NCBI GenBank assembly: GCA_021827945.1
Contig: JAKATW010000138.1
Span: forward strand, 1-48,651
Source of the DNA: Thermoplasmata archaeon
GTDB lineage: Archaea; Thermoplasmatota; Thermoplasmata; Thermoplasmatales; GCA-001856825
Length of the DNA: 48,651 nucleotides
Direction of reading: 5' to 3'
Shown: positions 1 through 48,651 of the stretch, piece by piece
How positions within the stretch are numbered: the stretch's first letter is position 1
Layout: every line of letters begins with the position of its first letter
Position numbers and translations under genes: made by a program
Notes under the pieces: model-generated
Database searches by the model: none
Seen by the model: only the letters and a program-made list of their open reading frames with translations
Told to the model about the DNA's origin: nothing

Positions 1-411
1 TAGAATTAGTTCAATCATAAATTCTGGAAACATATTTAACGCCCAGAAGATAAAGAAATAAGGAAACAACATTAACAGCAATTGCCAAATTTTTCTCGAT
101 GGATATAATGCTAAGCCGACTAGTATAATCTCAGCGCTAAACAACAAAAGCTCTTTAAAAACAAGACCAACTAAGAGAAAATCGATAATTAAAATAGCAA
201 TAACAGGAGCTAAATATGATATAAGAAAACTTGTCTTGAACCCTTTTGGTCCTTCCCTAAGTAGGTCGCCTATTGTTGGATTAACTTTATCCTCGATTTT
301 TCTCTTCTTCCTTCTGGACGGCTTTTTAGTTAATAATAGAGGGATCAATAATGATAATATGCCGGCTGTTAAATTTACGAATTCTATTATTGTACCTAAT
401 TCTGGTGGCAA
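1..411 (-). CDS. Partial membrane protein; 3' end lies beyond the window start, TTG start assumed
   Basis: Own reverse-strand translation. It is absent from the track because there is no stop inside the window. The frame is open for 137 codons from TTG at 411 to base 1. A basic stretch KKPSRRKKRKIEDKV is followed by hydrophobic helices (FLISYLAPVIAILIIDFLLVGLVF, IILVGLALYP, LLLMLFPYFFIFWAL). I prefer it over the antisense 236..457 ORF. Confidence 0.35.
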   Translation of the reverse strand, partial: MPPELGTIIEFVNLTAGILSLLIPLLLTKKPSRRKKRKIEDKVNPTIGDLLREGPKGFKTSFLISYLAPVIAILIIDFLLVGLVFKELLLFSAEIILVGLALYPSRKIWQLLLMLFPYFFIFWALNMFPEFMIELIL

Positions 412-466
412 CAGTTCTATAACTTTCAGTGATATTTTAACTTATTATAAACGCTAGATGCTGTAA

Positions 467-790
467 TCATGTCCACCCTTCTACAAATTCTTTCATTTCC
501 TGTATAAACCTGTCCAGAAAAGATTTCCTTACCGGACAGTGAAATCTCAGGGAGAGGGTTTGTGAGCAAACTATCGGTGGTGGGAGATGGGTTTTTCGGG
601 CTTTGACTACAAGATACAACACGTCTACGATCTTTTGATTCATGAGATCTGAAGTACTTTCCTTATTGAACATTCAGACATGTGCTGCGCTTTGGTTGAC
701 AATATCAGACACTACTCTTGTTGCCAGTCCAAGGTGACCGGAAGGTCGAGAGAATGTGTAAATATCCGTAAGGATTGTTATTTATCCGAG
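467..790 (-). pseudogene. Decayed C-terminal remnant of a tyrosine recombinase, paralog of the gene at 4100-4675
   Basis: The 68-aa ORF ends ...SFLDRFIQEMKEFVEGWT, colinear with ...PFTDRDKQEMKEWIEGWI of the intact recombinase. VKARKTH aligns with KSMRKTY. In another frame up to ~790, GHLGLATRVVSDIVNQ resembles AHLHRVSMPKRVAFDQ. The catalytic GH and RHY positions are substituted and the frame is broken. Confidence 0.5.
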
Positions 791-803
791 GAAAGGAGTT
801 TAG

Positions 804-1064
804 ATGGTTAATTCAAGAGAAATGACTGATTCTGAGTTGATGGCAGAACTTGAGAGAAGGAAAGTCTTGGAACCGACACTAAACATAAGGGTGGGCTTTG
901 GTTCATCGCTCAAATTCTGGCTTGCTTACCTGATAGTTAGCATGATCTCTTTCTTGATAGTTGTACTTATCATTGTTCTAATAATCTACCTTTTATTCCC
1001 GGGCTTAGGAACCATTCTTACGCATTACGGGCTATCAATTTGGAGCATGCTCACATATGCTTAA
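804..1064 (+). CDS. Small membrane protein (86 aa), unknown function
   Basis: ORF track. A GGAG-type motif (aaaggagtttagATG) lies 5 nt upstream. The N-terminal segment is charged and is followed by two hydrophobic helices (FWLAYLIVSMISFLIVVLIIVLIIYLLF). Confidence 0.5.
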   Translation: MVNSREMTDSELMAELERRKVLEPTLNIRVGFGSSLKFWLAYLIVSMISFLIVVLIIVLIIYLLFPGLGTILTHYGLSIWSMLTYA

Positions 1065-1129
1065 TTCTTTTATTCCTAACAGCAGCCCCTCGAGAAGATA
1101 TTTAAATATCTTAGGGGATTCATATTATA

Positions 1130-2239
1130 ATGAACCATAGATATAACTTAACTTCTGAATTGGATGTCAAAAAACAAATCCCGTTGATTCAGAATTTTAT
1201 GTGTACTGAACCTATCTTTGCAGAGCCCTTATCAGTATCAGGGTTGTTGCTTTATCGAAATAAACAATACCTAGACGCTCTTCGCTTGCTTCAAAAGTCC
1301 TTGGTCATAGATGTAGGACTCCACGAGTCTAGGTATGTTATGAGATTATGCGCTGAAAAATTAGGTAGCTCTAGCAGAAATGAAGAAAATATTGTTAGAA
1401 ATGGAATGATTAATCCGGGAAAAATATTCTCTTGGATGATACCAGTACACTTAAGAGAGTCTTCAAAAGGTACTGAGTCATACGAAAAAATACTCGGAGA
1501 GGTATATAAATGGGTAACGCACCACATATCCGATCAGAGCTTTTTTAAAGAGATCGTTGATTTTCTATCGATAAAAATTGAGACGGCAACGAACGATGAT
1601 GAAATATCTCGTCTATATTCGATAAAAGGTCACTTTTTACTTGCAGATTCCTACTTGAGGCTAGATAACAGGGAGTTGCTTATACTTGCTGACAATTGTT
1701 ATGAGAATTCTGATAAATCAAAAGCTGCTGGATGCAGATCAAGCTCCTTAAGAGGTAGGGCAGAGATTAACTTCATATTGGGAAACTATGATGATGCTTT
1801 GGAATATTCAGATAAATCAATTAAATGCGATCCTAGCTACCCTTACGCATACGTGACTAAAGGGGTCATTGAATGGCACAATAGAGAGTATTCAGAGGCA
1901 ATAAAGCTGTTCTCAATGGCAATTGACCAATACCTAGGAATGGTCACTGTAAGGAAACCGTCAACTGAAGTGATGCAACTTATAGAGGAGAAAATATCTT
2001 CAATTCTCTTGAACCAATCTGACGAAATAGATTCAAGAAATGAATTTCGTGCATGGATACTTTCCAGCTATTATTACGGCTATTGCCCTTTTCATCCAAA
2101 AGAGACTTCTTATTTCAATATTCAGAAGAGGAAAACAGGAAATTATCTTAGAGTATGTCACACATTAGCGAAGGGTGAGGGAGACAGAAAGTTTCTGGAT
2201 TGCCATTCTCTTATCAATCGTAATCAAAATGGTTTTTAG
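1130..2239 (+). CDS. TPR-repeat protein with a Cys/His-rich C-terminus, unknown function
   Basis: ORF track, 369 aa. TPR-like repeats are present, e.g. GRAEINFILGNYDDALEYSDKSIKCDPSYPYAYVTKGVIEWHNREYSEAIKLFSMAI. The C-terminal segment is CPFHPKE...RVCHTLAKGEGDRKFLDCH. Confidence 0.65.
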   Translation: MNHRYNLTSELDVKKQIPLIQNFMCTEPIFAEPLSVSGLLLYRNKQYLDALRLLQKSLVIDVGLHESRYVMRLCAEKLGSSSRNEENIVRNGMINPGKIFSWMIPVHLRESSKGTESYEKILGEVYKWVTHHISDQSFFKEIVDFLSIKIETATNDDEISRLYSIKGHFLLADSYLRLDNRELLILADNCYENSDKSKAAGCRSSSLRGRAEINFILGNYDDALEYSDKSIKCDPSYPYAYVTKGVIEWHNREYSEAIKLFSMAIDQYLGMVTVRKPSTEVMQLIEEKISSILLNQSDEIDSRNEFRAWILSSYYYGYCPFHPKETSYFNIQKRKTGNYLRVCHTLAKGEGDRKFLDCHSLINRNQNGF

Positions 2240-2310
2240 GTACTTTCTTTGGAAATGTTCCAAAGAAATTCTTTATTTTTAAGTTCACTCAAATTATTGG
2301 TGATTAAAAA

Positions 2311-2505
2311 ATGGGAGATGATGAAAAAGACTCTGGAAGACAGTACCTGAAAGATGGAACCTTCATAGAGTATTCACGAAATGAAGACTACCACGTGCAT
2401 TATGACTCAGGGGGAGGTTCCGACATTCCAGTGGCAATCCATGATAATGCACCCACAGAAAATATCAGGAACACACCTATATCAGAACTCAAGCACGACG
2501 ACTGA
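2311..2505 (+). CDS. Small acidic hypothetical protein (64 aa)
   Basis: ORF track only. It has no recognisable motif. It lies between the cargo ORFs and is followed by a T-rich tract. Confidence 0.3.
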   Translation: MGDDEKDSGRQYLKDGTFIEYSRNEDYHVHYDSGGGSDIPVAIHDNAPTENIRNTPISELKHDD

Positions 2506-2507
2506 AA

Positions 2508-2526
2508 TTTATTCTTTTTATCTTCA
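2508..2526 (+). terminator. T-rich tract, possible archaeal oligo-T terminator
   Basis: The sequence atttattctttttatcttc lies immediately after the stop at 2503-2505. Confidence 0.25.
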
Positions 2527-2742
2527 ATTTATTTAACAACCGTCAAATGGTTTTGAATTGAACCACACTCTCTCAAGGAGGGCCTACGGGCAAGCTCCGG
2601 CGAATAAATAGTGACATCCGTTTAATTGAATTTTCCAAGATCAAAGCATAATTAAATTAAAACATACCCTGTAAGCGCATATAATCTGTAAAATGAACAG
2701 GTATAAAGGTGTGAAAATCCAGACAGGGTTTGCATACCATAA

Positions 2743-3336
2743 ATGTATATTCAGAAAATCATGATACAATCCAAGATGATTCCTTTAAGTTCATTCTTGC
2801 CTACTGCTCTGACTGCAATAATCTCAGGATCATCTGGCTATATTGGAAGACTACTCTGGGAAAGAAGGAAACTCAAGGATGCCAAGGTCAGGAACTTGAT
2901 TCGCATTATAGGCTTTTTAAGCGACAAGCGAGCGAAATCGGATAAGGACATTAACGATTTTAACGGATTTCTAACGGAAGAAGGGCACAGATTAGGTAAG
3001 GAAATTGTCAGGATTATACCTCACATTTTTGATGCGTTATGGATAGTCAGTGGTTTTGGCAAAGCGAGTTATGGAGGAAAAGACTACAATGACATCATAA
3101 GACACATTGATGGCAGATTTATTAGTGCGAATCTTGGGTATGATGCAGAAAGATTTTACTGGCTCGTTTCAGAGAGCGTTATGAATAAATGGATAGACGT
3201 AGGGAATTTAGCAATTAAAGAGTACAATAAGTTGACAGAAAGGGATGTTGAAGTGGATAGATGGATGCTCAAGACTGTCCCTTTAGATAATCTCACTCAT
3301 GTCCTAATTAGAGATACACCCGATTCAGACTACTAA
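2743..3336 (+). CDS. Hypothetical protein with an N-terminal transmembrane helix (197 aa)
   Basis: ORF track. The hydrophobic segment MIPLSSFLPTALTAIISGSSGYIG is followed by a soluble domain that I do not recognise. The start codon is uncertain because several in-frame Met codons are present. Confidence 0.5.
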   Translation: MYIQKIMIQSKMIPLSSFLPTALTAIISGSSGYIGRLLWERRKLKDAKVRNLIRIIGFLSDKRAKSDKDINDFNGFLTEEGHRLGKEIVRIIPHIFDALWIVSGFGKASYGGKDYNDIIRHIDGRFISANLGYDAERFYWLVSESVMNKWIDVGNLAIKEYNKLTERDVEVDRWMLKTVPLDNLTHVLIRDTPDSDY

Positions 3337-3944
3337 AACGATAAGTTCAAGATAAGTGGGATGGAGCATCACCACGTTATCTTGTCCATATACTCTTGTG
3401 AGTTTACCTGTATTGCCTTGGTATAGGTTGATGTAGTCCACAAACTGAAATGATCCAGCTACTGGTGGTGAGGTTTGTTGAATAGGGCTCCATTGAAAAG
3501 AGATTTGACCGCAAATGTATGACGGAACTTATCAACGTGGATTTAAAATCCTAGCTCTTTCTCCATTTTCGTGAGTAACTGGTCCGCCGCACCCCTTCGG
3601 TTTTTGAGGGGCCAAGAGAGGTGGGGCAAGAAAAGAGCCAACGGAGACGTAAAGCTTTTCCCAAATGGTGAGCATTTTACACAGGATTAGTTCATATAGC
3701 GAAATTCATTCAGATTCAAGGGCCTTTTGAATCTTTTAAGATCTTTCCTTGAAGAGTTGCAGACCTGAGAAATATCCCAGCTGCAGCATCTGATTGAAGA
3801 ATTAGAAAGATGGCTGGTAAATCTGTGATTCAGTGAAATAATGATTCAAAGGTCTGAGAACGTGTTTGTATGTTACTATCGGTATGTGAATTGTGAGAAA
3901 ATTAGCTATAAAAGCGAGCTTCGGTTAAAAAAAGTATTTCAAAT

Positions 3945-4109
3945 CTAACAAACCTCAAAGATTATAATAGAAACCATCACTGTGATTACGAGCTCAGAAG
4001 CATATGGTAAACCAGCTGTTCCTGCCACTATCGCTAGAAGAAGAGATCCGTCTATAATCATCTCTATGAAAATGATAACAATGACCAGAGGTGCTTTGCT
4101 TAAATCCAT
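3945..4109 (-). CDS. Small hydrophobic protein (54 aa) overlapping the recombinase stop
   Basis: Own translation; it falls below the track's size cutoff. The product is MDLSKAPLVIVIIFIEMIIDGSLLLAIVAGTAGLPYASELVITVMVSIIIFEVC. Its ATG at 4109 lies inside the last codons of the recombinase gene (stop at 4100-4102). It has two predicted TM helices. Confidence 0.35.
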   Translation of the reverse strand: MDLSKAPLVIVIIFIEMIIDGSLLLAIVAGTAGLPYASELVITVMVSIIIFEVC

Positions 4110-4675
4110 CCCTCTATCCATTCCTTCATTTCCTGCTTGTCCCTATCCGTGAACGGGATCCCTAAGTAGTGCCTGAGTTCCGTTCTGCTAGAATGCCCCA
4201 TCGAGAGGAAAATGTAGTCAGACATCTGGGGATAGTATGCCCTCAACCATGACGTGTAAGTCTTCCTCATGCTCTTCACCGAAATCTTGGTTGGATTGAA
4301 TCCTGGCGAAGCCTCAATAGCCTTAAACCCTTTCCTCTTCAGCATCTGGTCGAACGCAACCCTCTTTGGCATTGATACTCTGTGCAGGTGAGCAAGGACT
4401 GTCTTTCCCTTGATTGACAGTCTGATCCATCGCTGCCGTTCGTCCGGATCCTTTATTGCACGACCTTTGAGAACTGCCTCAGCCGGGAGATGGATGGAAC
4501 TGTCATCCAACCATTCTGGGTGATCGTGAAACCTCAGCAGTTCCTCATACCTCATTCCTGTTAGAAGAAGGGAGTCGAGAACCAGTTGCTGATCTTCATT
4601 CAACTGATTCCTTAAGATCAGATACTCGGACGGTCTTAGCACCCTGGTACCCTTAACTATAATGGGATCGGACAC
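4100..4675 (-). CDS. int: Short tyrosine recombinase/integrase (191 aa, catalytic domain only)
   Basis: The box I-like motif is LLTGMRYEELLRF. The box II-like region is SMRKTYTSWL...LSMGHSSRTELRHY, containing the GH and the terminal catalytic Tyr. There is no N-terminal core-binding domain. Confidence 0.8.
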   Translation of the reverse strand: MSDPIIVKGTRVLRPSEYLILRNQLNEDQQLVLDSLLLTGMRYEELLRFHDHPEWLDDSSIHLPAEAVLKGRAIKDPDERQRWIRLSIKGKTVLAHLHRVSMPKRVAFDQMLKRKGFKAIEASPGFNPTKISVKSMRKTYTSWLRAYYPQMSDYIFLSMGHSSRTELRHYLGIPFTDRDKQEMKEWIEGWI

Positions 4676-5013
4676 AAGTAACGTTATGCTTAAAACGTAT
4701 GTGTATTTTCTGATATTCCATCTCAGGTATATATGCGATGGAAATCAAAGGGTAGTAGAATGCATACGTTTACAGTATGATAACGTATGTATGAATTTGT
4801 ATCATATCTCTAAAGATCGGGAGAGCTCTATCTCTCAATCTCAGGGCTAAAACCGAAAGGCAACTTCTATCAAGATTCTAGATTGGATGAAAATTTAACT
4901 CGAGGATTACGTTTCACGCTAATCTTCGTTTCCAAGAAGTAAGACACACTTTAAACCTTTAACTAAGCTATACAATGGAGCCCCCTCCTTTCTCTGTAAG
5001 AAGCAGTGGAAAT

Positions 5014-7317
5014 TCACAGAGTAATTTCGCTGCCCGAAAATCCCCTTCTTATTGGATTCACAACATCCCATGATAGGACTTTTAAAAGGAAGCCATGTTC
5101 TACTTCGCCCGTCATAGGATCAAGAAGATCCTTATTGGCTTGGACAAATACATCTTTTGGCGTAAACAAGTTCCTTTCAAGGCCTTTCCGGAGAATATTA
5201 AAGGCTACTTCCTCTTTTCCTGACATTACATATGCTTCAAGAAGAGAAAATGTCGTGATAATCTCTCTCTTATCGATCTCTACTGCTCTATTTAAGACTT
5301 CGACCCCCTCTGTGTAATTGTTTAACTTCGCAAGGTAGTAGCCAAAATTGTTCAAATAGCTTTGCTCATTAGGATCTAGAGATTGGGCTCGTTCGATTGC
5401 TGAGCATGCCTCTTTTAATCGGTTTAGCTTATTAAAGGCAAGGGAAAGTCCGAAATAGTAGCTTGGGTTGGAAGAATTTAACTTTATTGCACTTTGCCAT
5501 TCGGTAACTGAATCCTCGTATTTTCCCCACTTGAGAAAAAAGTCCGCCAGTTGTCCGTGGTAAGTCGCAGTTTTCTTAGTATCCGCAGATACTGCTTCTA
5601 ACTCGGTTTCCTCCTGTTTCTTTTTCTTGAGTAAGGTTTCTAGGCGTATCTTTACTAGCTCATTCGAACTTTCTAAAGTAAGAGATTTCTGATAATACTC
5701 TATCGCAAATATAAGGTCATCAATGGCCTCATATATATCACCAATCATAGCATATACATCTGGTTCCTCTTCCGAGATACTTATTAATTTCTTAAGGTCC
5801 TCCATTGCGAGCCAATATCCTCCTAACCTTCTCCAACCATATGCCCTGTTAAAGTAGACATCCGGAAATACTATTGGAGTATAGGATTCCTCAATCAATC
5901 TTGAATATGTATCAATTCCCTCTTCAAACAGGCCGGATTTAATCAACTCCTCCCCAAGTCTACGTTCAGTCATCTCTAGTCTTCCAAAACCATCGAAGGA
6001 ATTATCACTAATCACATAAGAGTTATCGGTTCCTTTTTTCACAACACCTTTGTCACTGAGCACAGAAAGTACTACTTCGATGCGTTCTTTTGGTATATTA
6101 AGTAGTCTACTTAAGTACTCTGAGGTAGCACTTTTGCTTACCGCCACAGAAGAAGCCACTTTCTTGCAATCGCTAATGAATGAGGTATCCTCGACTGTTC
6201 TAAGTAGATGTTCTAGTTCAAGTGTTGCACCATCTGAAACTACTTTACCTGCCTCAGCGGCTGCTCTTCTGGCAATAAGGTGTATTTGTTCCTCAAACGT
6301 GGTTTTACGACGATTGTCTTTATAGGATTTGTTTGGCAGTTTATTCAGCCTATTTACTGTACTAACGAAGTAATTTCCAAATTTGACAAGTGCACCTGGA
6401 AGACCTTCAGCACCGCTGTAGCCCTCATTGACAACATAATTTTCTATTTCAGCAGGAATGGATAACTTTCCCCGTCTAAACCCACTTTCCAGAAATGTCT
6501 TCGACTGATCTCTATCGAACGGATAAAGTGTCAGATTTCCAATCGCACGGTTGTACATAATATCCATGAATTCCTTATCTAACAATTGGTTCATTAGCCT
6601 AATATCCGACCCTGTCAAAATGACCTTCACGTTTCGTTTGTTGTCCTGTACATGTTTCAGAATTGATAAAAACTCAGTCTTTTCTTCCAACTTCCATCTA
6701 GTCGCCTGTTGCACTTCATCTAGAACAATTAATGCAACTGACTTGTCACAATTTTCAGCTGATAATCCAATCGCGTCTATCATCCCACGCAGTCCTGCTT
6801 TCATAAATAACTCATGCCCTTTTCCACCTATTTCCAATCCAGCAGTCACAGGAAGAAATGGAATGTTAAAAGGAAATGAATAATGTTTTTCCGATCCTTC
6901 AAGGAATGATAATACTTTCTGGAATTTTTTAACGTGTTTTGGTTTCTTAACGAAAGTAATTACTTCAGAGAAGGTGGATTCAACGCTTACGCCGAGAGTC
7001 GTTTTCATCATTTCCATGTTCATTATATTGTCCATGCTAAGATAAATTGGTATCACCTTGAATGGCAACTTTAGGTCGTCCCTCTTATCGTCACTGACTG
7101 TCATAGCCAGAAATGACTTTAATAGACTGGATTTGCCAACTTGCCTTTTTCCTTTCACGATTAGTAAAGAGTCTTCTCCCGATGCAAGGAAATTCTTCAA
7201 ATCGAGAAGTTCTTTATCTCTTCCTAGCAATTTGGAAGGGTCGGTTATTGCTATCTTAGAAAAAGGATCGTGAATTACATAATGAACTCCTTCAACAATA
7301 TGGCCATGTTCTGCCAT
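5014..7317 (-). CDS. STAND/NLR-like NTPase: archaeal ATPase (Arch_ATPase-type) domain, wHTH-like segment and C-terminal TPR array
   Basis: 767 aa. LGRDKEL precedes Walker A KGKRQVGKSS (aa 55-64). Walker B is LIVLDEVQ (aa 196-203). An HTH-like segment, ATSEYLSRLLNIPKERIEVVLSVLSDKGVV, lies at about aa 397-426. Multiple TPR-like repeats span about aa 455-715 (AIEYYQKSLTLESSN, WQSAIKLNSSNPSYYFGLSLAF, AIERAQSLDPNEQSYLNNFGYYL, VLNRAVEIDKRE). Confidence 0.8.
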   Translation of the reverse strand: MAEHGHIVEGVHYVIHDPFSKIAITDPSKLLGRDKELLDLKNFLASGEDSLLIVKGKRQVGKSSLLKSFLAMTVSDDKRDDLKLPFKVIPIYLSMDNIMNMEMMKTTLGVSVESTFSEVITFVKKPKHVKKFQKVLSFLEGSEKHYSFPFNIPFLPVTAGLEIGGKGHELFMKAGLRGMIDAIGLSAENCDKSVALIVLDEVQQATRWKLEEKTEFLSILKHVQDNKRNVKVILTGSDIRLMNQLLDKEFMDIMYNRAIGNLTLYPFDRDQSKTFLESGFRRGKLSIPAEIENYVVNEGYSGAEGLPGALVKFGNYFVSTVNRLNKLPNKSYKDNRRKTTFEEQIHLIARRAAAEAGKVVSDGATLELEHLLRTVEDTSFISDCKKVASSVAVSKSATSEYLSRLLNIPKERIEVVLSVLSDKGVVKKGTDNSYVISDNSFDGFGRLEMTERRLGEELIKSGLFEEGIDTYSRLIEESYTPIVFPDVYFNRAYGWRRLGGYWLAMEDLKKLISISEEEPDVYAMIGDIYEAIDDLIFAIEYYQKSLTLESSNELVKIRLETLLKKKKQEETELEAVSADTKKTATYHGQLADFFLKWGKYEDSVTEWQSAIKLNSSNPSYYFGLSLAFNKLNRLKEACSAIERAQSLDPNEQSYLNNFGYYLAKLNNYTEGVEVLNRAVEIDKREIITTFSLLEAYVMSGKEEVAFNILRKGLERNLFTPKDVFVQANKDLLDPMTGEVEHGFLLKVLSWDVVNPIRRGFSGSEITL

Positions 7318-7591
7318 ATTGTAATTATATTCTACAGATATTTAATTCTGTTCAAACTGTAATTTCTATGAATGTCCAATGCAAAGTCCTAAATTCGACT
7401 CTTCCTTAATAGATTGTTATTCTAAAATCGACTCTCCGCCGCCTGTCGCATCCTTTGATCATTCCCTTGAACTCTTTGGGCCCGAGTATCACGGTCTTCA
7501 TAACTTCCTTGCTCTTGGACTTCTTTCAACCAACTTTCTCGCCTAGAGTTCAATGGGATTCTCAATCATTATGTATATATTCCAAAACCAT

Positions 7592-7706
7592 TCTTTAATT
7601 TTAGGTAAAACTGAAAGAAAGTGATTGAAATTTTGATAGGATCCTTGGATGTTAACAGGATGAAGGTAGTATTTTCTTTCAATTTTAAGGAGAAAACTGA
7701 AAGAAG
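7592..7706. repeat. Two copies of a 29-32 nt internally palindromic repeat
   Basis: Copy 1 (7592-7620) is ttctttaattttaggtaaaactgaaagaa. Copy 2 (7675-7706) is ttctttcaattttaaggagaaaactgaaagaa. Each is a near-perfect inverted repeat, ttctttcaatttt / aaaactgaaagaa. A degenerate third copy, acgaaagctgaaagaagag, lies at 7851-7869. Confidence 0.45.
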
Positions 7707-7957
7707 GAAGAGGAACTCTATAAAATCTCAGTTTACTTTTATCCATCGTGCAAATGTTCAACGTTGAGGCCCCTGTTCGGCTGTGCCTTGATAGATTGCA
7801 CCTTCGGAATCGTCAAATCATGAGGTCTTCGATTTCCGATTCAAGACAAACGAAAGCTGAAAGAAGAGCTGCTCCCTCTTTCTCTCTTCAACAGATCTTT
7901 CCAGTGCTTCCCTTTTCTTCCTACTCATTTGATAGGTCTTACCTTCCTTCTTGGTCG

Positions 7958-8170
7958 TCAGTTCTTCTCGTTCCTCCTGGTGAGGACTACGATGTAGTAC
8001 ATCAAAGCAACTAACCCTGCTATCAGGTACTCTGCCCCGCCATACGGGGTCTGATCCAGATATCCGAGCTCCGCTATAATTCCCGAGATGGCGTTTAGGT
8101 TCGGCGGAAGGTTGGAACTCGAGATCTTTCCTGAAACTGGAGCATTTGCGGTGCCTATTGCACCGATCAT
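7958..8170 (-). CDS. Possible small C-terminally membrane-anchored protein, or the 3' fragment of a decayed surface-protein gene
   Basis: 70-aa ORF in the track. The frame is open upstream to 8209 with no further start. The product is Gly/Ala/Ser-rich and ends with the hydrophobic helix YLIAGLVALMYYIVVL plus the basic tail TRRNEKN. Confidence 0.25.
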   Translation of the reverse strand: MIGAIGTANAPVSGKISSSNLPPNLNAISGIIAELGYLDQTPYGGAEYLIAGLVALMYYIVVLTRRNEKN

Positions 8171-8337
8171 TGAGATGTAGGCCCCGCTCTGGATCTGATT
8201 TACCTGAGCCTAGGTAAGATTGATGTTGAGGGTGAAGCTGCCAGTCCAATATAGAACTTGAGAGTTGTCTAGTGCAATTTTCAAACTGTTAAACGATTGT
8301 ACCAGAACCTTTAAAGTTCATAATAAATAATTAGCTT

Positions 8338-8514
8338 ATGGCAATAACAGGATTGGTAGTTGCAAAGGGACTCGCAGTAGCCGCTGGAGTAGCTGGGACT
8401 ACGATCGCAGCGGCTCACGTAGGTAATGTTATCGGGCTTACAAATGCCCTGCAGCACGTACCCACGTGGACACATGCACATACAGTGATATCAAGTCTGA
8501 TACAGAAACGATAG
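8338..8514 (+). CDS. Unannotated small Gly/Ala-rich hydrophobic peptide (58 aa)
   Basis: Own translation: MAITGLVVAKGLAVAAGVAGTTIAAAHVGNVIGLTNALQHVPTWTHAHTVISSLIQKR. A TATA-like ctttaaag at 8309-8316 lies 22-29 nt upstream of the ATG, consistent with a leaderless mRNA. Confidence 0.4.
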   Translation: MAITGLVVAKGLAVAAGVAGTTIAAAHVGNVIGLTNALQHVPTWTHAHTVISSLIQKR

Positions 8515-8685
8515 TCAGTCTAGTCGAAAGCCAGCAATGTCAATCGAGTAAATCTCTGATCGCAAGCTCTTCACATCTGTCATTTTTATTTATTTCCAGT
8601 TTTCTATGAATACTCAGATTTCTTTTATCTCGCCTAAACCTGAAAAGGAGCATAAAGTTCATATTTTAACACAAGTATTCCAATC

Positions 8686-9069
8686 ATGTTCTACTCTGAA
8701 AAAGATGTTCCAGCAAAGCTTGAAGATGTACTCTTTGCTCTGCTTACCCACCTCAAGAAAGCAGGATACGTCGTGGTCGCAGACATAAATGTCAAGAACA
8801 TCCTGAAAAATGCCTTGAATTACGATTTCAAAGACTATCACATTCTGGAGATCTGCAACCCGATTGCTGCAAGGGAGATAATAGGGGAAGATGACCTAAA
8901 TGGCCTCTTTGTGCCTTGCAAACTTACAGTCTATCAGGAACAGGAAGTTACGAAGATTAGGATGCTCAGAGCAACTCTGGTCACTGATACTCTTCTACCG
9001 AAAGCATCTGCTGTAATTGGGAAATATGAGAGAGACTTGTTATCGGTCCTGAATTCATTTTCTATGTAG
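8686..9069 (+). CDS. DUF302 domain protein
   Basis: 127 aa. The pattern ...DFKDYHILEICNPIAAREII...GLFVPCKLTVYQE... matches the conserved C-N-P and P-C core of DUF302 as I remember it. Confidence 0.7.
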   Translation: MFYSEKDVPAKLEDVLFALLTHLKKAGYVVVADINVKNILKNALNYDFKDYHILEICNPIAAREIIGEDDLNGLFVPCKLTVYQEQEVTKIRMLRATLVTDTLLPKASAVIGKYERDLLSVLNSFSM

Positions 9070-9260
9070 AACGGAATTAACTGCCCCTGAGACGAATGTT
9101 CATTTCTTTCAGTTGACTCGTTTGTCATGGAATATTCAGAAAGACTGACAGAAATACAGCAGTTGTTTGGATATTATACTTCCAGTGTGCCCATAGCGTC
9201 AACCGGGAACGCATAGTCCGATCCACGAAAGTTATTAGAAACCAATAAATTACTCAGCAC

Positions 9261-9755
9261 GTGAATATGATTTACGTTATCTCTGGTCCACCGGCAGTTG
9301 GAAAGTCAACAGTTTCCAAATTGATAGCTAATAGTATCCCTAGAAGTGCGTTGATTTCTGGAGACCAAGTGCATCATATGATCATTGGAGGACATTTAGC
9401 TCCCTGGAAAGACGCCAGTCAGGATGATTTAACTTGGAAGAATATTGCCGAACTCACCAAGAATTTTTTGGATTTCGGTTTTGATGTTGTGATTGACGCT
9501 GTTGCTTTACCCAGCAAAGTGAAGTATCTGAAAGAGGAGATGGGAAAGAGAGATGTCATCACAAAGTACGTGATACTTCTTGCAGACAAGACTTCTTTGC
9601 TGATAAGAGATGGTGAAAGGATGGAATCGATGGGAGAACGATGCCTTTCTTTACTTGAAGAGTTCTGCTCACTGAGTCCTAAACCGAGAAATTATCTAGA
9701 TACAACTTCAAAATCACCAGAACAGATAGTGAGAAAGATAGTTGGAGACAATTAA
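9261..9755 (+). CDS. P-loop kinase, AAA_33/chloramphenicol-phosphotransferase-like
   Basis: The Walker A GPPAVGKST lies at the N-terminus and VVIDAV is Walker B-like. The product is about 160 aa. The true start is likely the ATG at 9267 (MIYVISGPP...). Confidence 0.7.
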   Translation: MNMIYVISGPPAVGKSTVSKLIANSIPRSALISGDQVHHMIIGGHLAPWKDASQDDLTWKNIAELTKNFLDFGFDVVIDAVALPSKVKYLKEEMGKRDVITKYVILLADKTSLLIRDGERMESMGERCLSLLEEFCSLSPKPRNYLDTTSKSPEQIVRKIVGDN

Positions 9756-9973
9756 GATTTCTTTATGAAATAAGATTGATTTGTCTGGTTAGATATTTCC
9801 GACTAGATGTTTAGTTTGAAAATCTAGGTTCAGACAATTCTTTGAAGCCCAAGTCATTTGTCTATATACCATCACACCCTAAAGCGAGGAAATAGGCAGC
9901 GTAAGGTGCGTCATTGATATTTCGTAGTCTCAGGGTCTCTTGGTAATTCCTGAGGTCTTCATCCCTGAGCTTA

Positions 9974-10102
9974 CTATTTCTTCTTCCTTTCCGGAGCTCT
10001 GGAACTCTTTACATGATCGACTGGTCGTTCAAGTTCACCCTTAACAATCTTCATTGCAAGCTTATATTGTTCTTCTGAAAATCCCTGCAGTATCATTCCC
10101 AT
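9974..10102 (-). CDS. Possible 42-aa small protein
   Basis: Own translation: MGMILQGFSEEQYKLAMKIVKGELERPVDHVKSSRAPERKKK. It is preceded on its strand by tttaaaaaggagggaaagtggacATG, which combines TATA-like and GGAGG motifs. I recognise no family. Confidence 0.2.
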   Translation of the reverse strand: MGMILQGFSEEQYKLAMKIVKGELERPVDHVKSSRAPERKKK

Positions 10103-10345
10103 GTCCACTTTCCCTCCTTTTTAAACCTCCGAGATTCAGCAACCCTACGATTCAGGACGTAGTCAGTAACTGCTATCCCTTTGCATCCAATTGGAAGATG
10201 CCTGTAAGATCTGTTTAGACAACTAAATCCTGACACTTCATCTCATCAGCGGTATAGGTATCGTCAATCAGGTATAGAACGTTATCGATTATCTAATCTA
10301 TAATCAAAAATGACCTGTTATTTAGTGCATAACTAATAATGGAGC

Positions 10346-10624
10346 ATGGCATTGATCAAGGCGCTGGAAACTCAGTCCGGCGCAATGAGGCTCCTTCTAT
10401 ACCTTACGAAGGGACCTTCTTATGTGACCCTTATCCTAAAGGAAACTGATATACCTAACATCCAGCTTCTCAGATCAGTCGATTTGCTTTTGGACCTTAA
10501 ACTAATTCAGAAAAAAGTTGATGGTTCTACTTACCCGAAGAGGAATATCATTACCCTCACTAACAAAGGTAAACAAATCGCACTAAGGGTCAAAGAGATC
10601 GAGGGTATCTTAAAAGAGCCTTGA
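10346..10624 (+). CDS. Small winged-helix transcriptional regulator
   Basis: 92 aa. The layout is helix-turn-helix followed by a wing (...YVTLILKETDIPNIQLLRSVDLLLDLKLIQKKVDGSTYPKRNIITLTNKG...). Confidence 0.6.
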   Translation: MALIKALETQSGAMRLLLYLTKGPSYVTLILKETDIPNIQLLRSVDLLLDLKLIQKKVDGSTYPKRNIITLTNKGKQIALRVKEIEGILKEP

Positions 10625-10626
10625 AC

Positions 10627-10854
10627 TCAGTCGTTACGGTAGTATTGGTCTACTAATTCTATCTCCATTTGTAGTTTTTTCGCTCGCTCGAATGCAATAC
10701 GCGATATTATCAGGGACATTTTGTCTCTAAAAATCTTGATTAGGTCCTCCCTTGACTTTGTTTCCTTTACGCTCTCCCAGAAAGTTGTCAGGTCGAGATC
10801 ATACTGATCGCGCCTTCCAGTCAGATATTCCTTGTCCAGATCCCCCTCCCTCAT
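10627..10854 (-). CDS. Hypothetical helical protein (75 aa)
   Basis: ORF track only. It is convergent with the wHTH gene with a 2-nt gap. I recognise no motif. Confidence 0.35.
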   Translation of the reverse strand: MREGDLDKEYLTGRRDQYDLDLTTFWESVKETKSREDLIKIFRDKMSLIISRIAFERAKKLQMEIELVDQYYRND

Positions 10855-11016
10855 GTTTCTCGATTAGTACCTTATTGTGCATACTTATACTTTATCTCTT
10901 ATTAGAAAAATGAAAAAAATGAATAATTGAATTTTTGCCATACAATGTTCTGCCATTATGATAGGATTTCATCTATTTTCGGCTGATATTTGCGAAATGA
11001 TTATAATTAGATCATA

Positions 11017-11407
11017 ATGATTTTGACTACGTTCTATTCTTCAATAGAATTACAATCAGATCTAGATGATGTGGCAGTATCATTTTTGTTGCACATTAAG
11101 GAGCAAGGTTATGCAATAATCGCAGACATAAATGTCAAAAATCCTTAGGAACTCGTTGATTTAAAACTTCAAAGGTTGTCATATAATAGATAAACGCAAG
11201 CCCTAGGCCGCAAAAGAAATTATAAATAATGAAAAATTGAATGATTTTTTGCCCTGCAGAATGAAAATAATTCGAGACGAAACGGCCACAAAGATGATGC
11301 TACTTAGTTCTTCACATGTCTCTGATTGTCTCTGCCCAAGATCGTCCGCAATCATAAGAAGATATGAGAGCGAATTGCCATCTATCCTTGATTTGTTTAC
11401 AATGTAG
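11017..11407 (+). pseudogene. Pseudogenised paralog of the DUF302 gene at 8686-9069
   Basis: Own translation: MILTTFYSSIELQSDLDDVAVSFLLHIKEQGYAIIADINVKN. A 1-nt deletion follows. The shifted frame then reads KILRNSLI*NFKGCHIIDKRKP*AAKEIINNEKLNDFLPCRMKIIRDETATKMMLL...SAIIRRYESELPSILDLFTM. This is colinear with the whole intact gene (ADINVKNILKNALNYDFKDYHILEICNPIAAREII...GLFVPCKLTVYQ...SAVIGKYERDLLSVLNSFSM). It carries one frameshift and two in-frame stops. Confidence 0.75.
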
Positions 11408-11454
11408 TCCGGGGAAAAGTAGAATTTATCAGAGTCTCCATTAGACCAGACAAT

Positions 11455-12702
11455 CTAACTGAATCTTAGAAGACTGTCCTGTGAAGCTGCTAGACCGGTT
11501 CCAGGGTCAACCTCATATCCGCTCAACTTAAGAGCTCTTTCAATAGCTCCTATTGTAATCATTACCTCAGAAGAGGATATGCTGCCCATATGTCCGATCC
11601 TGAAGTATCTACCTGCTATCTCTTTCATGAGCCCGGATGCAAACACTACTCCGTTCGTTTCAGTATCAGAGAGGAATTTCTTGGAGTCTGTCCCATTTGG
11701 GAGATAGACTGCAGAGATCGTGTTAGCGTGATCCTTTTTGGCGATCAGTTCGAGACCCATTCCTTTTATGCCAGCCCTTATCGCTGAAGCCATCTTTTCG
11801 TGCCTCTTGAGTCTCAACTCCAAACCCTCACTCATTATGTTGCCTAGACTGACGTTAAGCGCTGTTATCAGGTTAACGTTTGGAGTCCCAAAATAGCCCC
11901 CTTTAGATTCAAGCACTCCTCTTGATACTGCTTCCCACTTTCTCAGATCCGAGAAAAACGAGTTCGGTTTGAGTTTTCCCATTCGATTAAGGGCCCTCTT
12001 CTCTGCGACTCCAACTGCGAGACCGGGTGGTGCTCCAAGAGCCTTCTGAGAGGCAGTGAAAGCGACGTCTATTCCCCATTTCATATCTAGATTCTCTCCT
12101 CCAACAGAGCACACACCATCTACCACCAGAAGTGTATCTGTTTTCTTTGATACTTCAGCTATCTCCTTGACGTTGTTTCTAACACCGGTACTTGTATCGA
12201 CGTGAGTAACGGTCATTAGGTCATACTCATTTGTATCAAGCTTTTCTTTGATCCTGACTGGTTCGACAGCTTGCCCAAGCGGAGGTTTGATTTGCTCTAC
12301 TTTATCTGTGAATCTTGAGAATAAATCGACAAATCTGTCCCCAAAATAGCCAGTATTTACGACGAGCACCTTGGAATCTTTGCTTATGAAATTGACTGTC
12401 GCAACCTCCATTCCTAAAGTACCAGAGCCAGATATAATGAACGGTAGACCCTCGCTAGTCGAGGAGCCGAAAATAGAGGTGATATTCTGAAGTGCTTCCT
12501 TGTATATTGATACGAATTCCTTGGAGGAGTGAGAGATAGTAGGAATAGACATTGCATTCAAGACATTGCTTTCATATTCTATCGGTCCCGGGATCATGAG
12601 CAGTTTCCGCATGAGAGAGGTATCTTCCAATTGATATATTACATTTCCACTTTCAGTTATATAAAATGACTTTTGAGAGATCTGACGACTCATTTTGTGC
12701 AT
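11455..12702 (-). CDS. Class V (AGT/SGAT-type) PLP-dependent aminotransferase
   Basis: The N-terminal motif is LLMIPGPIEYESNVLNAM and the PLP-lysine motif is FTASQKALGAPPG. The first 30 codons are probably a 5' extension; an alternative ATG lies at 12612. Confidence 0.85.
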   Translation of the reverse strand: MHKMSRQISQKSFYITESGNVIYQLEDTSLMRKLLMIPGPIEYESNVLNAMSIPTISHSSKEFVSIYKEALQNITSIFGSSTSEGLPFIISGSGTLGMEVATVNFISKDSKVLVVNTGYFGDRFVDLFSRFTDKVEQIKPPLGQAVEPVRIKEKLDTNEYDLMTVTHVDTSTGVRNNVKEIAEVSKKTDTLLVVDGVCSVGGENLDMKWGIDVAFTASQKALGAPPGLAVGVAEKRALNRMGKLKPNSFFSDLRKWEAVSRGVLESKGGYFGTPNVNLITALNVSLGNIMSEGLELRLKRHEKMASAIRAGIKGMGLELIAKKDHANTISAVYLPNGTDSKKFLSDTETNGVVFASGLMKEIAGRYFRIGHMGSISSSEVMITIGAIERALKLSGYEVDPGTGLAASQDSLLRFS

Positions 12703-12743
12703 GACTTACGTAGTCGGATTTAACCCTTGATACGATTGAACCA

Positions 12744-13322
12744 CTATATTTCGCTGTACCTGAAGCATGAAGTGATATGATCATTCACCATGCCTGTGGC
12801 TTGCATGTAAGCATAACATGTCTTGGAACCAACGAACCTAAACCCCCTACTTATCATGTCTCTACTCATACGGTCTGAGATATCCGTTCTTGCAGGGACC
12901 ATTTCAAGGGAAGTCCATCTATTCTTGATTTGTTTTTCATCAACGAAGTGCCAAAGATATTTGTCAAATGACCCAAACTCATCCCTGACCTGAAGCATTG
13001 CCTTGGCATTGGTTATAACGGATTCTATCTTCAGCCTATTTCTGATGATGCCACCATTCTCAAGAAGTCTCTCTATCTTAATTGCATCGTACCTTGCTAC
13101 CTTGTTGTAATCGAAGTCATCGAATGCTTTTCTGTACTCATCCCTCTTTCTTAGGATAGTCAACCAGCTCAGTCCTGCCTGAGCTCCTTCCAGAACCAGA
13201 AATTCAAACAGTTTTCTGTCATCGTGGACTGGCACCCCCCACTCCTTATCGTGATATTGGGTCATGGTGGCATCATTCAAGCTCCAACCGCATCTCCCCT
13301 TCCGAACTTGACTTGAATTCAT
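12744..13322 (-). CDS. tag: DNA-3-methyladenine glycosylase I
   Basis: CGW...YHDKEWGVPVHDDRKLFEFLVLEGAQAGLSWLTILRKR is the characteristic Tag signature. The product is 192 aa. Confidence 0.9.
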   Translation of the reverse strand: MNSSQVRKGRCGWSLNDATMTQYHDKEWGVPVHDDRKLFEFLVLEGAQAGLSWLTILRKRDEYRKAFDDFDYNKVARYDAIKIERLLENGGIIRNRLKIESVITNAKAMLQVRDEFGSFDKYLWHFVDEKQIKNRWTSLEMVPARTDISDRMSRDMISRGFRFVGSKTCYAYMQATGMVNDHITSCFRYSEI

Positions 13323-13385
13323 TCACTGCTTCACTAAAAGACATTAGAGGTTGTAGTTCATAAAGTTGAGGGGTCTATAATGTTA

Positions 13386-14057
13386 CTATCTCCTCAGTAA
13401 GATGTCCGAAAAATAAAAGCCGTCTCTGAGAACCGTTTCCCCCCTCCTGATTGGAATAGGGGAATCGTAAATCGGTCCCTCATAGACAAAGGTGTGAAAC
13501 TCTCCGTTCTCTCCACATGGATCAACTCCCTGCGGGAGGGAAGAAAGAAAATTTTCATCAAACTCCTTTCCTGCAAATTCCTTGCTAAGTTTTTTGGGAT
13601 CAACAGTGCATAAGATCGCCTTGAAACCCATCTTTATGAAGTCGTGTGCGAGCTTTGTAGTGTCTTTACCCCAGAGCGGGAAGATGCATCTGATGCCAGT
13701 TCCAGACATCCTCTGCTCCCTGTACTTTCTAATGTCCTCTAGGAATAAATCACCGAATGCGACATTCGCAATTCTCTCCCCCTGATATCTCTTGATTCTA
13801 TCCATCATTACTCTTTCGTACTCTTCGTTGTTTGCTCCCTTTGAAATGTAGGCAATGTCAGAATTAATTGAAGTTCTCCTGACCTGTTCTGACAGGAGTT
13901 CTTCCCTCACACCGTGCATGCTTATTCTACCATAGTCCTTGGTCACTGTGGTAAGGAGATACCGGACTTCGTACTTATCCTGAGAAAGAATGGTGTGGAG
14001 TGTAAGGGCACTATCCTTTCCTCCACTCCACGAAAGGACCAGGGGTTCTTTTGTCAT
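13386..14057 (-). CDS. Dph6-related ATP pyrophosphatase (adenine nucleotide alpha-hydrolase, MJ0570-like)
   Basis: The N-terminal PP-loop is LSWSGGKDSAL. The size of 223 aa and the C-terminal GENGEFHTFV motif also fit. Confidence 0.8.
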   Translation of the reverse strand: MTKEPLVLSWSGGKDSALTLHTILSQDKYEVRYLLTTVTKDYGRISMHGVREELLSEQVRRTSINSDIAYISKGANNEEYERVMMDRIKRYQGERIANVAFGDLFLEDIRKYREQRMSGTGIRCIFPLWGKDTTKLAHDFIKMGFKAILCTVDPKKLSKEFAGKEFDENFLSSLPQGVDPCGENGEFHTFVYEGPIYDSPIPIRRGETVLRDGFYFSDILLRR

Positions 14058-14133
14058 CTAAGCCTCAAATCAGAATAGTAAATTAAGCATTTGCAGCAAT
14101 CTTTAAGCAACTTGAACAAAAACTCTTTTCATT

Positions 14134-15717
14134 TTGATTATATGCAAAGTCATGAGTGAGGAGAGGAATATAAAGATCTATTACAATGGTTCCATCTATA
14201 CCAAATTCATTCCCCCCACCGTGGTTAAGTCAATTGTTACTGAAGGTGAAAAGATAGAGTTTTGCGGTAGTATTGAGGAGGCGATGAAGATCTATGGAAA
14301 GAGTGCCGATACAATTGTCAATCTTGAAGGGAGAGTTGTGATACCGGGATTCGTAGACTCACATCTCCATCTCGACGATCTCGGAAGTTCATTAAACTAT
14401 CTTGACCTCAGGGGAAGCAGTTCCATCTCTGAAATGAAAGATCGGCTCAACAGGTATCGCGTTAAGAACCCTGGCGCTAAAGTCGTGATTGGAATGGGAT
14501 GGGACCAGGAATCGTTTTCAGAAGGTAGATGGCCCACACGGTATGACCTCGATGCAGTGGAGAATAGTGTTCCGGTATTCCTCGAACGATTCTGTGAACA
14601 TGCAGGAGTTATAAATTCCAGGATGCTCGAACTCTTTGGTACTAAAAACTTCCCCGCAAACATATTCCCACTCTCACGGGACGGTAGTGCAACCGGAATA
14701 GTAAAGGAGGAGGCAGCCTTATTCTTCAAGGAGAAGGCACACAAACTTGTTGGCGATGAGGAAAGGAATCTTGAGAGCTCTGCTCGTTACCTCCTGTCCA
14801 AAGGTGTGACATCGGTGGGATTCGTTTCGTGTGGTTTAGAATCTGTTGATTATTTGTCAAGAGAAGGTTCCAGACTCGGTTTGAGGGTCCGGGTCTACCT
14901 TAGAGAGGATTTATCAGATAAACTCGAGGACCTTAGGAGCAAGATAGGAGACAATCCCTACCTCAGAATAAATGGTATCAAACTATTTGCAGACGGCGCC
15001 CTTGGAGCAGAAACAGCGGCTCTAAGGGAACCTTACAGCGAAGACTCGGGAAACAGCGGAATGCTAATATTAGATCCTCAAAAATTGGTTGAAATCTTTG
15101 GACATTTCAAAGGTATGCATGCGCAGTTTGCGATTCATGCGATCGGGGACAGAGGAATAGATTCTGTCATAGACGCGATATCAATATTCGGTAGGGACAA
15201 TATGGTAGCTCCCAGGATAGAGCACTGTACCGTGCTCAGAGAGGATCATCTAGAAAGACTCAGAGAACTGATGATAGGAGTCTCAACTCAACCCGCCTTT
15301 GTGATCGATGACTGGTGGGCCGTAAAGAGACTTGGAAAGATAAGGAGCGTACTTTCGTATCCTCTTGCCAGTCTCTGTAACAATGGCATCAAAGTTGGGA
15401 TATCCACTGATTCCCCCGTTGAGAACCCCGATCCGTGGTTCACCATAGATGCAGCTGTCAACAGGGGTGAGAGGGAAAAAAGAGAGATCTTGAATTATTC
15501 AAAGGGGGAGAGGATCGATCTTTCAGCAGCGTTCTCACTCTACACCGTAGGCTCCGCTTCACTGCTGCTTGACAGTGAAATAGGATCTTTGGAAACGGGT
15601 AAATTTGCCGATTTCATCATTCTGAACAAAGATCCTTTCGATACGAAAGATTTGAGAAGCATAATGACGCTAGAAACTGTAGTCGGGGGTACAACCAGAT
15701 ACAAAAAAGAACGTTGA
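14134..15717 (+). CDS. Metal-dependent amidohydrolase (Amidohydro_3/YtcJ-like)
   Basis: It has the PGFVDSHLHL metal-binding motif, later HAIGD, and a C-terminal ADF..L motif. The product is 527 aa. The ATG at 14152 is a more likely start than the TTG at 14134. Confidence 0.85.
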   Translation: MIICKVMSEERNIKIYYNGSIYTKFIPPTVVKSIVTEGEKIEFCGSIEEAMKIYGKSADTIVNLEGRVVIPGFVDSHLHLDDLGSSLNYLDLRGSSSISEMKDRLNRYRVKNPGAKVVIGMGWDQESFSEGRWPTRYDLDAVENSVPVFLERFCEHAGVINSRMLELFGTKNFPANIFPLSRDGSATGIVKEEAALFFKEKAHKLVGDEERNLESSARYLLSKGVTSVGFVSCGLESVDYLSREGSRLGLRVRVYLREDLSDKLEDLRSKIGDNPYLRINGIKLFADGALGAETAALREPYSEDSGNSGMLILDPQKLVEIFGHFKGMHAQFAIHAIGDRGIDSVIDAISIFGRDNMVAPRIEHCTVLREDHLERLRELMIGVSTQPAFVIDDWWAVKRLGKIRSVLSYPLASLCNNGIKVGISTDSPVENPDPWFTIDAAVNRGEREKREILNYSKGERIDLSAAFSLYTVGSASLLLDSEIGSLETGKFADFIILNKDPFDTKDLRSIMTLETVVGGTTRYKKER

Positions 15718-15728
15718 ACTATGCGGGC

Positions 15729-16997
15729 TCATTTTGATCCGGCGTAATAACTGATAAAAATGTCAGCTACGTTGGTTCCAGTGAAACCTGTGAAAAGGAC
15801 ATCCCCACTCTGCACCAGGGGTTCCAGACTGTCGCTCGTGGACAGACTGTCTCTTATGTAGTTTCTATCCAGAATATTCAGTGTTTTACTATCTACCACT
15901 CCCCCCATAGCCTTGCTAGTGCCATCCATACCATCGGTACCTATGCTGGCGAAGGCGAAATCCTCTTCGTCGCCCATTAGCAATAGAACTCTCAGGGAGA
16001 GTTCAAGGTTGCGTCCCCCAATTCCCATTCCGGTGAGCCTTGTGGAAGTCTCTCCACCACCAACAACGAACACCGGAACCCGTTCTCTCTCATAGACAGA
16101 CTTCATTTTGTTCACCAAGAACCTGGCAACGGTTTCCGTGTTCCCTTCTATCCTCGATCCTAGACTGACCACCCTGAACCCTCCAATCTCCAGCTTCTGA
16201 CTCACTGATTTAACGAAGTCTGAATTCTTTAGAACGACATAATTTTCTGCCCTGTACTCCCTTGTCTCGTACTTGACCCTGCGGTTTTGAATACTGCACT
16301 GTTGCCCATATCTTGCTACGACCTGATCTATCGAAGAGCTCTCGGGAGGAGTTGAGGTAGGACCTGAAGCGACGACTTCTTCAGCATCTCCTGGAACATC
16401 CGAGACAATGATCCCAATGACCCTTGCAGGATACGTATAGTTAAGGAATCCTCCACCCTTAGTTTTGGAGAAGAGGTACCTAATAGCGTTTAGTTCTGTA
16501 ATATCCGCCCCGCTCTTCATCATGCAACTTATTGTTCGGTTGTAACTTTCAAGGTCGGTATCATCCCTTAAAAGTTCGAAGAGAGATGAACCTCCGCCAG
16601 ATATCAAAACCAAAACTACGTCATCTGAGGTAAGGCCTTTCACAGAGGTTACGAGCGTCTCTGAGCTTTTCAGAGTATTAACAGAAGGGAGTGGGTGGTC
16701 ACCGGGAAGAAATGGACCCACCAGCCTTCCGTCATCAGGCATGGGAACTATGATTTTTGCACTGGATATCCTTTCACCAAAATATCGCTTCACTCCCTCG
16801 TACATTCCCTTACCTGCTTTACCGAATCCGACTACTCGCAACCTCCGTCCGCATTCTGGATCGATCCGTTCCTTCAAGAAATTCAGAACCTTCAATTCTG
16901 GATCGTTTTGTCTGAATGCAAAATCTATCGAATCAATTATGGAGTCTCTTATGCACGATCTCCTAAAATCCCTTGGCAACTTTAGTAACTCCACCAC
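15729..16997 (-). CDS. Glycerate 2-kinase / hydroxypyruvate reductase-like protein (MOFRL family)
   Basis: The segment VVGFGKAGKGM lies in the N-terminal domain. The C-terminal MOFRL-like segment is GGGETSTRLTG...GGRNLELSL...ASIGTDGMDG. Confidence 0.8.
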   Translation of the reverse strand: MVELLKLPRDFRRSCIRDSIIDSIDFAFRQNDPELKVLNFLKERIDPECGRRLRVVGFGKAGKGMYEGVKRYFGERISSAKIIVPMPDDGRLVGPFLPGDHPLPSVNTLKSSETLVTSVKGLTSDDVVLVLISGGGSSLFELLRDDTDLESYNRTISCMMKSGADITELNAIRYLFSKTKGGGFLNYTYPARVIGIIVSDVPGDAEEVVASGPTSTPPESSSIDQVVARYGQQCSIQNRRVKYETREYRAENYVVLKNSDFVKSVSQKLEIGGFRVVSLGSRIEGNTETVARFLVNKMKSVYERERVPVFVVGGGETSTRLTGMGIGGRNLELSLRVLLLMGDEEDFAFASIGTDGMDGTSKAMGGVVDSKTLNILDRNYIRDSLSTSDSLEPLVQSGDVLFTGFTGTNVADIFISYYAGSK

Positions 16998-17030
16998 TTA
17001 CTATTCCTTTGGATTAAAAATATTTAACCA

Positions 17031-18089
17031 TTGGTAGTATCTGAAAAGGTGAAAGACCTCGTCATAAGAGGTTCCGTTTACGAAAATGGAAAAATGGAGA
17101 GTGGAACCTACAGTGTGTTTGAGGAGAAATTTGTAGACCCATCCATTAAGCACGACCTGGAGGGGACATTGATGAGGGCTCCAATCAATTTCCATACTCA
17201 CCTGGGAGATTCATTTATTGGTTCGGAGCCTGTGGGCAATCTAGAGCAGATAGTCGGACCCGGTGGATTCAAGATCAGAGCGCTAGAACATGCTGCTTCT
17301 TCTCTGATAAGGAAGAACATGAAGGAATCAATCGATTACATGGAGAGCCAGGGGACCTTGGCATTTTTTGATTTCAGAGAGTCAGGAATAAGAGGTCTCA
17401 AACTTGTGCCTAGATTCAGAGGAATAACTGGATATCTCCTGACAAGGCCAAATTCTTTAGACGAAACTGACCCGCTTCTAAGTATGTCCTCCGGATTTGG
17501 GATGAGCGCCTTATCAGATTACGAATTCGACTACCTTCGAAAATTGTCCAAGCAGGCACATAAAAGGAAAAAGTTATTTGCCCTCCATTTCAGCGAGAAC
17601 AAAAGGGAGAGCGTAGAAGACCTTAAAGAGTTGAATCCAGACTACGTCATCCACTGCATAGAAGCGACAGACCGTGACCTGGAAACACTAAAAAAATTGA
17701 ACATCCCTGTTTCAATAACTCCAAGGTCGAACATCTTTCACGGCAAGAGACCCGACTATTCAAGGCTCTTTGAGAAGGGACTGACCGTCACTCTGGGCAC
17801 AGACAACGCTTTCATAACTGAACCAGGAATTATGGAAGAAGCTGAGTTCCTCTACAGGTATCAGAGGGGGCTGAGTAGACTGAGCCCAGAGCAAGTCCTG
17901 TCAACAATCATAGACAATCCTAGGTCAGTCATGTCGAAACTCGGGCTCAGAGTGGGCGAAGAGAAATTCCTGTTTTACCCTAACGAACTTCTCACCCCCT
18001 ACCAGGTCGTGACCAGGCCCAACTACTATGACAAGTTTGTACTTTTAAAGAAGGACAATAGAATAAGTTTTATTCCGAGAAAACATTGA
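17031..18089 (+). CDS. Amidohydrolase-superfamily protein (chlorohydrolase/deaminase-like)
   Basis: It has the NFHTHLGDS metal-binding motif and later the HF, HC and GTDN motifs. The start codon is uncertain (TTG at 17031, in-frame GTG shortly after). Confidence 0.7.
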   Translation: MVVSEKVKDLVIRGSVYENGKMESGTYSVFEEKFVDPSIKHDLEGTLMRAPINFHTHLGDSFIGSEPVGNLEQIVGPGGFKIRALEHAASSLIRKNMKESIDYMESQGTLAFFDFRESGIRGLKLVPRFRGITGYLLTRPNSLDETDPLLSMSSGFGMSALSDYEFDYLRKLSKQAHKRKKLFALHFSENKRESVEDLKELNPDYVIHCIEATDRDLETLKKLNIPVSITPRSNIFHGKRPDYSRLFEKGLTVTLGTDNAFITEPGIMEEAEFLYRYQRGLSRLSPEQVLSTIIDNPRSVMSKLGLRVGEEKFLFYPNELLTPYQVVTRPNYYDKFVLLKKDNRISFIPRKH

Positions 18090-19354
18090 AGAAATGGGGT
18101 AGAAGCAATTTGGCCGACAACGATTTTATCAATCAATATAAAAAGAGGTTCAGTGAATCGGTTCAGGGCAACGAGGAAGCAGATACCGAATTCAAAAACA
18201 GGATTGAACTCGAAAATGAAGTTCCAATAAAGGTAGCCCTAGAACTTCTAAAGAAATACTCTGGAGATTTGAACACATTCTTCCAGTCGATTCCTCTAAA
18301 GGACATCAAGGATGGATATCAGGGTAATGTGCTAGGAAACGTCACCTCGATAAGGTGTATTGATTACGAGAAGGAAGGAAATAAGAGGATTAGGTGTGTG
18401 GGAACTCTTGAGGACAAAACGGGCAAGATTTCATTCACCGAATTCCCTGAAGGTTCAAGCAAGATTTCCAAGGGGGATCTCATATTAATCATGAACGCAC
18501 CGGTAGGGAGTTATAATGACCGCCCATACCTGACAATATCTTCCAGAATGGAGATTAACGTTCTTGAGAAGTCCAACCTGAAAAGTGCAGCTGGAGAAAA
18601 CTTGAAGATAAGGGATCTCAAGCCGGATATGTACGACGTTACGATCAAAGGCACTCTGAGATCGACGAGATCAAAGGAGAATGTGGGAAAGGACTCCGTG
18701 ACACTGTACTCTGGAATCCTGAACGATGAATCAGGGAATGTATCTGTCCAGAGCTGGGGAATACCACTAACAGATGGGGTGGTTGAAATCAAGGGAGCTT
18801 CTGTCAAGCAGTTTAAGGAAAGATTGTACCTTCAGATCGGGAAAGGTACAAAAATAATAGTTGTTTCAAGGGAAAGCGGCCAGTTTGAGAACTTGGAACA
18901 ACTTGCAGGTTCTCAGAATGGGACTGCGAAAGGAGACGGCATAATTCTCAAGATAATGGACAAGAATCTCGTGGTCTCGGTCTGCACGGTCTGTCAGAGG
19001 GTTGCAAAGGAAGGCAAGTGCTTAAATCATCCAGACGCACCGATTGAGAGAATACTTCGCTTATCGATGATTGTAGACGATGGATTTTACTCCCCTCTGG
19101 TCTATGTATACCAGAAGGTGATGGAACGGTATGTATCGGGAGGAAAAGAAACCATCAAGAGGGCGATAGCGAACGGCAAGGAAATAGAAGTGCTCGAGGA
19201 GCTGAAGCGGAAGGTCGTTATGAAACCTGTACAGTTCGTTATATATGGATTCAGAGGAACTTCTGGAACATACATGGAGGCACAAGAGTTGAACATACTA
19301 GACGATAAGGCGATAGGAGAAGAGTACCAGAAAGTGACAGAGGGATTGAGATGA
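18086..19354 (+). CDS. rpa: Replication protein A (RPA) large subunit with OB folds and a Zn finger
   Basis: Repeated OB-fold-like segments are followed by CTVCQRVAKEGKCLNHPDAP (a C-x2-C...C-x-H zinc motif). The TTG start forms a TTGA overlap with the upstream stop. Confidence 0.8.
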   Translation: MKKWGRSNLADNDFINQYKKRFSESVQGNEEADTEFKNRIELENEVPIKVALELLKKYSGDLNTFFQSIPLKDIKDGYQGNVLGNVTSIRCIDYEKEGNKRIRCVGTLEDKTGKISFTEFPEGSSKISKGDLILIMNAPVGSYNDRPYLTISSRMEINVLEKSNLKSAAGENLKIRDLKPDMYDVTIKGTLRSTRSKENVGKDSVTLYSGILNDESGNVSVQSWGIPLTDGVVEIKGASVKQFKERLYLQIGKGTKIIVVSRESGQFENLEQLAGSQNGTAKGDGIILKIMDKNLVVSVCTVCQRVAKEGKCLNHPDAPIERILRLSMIVDDGFYSPLVYVYQKVMERYVSGGKETIKRAIANGKEIEVLEELKRKVVMKPVQFVIYGFRGTSGTYMEAQELNILDDKAIGEEYQKVTEGLR

Positions 19355-20130
19355 AGCAGAGAGAGCCAGCCGTTAGAATCAGCACTCCCGAGCTGCTCGG
19401 TATGGACGAAATTTACAAGGAAGAGGGAGAAGATGGAACTACCTATGGTCTCTCCGAGCTCGGATTGCTTGTGAACAGATTCCTGTTAGTGGGAAAATTT
19501 GTAGGGAAGTCTGATGAGGACGAGCGCTCCATACTAAGAGTGAAAGATAGCTTCAACGAAGTTTCGCTCTATGTCGGGTCTTACTACTCAGACAGTCTGG
19601 AACTACTGGAGGAGCTCACAGAGAGTGATAATGTTCTCGTTGTAGGCAAGGTCTCAATTTCAAGCGCACAGTCGCAGTTTTCCAAGAGGTTCTACCTAGA
19701 AAACATATCAAGGATATCGGAACTGGAAAGAAAGTATTTAGAAGCTAAGGCTGTTCAATTCCTTAGCGATAGAGTCAAGAAAATCTCGAGAGCGATCTCT
19801 TCGGGAATCAAGGAAAAAGAGGAATTATCTACCCTTTTGAACTCTGAAAAGAACGGAATCGGACTCAGCAGACGGTTCGAGCTAAAGGGATCTATTGATG
19901 TAGAGAAATTCTCAGATCAGGTAAACATCTTCCTTCAAAGCGTGAACAAGAGTAACAGGGACAGCATACTGAAAGAGATCAAGAACTACCGGGAAATTTC
20001 CATGGATGAGATAGCAGACAAGTTTGATGGCAAAATACCGAGAGAAGAATTAGAGAATGAGATACGGGACCTTATGAACGATGGTGAGATAATGGAGATA
20101 AAAACGGGAATCTACCGATACGTCCCTTAA
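19351..20130 (+). CDS. RPA32-like/RPA-associated OB-fold protein with a C-terminal winged helix
   Basis: It has an ATGA overlap with the rpa gene. The central segment is OB-like (RFLLVGKFVG...VLVVGKVS). The C-terminal segment ISMDEIADKF...IRDLMNDGEIMEIKTGIYRYV is wH-like. Confidence 0.6.
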   Translation: MKQREPAVRISTPELLGMDEIYKEEGEDGTTYGLSELGLLVNRFLLVGKFVGKSDEDERSILRVKDSFNEVSLYVGSYYSDSLELLEELTESDNVLVVGKVSISSAQSQFSKRFYLENISRISELERKYLEAKAVQFLSDRVKKISRAISSGIKEKEELSTLLNSEKNGIGLSRRFELKGSIDVEKFSDQVNIFLQSVNKSNRDSILKEIKNYREISMDEIADKFDGKIPREELENEIRDLMNDGEIMEIKTGIYRYVP

Positions 20131-20131
20131 A

Positions 20132-21613
20132 TCAATGTCTAAACGCCCTTTCCTTTACTTCTATGAAAGTAAGTAGCTTCTTGTTAGCATAGTCTATGAC
20201 TTCCGCATCACGGATTGACCCCATCGGAGCGGCAATGTTCTTTATGCCGTAATCGTCAATCAACTCCAACGAGTCCGCAAAAGGAAAGAAGCCGTCAGAG
20301 ACCAGGACCGCTGAAGGGCCAATTCTACCAGAGTCCTTTGCCTTATTGAGAGCTAACCTGACCGAATCGACCCTGTTGGGTTGCCCTCCACCTGAGGACA
20401 GGAGCCATCCGTCTTTCACGATAGCTACCGCATTGCTCTTAATTGATTTGGCTACTTCCCATCCAAAAAGCATGTCTTTCAATAGCACCTCGTCAGGTGA
20501 CCCGCTCCGTATTTCATACGAAAGGTCTGACCTCTTATTCCATTCCTGAACCAGTATTATATTTCCAGCACTCCTGACGTCGGGAACAGAGTAGACGTCA
20601 TCACGTCCCTTCAAGAGCCTTAGGTTTTTCTTTTTATCTAGCCGCTCATAGGCTTCCCTCTCATAGTCCCTTGCAATAATGACTTCGAGGAATTTGTCTT
20701 TGAGAAAAGAGGCGTGCTCCGAATTTACGAGTCCGTTGTAGGCGAGGATTCCTCCATAGGCCGATACGGAATCGGTATCATATGCTCTTTCGATTGAGTG
20801 AGATCCAGTGGCAGCTCCGCAGGGAGAGGCATGCTTTACCACGGAGGATGATCCTCTTTCTAACCTAAGCACAAGTTCCCAAGCTGCCCATGCATCTATG
20901 ATATTGTTAAAGCTGACTTCCTTGCCTTTCTTCAGAATCTCGAAGAAAGGGGGATACATGGCGTACGAATGAGCGGATTGATGTGGGTTTTCTCCGTACC
21001 TCAACCTTTCATATTCTCTCCCCCCCGTAACGAAGATCTCTCCTAATCCATCAAGCCACTGAGAGATCGCATAGTCATAGTACGAAGTCAGTCTGAAGGT
21101 CTCTCCTGCCAGAGATCTCCTCAGTTCCGACGGGATCTCTCCATCCTTCATGGTGCTCATTACATTATCCATTGACGCCCTGCCCGGTACCACCACGACC
21201 CGTTGATAATTCTTGGCAGCTGCCCTCAGCATAGTGACTCCTCCGATATCAATGAATTCTACAAGATCCTCTGCCCCTTTGAGAAAAGAACCGAGAAAAT
21301 CATACAGTTCGACGTATACCAAATCTATTGGCAAGTAACCGAACTTCTCGAGATCACCGTCATTCCTGTCTTTCGCCAATAGTCCTGCTAGGAGTGATGC
21401 CGACAGTGTCTTCACCCTGCCTCCCAGAATCTCTGGATTTCCGGTCAATTTCTCGACGCTTTCGCACGATATTCCATGGCTCTCCAGATACGACCTTGTC
21501 CCAGACGTGCCAAAGATCTTGAACTTGTTAGATGACAAGAAAGATCCAATTCTTTCAAGTCCTTCCTTATTCGAGACCGAGATTATTGCATTTCTACCTT
21601 CTTCGGTTCTCAC
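20132..21613 (-). CDS. purH: Bifunctional AICAR transformylase / IMP cyclohydrolase
   Basis: The N-terminal MGS-like domain is AIISVSNKEGL...FGTSGT...GGRVKTL. The AICARFT domain has KHASPCG and GGGQPNRVDS. It has a GTG start. Confidence 0.9.
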   Translation of the reverse strand: MRTEEGRNAIISVSNKEGLERIGSFLSSNKFKIFGTSGTRSYLESHGISCESVEKLTGNPEILGGRVKTLSASLLAGLLAKDRNDGDLEKFGYLPIDLVYVELYDFLGSFLKGAEDLVEFIDIGGVTMLRAAAKNYQRVVVVPGRASMDNVMSTMKDGEIPSELRRSLAGETFRLTSYYDYAISQWLDGLGEIFVTGGREYERLRYGENPHQSAHSYAMYPPFFEILKKGKEVSFNNIIDAWAAWELVLRLERGSSSVVKHASPCGAATGSHSIERAYDTDSVSAYGGILAYNGLVNSEHASFLKDKFLEVIIARDYEREAYERLDKKKNLRLLKGRDDVYSVPDVRSAGNIILVQEWNKRSDLSYEIRSGSPDEVLLKDMLFGWEVAKSIKSNAVAIVKDGWLLSSGGGQPNRVDSVRLALNKAKDSGRIGPSAVLVSDGFFPFADSLELIDDYGIKNIAAPMGSIRDAEVIDYANKKLLTFIEVKERAFRH

Positions 21614-21718
21614 GACTCTGATATCATCGGACTGTATTAAACTGTTTTTTCAAACCTTTGGTAAGTTTCTGATATATAAGTAAAATAACAAAAATTTTAA
21701 TCGTAAAAAGAAATCTTA
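21614..21718. promoter_or_regulatory. Divergent promoter region between purH and metK
   Basis: AT-rich 105-nt spacer. TATA-like atatataa lies at 21672-21679 and aaaattttaa at 21691-21700 upstream of metK. On the other strand, tttaatac lies about 25-30 nt from the purH GTG. Confidence 0.35.
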
Positions 21719-22936
21719 GTGAATATGGTGGAAACCGTAATGCCTAGGAATATAGTCGTTGAATCTCTGCCTCAGGCCCTAGTTGAGGAGAGAGAAGTCG
21801 AAATTGTAGAACGAAAGGGAATCGGTCATCCCGATTCCGTATCTGACGGAATTGCTGAGGCAGTAAGCAGATCTCTATCTAAATACTACATTGAAAACTA
21901 CGGCAGAATACTGCATCACAACACCGACCAGGTAGAAGTGGTTGGAGGTCAATCTCAACCAGAATTCGAGGGTGGAACCATTCTTGAACCGGTATACATT
22001 CTGCTTTCAGGAAGGGCAACCACAACCGTGAATGGGAAGAGGATTCCTTACAGGAGCATCGCAATAAAGGCAGCTTCTGACTTCCTTAGAAACAGGTTTG
22101 ATACCCTGAACATCGAAAGCGACGTCATGATAGACTGTAGAATTGGCCATGGATCAATAGATCTGAGGTCTCTGTACGATACGACAAAGCTACTATCAAA
22201 CGATACTTCATTCGGGGTAGGTTTTGCCCCGTATTCGGAAACGGAACGGGCAGTCATGAGGGCAGAAAACTATATCAATTCTGACCTGAAAAGAACAATT
22301 CCGGCACTTGGATACGACGTCAAAGTCATGGGATTCAGGAAGAACGACACAATCAACCTGACAATAGCCGCAGCGATGGTTGGTAAGTACATCAAGAACG
22401 GAGAGGATTATGTCGATAAAAAGGAGAGGGCAAGAGAGCTTATAGAGAAGTACGTTCAAAAGGAATCAAAGCGCGAAATAAGGGTCTCGGTCAACACAGC
22501 AGATAATCCGAAAGAAAAACTCTACTACCTTACGGTTACAGGACTCTCTATGGAGAATGGAGACGACGGATCTGTAGGGAGAGGAAACAGAGTCACTGGT
22601 CTGATAACGCCATACAGGCCTATGAGCATGGAGGCAGCTGCAGGCAAGAACCCAGTGACGCACGTCGGGAAGCTCTACAATCTAGCTGCAATGAAAATTG
22701 CAGAACAGTGCATAAAGGAATCAAGCGGAGAAGTCCCGGAAATACACGTAAGAATCGTATCACAGATTGGAAGGCCCATAGACGATCCTCACGTAGCAAA
22801 TCTCCAGATTGTTGGCACAAACGAACAGACATCAAAGAAATACACCAAAGACTTTACCCGAATAGCAGACGACTGGCTGGCCAATCTGAACAGAATAACA
22901 AAGATGTTGGTCGCGGGGGAAATAAACACATTCTGA
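21719..22936 (+). CDS. metK: Archaeal-type S-adenosylmethionine synthetase
   Basis: [17 protein letters not shown] together with a length of about 400 aa is diagnostic of the archaeal MAT family. The real start may be the ATG at 21725. Confidence 0.9.
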
Positions 22937-22942
22937 AAACCC

Positions 22943-23392
22943 ATGTTCGTCCAGTTCAGATTGTTCAATCCTTCCCAACTTGGTGAAGTAATTGAGATAG
23001 CCAAGAAGAATCTGACGGAGAGATATAACGACTTTGTGTTCCTAGACATACAGAGGTCGTGGCCATCCGGATTCATCCTGGGAATGTCTGATCAGACAAT
23101 AGCTGGATTCATATGTGGTGGAATATCCGGTGAGAAAGAGGCAAGAATTCTCATGCTCGCCGTCGATACTCCATTCAGACGGAACGGTATAGGAACTGGC
23201 TTGATGTCTCTCTTTGAACAGGAGGCTGTCAATGTCAAGGTGAGCAGGGTGAAACTCGAAGTCAGAACGGACAATACCGATGGAATCAATTTCTACAGGA
23301 ATCACGGATACTCTGTTTCCAGCCTGCTTCCGTCATATTACAACGATGGCTTTGACGCTTACGTGATGGAGAAACCCCTGGTCAAACCCTGA
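22943..23392 (+). CDS. GNAT N-acetyltransferase (RimI/Ard1-like)
   Basis: The acetyl-CoA motif is LAVDTPFRRNGIGTGLM and the C-terminal segment is FYRNHGY. The product is 149 aa. Confidence 0.8.
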   Translation: MFVQFRLFNPSQLGEVIEIAKKNLTERYNDFVFLDIQRSWPSGFILGMSDQTIAGFICGGISGEKEARILMLAVDTPFRRNGIGTGLMSLFEQEAVNVKVSRVKLEVRTDNTDGINFYRNHGYSVSSLLPSYYNDGFDAYVMEKPLVKP

Positions 23393-23433
23393 CAGTTTCA
23401 CTATTTGAAAACCTGATCCTTGTTCGTTTCCGA

Positions 23434-23820
23434 TTACCTTCCCCTCAAATGATTTTCTCGAAATTTTTCATTCGCAATATGATACCTTTTTATCATCCAC
23501 CTCAGCAGGGGAATCTGAGGAATGAAAGGAATGAGGTAAAAAGTGTAGAGTGGAAATCCTAGGTACATGAAGGATAGTTGAGGGAGGAAAAGGAGGAATA
23601 GCCAGTAAGGGTTGCTTTTTCCACCGTAATACCAGAAAGCGACAGGTGGAGCGAAAAGGAGAAGAACAAGGGTATCGAGAAACACTTGAAAGACATAGTA
23701 GGAAAGGGGCAATCCACCGACATAGAATAGCTGGTTTACAAGAATAGCGGCATATACTAAAACGGAAGTCAACAGTACGGAATATAAATAGATCGGGGCT
23801 TTCCTGCTATCAGTGATCAT
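23434..23820 (-). CDS. Integral membrane protein, unknown function (128 aa)
   Basis: ORF track. It has four hydrophobic, aromatic-rich segments. Confidence 0.5.
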   Translation of the reverse strand: MITDSRKAPIYLYSVLLTSVLVYAAILVNQLFYVGGLPLSYYVFQVFLDTLVLLLFAPPVAFWYYGGKSNPYWLFLLFLPQLSFMYLGFPLYTFYLIPFIPQIPLLRWMIKRYHIANEKFRENHLRGR

Positions 23821-23939
23821 TCATTTTCATTTCACCATAGGAGAACGGACTAATAGCGTTAACTGTGGTAATTGCCTGGCACAGTCCACTCTAAAAGTGA
23901 CCACAGTTCAGACATTGACTCTCTGTTCAGGGGGTATAG

Positions 23940-24719
23940 CTAGACCGCGAAATCATCCTCTTCCAGTTTAATTTCTGGAACAGGAGCTGTAGTTCCGTCT
24001 TTCTTCAGTATCTTGACCCATATGTTTCCAAATGGGATCTCCTGGTTTAGCTCTATCCTGCGGTAGTATGCCAGGAAGAGTGCAGATTGAAAGACGTTGA
24101 TAACATCATCTGGAGTTTGCTCCAAAATTGACTCCATTGTGAAGTGATCCTTCTTGGACTGGAGCATTCTCTTCCATACCTCCCCTATGATTACCTGGAA
24201 ATCCTCAGGATGAGCCGTCTCCTGGAATATGATCCTCTTTGCTTTTCTGACGGTATTTCTCAGCAGGCTCAGGGGAGTGTTCTTTATCGCTTCAACGATG
24301 TCTTCTATCGTAACGTTTCTCTTCTCAACTGGCAGATAGCCCAGAGAGATGTCAGGAACGGGCAGTTCCTCCTGGCCCACCTCAAGTGGTTCGTCCGTGA
24401 ATTCCTCGGGCTCTTCTGGCTGTGGCAGCAGCAGCTCGCTCTTGTTCCTTATGTTGATCCATGCAAAGTAGACTATCTTGCCTGCTACTGGGAAATCCCT
24501 GAAATATTGATTGACTTCGTTCAGGAAGATTGATGTGAATTTCTCAAGATCGATGTTCCAGGGGTCAAGACCGTATTTATCGACGACCTCCAGTACCTTG
24601 AGGATCACCTCCGCTCTCTTGTTTTCAATTTCTGGAGATATCTCCTCCTCCATTATCTTCTCTATCACTGCCTGATCTCTGTTCTTGTTGAGTATCTCAG
24701 CTACCAGCTCTGTGCTCAT
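23940..24719 (-). CDS. scpA: Segregation and condensation protein A (kleisin)
   Basis: It has an ATGA overlap with the smc stop. The N-terminal segment DPWNIDLEKFTSIFL and its length are typical of ScpA. Confidence 0.8.
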   Translation of the reverse strand: MSTELVAEILNKNRDQAVIEKIMEEEISPEIENKRAEVILKVLEVVDKYGLDPWNIDLEKFTSIFLNEVNQYFRDFPVAGKIVYFAWINIRNKSELLLPQPEEPEEFTDEPLEVGQEELPVPDISLGYLPVEKRNVTIEDIVEAIKNTPLSLLRNTVRKAKRIIFQETAHPEDFQVIIGEVWKRMLQSKKDHFTMESILEQTPDDVINVFQSALFLAYYRRIELNQEIPFGNIWVKILKKDGTTAPVPEIKLEEDDFAV

Positions 24720-27700
24720 GTTGTTGCCACCTCCTCTCTCTGTTCCAGTTCCTTAGTGAACACCGTACTGTTCTTGTCCTGGTAAGTGACTCCAATTATC
24801 TGGTGTGCATACTTCATCGTTGCCTTTCTGAGAGTCACAGCAATGATCTGTGCCGTCTCGGAATTTCGTCTGAATAGTCTCCCAACATTCTCTGCATTCA
24901 CGCCGTCTAAGAACATATCAACCTCGTCCATGAAGTAGATCGGTGACGGGTCGTAGTTCTGTATAGCTATTATCAGCGAGAGGGCGGCAATGCTCTTTTC
25001 TCCTCCACTCAGGGAGGCGAGATTGTCCAATTTCTTCCCCTTGGAGGATGCTTTTATCATCAGCCCTCCCTGGAAAGGATTTGTCACGTTCTCCAGAAGG
25101 AGATATCCCTCTCCTCCGTTCGTGAGTTCCTTGTAAATGTCTATGAAATTCTTGTTGACTGCCTCGAATACCTCCAGGAACACCACTTTCTTCTGCTCTT
25201 CTAGCTTTCCTTCAAGCTCACCGAGCCTCTTCATCTCCCCGTCGAGGCGATCTCTTTTTCCGATCAGTTCGTCCAGCCTTGCCTTTTCCTCTGCGTAATC
25301 ATTTATGCTTTTGAGATTGATGGGTTCCATCTCATGAAGCTGGTTTTCCAGCCTGTTCATTTCCTTCTTTATCTCTTCGATTGACCTCTGATCCTCAATG
25401 ATCTCGAACTTTTTCTCCGCTATTGTCTTATCAAGTTCGGTTATTCTCTGAGAGGCATCTTCCATCTTTGCTTGAAGTGACAGCAAGAAATCCATTTTTG
25501 TCTTCTTGATCGTAGTCTTTGAGTCCACTTCAGACCTTATCTTGAATCTCTCGTTGGTGATATTCTCTATCTCCTCTCCCCTCTTCTTGAGTTTGCCTTC
25601 CTTTGATTGATAGACGGACATTAGAGTGTCTAGCTCTCCTTTCACTCTTTGGAGCGAGCCCTGCATATCATCAGATGACTTCTTTCCCTTTGCAAACTCG
25701 TCCTGCTTGGCCTCTATGGATTCTTCCACAGAGTCATGGTTCGCTTTCAGACCACTCAATGTCATCTTCTGTTCGTTTAGGATTGCGAGCTTTTGTTCGA
25801 CCTCATTCTTCAGGTCACTCAGCTTCTGCTTCATCATTCTTATTTCTTCTCTCGTCTTCTTGTCCATTGCCCTGTCTTTCTCTGTGTTCAGCTTCTCAAT
25901 TTGTGAATTTATTGAAACAAGTTCTGAATTTATCTGGTCGATCGCACCCGTCTCTGCCTGCTCATCCTTCGTACCTATTTCGAGCAACTTCCTCCTCTCG
26001 TCCAAGTACCCCTTCTTCTTTCTGAGTTGTTCCTCGAGCTCCTTCTTTCTGCTGAGAATTTGGGTGAACTCGCCCTCGCTCTTCCCGACCTCAACGTGCG
26101 CCTTGTTAATTTTTTCTGCGAGACCTCTGAGCTCGTTTTCCAAGAGTGAAAGTTCGTTTCTTATCTCTACCCTTCTTCCCTTGAGTGCAGACAGTTTTGC
26201 GGTAAGTCCTTCAAGGTCCTTCCCGACCTCTCTCTTTGGAAGCATGCCTCCCGTCATGGCATTGCTCGGGTCTATGAGATCACCGTCGAGAGTAACAATT
26301 CTGACTCCACCCATAACTTCCCGAGCGACCTTCATGTCCCTGACAAGGAGAGTATCGGAAAAGACGTAGCTGACAATGTCCTTCATAGATTCGTCTGCAG
26401 AGACCTTCTCAGAGAGGAAGCCCATCGTAGACTTATCCTGTGCCAGCATGACTGCCTTCCCTCTGGGTCTCAGTGGTATGATCTTGTTGAGCGGCAGGAA
26501 TGTCAGTCTTCCCTTTCCCTTCCTCTTTAGGGTTTCGATTGCTGATTGAGCGTCTTCGTCTCTCTCCACCACGATGCTGAAGAGCCTGTTACCTCCTGCA
26601 GCCCTGACGGCTTTTTCGTTATCTGGTAAGTATGATATCAGTGAATCAACGGTGCCCCTTATTCCCTTCAGGTTTCCATTTGCGGATTCCACATTTATGA
26701 AATTTATACTCTCCCATACTCCAGAGAGTTTGACCCCCTGGACTTTTCCGACTTCACTCTCAGACTTCTCGATCTGCGTAGTGATTTCCTCTTCATCTCT
26801 TCTCATCTGCTCTATTTTCTTCTTCGTTTCCAGGTAGAGTTTGTTGAAATCTTCTCCCTGGGGGTTTGCTTTTTTGAGGTTTTTGGATCTCCAGTCTGCG
26901 TCCTTGATCGAAAACTCCAGATTGGCGATTTCCTCTTCAATCTTGGAAATCTCCTCCATTATTCCCGAATTCCTGGCCTGGATCGATGACATGTTTGATT
27001 TGTGCTTGGCCAGCTCGTTGAGCGTATTCTCTTTCTGCTTGTTTACTTCATTCATTGCCTTGGTCAGGTCCTCGAACTTGTCAACCGAAGTGGCAGACTT
27101 GTTTTCCATATCCTGGATGCTGAGCTCCAATTCCTTGAGTTCGTCATTCTTTAACTTTAAATCATCCTCAAGTCCCTTGACCTTGGATTCAGCCTGTCTG
27201 ACCTCATTCTCCAGTTTCTTCTTTCTTGCAGTGAGCTCTGATATCTCCTTCTTGATCTGGGAGATCGTCCCATGGAGATTCTCGTGCTCCATGTTGATCT
27301 TTGCATAATTGATCTTGCTTGCATCAAGATCGTTCTTTATCCTCTGGAATTCCTCAAGCTCCTTGTTGTTTTCCTTGAGAATCTCTATCTTCTTGTCCAA
27401 CTCGTCCCCCTTTGATATCAGTTGCTTTATCTTTTCGTCTGCGGAGTTTACTTCTCCATTAATCTTATCCATTTGCTCTTTTATCGTTGATATCTCGCTC
27501 TCTGTATCGCCTTTCTTCCTGTACAGGAGGATCGATTCGTCTTTCTCAATTTCTCTTTTCTTTGAAAGGTATGCCTCTGCCTGCTCCTTTTCCTTTGTAA
27601 GAAGTTCCACCCTTCCGGACAGTTCTGTTACCAGCGCCTGAACGGTCACCATGTTCTCCCTTGTCTTGTCCTTCTCGTTGTTCGCTTTCTCTATTTCATT

Positions 27701-28237
27701 GTTGTAGACCGAAATCCCTCCGACCTCTTCCAGAATACCTCTCCTTTCTAGGGGAGTCATTTCCACTATCCCGGTGATATCTCCCTGCCTGACAAAATTG
27801 TAACCATCTGCGAATATCTTGACCTTTTCGAGAAAGTATTCAAAGTCCTGAAGTCTGGCTCTATCGTCGTTGATGTAGTAGTAAGAGGAGTAGTCCTGAT
27901 CGTTGTTCTCAGAAAGCTTCACCATCCTTGTAAATGTGACTTCATTTGCATCCAGAGGTACGAGCTTGTCGGTGTTATCGAACGTCACGCTCGCCTTGAG
28001 ATAAGGAGAAGGTTTTCCCGATTGATTTCGGTGTATGAGGTCTGTCAACTTCTGGGCCCTGAGTGATTTGTTGCTCTTTGTACCGAGGACAAACAATAGC
28101 GCATCGCCTATGTTGCTCTTACCCGAGGCATTAGGTCCAGTGACAGACGTATAACCTGATCTAAAATCTATGACTGTCTTTCTTCCAAACGACTTGAAAT
28201 TCTCCATTTCAATTCTTTTTAGGAACATTTTTACCAC
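24716..28237 (-). CDS. smc: Chromosome segregation protein SMC
   Basis: 1173 aa. The Walker A is GPNASGKSNIGDA. Long Glu/Lys-rich coiled coils and a central hinge are present. The C-terminal signature is LSGGEKSIAALSL and the Walker B is FMDEVDMFLD. Confidence 0.95.
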   Translation of the reverse strand: MVKMFLKRIEMENFKSFGRKTVIDFRSGYTSVTGPNASGKSNIGDALLFVLGTKSNKSLRAQKLTDLIHRNQSGKPSPYLKASVTFDNTDKLVPLDANEVTFTRMVKLSENNDQDYSSYYYINDDRARLQDFEYFLEKVKIFADGYNFVRQGDITGIVEMTPLERRGILEEVGGISVYNNEIEKANNEKDKTRENMVTVQALVTELSGRVELLTKEKEQAEAYLSKKREIEKDESILLYRKKGDTESEISTIKEQMDKINGEVNSADEKIKQLISKGDELDKKIEILKENNKELEEFQRIKNDLDASKINYAKINMEHENLHGTISQIKKEISELTARKKKLENEVRQAESKVKGLEDDLKLKNDELKELELSIQDMENKSATSVDKFEDLTKAMNEVNKQKENTLNELAKHKSNMSSIQARNSGIMEEISKIEEEIANLEFSIKDADWRSKNLKKANPQGEDFNKLYLETKKKIEQMRRDEEEITTQIEKSESEVGKVQGVKLSGVWESINFINVESANGNLKGIRGTVDSLISYLPDNEKAVRAAGGNRLFSIVVERDEDAQSAIETLKRKGKGRLTFLPLNKIIPLRPRGKAVMLAQDKSTMGFLSEKVSADESMKDIVSYVFSDTLLVRDMKVAREVMGGVRIVTLDGDLIDPSNAMTGGMLPKREVGKDLEGLTAKLSALKGRRVEIRNELSLLENELRGLAEKINKAHVEVGKSEGEFTQILSRKKELEEQLRKKKGYLDERRKLLEIGTKDEQAETGAIDQINSELVSINSQIEKLNTEKDRAMDKKTREEIRMMKQKLSDLKNEVEQKLAILNEQKMTLSGLKANHDSVEESIEAKQDEFAKGKKSSDDMQGSLQRVKGELDTLMSVYQSKEGKLKKRGEEIENITNERFKIRSEVDSKTTIKKTKMDFLLSLQAKMEDASQRITELDKTIAEKKFEIIEDQRSIEEIKKEMNRLENQLHEMEPINLKSINDYAEEKARLDELIGKRDRLDGEMKRLGELEGKLEEQKKVVFLEVFEAVNKNFIDIYKELTNGGEGYLLLENVTNPFQGGLMIKASSKGKKLDNLASLSGGEKSIAALSLIIAIQNYDPSPIYFMDEVDMFLDGVNAENVGRLFRRNSETAQIIAVTLRKATMKYAHQIIGVTYQDKNSTVFTKELEQREEVATT

Positions 28238-28450
28238 CGTATGACACTTGTCTGTTATATGGCATCAATATGTCATACTTTATATATATAGTTTTCCGTT
28301 ATTTCTCACCTAGCTATGATATATATTCCAGCGGATTTGATTGCATCACGAAATTGAAAATTTTGCCCTTTTTCTGATAATGTTATATCTTGGCTGACAA
28401 CTATCATTCATGAAGAGGTATGTGACCGCGAGTTATACATCAAGCGTCCC
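28238..28450 (-). promoter_or_regulatory. Upstream region of smc with a TATA-like element and an 8-bp inverted repeat
   Basis: The plus-strand sequence tttatatatatag at about 28280-28292 is the TATA-like element. The inverted repeat gtatgaca...tgtcatac lies between it and the smc start. Confidence 0.3.
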
Positions 28451-30724
28451 CTAGGCGCCTTCGTCTTTCTTTCCTGCACGGCTTGGACACTTGGAATTCA
28501 GGCACTGCTCCACTTCGCTCTTACCGTACTTGAAGATGGCTATTGGAAAGCCATCGACCACGCACTTTTTGTCTGTCGGAATGACATCCATCTTCTGAGG
28601 GATAGAAAGAGTCACCTTGCAGTTGGGGTAGTTAGAACACCCTATGAAGCGCGTGAACATCTTACTTCTCCTGAGGACAAGATTCCCACCGTCTGAAGGG
28701 CATTTACCAAATATCTCACGACTGGTGTTGTATGAACACTTGTTGTCAACACACCTGATCTCGGGGCGTTCGCCCTTTCTAATCACCCTTATCAAGAAGA
28801 GACCGCAGACTGGGCACTTTTCATCGGTTATCTCAATCTTGCCCGTCCTGGGAAGATACTGGAAGAAGTCATTCAACGGTCCTGTGCACTTTATGAATCT
28901 TGAGTTGTTCCCATAATCGATTATGAGATCTGAACCACATTTCGGACACTTTCCTACGACCTTTTCAAGTTTAAGGGTCTCGTAAAACTTCTCCCTTATC
29001 TTATCCGATTTGTTTACAAGATCATCTAGGAGACCTGTCAGGATCGTTCGACTGTCTTCAATCACCTCTTCTTTTCTCTTTGATCCGGCAGCTATCTGGT
29101 CCATTTCCTGTTCGAGCTTGGCCGTCATATCCGGTCTTGCCACTGCCTCTGAGTTTAAAATAAGCGATTCCCCCATCGCCATTCCAAGCGGTCTTACCCT
29201 GATCGGATTTCCCTCTATGAACCCTCTGTCGTATAGTTTCTGGATGATCTCGTGCCTGGTGCTCTTTGTTCCCAGAAGCTCCTTCTCCATCTTTTCTAGG
29301 AGAGAACCCTGCGAGTACCTCGGAGGTGGGTTCGTATTCTTCTCATCAATCTTTGGCTCCTGGAATTTAATCTCTTGTCCAACATTCAGTTGTGGATCCC
29401 TCTTCTCCTGATAGTAGACGATTGGGTAGTATTCCATCCAACCACTGTTGATTGCCTTAGAGGCGGTGTACAAAAATCTGAGGTCACCTACCTCAGCAAT
29501 GTATTCTGTATCGAGGATATCGGCATTCTCCGCTACTGTGGCCATAAATCTCCTGGCTACCAGATCATATATCTTGAAGTAATCTCCCTTCAGCTCACTC
29601 TTCTTCATTGAGGAGGTAGGATAGACCGGAGGGTGGTCCGTAGTCTCGACTCTTCCCCTTGATGGTATGAGTTTGCTATGTTCCGTCAGATGCTCAACTT
29701 CTTTCTTGAGATACGAATTTGCAAGATTTGAAAGAACAGATTTGACGCTCAGGGTCCTTGGATAAACCGTGTTGTCAGTTCTGGGGTATGATATCTTTCC
29801 GTGCTGGTAAAGTGTCTCCGCTATAGCCATTGCTTTCTCTACTGAAATACCAATCCTGTTTGCATCCCTCAGGAATTCTGTCGTTGAGAAAGGGACAGGT
29901 CGGTATATCTTTCTCTCCCTGTCACTCTTTTCCTTTACCAGAACTGTTCCGCTCTTGTTTATAATTGCAAGCAACTTCTCTGCTTCTTCTCTATTCTTTA
30001 TCGGATTCCCTTCGTAGCTGAACTTCACGCCATTCAATTGAATGCTTAGTTCATAGTATTTCTCCGGTACGAAATCCCTGATCTCTGTCTCCCTTTCCAC
30101 CAGAATGGTCAGAGTTGGACTCTGCACTCTGCCTACTGAAATGAATTCCCCCCCTAGTCTCTTGGTTGTAACGCTGAAGAACCTGGTGAGTGTTGCTCCC
30201 CACATTAGATCTATCACGCCTCTCGCTTCAGCAGAGCCAGCAAGATTATAGTCAACTTCGGTAAGGTTATCGAAAGATTGGGCCAGATCGTATTTTGTAA
30301 GGGCGCTGAATTTCGCTCTCCTAACTCCCTCTTTTCTCTCCATTAATCTCAATGTTTCGACACCGATCAGTTCTCCTTCTCTATCATAATCTGTAGCAAC
30401 GATGACCTCTGAGCTCTCGTTGTTGAGTCTACTGAGAGTGCTGTCAAGTCCCCTGACCTTTACATTCTCTATCGGAGTGGCATGGACAAGGTCTTTCAGG
30501 TTATCGATTCGCCAGTTACTGTATTCCCTTGGATAGTCTAATTCTATGATGTGACCTCGGAGAGACAGGACTGAATATTCCGTACCTCCCCTCTGAAACT
30601 TGAGTATTGTCGAAGCACCAACCTTGGCCCTGCTCACCTTTCCTTCGCTTAGGGCGGTCGCTATCCTGAGTGCTACATTCGCCTTTTCAGCTATAATTAA
30701 GCTCCCCACGGTGACTAAATGCAT
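28451..30724 (-). CDS. topA: Type IA DNA topoisomerase (archaeal TopA/topoisomerase III-like) with C-terminal zinc fingers
   Basis: The Toprim domain has IIAEKANVA and ATDYDREGE. The active-site region is ISYPRTDN. Several C-x2-C...C-x2-C fingers lie in the last ~170 aa. Confidence 0.9.
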   Translation of the reverse strand: MHLVTVGSLIIAEKANVALRIATALSEGKVSRAKVGASTILKFQRGGTEYSVLSLRGHIIELDYPREYSNWRIDNLKDLVHATPIENVKVRGLDSTLSRLNNESSEVIVATDYDREGELIGVETLRLMERKEGVRRAKFSALTKYDLAQSFDNLTEVDYNLAGSAEARGVIDLMWGATLTRFFSVTTKRLGGEFISVGRVQSPTLTILVERETEIRDFVPEKYYELSIQLNGVKFSYEGNPIKNREEAEKLLAIINKSGTVLVKEKSDRERKIYRPVPFSTTEFLRDANRIGISVEKAMAIAETLYQHGKISYPRTDNTVYPRTLSVKSVLSNLANSYLKKEVEHLTEHSKLIPSRGRVETTDHPPVYPTSSMKKSELKGDYFKIYDLVARRFMATVAENADILDTEYIAEVGDLRFLYTASKAINSGWMEYYPIVYYQEKRDPQLNVGQEIKFQEPKIDEKNTNPPPRYSQGSLLEKMEKELLGTKSTRHEIIQKLYDRGFIEGNPIRVRPLGMAMGESLILNSEAVARPDMTAKLEQEMDQIAAGSKRKEEVIEDSRTILTGLLDDLVNKSDKIREKFYETLKLEKVVGKCPKCGSDLIIDYGNNSRFIKCTGPLNDFFQYLPRTGKIEITDEKCPVCGLFLIRVIRKGERPEIRCVDNKCSYNTSREIFGKCPSDGGNLVLRRSKMFTRFIGCSNYPNCKVTLSIPQKMDVIPTDKKCVVDGFPIAIFKYGKSEVEQCLNSKCPSRAGKKDEGA

Positions 30725-30754
30725 AGGACATATAAAAAAATGCTTGGCTTTTTA

Positions 30755-32425
30755 TCAGTTCAAAATCTTGAATATTATGAGAGAAAGTGCAATTGAGACT
30801 ATTATAGACGCGACGCTCAGTACCTTTGCCTTGTTAGCCGAGCTCCTTATGACCGCGTTGAGTTTTTCCCACTGGTTTTCTCCTGCTACCTTCAGCCAAA
30901 TATCCCTCTTCACGTATTCCAGGTTGCACTCTTTCTGTACAGAAGTTTCATCTTCGAGCTCCTTCACCAACCTGACGATCTCTTCGTGATTGGAGAAAGT
31001 CCCAACCGGGTTGACGTTGAGTCCATTTGTATTTACCACGTGGTTGTCGGTGGTACACACCAATACCCTGTCATATCCCGTGAGGGCACCTTCGACCTTC
31101 ATTCTCAGCCCGTACTCCATGTTGTTTCCGTCCATGAGTATGATTGCGAGTCTCTTTGAACCTGCAGAGAGAGAGACAAAAGAGATCCCCCCTGGACCGA
31201 GATCCTTGTAATCGGGAGTCCTCCTGCTGTGGGCGACCAGAAACGACTTTTTGTTCTTCCTGCTCTTTACGGCCTGCTCTACTTCCTCAATCAGATAGGA
31301 AACGTCTTCCAGCTCTCTCGGTTCTTCCATATTGTTGTTGTGTTGGTCGACGGTTATTGCCCACTTTAGACCGAGAGATTTGGCTTTTCTAACAATCTTT
31401 CTTCCCTCGGTAATCTTCACGTCATCAAATCTCGGGTCATCCGGCGAAAGGAAGAATATTCCTCCCTCACCGAGCGGCAGAAACGTAAGATACCTCCCAA
31501 AGTAAGGCTCATAGCAGTAGCTGAATTCTTTTCCCTTTTCGTTCAGGACATTAGATATTTTCGCCATCTCGGTGTCTCCGGCACAGTTATCGTCATGGGT
31601 GGTTGTTGTGTGAAATACCAGGAGACTTTGATCGTTGTGGTTTCTCTGGAGTTTTGCGGTAATGTTGGAACTGCCAAGGTCCCCGAGAGGTCCAGGGTGA
31701 ACATAGGGAAACACCATCGTGAATCTCTGCAAGTCGGACTTTACTCTAACTACCGATATCTCTCGTGGGGCCAGCGTCGTGTAGAGATCCTCAAAGAAAT
31801 TCTTTAACACGACATTGTAAGAGATGTCAGAGGTTACTGTGTTGACAAACTCTCGCAGAATCTTTATTGGGTCGGTACTGAATTCCTTCACAAATTTTGA
31901 TACAGAAAGCTTTACAAATAAGTGAGAAGAGAGCGCATATACTATGGAAGAAAGTATGAGTGGAGCTATATATATTGCATACTTCGGTTCAATCAGTAAT
32001 GTATACAGGGAAAAGAACAGTGAAAAAGAGATTGCGATCACATGGGTCAAAATGACGTTCTTCCCCGCAAACGTAAGATAGACCAGCGTCCGCAAGAAAG
32101 GGATCGTCGTTATTGAGACGAGGAGTGCAACTGGTGGCCCAAGAAAGTGAAAGGCTATGACGATGAAGTAGAAGATCGTAGCAAGATAGAGGGTGACGAG
32201 ATTGAGGAATAATACTCTGGTAATGGGAAACTTGAATTTGAATAATCTTGGAGCAACTATGTCCCATATGATTAGTGATGCCACCGAAAGGGTATAGATG
32301 AGAGTGAACCTCAAGTCACGTGAAGATACGTAGAAGATGGGTATGAGCACGACTATGAGGGGCAGTGCGAGATAGGATTTTGGAGAATGAAATGCGAATC
32401 TTCTTAGTCGTTGACTCTCATTCAA
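30755..32425 (-). CDS. Polytopic membrane protein with a large soluble domain and a C-terminal TM helix (DUF2070-like)
   Basis: 556 aa. About 6 N-terminal TM helices are followed by the motifs VHPGPLGDLGSSN and HTTTTHDDN, then a final TM helix. The DUF2070 assignment is from memory of the family layout. Confidence 0.6.
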   Translation of the reverse strand: MNESQRLRRFAFHSPKSYLALPLIVVLIPIFYVSSRDLRFTLIYTLSVASLIIWDIVAPRLFKFKFPITRVLFLNLVTLYLATIFYFIVIAFHFLGPPVALLVSITTIPFLRTLVYLTFAGKNVILTHVIAISFSLFFSLYTLLIEPKYAIYIAPLILSSIVYALSSHLFVKLSVSKFVKEFSTDPIKILREFVNTVTSDISYNVVLKNFFEDLYTTLAPREISVVRVKSDLQRFTMVFPYVHPGPLGDLGSSNITAKLQRNHNDQSLLVFHTTTTHDDNCAGDTEMAKISNVLNEKGKEFSYCYEPYFGRYLTFLPLGEGGIFFLSPDDPRFDDVKITEGRKIVRKAKSLGLKWAITVDQHNNNMEEPRELEDVSYLIEEVEQAVKSRKNKKSFLVAHSRRTPDYKDLGPGGISFVSLSAGSKRLAIILMDGNNMEYGLRMKVEGALTGYDRVLVCTTDNHVVNTNGLNVNPVGTFSNHEEIVRLVKELEDETSVQKECNLEYVKRDIWLKVAGENQWEKLNAVIRSSANKAKVLSVASIIVSIALSLIIFKILN

Positions 32426-32456
32426 TCAAATCGTAGGTAAATAAGGACTTTATTAT

Positions 32457-33458
32457 TTATTTTGTCACAAGATAGTGAAGGGACAGTGAACCTACTATCA
32501 GATTGAAGTAGAACGTGATAAAGCGCCAAATTATGACGAATGCCACAATTCCCCCATGGGGCAAAAAGACTGAGAAAGTAGCGATCATCAGCACTTCCAT
32601 GATTCCAGCCGACCCTGGAGTAACTGGGATCAGGGATATCAAAACCAGTATTATCTGGATGAATATAATGTCCAAAAGATTGGGCATGACCCCAAAACCG
32701 ATCAGTAGCGCGGTCGGTACCATGAAGTCTGAGATCCACAAGAGTGACGTGACCAAGACGCCAATGATCAGGGCACCGGGGTGGTGCAGGAATATCTTCT
32801 TAGTCGATGAGGCATAGATTTCTATGTGTTCAAAGACTTTTGGTAGAGATTCCTCGTATTTCTTGCCCTTCCTGTCAAATCTCCGTGCCACCCTTTCGAT
32901 CCAACTCTTCAATCTATTCATCAATGAACTCGCACCCATGGACACCAGAAGGAATGAAAGGAACAACACCAACAGTACCGTCCCAATCATCGCGAGAATC
33001 CTCAGATCACCAGATAATGTCTCCAAACCAGTCAGAATTGCGAATGCGAAGACGCCAACGAAGAATATTGAGTCGAACCCTCGTTCGCCAAGAGCAATGG
33101 CTGTGGCAGTACCTGCGGGTTCACCGTAGTCTATCAATTTCTTAATTCTGACAGGTTCGCCTCCCACATATCCGGGAGTGATGGAAGCAGCAAAGAGTGA
33201 AGTCATGACCGCTATGAACGATTTGAAGAACGATATCTTGTAGCCGTTTGTGCGGGAGAGTAGCTTAATTCTTAATCCCCAGAAGAGGAAAGAAACAACA
33301 TGCAGGGCGAGCGCAGCAAGAAAAAATATGTAGAAGTCCGAGGGGAGAGTGGAGAACGTACGTAAGAGGTTCTCTGGTCCGTAAACGAATATGAATATCA
33401 GCAGAGTGACCGCAGATACTGCAATCCCAAGGAACTTACTGCCTGATCTTAAGTTCAA
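32457..33458 (-). CDS. Flippase-like membrane protein (LPG-synthase-TM / UPF0104 family)
   Basis: 333 aa with about 8 TM helices. It has the segments ITPGYVGGEPVR and IPVTPGSAGIMEV, which are typical of this family. It overlaps the GT4 gene by 23 nt. Confidence 0.65.
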   Translation of the reverse strand: MNLRSGSKFLGIAVSAVTLLIFIFVYGPENLLRTFSTLPSDFYIFFLAALALHVVSFLFWGLRIKLLSRTNGYKISFFKSFIAVMTSLFAASITPGYVGGEPVRIKKLIDYGEPAGTATAIALGERGFDSIFFVGVFAFAILTGLETLSGDLRILAMIGTVLLVLFLSFLLVSMGASSLMNRLKSWIERVARRFDRKGKKYEESLPKVFEHIEIYASSTKKIFLHHPGALIIGVLVTSLLWISDFMVPTALLIGFGVMPNLLDIIFIQIILVLISLIPVTPGSAGIMEVLMIATFSVFLPHGGIVAFVIIWRFITFYFNLIVGSLSLHYLVTK

Positions 33459-34509
33459 TTAGTTCACCATAAATCGCCTCTAACAGATCTGCGGTAGTCT
33501 GAATTGAATAATTCATGCTGGATCTTCGCGCGTTCTCGGAATACGATCTCATATCCAACCCATCCAACTCCCGTATCTTGCTTACGAGCGATTCCGGATC
33601 ACCGTATTTTACAAACCAACCGTTATAGTCGTCCCTCAAGATTCCTATCTCTCTTGTCTCCGATGACCCCACTACCGGTGTGCCCGAAGCCATAGCTTCG
33701 ATGAAAACCACTCCAAAAGTTTCAGCCCTTGAAGGGGCAACAAGCAATTTTGCATTCTTCAATAGATCAATCTTATCCTGCTCCGACACATATCCAAGGT
33801 ACTCTATATTTCTGTACCTGTTGGCGTAGTCCTTCACGCTGTCCCTCAGTGGACCAGTGCCAGCAATCTTGAATTCCTTATTGGGAAGCCTAGCTGCTGC
33901 TTCAAGCAGTTCCAACACTCCTTTGTCCTGAGTAAGCCGTCCGATAAACAGGTAGTAATCTTCCTTGTTTTCATTATAGACAAATTTACTTAGATCGATG
34001 CCTACTGGCACTATCTTCGACTTATTTCCAAAGTCAGAGAGATGGTCCGCAACCAATTTGGAAGGTGAAATAACCATATCCAGTTTCGCATACAGATGCA
34101 TGTTGTACTGGAATCCAATGTTCAGGATGCTCTTGATGAAGGGAAATCTGACCGTGTTGTCCATGTTGACAAAATCGGTGTGGTAGGTACCGATGGTGGG
34201 AATGTTTCTTTTCCTTGCATATCTATAGCCCATTGTGCCCAGGGTGAAGGGGGTGTGAATGTGTATAACCTGTGGGTCAAACCGCTCGAGGTCCCTGTAC
34301 ATCTCATATACCGGGATTCCCACCCTGTATTCCTTGTAAAGGGGGAATCGATAAGAAGGTAGTCCGAAAACACCATCATTGGTAGAAAATACCGTATAGA
34401 CCCTAACGGAGTGCCCTCTCTTTTCCAGCTCGACCTTGTAATCTACTAGATGATTTGCTACACCGTCAGCTATCGGGTGGTACGTATCGCTGCATAGGGC
34501 TATTCGCAT
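33436..34509 (-). CDS. Family 4 glycosyltransferase (GT-B fold)
   Basis: The N-terminal segment is MRIALCSDTYHPIADGVANH. The C-terminal E-x7-E region is SRAETFGVVFIEAMASGTPVV. Confidence 0.85.
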   Translation of the reverse strand: MRIALCSDTYHPIADGVANHLVDYKVELEKRGHSVRVYTVFSTNDGVFGLPSYRFPLYKEYRVGIPVYEMYRDLERFDPQVIHIHTPFTLGTMGYRYARKRNIPTIGTYHTDFVNMDNTVRFPFIKSILNIGFQYNMHLYAKLDMVISPSKLVADHLSDFGNKSKIVPVGIDLSKFVYNENKEDYYLFIGRLTQDKGVLELLEAAARLPNKEFKIAGTGPLRDSVKDYANRYRNIEYLGYVSEQDKIDLLKNAKLLVAPSRAETFGVVFIEAMASGTPVVGSSETREIGILRDDYNGWFVKYGDPESLVSKIRELDGLDMRSYSENARRSSMNYSIQTTADLLEAIYGELIELKIRQ

Positions 34510-35416
34510 TGAGCGTCGTGTGACCGATATTTTTACGATTATAAAGATATATCTTACTCACCAGTGTGGCTTGTTCTATGAAATTCGTCTCCGAAGGTTC
34601 TCTGAAACACTGTATGAAACAGTCATTGCAGGTGTTGGTGTAGTCGTCCCACTTCCTATTTGAGTTCAGCTTCTTTGCCGTCTTGTAGAAGCACGGATAT
34701 ACGTCTCCGTGGTAGTCTGCATAGAAGACCTCTTCCCCCGCCCGGCATCTCTGAACATCCCTCTTTTCCAGCCAGTCTACTGCCTCCTTGTAGTAGGTCC
34801 TGGTATTCCCGAACTTGAATTCTTTGTATTTCTCAAATGCAAAGTTGAATGCTTCCTTTATCTGATCGTTCTCGACTGGCACTTTTTCGTAGTAATACGA
34901 GCTGTTGTCCGGGAAGCACATTGATACAGGAAGACCCAGTTCATTGTTCACAAAATTGGCGTATTCTCCAATCTTATCGTAATTGAAATCCGTGACAAGG
35001 ATGTTTGAAGTAAGAACCTTCACTTTTGGCTTAAGGTACCTCATGCTTTCGACTACAATATCGAATATCTTTCTTCCCCTGTATTCATTATGGAGTTCTG
35101 GAATGTGACTATCAAGGCTGATAGTAGCAGCGTCCAAATATGGGTAAATTTTGCTTAGGACAAACTTGTTTGTTCCATTCGTTGCGATATGGGTCATGAA
35201 CTTATGTTCCTTTAGCGTCTTGAGAATCCTCGGTAGGTCAGGATGAAGTGTTGGTTCTCCTCCGGTGACTGATACGATTTTGACCTTGTTGTACTTCATT
35301 TCGTCTATGAAATCTTCGATCTTATCCTTGGGAAAGAGAACATTGCCTTCGAAGGCGTTGCAGCCCTTACAAAGAAGATTGCATTTGAAATCGATGTTCC
35401 ATATGACTGTCTTCAT
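34466..35416 (-). CDS. Radical SAM enzyme with a C-terminal Cys-rich (SPASM/twitch-like) region
   Basis: The CNLLCKGC (C-x3-C-x2-C) motif lies at residues 12-19 and is followed by VTGGEPTLHPD. The C-terminal region reads CRAG...HGDVYPC...CNDCFIQC. It overlaps the GT4 start by 44 nt. Confidence 0.8.
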   Translation of the reverse strand: MKTVIWNIDFKCNLLCKGCNAFEGNVLFPKDKIEDFIDEMKYNKVKIVSVTGGEPTLHPDLPRILKTLKEHKFMTHIATNGTNKFVLSKIYPYLDAATISLDSHIPELHNEYRGRKIFDIVVESMRYLKPKVKVLTSNILVTDFNYDKIGEYANFVNNELGLPVSMCFPDNSSYYYEKVPVENDQIKEAFNFAFEKYKEFKFGNTRTYYKEAVDWLEKRDVQRCRAGEEVFYADYHGDVYPCFYKTAKKLNSNRKWDDYTNTCNDCFIQCFREPSETNFIEQATLVSKIYLYNRKNIGHTTLNANSPMQRYVPPDS

Positions 35417-35467
35417 TGGTCGTTGAAATGATGTTTGGATATAAATAAATTTAAGTTCTGAGAGCTA

Positions 35468-36424
35468 CTAATTCTTCGTTCTCTTGAGAATGTACTCGGT
35501 GAAATAACTGATCACGATATCCGCCCCTGCCCTGAATATTGAACTCAGAGACTCGTCGACAACGGAATCGAGGTCTATGATACCTTTTTCTGCTGCAGAC
35601 TTGATCAATGAATACTCTGCGCTGACGTTGTATGCAGCAATCGGTAGAAGGAACCTGTTCCTGGCTTCCTTTATGATGTCGAGATAAAAGAGTGCGGGTT
35701 TCACCATTACGACGTCCGCTCCCTCCTCCACGTCTAATTCAATCTCACGGATCGCCTCCCTTGTGTTTGAGTATGGCATCTGATATGTTCTCCTGTCGCC
35801 GAAAGATGGCGTGGAAAACACCGCCTCCCTGAAAGGGGCGTACATGGAACTCGAGAACTTTGCGCTGTATGCCAGAATGAGTGTTTCCTCAAAACCTGTC
35901 GAATCGAGTTCCTTCCTGATCCTCCCAACCTGGCCGTCCATCATTCCGGAGGGCGCGACCCCGTCCACTCCAGCTTCTGCGTAGCTCTTTGCAATCTTCG
36001 CGTAAGTTTCAAGGGTAGAGTCGTTGTCCACGTTCCTCCCGTTTAATATACCGCAGTGACCGTGATCCGTATATTCACAGAGGCAAAGATCAGTGAAAAC
36101 GGCAAGATCTGTCTCTCTCTTGATCTCCCTTACTGCCCTCTGGACTATCCCGTTCTTTTCGTAAGAGGTAGATCCGGTTGCGTCCTTGTGGTTCGGAACG
36201 CCAAACAGCAGAACAGACTTGACTCCGATGTCCTCGTATTCCTTCACCTTGTCCACGAGGCCTCCCAGCGGAAGCCTGAATACGTCGGGCATGTTCTTTA
36301 TTTCTTCCGGTCTTGAAATGTTCTCGTCGACGAAAAGGGGCATTATTAGTTTGTTTGCCCTTATCTCAGTGTCTGAAAAAACCTCTCTGATCCTAGGCGA
36401 TTTTCTTAACCTTCTTAGCCTCAT
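35468..36424 (-). CDS. hemB: Porphobilinogen synthase (ALA dehydratase)
   Basis: The N-terminal segment is RLRRLRKSPRIREVF...LIMPLFV. The metal site is CLCEYTDHGHCG. The active-site region is VMVKPA. Confidence 0.92.
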   Translation of the reverse strand: MRLRRLRKSPRIREVFSDTEIRANKLIMPLFVDENISRPEEIKNMPDVFRLPLGGLVDKVKEYEDIGVKSVLLFGVPNHKDATGSTSYEKNGIVQRAVREIKRETDLAVFTDLCLCEYTDHGHCGILNGRNVDNDSTLETYAKIAKSYAEAGVDGVAPSGMMDGQVGRIRKELDSTGFEETLILAYSAKFSSSMYAPFREAVFSTPSFGDRRTYQMPYSNTREAIREIELDVEEGADVVMVKPALFYLDIIKEARNRFLLPIAAYNVSAEYSLIKSAAEKGIIDLDSVVDESLSSIFRAGADIVISYFTEYILKRTKN

Positions 36425-37616
36425 ATCTGGAAAAGTTTTCGTTCAATATCATCTCCATATTCGTTACTGTTTCCGATGATCTGATGTCCTTCGCATTCTT
36501 TATACCATTGATTACAAATCCGAGCAGTTTGTTCCTTGTCGATTCCAGTCCCTTTCTTATCTGTGCAGAATTCCCACCGTCAACGGTCTTCTTATCGAAA
36601 TACTTCATCTCCTCCTCAATGACCTCGTTCGAATAATCGAATATCTTCTTCAGGAATTCCTCTCTCTCCACATTCATCAACTTGCGAGAGAATTTCTCGA
36701 ATTCGTTGTTCACTGTTTTTAGGCTCTTGGTTGCATAATCGTTCTTGACGTCATCCTTCCTAGTTATCTTCCTGGATAGTGTTTCCATGTTCACTAGGCT
36801 GACACCCTTGGGGACTTCACTGCGTACGTTTGCAGGAACTCCCAGGTCCAGGATCGTCTTGATCTTTGAGTTCAGCAGGTCTCCTTTCCCAAGGAGAGGT
36901 TCTGAAGCTTTTGTGGCCGTTATGACCACATCGTAGGATTTCCACTTGGTCTTTTCGAACTTCTCGACCTCTGCACCGAAGGCCTTCGATATCTCCTTCG
37001 CCCTCTCGAGTGACCTGTTGCTTACTGAGAAATGAATTCCTCTTCTCGAAAGGAAACTGGCTATCTGTGTGCCCAGGTCCCCCGCACCTATAACGAGAAC
37101 CGTCTGACCCGGAATGATATTTATCTGGTCTAGCGCTTCCCCGGCAACGCTCTTTGCCCGCTGTCCGTTGCCGTTTTCTCTTCTCGCCTTCCTTCCCACC
37201 TCAAGAGACTTTTTCAGTACTTCGTTGAGATTTGTTCCGGAAAGCCCCCTCCTCCTTGAAACATTCCAGGCCTCCCTGACCTGCGCAAGAATCTCACTCT
37301 CACCTATCACCATGGAGTCTAGTCCGGCCGTGACCAGGAACAGGTGTTTTATTGCATCCAGTCCGTGAACCACGCTATGCTTCATCGACCTGTCCCTGAT
37401 GAAATCCTCCAGGAACTCCACCGTCTCTCTGTCCCCAGGATAGAAATAAATCTCAAACCTGTTACACGTCCACAAAACAAGGGCCTCTTCTATTCTTTCG
37501 TTCTTCCTGATATAATCGTAAACTTCCTCTAGCTGAAAGTCCTTGATTGTCGAAAAATAAAGAGAGCCCAGGTCTCCGTAGGTCACCCTTATAAGGAATA
37601 TACCCCCTTTCTCCAA
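36393..37616 (-). CDS. hemA: Glutamyl-tRNA reductase
   Basis: The catalytic motif is TCNRFEIY and the NADPH-binding motif is VLVIGAGDLG. The product is 407 aa. Confidence 0.9.
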   Translation of the reverse strand: MEKGGIFLIRVTYGDLGSLYFSTIKDFQLEEVYDYIRKNERIEEALVLWTCNRFEIYFYPGDRETVEFLEDFIRDRSMKHSVVHGLDAIKHLFLVTAGLDSMVIGESEILAQVREAWNVSRRRGLSGTNLNEVLKKSLEVGRKARRENGNGQRAKSVAGEALDQINIIPGQTVLVIGAGDLGTQIASFLSRRGIHFSVSNRSLERAKEISKAFGAEVEKFEKTKWKSYDVVITATKASEPLLGKGDLLNSKIKTILDLGVPANVRSEVPKGVSLVNMETLSRKITRKDDVKNDYATKSLKTVNNEFEKFSRKLMNVEREEFLKKIFDYSNEVIEEEMKYFDKKTVDGGNSAQIRKGLESTRNKLLGFVINGIKNAKDIRSSETVTNMEMILNENFSRYEAKKVKKIA

Positions 37617-37652
37617 TTTATCGCACCTAAATCTGAAACGCAGACAACATAT

Positions 37653-38303
37653 TTACCTTTTTGTGGCTAGTTTAGAGAGTATATCCTTTATGTCCGGAAT
37701 TTCAAATGTTTCCGTTGGAATGTAACCCATTCTTTTCATGGTCTCTTCCGTTGGTTTCCCTATAGCGTATAGCTCCTTGGAATTTATTAAGCTCTCTGCA
37801 TTTTTGATCAGAATTTCGAAAGACCTGGAAGAGCCTACCAGAATCTCCTTCACGTCTCTCAGAGGCCCATAGTTCACACTTTCGTTTTCTTCGATTCTGT
37901 AAGCAATTGTCTGTTTCACCCTGACCCCAGATTCCTGAAGTTTGACAAGCAATTTCTTCGAAACCTGATCGCTACCTATGATATTCACCGACCCTTCGGA
38001 ACCGACAATGAGGTCTGCAAGACCGCTAGAATCTTGAATTTCTGGGACTTCACAATCTTTAGAATAGAGCTTCTCCAGATAGTCTGAAGTCTGTCTTCCG
38101 ATGCAGTATATTCTACTGCTCTTTATTGAAACGTTAGACATCTTCAGGGAGGTGATCCCTCTCTTTGAAGTGAACACTATAGGTCCGTCGACGCTCTTGA
38201 TATCAGATAGATCTCGGTACACAATCCTCAACACCGGGATTTGTATCACTCCTTCCGGTTCTTTGTCAAGGGGTGCGCCCACATAGGCAACCTTACGATC
38301 CAA
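37653..38303 (-). CDS. hemD: Uroporphyrinogen-III synthase
   Basis: 216 aa with a two-lobe HEM4-like pattern (IVFTSKRGI..., AIGKPTEETM). Its position between hemC and hemA supports the call. Sequence conservation is weak. Confidence 0.7.
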   Translation of the reverse strand: MDRKVAYVGAPLDKEPEGVIQIPVLRIVYRDLSDIKSVDGPIVFTSKRGITSLKMSNVSIKSSRIYCIGRQTSDYLEKLYSKDCEVPEIQDSSGLADLIVGSEGSVNIIGSDQVSKKLLVKLQESGVRVKQTIAYRIEENESVNYGPLRDVKEILVGSSRSFEILIKNAESLINSKELYAIGKPTEETMKRMGYIPTETFEIPDIKDILSKLATKR

Positions 38304-39138
38304 TTATATCCCTCAGTCTCTTCACATCTGGTTCTTCTATCTTCCCTTTGAATGAAAAGTCGAACCGCCTCTCCTCATTGGCATAGGCGAACTTCACCAC
38401 CTTACTAGAGTAAACCGCCCTGATACTGGCTGCAAGATTGCATCCAAGCTGTAATCGGACCATCAAGTCTCTTTCTCTCGATGCTTCCCATAACGATTCC
38501 TGGTCCTGAATCTTCTTTAACTTCCTTTCGATCTCGCTACCCCGAAGGGTGACGACTGCAATGAACCCCTGATTAGGGTCGGGAGGACATATCTCCTCAG
38601 CTAGTGCTTCCCCCGGAGGGATAAGGTTCAAACGATCCAGCGCTGCTTTCGCGACGACTATTGCCCCGATATCCCCTCTCTCCCACTTTCTGACCCTCGT
38701 ATCAATATTTCCCCTTATGTTCTCAAATTTCAGACCCCTGTTGTGTAAACTCAGGAATACCTTCCTCCTGATTGAGCTCGAACCCACGGACCCGGAGAAG
38801 CTGGATATATTCACATGTGAGACGAAATAATCCCGGGGGTCTGCCCTCTTCGAAAAATAGCTTATGACAAGTTCTTGATCGATTTCGTTTGGGATGTCTT
38901 TGGCGGAATGAACTGCCGCTTCAACTTCCCCGCTGAGAATCTTATCGTTCAGTCTCTTGACAAATACTCCCTGCTCTTTCATCTTGTATAGCGGAGTCTC
39001 AGTATCGTGTTCTCCGTGGGATTCTATTACCACGGCAGTGCTCTTGATTTTCTGAAATTCCAGATCTCCTGAAATTATTTCATACTGCTTCAGGGCAAGC
39101 CTGGATCCCCTCGTAGCTATTCTCAGTGTGCCTTCCAT
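38293..39138 (-). CDS. hemC: Porphobilinogen deaminase (hydroxymethylbilane synthase)
   Basis: The N-terminal segment is LRIATRGSRLAL.Q. It also has VHSAKD and RGNIDTR. Confidence 0.9.
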   Translation of the reverse strand: MEGTLRIATRGSRLALKQYEIISGDLEFQKIKSTAVVIESHGEHDTETPLYKMKEQGVFVKRLNDKILSGEVEAAVHSAKDIPNEIDQELVISYFSKRADPRDYFVSHVNISSFSGSVGSSSIRRKVFLSLHNRGLKFENIRGNIDTRVRKWERGDIGAIVVAKAALDRLNLIPPGEALAEEICPPDPNQGFIAVVTLRGSEIERKLKKIQDQESLWEASRERDLMVRLQLGCNLAASIRAVYSSKVVKFAYANEERRFDFSFKGKIEEPDVKRLRDIIGS

Positions 39139-40310
39139 ATCCTTTTCGCTTCCTCTGAGAGGAATTGGAATGACTCCTTCACTTCAGACTCTTCATGTGC
39201 AAAGCTGATGAATATTGTTTCATCAAAAGATGGCGCGAGAAATATCCCCTTCTCAATCGCCCTTTCAAATAATCGGAAATACAGATCCTTCCTGGTCTTG
39301 AGGGCATCAGAGGCACTCTGAACTCTTTCATCTGTGAAGAATAACGAAAGCATTCCCACCTGTGAATTCACTGTCAAACCGGAACCGGACAGGCTTTCCA
39401 CAGCAATATCTGTGAGTTTTTTTAGACTGGAATAATCTTTTTTAGAAAGTATCTCCAGAGTCTTCAATCCTGCAGCTACGGAAAGGGGGTTTCCTGAAAA
39501 TGTGCCTGCCTGGGGGAATGGCCCTTCCGGCCTTACATCCCTCATAATTCTCTCACTCCCTCCGTACGCAGCCAGTGTGAGACCGCCTCCGATTATCTTT
39601 GCAAATGTGGCCAGATCTGGCACCACCTTCTCTCTGACATAAAAGGGATGAAACCCGGTTCTGAAACCCGTGATTACCTCATCCAAGATCAACAGTGTCC
39701 CGGTATTTTCGGTAATTTCTCTCACTTCCTCCAGATAACCTTCGACTGGATTTATGACTCCAGTGTTTCCCATCACAGGTTCCATGATAAGGCAAGCGAA
39801 TTCCTTGCTCGATAGTTTTTCCTTCACAGAATCTGGGGAATTGAACTCAACTGATTCAACGTAGTCTGAGTCGAAGTTGAATGGATGCGTTCCGTGATAC
39901 CCACCCTTGATCTTGAGCACTTTCTTTCTATTAGTGTGGTGTTTTGCAAGCCTTATGGCGTGCATAGTTGCCTCTGTACCCGTATTGACTATCCTGATAG
40001 TGTTCAGGGATGCGGATTTGGTCAACAGTTCTCCGAACTTCACTTCTAGTTCGGTGGGCGCCCCAAACAGCGTGCCATCCCGAGCAACTTCATTGATTCT
40101 ATCCACTACTTCCTTTTGTGAGTGACCTAATATGAGTGGCCCATACGCGAGTAGGAAGTCGACGTATTCTTTGTCGTCGACATCCCATATCCTAGAGCCC
40201 TTCCCCTTCTTAATGAACCGGGGGTACGGAGGGTAGTACCTGACAGGGCTGTTTACACCCTTTGGAAACAGTCTCGATGATCTCTCAAATAGTCTTTCAC
40301 TGTTGTTCAG
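39123..40310 (-). CDS. hemL: Glutamate-1-semialdehyde 2,1-aminomutase; extended upstream of the track ORF, with a non-canonical (CTG) start proposed
   Basis: The track ORF starts at the GTG at 40106. The same frame is open upstream and encodes the conserved HemL N-terminus: LNNSERLFERSSRLFPKGVNSPVRYYPPYPRFIKKGKGSRIWDVDDKEYVDFLLAYGPLILGHSQKEVV. No in-frame ATG, GTG or TTG is present there. The CTG at 40310-40308 overlaps the upstream TGA, giving CTGA. Confidence 0.8.
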   Translation of the reverse strand: MNNSERLFERSSRLFPKGVNSPVRYYPPYPRFIKKGKGSRIWDVDDKEYVDFLLAYGPLILGHSQKEVVDRINEVARDGTLFGAPTELEVKFGELLTKSASLNTIRIVNTGTEATMHAIRLAKHHTNRKKVLKIKGGYHGTHPFNFDSDYVESVEFNSPDSVKEKLSSKEFACLIMEPVMGNTGVINPVEGYLEEVREITENTGTLLILDEVITGFRTGFHPFYVREKVVPDLATFAKIIGGGLTLAAYGGSERIMRDVRPEGPFPQAGTFSGNPLSVAAGLKTLEILSKKDYSSLKKLTDIAVESLSGSGLTVNSQVGMLSLFFTDERVQSASDALKTRKDLYFRLFERAIEKGIFLAPSFDETIFISFAHEESEVKESFQFLSEEAKRIWKAH

Positions 40311-40813
40311 AAAAATACTCCTGCCAGTATCTCCGCGACCAGCACTACTACCACCATCATTCCCACCGTTATGAATGACAGTAGGTGTGATATTTTCCTC
40401 AACCGTTTGAGCTCATCAAACTTGCCTTCCTCTGCAAGTTTCGGAAATTTCTTGCCATGCCACAGATTGTTTCCATACAGAATCCCGTACATCAGTGCCA
40501 CGGCAACTATCTTGACAGTCAGAACCTGCCCCCATTGAGTAGCGATCGTTCCAGAGAAGTCAGTGAAATACGACGGGCGGTAGAGGTAGACAAGGAGTAA
40601 ACCTGTTACCGTGAGAAGAATAATAGATACGTTAGTCCATAACGCGTATCTCTTGCCCATCAACGACATGAATCTGGTTCTCTGTTTTTCATCTGGCATT
40701 GCAATGCTACTGGCAGGCCACACAATGACCCAAACAAATATAGATGAGCCAACTAGAAAAACTGCACAGATTACGTGAATGAATAGGACCGTAATCATCA
40801 ATAGGTCATACAT
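40307..40813 (-). CDS. 4-TM membrane protein with a conserved His in TM1; CopD/HemJ-like, candidate porphyrinogen oxidase
   Basis: 168 aa. TM1 reads LFIHVICAVFLVGSSIF, the H-x7-x-G pattern shared by CopD-like and HemJ proteins. A later segment, WGQVLTVKIVAVALMYGILYG...GKKFPKLAEEGK, resembles the W-x3-K-L...Y-H...KKLA region of cyanobacterial HemJ as I recall it. It sits between the radical SAM gene and hemL. Confidence 0.45.
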   Translation of the reverse strand: MYDLLMITVLFIHVICAVFLVGSSIFVWVIVWPASSIAMPDEKQRTRFMSLMGKRYALWTNVSIILLTVTGLLLVYLYRPSYFTDFSGTIATQWGQVLTVKIVAVALMYGILYGNNLWHGKKFPKLAEEGKFDELKRLRKISHLLSFITVGMMVVVVLVAEILAGVFF

Positions 40814-40825
40814 AGTAAAGGCAGA

Positions 40826-41956
40826 TTACGTTACGCTATTCAAAGCTTTCATGGAGTCGGGAATGTAGACGCACCTTGGATCCTCCTGGAACATGTCTCC
40901 AAAATAGCTGTATGCCCTGGACCTTGACCCACCACATATGTCCGAATATTCACACATACCACATCTCCCCTTGAAGTTCCGGGAATCCCTCAACCTGACG
41001 AGGACCTCATTGTTCCTGTAGATTTCCACTATACTTCTTTCTTTGACATTTCCCAGTTTAATTGGAAGAAATCCGGATGGATTGACATCTCCATTGTGAG
41101 CTACGAATATTATGCCCTTACCATCTCGTGTCTGGCTAGTGTGTCCCTTGGGCCGGTCACCAGGTTTTCCAAGAAGATTTATTGTTTCTTTTACAAGTCT
41201 CCCGTAGAGTTCTCCTCCCCGGTATTCGCTCTTCTCTCTCTCGATCAGGATTCTCCTAAAGAATGGGGCTTCCACTGTCCTGATCGATATTCCGTATCTT
41301 GATGCAAACTCAAGATAATTGAAGACATCTTCATATGATTCGGAATCCAGATCCTCCCTGTCGATTCCCCTTCCAGTTTTGATCAACGAAAAGACTTCCC
41401 AGGTCTTGACTCTGGTTTCTAGAAGTATCTTCAGAAGTTGAGGGAGTTCGTTTACATTCCTCCTGAATACTGTGGTGTTTATCTGGAGGGTAAATCCCTC
41501 GGCGATGATCTTCCTTGCCAGATCTAGCGTCTTGTCAAAAGTTCCAATGTACCCTCTCAGCCAATCGTGTGAATCAGATGACGCTCCGTCAAGGCTCAGC
41601 GACATAGACTTCACCCCGTGCCTTTTCATCATTGCAAACGCTTCGCTATTCAGCAGCGGTGTGGCACTGGGGGACATCGAGGCAGGAATTCCGAGTTCCT
41701 TCGCTTTCTCTAGAATTGTTTCGACCCCCCTTTTCTTCATAATGTCTCCTCCTGTCAGTATCAGCACCGGGTAGGGTGGTCCGAACTCTTTGATCTGCTC
41801 GACAAAGGACAGGGAATGCTCCAGGTCCATCTCATCAGGCAGTGCCTCAAGTAGTGCGGATGCCCTACAGTGCTTGCAGGCAAGATCACAGGCTTTAGTC
41901 GTCTCCCAGAATATAAGTATTGGCTTGGAATTGTAGTCGATTGGACGGGGGTTCAC
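40826..41956 (-). CDS. Radical SAM/SPASM enzyme of the NirJ/AhbC/AhbD type
   Basis: The motif WETTKACDLACKHCRA (C-x3-C-x2-C) is followed by LILTGGDIM. The C-terminal SPASM-like region is GRCGMCEYSDICGGSRSRAY...DPRCVY. It is the first gene of the hemLCDAB operon. Confidence 0.7.
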   Translation of the reverse strand: MNPRPIDYNSKPILIFWETTKACDLACKHCRASALLEALPDEMDLEHSLSFVEQIKEFGPPYPVLILTGGDIMKKRGVETILEKAKELGIPASMSPSATPLLNSEAFAMMKRHGVKSMSLSLDGASSDSHDWLRGYIGTFDKTLDLARKIIAEGFTLQINTTVFRRNVNELPQLLKILLETRVKTWEVFSLIKTGRGIDREDLDSESYEDVFNYLEFASRYGISIRTVEAPFFRRILIEREKSEYRGGELYGRLVKETINLLGKPGDRPKGHTSQTRDGKGIIFVAHNGDVNPSGFLPIKLGNVKERSIVEIYRNNEVLVRLRDSRNFKGRCGMCEYSDICGGSRSRAYSYFGDMFQEDPRCVYIPDSMKALNSVT

Positions 41957-42173
41957 TGCGAGTGGATTAATGAATTCTATTTAAGTAAAACGTAACTCCG
42001 TCATTAAACAGATCACGTGAGCTGTAACCTTGCCTTCATTCTTTGGATCGGAGACAGCTGAAATCCTTGAGTATAGATTCTCTGCGACCCTTCCCATCTC
42101 CTTTGCGATCACAATCTCCACATCCCTGAGGCCAGATTTCAAAATGATTTATACTCCTACTGATTGAAGAGAC
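41957..42173. promoter_or_regulatory. Divergent control region between the two heme transcription units
   Basis: 217-nt spacer between the radical SAM start (41956, minus strand) and the hemE start (42174, plus strand). AT-rich boxes (atttaagtaaaa, tttcaaaatgatttata) lie near each end. Confidence 0.35.
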
Positions 42174-43145
42174 GTGAATGGAAACAAGAAAGTACTCCAG
42201 ATAGCGAAGGGGGAGCTTCAGGACAATGCAGTTTGGTTCATGAGACAGGCAGGAAGGTATCTCCCTGAATATGAATCAATGAAGGCAGGCAGACCTTTTA
42301 TCCAGTTCTTGAGAGATCCCCAAACGATATTCGACGTTTCAACCCTCCCATTGAAATACCTGGATGTGGACGCGATAGTAGTATTCACTGACATTCTGTT
42401 GCCACTTACCAAGATCGGGTACGACTTGTCTTACGAGAGCGGAATATCCGTCCAGGAGTCAAGCAAGGAGGATTTCGATCTCTACTCTCCGCTCAAGGTG
42501 GGTCTGAAGAGGATAGCTGAACTCCATTCCGATAAGACGATCATCGGGGTGGTTGGGGGACCATTCACCACCCTGTCATATATCCATGATGGAGGGAAGG
42601 GAGGATATCGCAGGACCAAGGAGATACTTGCGTCTGGCGATAGTGAAATACTGTCAACGCTGACAGAACGGATAGTCGAGTTTGCATCTGTCCAAGTCGA
42701 TTCCGGTGCCGATGTCATACAGATCTTCGATAGCTGGTTGGGTGGAGTCTCGGAGAGTTATTACGACAACCATCTTGGCAAGAACGAGGCATATTTTGTG
42801 AACAGGATTAAGGAACTGGGAAAACCAGTGATCTTCTTCAGTGACCATATAATCTGAGAAAGGATTAAGCTGCTGGACTTAAAAGCGGATGTATACTCCA
42901 TCGACTGGAGAATGGACCTGGACAGATTCAGAAACATATGTTCAGACTGTGTAGTCCAGGGGAATCTGGACCCGTATCTGTTGGGTGCCGATGACAGATA
43001 CATAAGCAAAGAAACAATCCGAATTATGCAGCAGGGCAAGAGATTCAGAGGACACATTTTTAATCTTGGGCACGGAGTCCCACCCTGGACTGATTGGAGA
43101 AAGCTTGATGTCATTGCCAGGGAGGTGCATAGCTATCCAAGATAA
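42174..43145 (+). pseudogene. hemE: Uroporphyrinogen decarboxylase interrupted by a single in-frame TGA at 42855-42857 (pseudogene, readthrough or sequencing error)
   Basis: The two track ORFs (42174..42857 and 42912..43145) are in the same frame. Read through, the product is ...PVIFFSDHII*ERIKLLDLKADVYSIDWRMDLDRFRNICSDCVVQGNLDP...HIFNLGHGV. The N-terminal WFMRQAGRYLPEY motif and the C-terminal QGNLDP and FNLGHG motifs are classical HemE signatures. Confidence 0.8.
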
Positions 43146-43980
43146 GGCTGTTGTACTGATGTACTATGGCTTCCCGGATAGAAGGGAAGAGATGCATGAT
43201 TATCTTAAGGATATCCTCCACGGTAAAGACCCGCCAGAAGGACTCATCCGGGAAAATCTGCAGAAACTGGACATAGTAGGCGGTTCAACGCCATCAACGA
43301 AGATAGTGAAGAGTATAAAGGAAAAGGTGAGCAAGAGACTGGAAGACGAAGGTTATTCCGTATATCTCCTCTCCAAACACTACACCCCTTCCCTCAACGA
43401 TGCTGCAAAAATAGTTCAAGGAGATGAAGTGTATGAAGTCCCCCTATTTCCGGTCTATTCAAAATTCATATTTGATGGTTATTTTGGACCTCTAGAAGAA
43501 CAACTGAAGGGCAAGAAATTGATCCGAGTATCAGATATAGGATTCAACAGGGGGATGATAGACTTTTATAAGGGAAAAATTAAGAGTGACAGAAATTCCC
43601 TTCTCACTTTTTCTGCTCACAGCATACCACTGGTGGGACCTGACTCCTATTCCGAGTCCGTACTGAGGTTGTCGAGAGAGATAGCCGATACAAGGCAATT
43701 CATCAACATATACCATAGCCAGGGACCTTTTCGTCCCAAGTGGCTGACACCCTACCCGGAGTATTCTGTTTCCTTTGCCAAAGAGAACGGTTTCAAGAGA
43801 ATACAGATAGTACCAATCGGCTTCATCTATGAACACCTAGAAGTACTCTACGATCTTGATTACAGGCTGAAGAATGAAGCAGCAAAAGAAGGAATAGGAT
43901 TTGATAGGGTCCCGCTCCCAAATGATGGTAACGTGGTAATCGATGCGATCGTCGATTCCATATACAGATCAAAATCCTGA
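43108..43980 (+). CDS. hemH: Ferrochelatase (protoporphyrin or coproporphyrin type not distinguishable by eye)
   Basis: It has KAVVLMYYGFPD near the N-terminus, FSAHSIP (catalytic His region) and the C-terminal YEHLEVLYDLD. The start is uncertain (TTG 43066, TTG 43105 or ATG 43108). It overlaps the hemE end. Confidence 0.85.
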   Translation: MSLPGRCIAIQDKAVVLMYYGFPDRREEMHDYLKDILHGKDPPEGLIRENLQKLDIVGGSTPSTKIVKSIKEKVSKRLEDEGYSVYLLSKHYTPSLNDAAKIVQGDEVYEVPLFPVYSKFIFDGYFGPLEEQLKGKKLIRVSDIGFNRGMIDFYKGKIKSDRNSLLTFSAHSIPLVGPDSYSESVLRLSREIADTRQFINIYHSQGPFRPKWLTPYPEYSVSFAKENGFKRIQIVPIGFIYEHLEVLYDLDYRLKNEAAKEGIGFDRVPLPNDGNVVIDAIVDSIYRSKS

Positions 43981-44053
43981 GTGGATTGGGGAATAATTCG
44001 GTATGGGGTCCTGTCCTGGGCAAATGATATAGTACAAGCATTCATACAGAGCT

Positions 44054-46471
44054 ATGATCGACCAGGAGTTCAAGCCTTTCACGCTTACTGGTTATGAAAC
44101 GAAAATGGAACGGGAGAAGCAGTTCAACCTGAAGAGGACCGTGATTGACATAAAGATAAACTTTGAAGAAAGGGCGATAGAGGGAAAGGTCGAACTGGAT
44201 CTGAAAATGAACAGTCTTCCCCAGGACCATCTTGATATAGATGCAACAGACATGGAGATCTACAATGTATCGGTCCGTGGAACTCCCTCAAATTTTGATA
44301 CCTTCCAGGATAACATAGTAGTTTACGGAGACTTCAAGGCATTCTCTGATTACATCATCACAATCACCTACAAGTCTTATCCAAAGAGAGGAGGTTATTT
44401 TGTTGAGGACGAAGGAGGAATGCAGTTCTGGACGCATGGAGAAAGCACTGACAATCACGCATGGTTCCCGTGCTTTGATTATCCGAACACAAGGAGCTCC
44501 TACGAGATGAGAGTGACAGTACCGAATGACTATGTAGTGATAAGCAATGGCCGACTCTCGGACAGAATTGAAGGTGACTTTTCCACATTCGTTTTCAAGG
44601 AAGAATTCAGGTTCCCTGCCTATCTTGTCAGCGTAATCGCTGGAAAATTTAAATCGTTCAAGCAGGAATGGGATGGGATACCGATCACATCTTATTTCCT
44701 TCCAAAGTTCGAGGAGAGGGCAGAGAGGTCTTTCAGGAACTCACCGGAAATTATGGAGTTCATAAGCCAGAAAACCGGTGTCAGATACCCATATTCCAAA
44801 TACGATCAGACCTGCGTTTCTTTATTCGTGATGGGAGGAATGGAGAACATCAATGCGACGACACTTACGGATCGCACTCTGCATGACGAGATTGCTCATA
44901 TGGACTATCAGTCAGAGCCATTGGTGTGTCATGAGATGGCACACCAGTGGTTTGGTGATTATGTGACGTGCAGAGACTGGTCTCAAGCGTGGTTGAACGA
45001 GGGATTTGCCACTTACATTGCTTTGATTTACATGGAGAAGCTCAAGGGAAGGGACGAGTTTTTGGTAGACGTGGAGAACTCAAGGGAGATCTACCTGAAG
45101 GAATTTTCTGAAAACTACGGAAGACCTATAGTGGAGCGCAGGTACAAGGAGCCGGAAGAACTGTTTGACAGACACCTTTATCAGAAGGCATCCCTATTCC
45201 TAAGATATCTGAATTACTACCTTGGGGACAAGGTATTCTGGAACGGAATAAAGGAGTACCTGGAGGCCAACAAGATGAATGGTGTTTCCACGGAGGATTT
45301 CAGGAAAGCTCTCTCCAACGTTTCGGGATTCTCACTTGAAGCGTTATACCATCAATTCCTGGATGAGCCAGGACACCCGGAATTCAGGGTAGAAGAGGTC
45401 GCATCAAGGGGTAAGGTAGAGATAAGGATCACCCAAACAGGACGGAATTTCCAGGTAAGAATACCGGCAAGGGTATATTACGCAGACAGGAAGGACAATA
45501 TTGAGGTGACCCTTGAAGGGAAAATCACTCAGCTGGAATTCGAAAAGAAAGGTTTCAGAGGCTTCTCTCTGGATCCAGAGAGCAAAGTTCTCTGCACCAT
45601 TTCGACTGTCAGATCAAAGGAAAATTCGAGATTTCTTTTACGTAACGGGGAGAGTATCGTCGAAAGGGGTAGGGCAGCAACTGAACTTGGAAAGTTCGGT
45701 GTCTCAGAGATTTATTTCCTGTTGGAATCATTTGAACTGGAGAGATTCTGGTACGTGAAGGGCAAGATCGCAGAAGCTGTCTCGAAGATAGGAGGAAAAA
45801 AGAGTTCGAGTGCGATCCAGGAAATGCTTGGAGACTCTGATTACAGGACAAGAAGAGAAGTGGTCAAACACGCTTCGAATCTTAACGACAAAGACCTGCT
45901 CGTCAAACTGAAGGAGATGTTTGAAAAGGAGCAGGGATATCGGTTGAGAGCCAACATCATTTCGAGCGCACAACGAATTGGCAAAGAGGAGTCTAAAGAG
46001 CTGTTACTGAAGGGACTTGAAACTGATTCTTACGATAACATCGTCAGAATCGCTTCACTGACCGCACTTGGAGAACAAGCAGATCTATCGACACTCGATG
46101 CCGTAAAGAAATTCTTCAAGAAGGAGTACGACCCTCAAACGCGATCCGCAGCAATTGCTTCAATCGCAAAGTTCTACTGGACAGACCGTTCTGTTGCGAA
46201 CATTTTGATAGGGGGACTGGAAGATGAATCCTTCATGGTGAGAAAGAGCACAGCGAACGGAATCAGAGACATTGGGGATTTTGAACTGACATCCAGAATT
46301 TCACCTTATCTGGAAAGGGAAGAGCAGGCACCGGTAAAGAGGTCGATGAGAGAAGCACTTGAATCAAAGGGAATTTCCATCCCGCAGGATTTCAAGTCGA
46401 TAAAGGATGAGCTAGATAGGTTGAAGGACAGAGTGACTACCCTCGAGGCAAAGAAGATTGTAAAAAAATGA
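44054..46471 (+). CDS. M1-family zinc aminopeptidase with a C-terminal HEAT-like domain (tricorn-interacting factor F2/F3-like)
   Basis: It has the GGMEN exopeptidase motif, HEMAHQWFGD (H-E-x-x-H) and WLNEGFATY. The product is 805 aa with a helical-repeat C-terminus. Confidence 0.9.
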   Translation: MIDQEFKPFTLTGYETKMEREKQFNLKRTVIDIKINFEERAIEGKVELDLKMNSLPQDHLDIDATDMEIYNVSVRGTPSNFDTFQDNIVVYGDFKAFSDYIITITYKSYPKRGGYFVEDEGGMQFWTHGESTDNHAWFPCFDYPNTRSSYEMRVTVPNDYVVISNGRLSDRIEGDFSTFVFKEEFRFPAYLVSVIAGKFKSFKQEWDGIPITSYFLPKFEERAERSFRNSPEIMEFISQKTGVRYPYSKYDQTCVSLFVMGGMENINATTLTDRTLHDEIAHMDYQSEPLVCHEMAHQWFGDYVTCRDWSQAWLNEGFATYIALIYMEKLKGRDEFLVDVENSREIYLKEFSENYGRPIVERRYKEPEELFDRHLYQKASLFLRYLNYYLGDKVFWNGIKEYLEANKMNGVSTEDFRKALSNVSGFSLEALYHQFLDEPGHPEFRVEEVASRGKVEIRITQTGRNFQVRIPARVYYADRKDNIEVTLEGKITQLEFEKKGFRGFSLDPESKVLCTISTVRSKENSRFLLRNGESIVERGRAATELGKFGVSEIYFLLESFELERFWYVKGKIAEAVSKIGGKKSSSAIQEMLGDSDYRTRREVVKHASNLNDKDLLVKLKEMFEKEQGYRLRANIISSAQRIGKEESKELLLKGLETDSYDNIVRIASLTALGEQADLSTLDAVKKFFKKEYDPQTRSAAIASIAKFYWTDRSVANILIGGLEDESFMVRKSTANGIRDIGDFELTSRISPYLEREEQAPVKRSMREALESKGISIPQDFKSIKDELDRLKDRVTTLEAKKIVKK

Positions 46472-46540
46472 GGATCCCCTGAGCCGCGAGCGGCCTCTTT
46501 CCACCTTCCATCAGGATCGATGAAATATTCTGCTTGAGTA

Positions 46541-46840
46541 GTGAATTCTATAGGGAATACATATCATCAATACTCAATCATACTCTATTTGGGACCCGGT
46601 AAGGTAACGGAATTGGACCCGCCAAATCTCCTTGGATTTGATTGGGATGAGACGTGGCACGTGACTTTCAGGTTGAAAAGCCTCGGCGATGCAAAGACTG
46701 ACTTCACTCTAATCCACTCAGGGTGGCCAGAAGGGAAGAAGAACAGATTTGGCATTGCCTATTCAGTAGTCAGGGAAATAATGAATGAAGGATGGGAAAA
46801 AACCGTCCTTGTAAGGCTCACCAAATACATAGATGGGTGA
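46541..46840 (+). pseudogene. N-terminally truncated SRPBCC/AHSA1-like protein
   Basis: GKVTELDPPNLLGFDW...TDFTLIHSGWPEG...EGWEKTVLVRLTKYI matches the C-terminal two thirds of AHSA1/START-like proteins. The expected ~40-50 N-terminal residues are missing. The frame is closed by a stop at 46535-46537, just after the aminopeptidase gene. Confidence 0.5.
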
Positions 46841-46841
46841 G

Positions 46842-47176
46842 ATGACAAGTAGCCCTTCGACTCCCGTGTATTCTTTGGAATCGCAGACCTGACGAGGAGG
46901 TCTAGTCTGACCATTCTTGTCGAAAAGGAGCTCCCTATAGTAGCAATAAGCAGGCACTTCTCTCTAAGCAGAACTGCGATCAATAAACACCTCAAGATAT
47001 TGTATGATTCCAATCTTGTCATGAAGAGGAAAGATAGGAGGGAAACTCTGTACAGACTGAATCCAGGCAAACTCGTCGACCTAAAGGATTGGCTGGGTTA
47101 CTTCGATGAGTATTGGGATCTCAGACTGACGAAACTGAAGCGACTCACGGAATCTGAGGATCTCCACCAGGAGTGA
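46842..47176 (+). pseudogene. ArsR/SmtB-family wHTH regulator with a frameshift after the start codon
   Basis: Own translation of the frame starting at 46853: PFDSRVFFGIADLTRRSSLTILVEKELPIVAISRHFSLSRTAINKHLKILYDSNLVMKRKDRRETLYRLNPGKLVDLKDWLGYFDEYWDLRLTKLKRL. This is the classical ArsR pattern. The only nearby ATG (46842) is in a different frame and runs into a stop after 16 codons. Confidence 0.6.
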
Positions 47177-47199
47177 ATACTCATTAAGGAAAGGATGGA

Positions 47200-47220
47200 G
47201 AAATAAAAAAAATAAAAGGG
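47200..47220 (-). terminator. Oligo-T tract downstream of the 454-aa membrane protein gene
   Basis: The minus strand reads cccttttattttttttattt. It begins about 20 nt after the stop at 47238. Confidence 0.3.
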
Positions 47221-47237
47221 AGAAGAAATATTTAGAA

Positions 47238-48602
47238 TCAGGTGACTGGCAGGTTCTTGGGTGTCTTTTGTCTGAGGACTGGAACGATAACCGCAGCGAA
47301 AGATAGGAAGAGGATCCAGAGTCCGATCGCTTCTACATACCAGGAAAGGTCCATCACATAAATTTGCAACCCGATAAATCCGATTATTATTCCTGATATT
47401 CCAATGTATGCAGGCAACCTCAAACTCTTTTCTGCCTCTTTTCCGTAGTAATAGAGAACCGCGAAGAACGTTGCTGCTATTATCAGCATCAGGAATATGT
47501 ACAGAAGGTGTCCGTCAGAAAACGCCTGGTCGTACAGTGCCCCTGCCCCTTGTGTTGGATCGCCGAAACCATAGTAGACTTCGTTGAACTCAATCAGATA
47601 CCCAATTCCAAGCATTGCAGCCATCGCTCCAACCCAGGTTCCCATCGCAGCTATTTGAGTGTATTTTCCTCCCTTCGAAGAATCGAGAGTTTTGACAAGT
47701 CCGATTACGGCAATCATCGCACCTATTCCAACCAGTCCGGTCTGAGTATCATCAAGCGCGAGTCCATTTATACCACCAGAATTTGTGAAAACAGCAGGAA
47801 TTACCCAGGTCCCAAAAGTGGAAATCCAGTACATGGACAGCATGGAGATCACACCGATCGTGGCTACAACCATACCGATGTTTACTATCTGTCTGTACCC
47901 ATTGGATAGCTTTTGGTATCCGAATATTACTGCGGTAAGACCGACAATTCCTCCCATTATAGCAGGCGGAATTGCGTGCGAGTGCATGGTCCATGCGTTC
48001 CCTAGAAATGTGGATGTTCCGCCGATCGAGTTTACGTAATTCTGGAAGAATGGAATCAGCGAATATCCGTTGTTCATGTTCCCCCACTCAAGCACCATTC
48101 CCATAATCCCTGCAATTGAAGCAGCTACAGCAGCAATCAAAACGACCACGTAAGCGCCCCAGATGCTCTTTGCTTCCTTTCTATTCTTGAAGGGATAGAT
48201 CAGGAGCCCGATTACTAGCAATAATGCTGCAAGAACAACTATGACATCCCTTATCCCCTGCGCCACTTCATCTGCAAGTACAATACTTGAAGCAGTTGGA
48301 TAGAATAGAACTAAACCGATCACAGAGAATAGGAGTACTGGATATGTAGCAAGGTTAACAAGTTTCTGAATTACGTTTGGAAGCTTAAAGACCCTAGCAG
48401 TTACGATGATTACTAACAGCGCAAGTGGAATCATGATAGTGTGGTAGAAATTAACCACATCTAGCGTGAAATCTCCTAACCTGAACCATGTGATCCCCGG
48501 AAAAAGCGGGCTTATCAGAAGCATTAGAACCACATAGATCATAATAGCTACCGCATTTTTTTTGGTGTCGAACAGTATAGATTTTAGTCGACTTTCGCTC
48601 AT
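47238..48602 (-). CDS. Polytopic membrane protein (~12-13 TM), unknown function
   Basis: 454 aa, hydrophobic throughout. It has a His-containing segment, NAWTMHSHAIPPAIMGG. I recognise no family. Confidence 0.65.
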   Translation of the reverse strand: MSESRLKSILFDTKKNAVAIMIYVVLMLLISPLFPGITWFRLGDFTLDVVNFYHTIMIPLALLVIIVTARVFKLPNVIQKLVNLATYPVLLFSVIGLVLFYPTASSIVLADEVAQGIRDVIVVLAALLLVIGLLIYPFKNRKEAKSIWGAYVVVLIAAVAASIAGIMGMVLEWGNMNNGYSLIPFFQNYVNSIGGTSTFLGNAWTMHSHAIPPAIMGGIVGLTAVIFGYQKLSNGYRQIVNIGMVVATIGVISMLSMYWISTFGTWVIPAVFTNSGGINGLALDDTQTGLVGIGAMIAVIGLVKTLDSSKGGKYTQIAAMGTWVGAMAAMLGIGYLIEFNEVYYGFGDPTQGAGALYDQAFSDGHLLYIFLMLIIAATFFAVLYYYGKEAEKSLRLPAYIGISGIIIGFIGLQIYVMDLSWYVEAIGLWILFLSFAAVIVPVLRQKTPKNLPVT

Positions 48603-48651
48603 TTAAGTCACTCTCAATTATCTCTTCGCATAATAAAAGTTTTAGCCTCAC

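What the first reader, a model, noticed from the sequence alone, without database searches (positions are those of the whole stretch)
35468..43980. Self-contained heme locus mixing classical hemE/hemH with an AhbD/NirJ-type radical SAM and a HemJ/CopD-like membrane protein
Seen in the sequence: a minus-strand operon reads radical SAM-SPASM (40826-41956), 4-TM His-containing protein (40307-40813), hemL, hemC, hemD, hemA, hemB. It is divergent from hemE-hemH (42174-43980). I see no uroporphyrinogen methyltransferase, ahbA/B-like, hemN/hemF, hemY/hemG or hemQ/chdC-like gene anywhere in the window. Established knowledge: most heme-making archaea use the siroheme-dependent Ahb route, in which the radical SAM-SPASM enzyme AhbD converts Fe-coproporphyrin to heme. 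HemE and HemH belong to the protoporphyrin- or coproporphyrin-dependent routes. HemJ is a small heme-binding membrane protoporphyrinogen oxidase. Inference: the gene content fits a hybrid route. HemE would make coproporphyrinogen. A HemJ-like oxidase would make coproporphyrin. HemH would act as a coproporphyrin ferrochelatase. The AhbD-like enzyme would then perform oxygen-independent decarboxylation to heme b. Alternatively, the radical SAM substitutes for HemN. Either way, the two unassigned genes head the operon and are the best candidates for the missing terminal steps.
Basis: partly seen in the sequence, partly recalled or inferred. Interest (0 to 1): 0.75.

Follow-up and report, generated by a model that had tools for sequence, protein, structure and literature searches.

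The report
Archaeal heme operon with two unassigned enzymes
An acid-loving archaeon keeps all its heme-making genes in one place, together with a radical SAM enzyme and a small three-histidine membrane protein that are the best candidates for the two steps that have been missing from Thermoplasmatales heme synthesis since the first genomes.

Summary
The window, from a Thermoplasmata archaeon of the "I-plasma" clade, carries rSAM→CopD-like→hemL-C-D-A-B divergent from hemE-hemH. No other heme gene was found among its 27 other ORFs of 110 aa or more.

The radical SAM is not AhbD proper. It belongs to the sister family TIGR04053, and AhbD is its nearest characterised relative. In Actinomycetota, TIGR04053 genes overlap the end of hemY.

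The membrane protein is a 4-helix CopD-superfamily protein with three invariant histidines. It does not match the HemJ family.

The whole locus is conserved in 23 species-level MAGs. The same rSAM→CopD-like pair sits next to hemH-hemE-hemL-chdC-hemB-hemD-hemC-hemA in a differently arranged cluster in two Nitrososphaerota-type MAGs. There the CopD-like gene is the only unassigned gene and coproporphyrinogen oxidation is the only unfilled step.

Best reading: a coproporphyrin-dependent route in which the CopD-like protein replaces CgoX/HemY and the rSAM is an oxygen-independent coproheme decarboxylase. AhbD-like enzymes in this pathway are already known from bioinformatics; the oxidase candidate appears to be new.

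Unresolved: whether this clade has chdC elsewhere in the genome. The window's hemE carries an in-frame TGA inside a 22-nt block that is absent from seven public assemblies.

The parts
40826..41956 (-). TIGR04053-family radical SAM/SPASM(Twitch) enzyme. Proposed oxygen-independent coproheme decarboxylase (AhbD-like).
   Evidence: TIGR04053 scores 481.6 bits against a cut-off of 395. AhbD is second at 253.7 bits, below its cut-off of 500. Seven Cys are invariant: CX3CX2C plus a C-terminal CX2CX5CX20C. Actinomycetota homologues overlap the end of hemY by 4 bp.
40307..40813 (-). 168-aa, 4-helix CopD-superfamily membrane protein with invariant His13, His119 and His143. Proposed coproporphyrinogen III dehydrogenase, the replacement for CgoX.
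   Evidence: Pfam CopD scores 43.6 bits; there is no PF03653 (HemJ) hit. The AF2 model has pLDDT 91.3 and four long helices. The family is narrow. It is adjacent to the rSAM in 21 of 23 I-plasma-clade loci and in 6 Nitrososphaerota-type MAGs.
39123..40310 (-). hemL (glutamate-1-semialdehyde aminomutase). Its CTG start overlaps the CopD-like stop codon (CTGA).
   Evidence: The YTGA overlap is conserved in most of the 17 relatives inspected; a few have an ATG or GTG start instead.
38293..39138 (-). hemC (hydroxymethylbilane synthase)
   Evidence: TIGR00212 scores 198.6 bits against a cut-off of 164.
37653..38303 (-). hemD (uroporphyrinogen-III synthase)
   Evidence: Pfam HEM4 scores 68.5 bits.
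36393..37616 (-). hemA (glutamyl-tRNA reductase)
   Evidence: GlutR_N, Shikimate_DH and GlutR_dimer domains are present. TIGR01035 scores 208 bits, just below its 209.55-bit cut-off.
35468..36424 (-). hemB (porphobilinogen synthase)
   Evidence: Pfam ALAD scores 447.8 bits.
42174..43146 (+). hemE (uroporphyrinogen decarboxylase). It is interrupted in the window by TGA at 42855-42857, inside the window-specific block 42845-42866.
   Evidence: It is an intact 323-aa protein in seven public assemblies. Most relatives have His at the TGA position.
43108..43980 (+). hemH (ferrochelatase), closest to Firmicute-type coproporphyrin ferrochelatases
   Evidence: Pfam Ferrochelatase scores 117.5 bits. 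The best PDB matches are 2c8j, 9vi5, the 6sv3/8at8 sequence group and 1ak1, full length at E 1e-22 to 1e-19; human ferrochelatase matches only partially at about 4e-9.
41957..42173 (.). Divergent promoter region. TATA-like boxes lie at 41978-41985 (for the rSAM operon) and 42148-42153 (for hemE-hemH), each about 22-26 nt from its start codon.
   Evidence: Read from the sequence. The same motifs (CTTAAATAGA and TATAAAT) recur in the intergenic regions of most relatives. Promoter function is inferred.

Best explanation
The locus encodes a complete coproporphyrin-dependent (CPD-type) heme b pathway.

1. HemA, L, B, C and D make uroporphyrinogen III.
2. HemE decarboxylates it to coproporphyrinogen III.
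3. The 168-aa CopD-superfamily membrane protein removes six electrons to give coproporphyrin III. It would take the place of the flavoenzyme CgoX/HemY and probably passes the electrons to the membrane quinone pool, possibly through histidine-ligated heme b, as reported for the distantly related HemJ.
4. HemH inserts iron to give coproheme.
5. The TIGR04053 radical SAM enzyme uses a 5'-deoxyadenosyl radical and one auxiliary 4Fe-4S cluster to decarboxylate two propionates oxidatively to vinyls, giving heme b without oxygen.

Shown here: gene identities, family placement, conserved residues and conserved gene neighbourhoods. Inferred: both enzyme activities, heme binding and quinone coupling.
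For: 1. Pathway hole. The window and 23 related loci hold hemALBCD, hemE and hemH plus just these two genes. No hemY, hemG, hemN, hemF or chdC lies within 10 kb.
2. Independent cluster. In L078 and L081, the rSAM→CopD-like pair lies beside hemH-hemE-hemL-chdC-hemB-hemD-hemC-hemA. ChdC is specific to the CPD pathway, no HemY was detected there, and the CopD-like gene is the only unassigned gene.
3. Positional equivalence. In three Actinomycetota contigs, the TIGR04053 gene overlaps the 3' end of hemY by 4 bp. Those hemY genes score 231-256 bits on TIGR00562. In the archaea the CopD-like gene is the rSAM's partner instead.
4. Nearest family. AhbD is consistently the second-best family for every TIGR04053 member tested. 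The Cys pattern equals the universal AhbD pattern described in PMC10452713.
5. Ferrochelatase type. HemH aligns over its full length with Firmicute coproporphyrin ferrochelatases, and the residue aligned with B. subtilis Tyr13 is Tyr.
6. Coupling. The CopD-like gene and hemL share a YTGA overlap across the clade.
7. Signature. His13, His119 and His143 are conserved between the Thermoplasmatales and Nitrososphaerota-type orthologues at 35-39% identity. A more distant relative lacking His119 and His143 sits in a copper/NO-related context with no heme genes.
8. Superfamily link. Distant relatives cross-hit HemJ (UPF0093) in 28 of 102 cases.
Against: - There is no biochemical evidence for either protein.
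- The membrane protein fails the HemJ family model, and no solved structure resembles its model (best E 3.9).
- In 51 other Thermoplasmatales genomes the orthologue sits next to genes I recognise as ribosomal proteins S7 and S12, not next to heme genes. Clustering is therefore lineage-specific.
- In T. acidophilum and Picrophilus the rSAM is not near heme genes either.
- One Nitrososphaerota-type locus (L085) keeps the rSAM adjacency but lacks His119 and His143.
- The Arg and Tyr residues that I recall binding propionates in Firmicute CpfC are not conserved in this HemH.
- An unrelated coproporphyrinogen oxidase (HemY, CgoN) elsewhere in the genome cannot be excluded.
Confidence: 0.55

Rival explanations
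1. Protoporphyrin-type route. The rSAM acts like HemN (CgdH) on coproporphyrinogen III. The CopD-like protein acts like HemJ on protoporphyrinogen IX. HemH inserts iron into protoporphyrin IX.
For: HemJ belongs to the same superfamily. A radical SAM could in principle decarboxylate the porphyrinogen. The propionate-binding Arg and Tyr of Firmicute CpfC are not conserved in this HemH.
Against: - No HemN or HemW model is among the 25 best families shown for the rSAM, whereas AhbD is second.
- The sister cluster in L078/L081 contains ChdC, which uses coproheme.
- Bacterial TIGR04053 genes are coupled to hemY in Actinomycetota, a phylum described as using the CPD pathway (PMC8529089).
- HemH is much closer to CpfC than to PpfC.
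Confidence: 0.15
2. The CopD-like protein is not a pathway enzyme. It is the membrane redox partner of the radical SAM enzyme and carries the electrons released by oxidative decarboxylation to the quinone pool. Coproporphyrinogen is oxidised by another enzyme or spontaneously.
For: The rSAM-CopD-like adjacency is the most conserved pairing in both archaeal lineages, including L085, which lacks two of the His. The electron acceptor of AhbD is unknown; PMC10452713 proposes an external acceptor.
Against: - The Actinomycetota TIGR04053 genes examined have no CopD-like gene next to them in the loci shown.
- This reading leaves the oxidation step unfilled in two apparently complete clusters.
- In 51 Thermoplasmatales genomes the two genes are not adjacent.
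Confidence: 0.15
3. The CopD-like protein handles metal or cofactor traffic: copper for heme-copper oxidases, iron for ferrochelatase, or heme delivery to membrane cytochromes.
For: Its best Pfam hit is CopD, above the gathering threshold. More distant relatives lie beside multicopper oxidase and NnrS genes.
Against: - The NCBIfam CopD equivalog scores only 26.6 bits against a cut-off of 195.
- The protein has only four helices and matches about half of the 295-position NCBIfam CopD model.
- There are no cop genes nearby.
- It is translationally coupled inside a heme operon.
Confidence: 0.08
4. The locus is decaying. hemE is a pseudogene and hemL lacks a start codon, so no inference about a working pathway is warranted.
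For: There is an in-frame TGA in hemE, and hemL has no canonical start codon in the window.
Against: The TGA sits in a 22-nt block found only in the window; seven other assemblies are intact. The unusual hemL start is a conserved overlap with the upstream stop codon. All genes are conserved at 50-90% identity across 23 species.
Confidence: 0.02

Closest known systems
Coproporphyrin-dependent (CPD) heme pathway of Firmicutes and Actinobacteria (UroD/HemE, CgoX/HemY, CpfC/HemH, ChdC/HemQ)
   Same: HemE is present, together with a CpfC-like HemH. ChdC is present in the sister cluster and in many Thermoplasmatales, including T. acidophilum (PDB 3DTZ, cited in PMC10427985).
   Different: No CgoX/HemY was found; a small membrane protein stands in its place. 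According to PMC13564367 all CPD enzymes are soluble. In this operon the decarboxylase is a radical SAM enzyme rather than ChdC.
AhbD (heme b synthase, TIGR04545) of the siroheme-dependent Ahb pathway
   Same: It is the nearest characterised family. It shares the CX3CX2C motif and the C-terminal CX2CX5CX20-38C motif, and lacks AuxI cysteines as in AhbDs of non-methanogenic archaea (PMC10452713). AhbD homologues in CPD organisms that lack the other Ahb enzymes are already noted in the literature (PMC13564367, PMC5095920).
   Different: It scores half the AhbD cut-off and belongs to a separate curated family, TIGR04053. No ahbA/B/C or SUMT gene is nearby. In bacteria it is coupled to hemY.
HemJ / PgdH2 (PF03653), the membrane b-type heme protoporphyrinogen dehydrogenase
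   Same: Both are small multi-helix membrane proteins of the CopD-like superfamily. This protein has a histidine in the first helix that is invariant across the distant relatives aligned, and it sits in a heme-synthesis context.
   Different: There is no PF03653 hit. It has two further invariant histidines near the predicted cytoplasmic face. The proposed substrate is coproporphyrinogen, not protoporphyrinogen.
CgoN (YtpQ), the oxygen-independent FAD-dependent coproporphyrinogen oxidase of Priestia megaterium (PMC10965808)
   Same: It has the same proposed reaction, and the same logic of an oxygen-independent alternative to CgoX that feeds electrons to quinones.
   Different: CgoN is described as a purified monomeric FAD protein, whereas this is a 4-helix membrane protein. 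I did not compare the sequences directly because no CgoN sequence was at hand.
CopD copper-resistance proteins (PF05425, NF033808)
   Same: The Pfam domain match is above threshold.
   Different: The protein is about half the length of the 295-position NCBIfam CopD model. It scores 26.6 bits against the 195-bit equivalog cut-off. There are no cop neighbours.

Membership tests
TIGR04053 radical SAM/SPASM family | Whole-protein score at or above the curated cut-off of 395 bits | tested here: met
   481.6 bits. Homologues from T. acidophilum, Picrophilus, L081 and Actinomycetota score 431-523 bits.
AhbD (TIGR04545, heme b synthase) | Whole-protein score at or above the curated cut-off of 500 bits | tested here: not met
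   253.7 bits, although the match spans the full length of the model.
AhbD (TIGR04545, heme b synthase) | CX3CX2C radical SAM motif and C-terminal CX2CX5CX20-38C auxiliary-cluster motif (PMC10452713) | tested here: met
   C23, C27, C30 and C332, C335, C341, C362 are invariant in 10 sequences.
AhbD (TIGR04545, heme b synthase) | Genomic company of ahbA/B, ahbC, SUMT and precorrin-2 dehydrogenase | tested here: not met
   None in the window. The flanks of the related loci were searched only with the window's own proteins and with HemY and ChdC queries, so ahb and SUMT genes were not tested there.
AhbD (TIGR04545, heme b synthase) | Converts coproheme to heme b | not testable with these tools
   Needs an enzyme assay.
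HemN/CgdH and HemW | Match to the HemN or HemW family models | tested here: not met
   Neither is among the 25 best of the 51 NCBIfam families that hit the rSAM. Those are dominated by AhbD, NirJ and AhbC models and by SPASM maturases.
HemJ / PgdH2 (PF03653, UPF0093) | Match to the family model | tested here: not met
   No hit even at E ≤ 10. Of 102 distant relatives, 28 cross-hit it weakly (best 1.6e-6), which shows a shared superfamily only.
HemJ / PgdH2 (PF03653, UPF0093) | Membrane b-type heme protein with a conserved histidine in helix 1 | tested here: inconclusive
   His13 is invariant in 102 sequences. Four helices are predicted with pLDDT 91. Heme binding was not tested, and no direct alignment to HemJ was made because no HemJ sequence was at hand.
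CopD (PF05425 / NF033808) | Pfam domain at or above the gathering score | tested here: met
   43.6 bits against 32.1.
CopD (PF05425 / NF033808) | Equivalog-level match, full-length architecture and copper-operon context | tested here: not met
   26.6 bits against a cut-off of 195, matching only positions 150-286 of the 295-position model. There are no cop genes in the window.
Coproporphyrin-dependent pathway | UroD/HemE present | tested here: met
   Pfam URO-D and TIGR01464 match. The gene is intact in the public assemblies.
Coproporphyrin-dependent pathway | Ferrochelatase of the coproporphyrin (CpfC) type | tested here: inconclusive
   The best matches are full length to Firmicute CpfC structures, and the residue aligned with B. 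subtilis Tyr13 is Tyr. Several propionate-binding residues differ. Substrate preference was not tested.
Coproporphyrin-dependent pathway | CgoX/HemY coproporphyrinogen oxidase | tested here: not met
   None in the window or in the flanks of 80 related loci. The rest of the genome was not searchable.
Coproporphyrin-dependent pathway | Coproheme decarboxylase (ChdC or AhbD-type) | tested here: inconclusive
   An AhbD-like rSAM is present. ChdC is absent from the window but present in the L078/L081 clusters and widespread in Thermoplasmatales. None could be tied to an I-plasma-clade assembly.

The most novel reading that the evidence does not exclude
The three-histidine CopD-superfamily protein is a previously unrecognised class of porphyrinogen dehydrogenase. 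It would be a membrane, probably heme-b-dependent, oxygen-independent coproporphyrinogen III oxidase, related only distantly to HemJ. Together with the TIGR04053 radical SAM decarboxylase it would give archaea a fully oxygen-independent coproporphyrin-dependent heme pathway. That would explain how Thermoplasmatales, and a Nitrososphaerota-type lineage, make heme.
Probability: 0.45. Interest if true: 0.8.

Novelty: new variant of a known kind. Interest (0 to 1): 0.7.

Why it matters
Thermoplasma and Picrophilus were singled out in 2010 as the only archaea with hemE and hemH but without any known enzyme for the steps in between. Their route to heme was called unclear (PMC3004389). Later work recognised a ChdC in T. 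acidophilum and AhbD homologues in CPD organisms. In the papers I could search, no coproporphyrinogen oxidase has been proposed for these archaea.

The comparative evidence here names one specific 168-aa candidate with three testable histidines, and a partner radical SAM enzyme. That makes the question directly testable by complementation and enzyme assay.

If confirmed, it would add a third, membrane-bound type of coproporphyrinogen oxidase beside CgoX and CgoN. It would also show that the HemJ/CopD superfamily has been recruited more than once for porphyrinogen oxidation.

Tried and rejected
- **Fold search.** The confident AF2 model matched nothing in the PDB (best E 3.9), so structure gives no functional lead.
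- **PDB sequence search of the rSAM.** It returned only BlsE and PqqE at about 1e-10.
- **Hunt for ChdC in the window's own lineage.**
  - I recovered a Thermoplasmata ChdC from locus L051, using an approximate Listeria sequence recalled from memory as a tblastn probe.
  - It has 122 homologues.
  - I then compared NCBI accession numbers and assemblies with those of I-plasma-clade rSAMs.
  - No ChdC could be tied to that clade, but many entries carry no accession, so this is not evidence of absence.
- **Palindrome.** ACAGATCACGTGAGCTGT (42008-42025) in the divergent promoter looked like a regulator site but is not conserved in relatives.
- **Insertion in L022/L023.** The 3.3-kb insertion between the rSAM and the CopD-like gene is an unrelated 1033-aa gene on the other strand, which I take to be a protease.
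- **Papers not held.** The Dailey 2015 and 2017 papers, Skotnicová 2018 and Pfanzagl 2018 were not in the library. Statements about HemJ His16, B. subtilis Tyr13 versus human Met76, and the Pfam clan rest on my own recollection.
- **Wasted search.** One literature search was lost to the ambiguous term "ChdH".

Full report
**What is in the window**

On the minus strand:
- a radical SAM/SPASM gene (40826-41956)
- a 168-aa membrane protein (40307-40813), 12 nt downstream of it
- hemL, hemC, hemD, hemA and hemB, ending at 35468, mostly with overlapping ends

On the plus strand, after a 217-nt divergent promoter region:
- hemE (42174-43146)
- hemH, whose likely ATG is at 43108, ending at 43980

Pfam scans of the other 27 ORFs of 110 aa or more found no SUMT, AhbA/B/C, HemN/F, HemY/G or chlorite-dismutase-family gene. 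tblastn with HemY and ChdC queries found nothing either. There are no tRNA or Rfam matches.

Close homologues come from uncultured Thermoplasmata of the acid-mine-drainage "I-plasma" group.

**Two irregularities in the window copy**

*hemE.* The gene contains an in-frame TGA at 42855-42857. Comparison with seven public assemblies that encode the identical rSAM (an NCBI MAG contig, JAMDCC010000017.1, plus ENA and Logan assemblies) shows that the TGA is part of a larger difference. The window differs from them only in one 22-nt block, 42845-42866, at 21 of 22 positions; one assembly carries one further SNP. All seven read EGATHLYE there and give an intact 323-aa HemE. Most relatives have His at the TGA position. 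This does not look like natural mutation. I treat it as an artefact or alteration of the window copy, not as pseudogenisation.

*hemL.* The gene has no ATG/GTG/TTG start. In the window and in most of the 17 relatives inspected, the reading frame begins at a YTG that overlaps the stop of the upstream membrane-protein gene (YTGA). It is TTG where the last Phe codon of that gene is TTT, and CTG where it is TTC. A few relatives have ATG or GTG at the same place. This points to tight translational coupling of the membrane protein and hemL.

**The radical SAM enzyme**

- It scores 481.6 bits on TIGR04053 (cut-off 395). It scores only 253.7 bits on AhbD/TIGR04545 (cut-off 500). NirJ2, NirJ, NirJ1 and AhbC follow. 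No HemN or HemW model is among the 25 best families.
- The same ranking holds for homologues from T. acidophilum, Picrophilus, a Nitrososphaerota-type MAG and Actinomycetota.
- Ten diverse members share exactly seven invariant cysteines: CX3CX2C and a C-terminal CX2CX5CX20C. This is the pattern that PMC10452713 reports for all AhbDs. The four AuxI cysteines are absent, as in AhbDs of non-methanogenic archaea.
- In three Actinomycetota contigs the TIGR04053 gene overlaps by 4 bp the end of a gene that scores 231-256 bits on the HemY model TIGR00562. The family is therefore linked to heme synthesis, and specifically to the CPD-type oxidase, in bacteria as well.
- In T. acidophilum and Picrophilus the gene stands alone.
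- The literature already notes AhbD homologues in CPD organisms that lack the other Ahb enzymes (PMC13564367, PMC5095920). This half of the finding is therefore not new in principle.

**The membrane protein**

- Pfam gives CopD (43.6 bits) and a sub-threshold DUF2269 hit. There is no hit to the HemJ model PF03653 even at E ≤ 10. The NCBIfam CopD equivalog scores 26.6 bits against a cut-off of 195.
- AlphaFold2 predicts four long helices with pLDDT 91.3. No solved structure resembles the model.
- A profile search of 1.84 billion representative proteins found only 13 clusters at E < 1e-10, so the family is narrow.
- The surrounding cloud of roughly 160-aa proteins matches CopD (101 of 102), DUF4149 (70), UPF0093/HemJ (28, best 1.6e-6), DUF2269 (27) and Urate_ox_N (8). 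That places the protein in the same superfamily as HemJ but not in its family.
- His13 is invariant in all 102 sequences. His119 (motif NN[LI][WY]HG[KR]) and His143 (R[KR]x[ST]H) are invariant in the close family and in the orthologues at 35-46% identity.
- By the positive-inside rule (my inference), the two Lys/Arg-rich loops face the cytoplasm. That would put His119 and His143 near the cytoplasmic face and His13 in the outer leaflet.
- The public annotation of the source MAG truncates the protein to 130 aa and so removes helix 1.

**Comparative genomics**

A scan of one genome per GTDB species returned 80 loci. I searched them with the window's proteins.

- *I-plasma clade.* Twenty-three Thermoplasmata MAGs keep the whole arrangement: M1 peptidase←hemH←hemE | rSAM→CopD-like→hemL→C→D→A→B. 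In two of them an unrelated 1033-aa gene is inserted between the rSAM and the membrane protein.
- *Other Thermoplasmatales.* Fifty-one loci have an orthologue that keeps all three His. They include Cuniculiplasma, Acidiplasma, Ferroplasma, Oxyplasma and Thermoplasmataceae. There the gene lies beside genes I recognise as ribosomal proteins S7 and S12, not beside heme genes.
- *Nitrososphaerota-type MAGs.* Six MAGs, labelled Nitrososphaerota, Thaumarchaeota or simply "archaeon", again have the rSAM directly next to the CopD-like gene. The rSAM there scores 439 bits on TIGR04053.
- *Two full clusters.* In L078 and L081 the pair is convergent with hemH-hemE-hemL-chdC-hemB-hemD-hemC-hemA. The chdC-like gene best matches the HemQ models over its full length, below their cut-offs.
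- *A contrast case.* A more distant relative without His119 and His143 lies among hemerythrin, multicopper-oxidase and NnrS genes.

**Interpretation**

Two unrelated archaeal lineages have independently arranged clusters that hold the same set: hemALBCD, hemE, hemH, the TIGR04053 rSAM and the three-His protein. In one lineage the cluster also holds ChdC.

ChdC and an AhbD-like enzyme both act on coproheme. HemH is far closer to Firmicute coproporphyrin ferrochelatases than to protoporphyrin ferrochelatases, and it has Tyr at the position of B. subtilis Tyr13. The contrast with human Met76 is my recollection.

The pathway is therefore most likely coproporphyrin-dependent. The one step without an enzyme is coproporphyrinogen III → coproporphyrin III. 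The one gene without a role is the CopD-superfamily protein, which occupies the position next to the rSAM that HemY holds in Actinomycetota.

I therefore propose that it is a membrane coproporphyrinogen dehydrogenase and that the rSAM is an oxygen-independent coproheme decarboxylase. Heme b binding by the histidines and delivery of electrons to quinones are inferred by analogy with HemJ, which PMC13564367 describes as a membrane, homodimeric b-type heme protein.

**Rivals and limits**

- A HemN-like/HemJ-like protoporphyrin route is disfavoured by the ChdC in the sister cluster, by the AhbD affinity of the rSAM and by the CpfC affinity of HemH.
- The membrane protein could instead be the redox partner of the rSAM. 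The tight pairing, which persists in L085 without two of the His, fits that reading. But it leaves the oxidation step open.
- A copper- or heme-trafficking role fits the Pfam name but not the context.
- I could not search whole genomes. ChdC homologues are common in Thermoplasmatales, with 122 hits including T. acidophilum, Ferroplasma, Acidiplasma and A-plasma. None of those I could trace belongs to an I-plasma-clade assembly, but this is inconclusive.
- A HemY or CgoN elsewhere in these genomes would undercut the proposal.

**Comparison with what is known, and novelty**

Storbeck et al. (PMC3004389) listed Thermoplasma and Picrophilus as the only archaea with hemE and hemH. They found no hemF/N, hemG/Y or ahb-nir genes and called the route unclear. 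Later reviews treat the T. acidophilum protein 3DTZ as a ChdC (PMC10427985, PMC7611857).

None of the searches I ran turned up a proposal for the oxidase in these archaea, or a link between CopD-like proteins and heme synthesis.

I rate the finding as a new variant of a known kind of system: a CPD pathway with a non-canonical, membrane-bound oxidase candidate and a radical SAM decarboxylase. It is supported by conserved gene neighbourhoods only. Interest is 0.7.

Noticed in passing
window 42845-42866: A 22-nt block differs at 21 positions from seven public assemblies of the same organism, which are otherwise identical apart from one further SNP in one of them. It introduces the in-frame TGA in hemE. 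The pattern looks like an assembly artefact or an edited sequence, not like mutation.
   Followed up: yes
window 32457-35416 (-): A second radical SAM gene (34466-35416) lies 51 nt downstream of hemB. It overlaps a GT4 glycosyltransferase gene (33436-34509), which is followed by an LPG_synthase_TM membrane protein (32457-33458). At 75-92% identity in 20 related loci it is the best-conserved gene of the locus. It hits PTO1314-family, HpnH and mycofactocin rSAM models and DUF3463 only weakly, and it is absent from the Nitrososphaerota-type heme clusters. It probably acts on lipids or glycans rather than in heme synthesis.
   Followed up: partly
window 40307-40813 / L088 5258-5650: The public annotation of the source MAG calls the CopD-like protein as 130 aa. 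That cuts off helix 1 and the invariant His13. Other gene callers and the family alignment support 168 aa.
   Followed up: yes
window 40307-40310: hemL starts at a non-canonical CTG that overlaps the upstream stop (CTGA). Relatives have TTGA or CTGA at the same place, depending on the last Phe codon of the upstream gene.
   Followed up: yes
window 42008-42025: An 18-nt palindrome, ACAGATCACGTGAGCTGT, lies in the divergent promoter. It is not conserved in relatives. The TATA-like boxes at 41978-41985 and 42148-42153 are conserved.
   Followed up: yes
window 1-1090: By coordinate arithmetic from the matching public contig (268,264 bp), the first ~1.1 kb of the window would lie beyond that contig's end. 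The window therefore seems to come from a different or longer assembly.
   Followed up: no
L003, L004, L005 (Actinomycetota): hemY is followed, with a 4-bp overlap, by a TIGR04053 radical SAM gene, where I recall mycobacteria having hemQ. This suggests an oxygen-independent replacement of ChdC in these bacteria.
   Followed up: partly
L042 and L050 (MAG KM4364-18): One Thermoplasmata MAG carries two copies of the CopD-like gene on different contigs (39-40% identity to the window protein).
   Followed up: no
window 9756-11454: A 1.7-kb stretch has only short ORFs (92 aa or less) and no RNA-family or tRNA hit. One 92-aa ORF (10346-10624) looks to me like a small winged-helix regulator.
   Followed up: no
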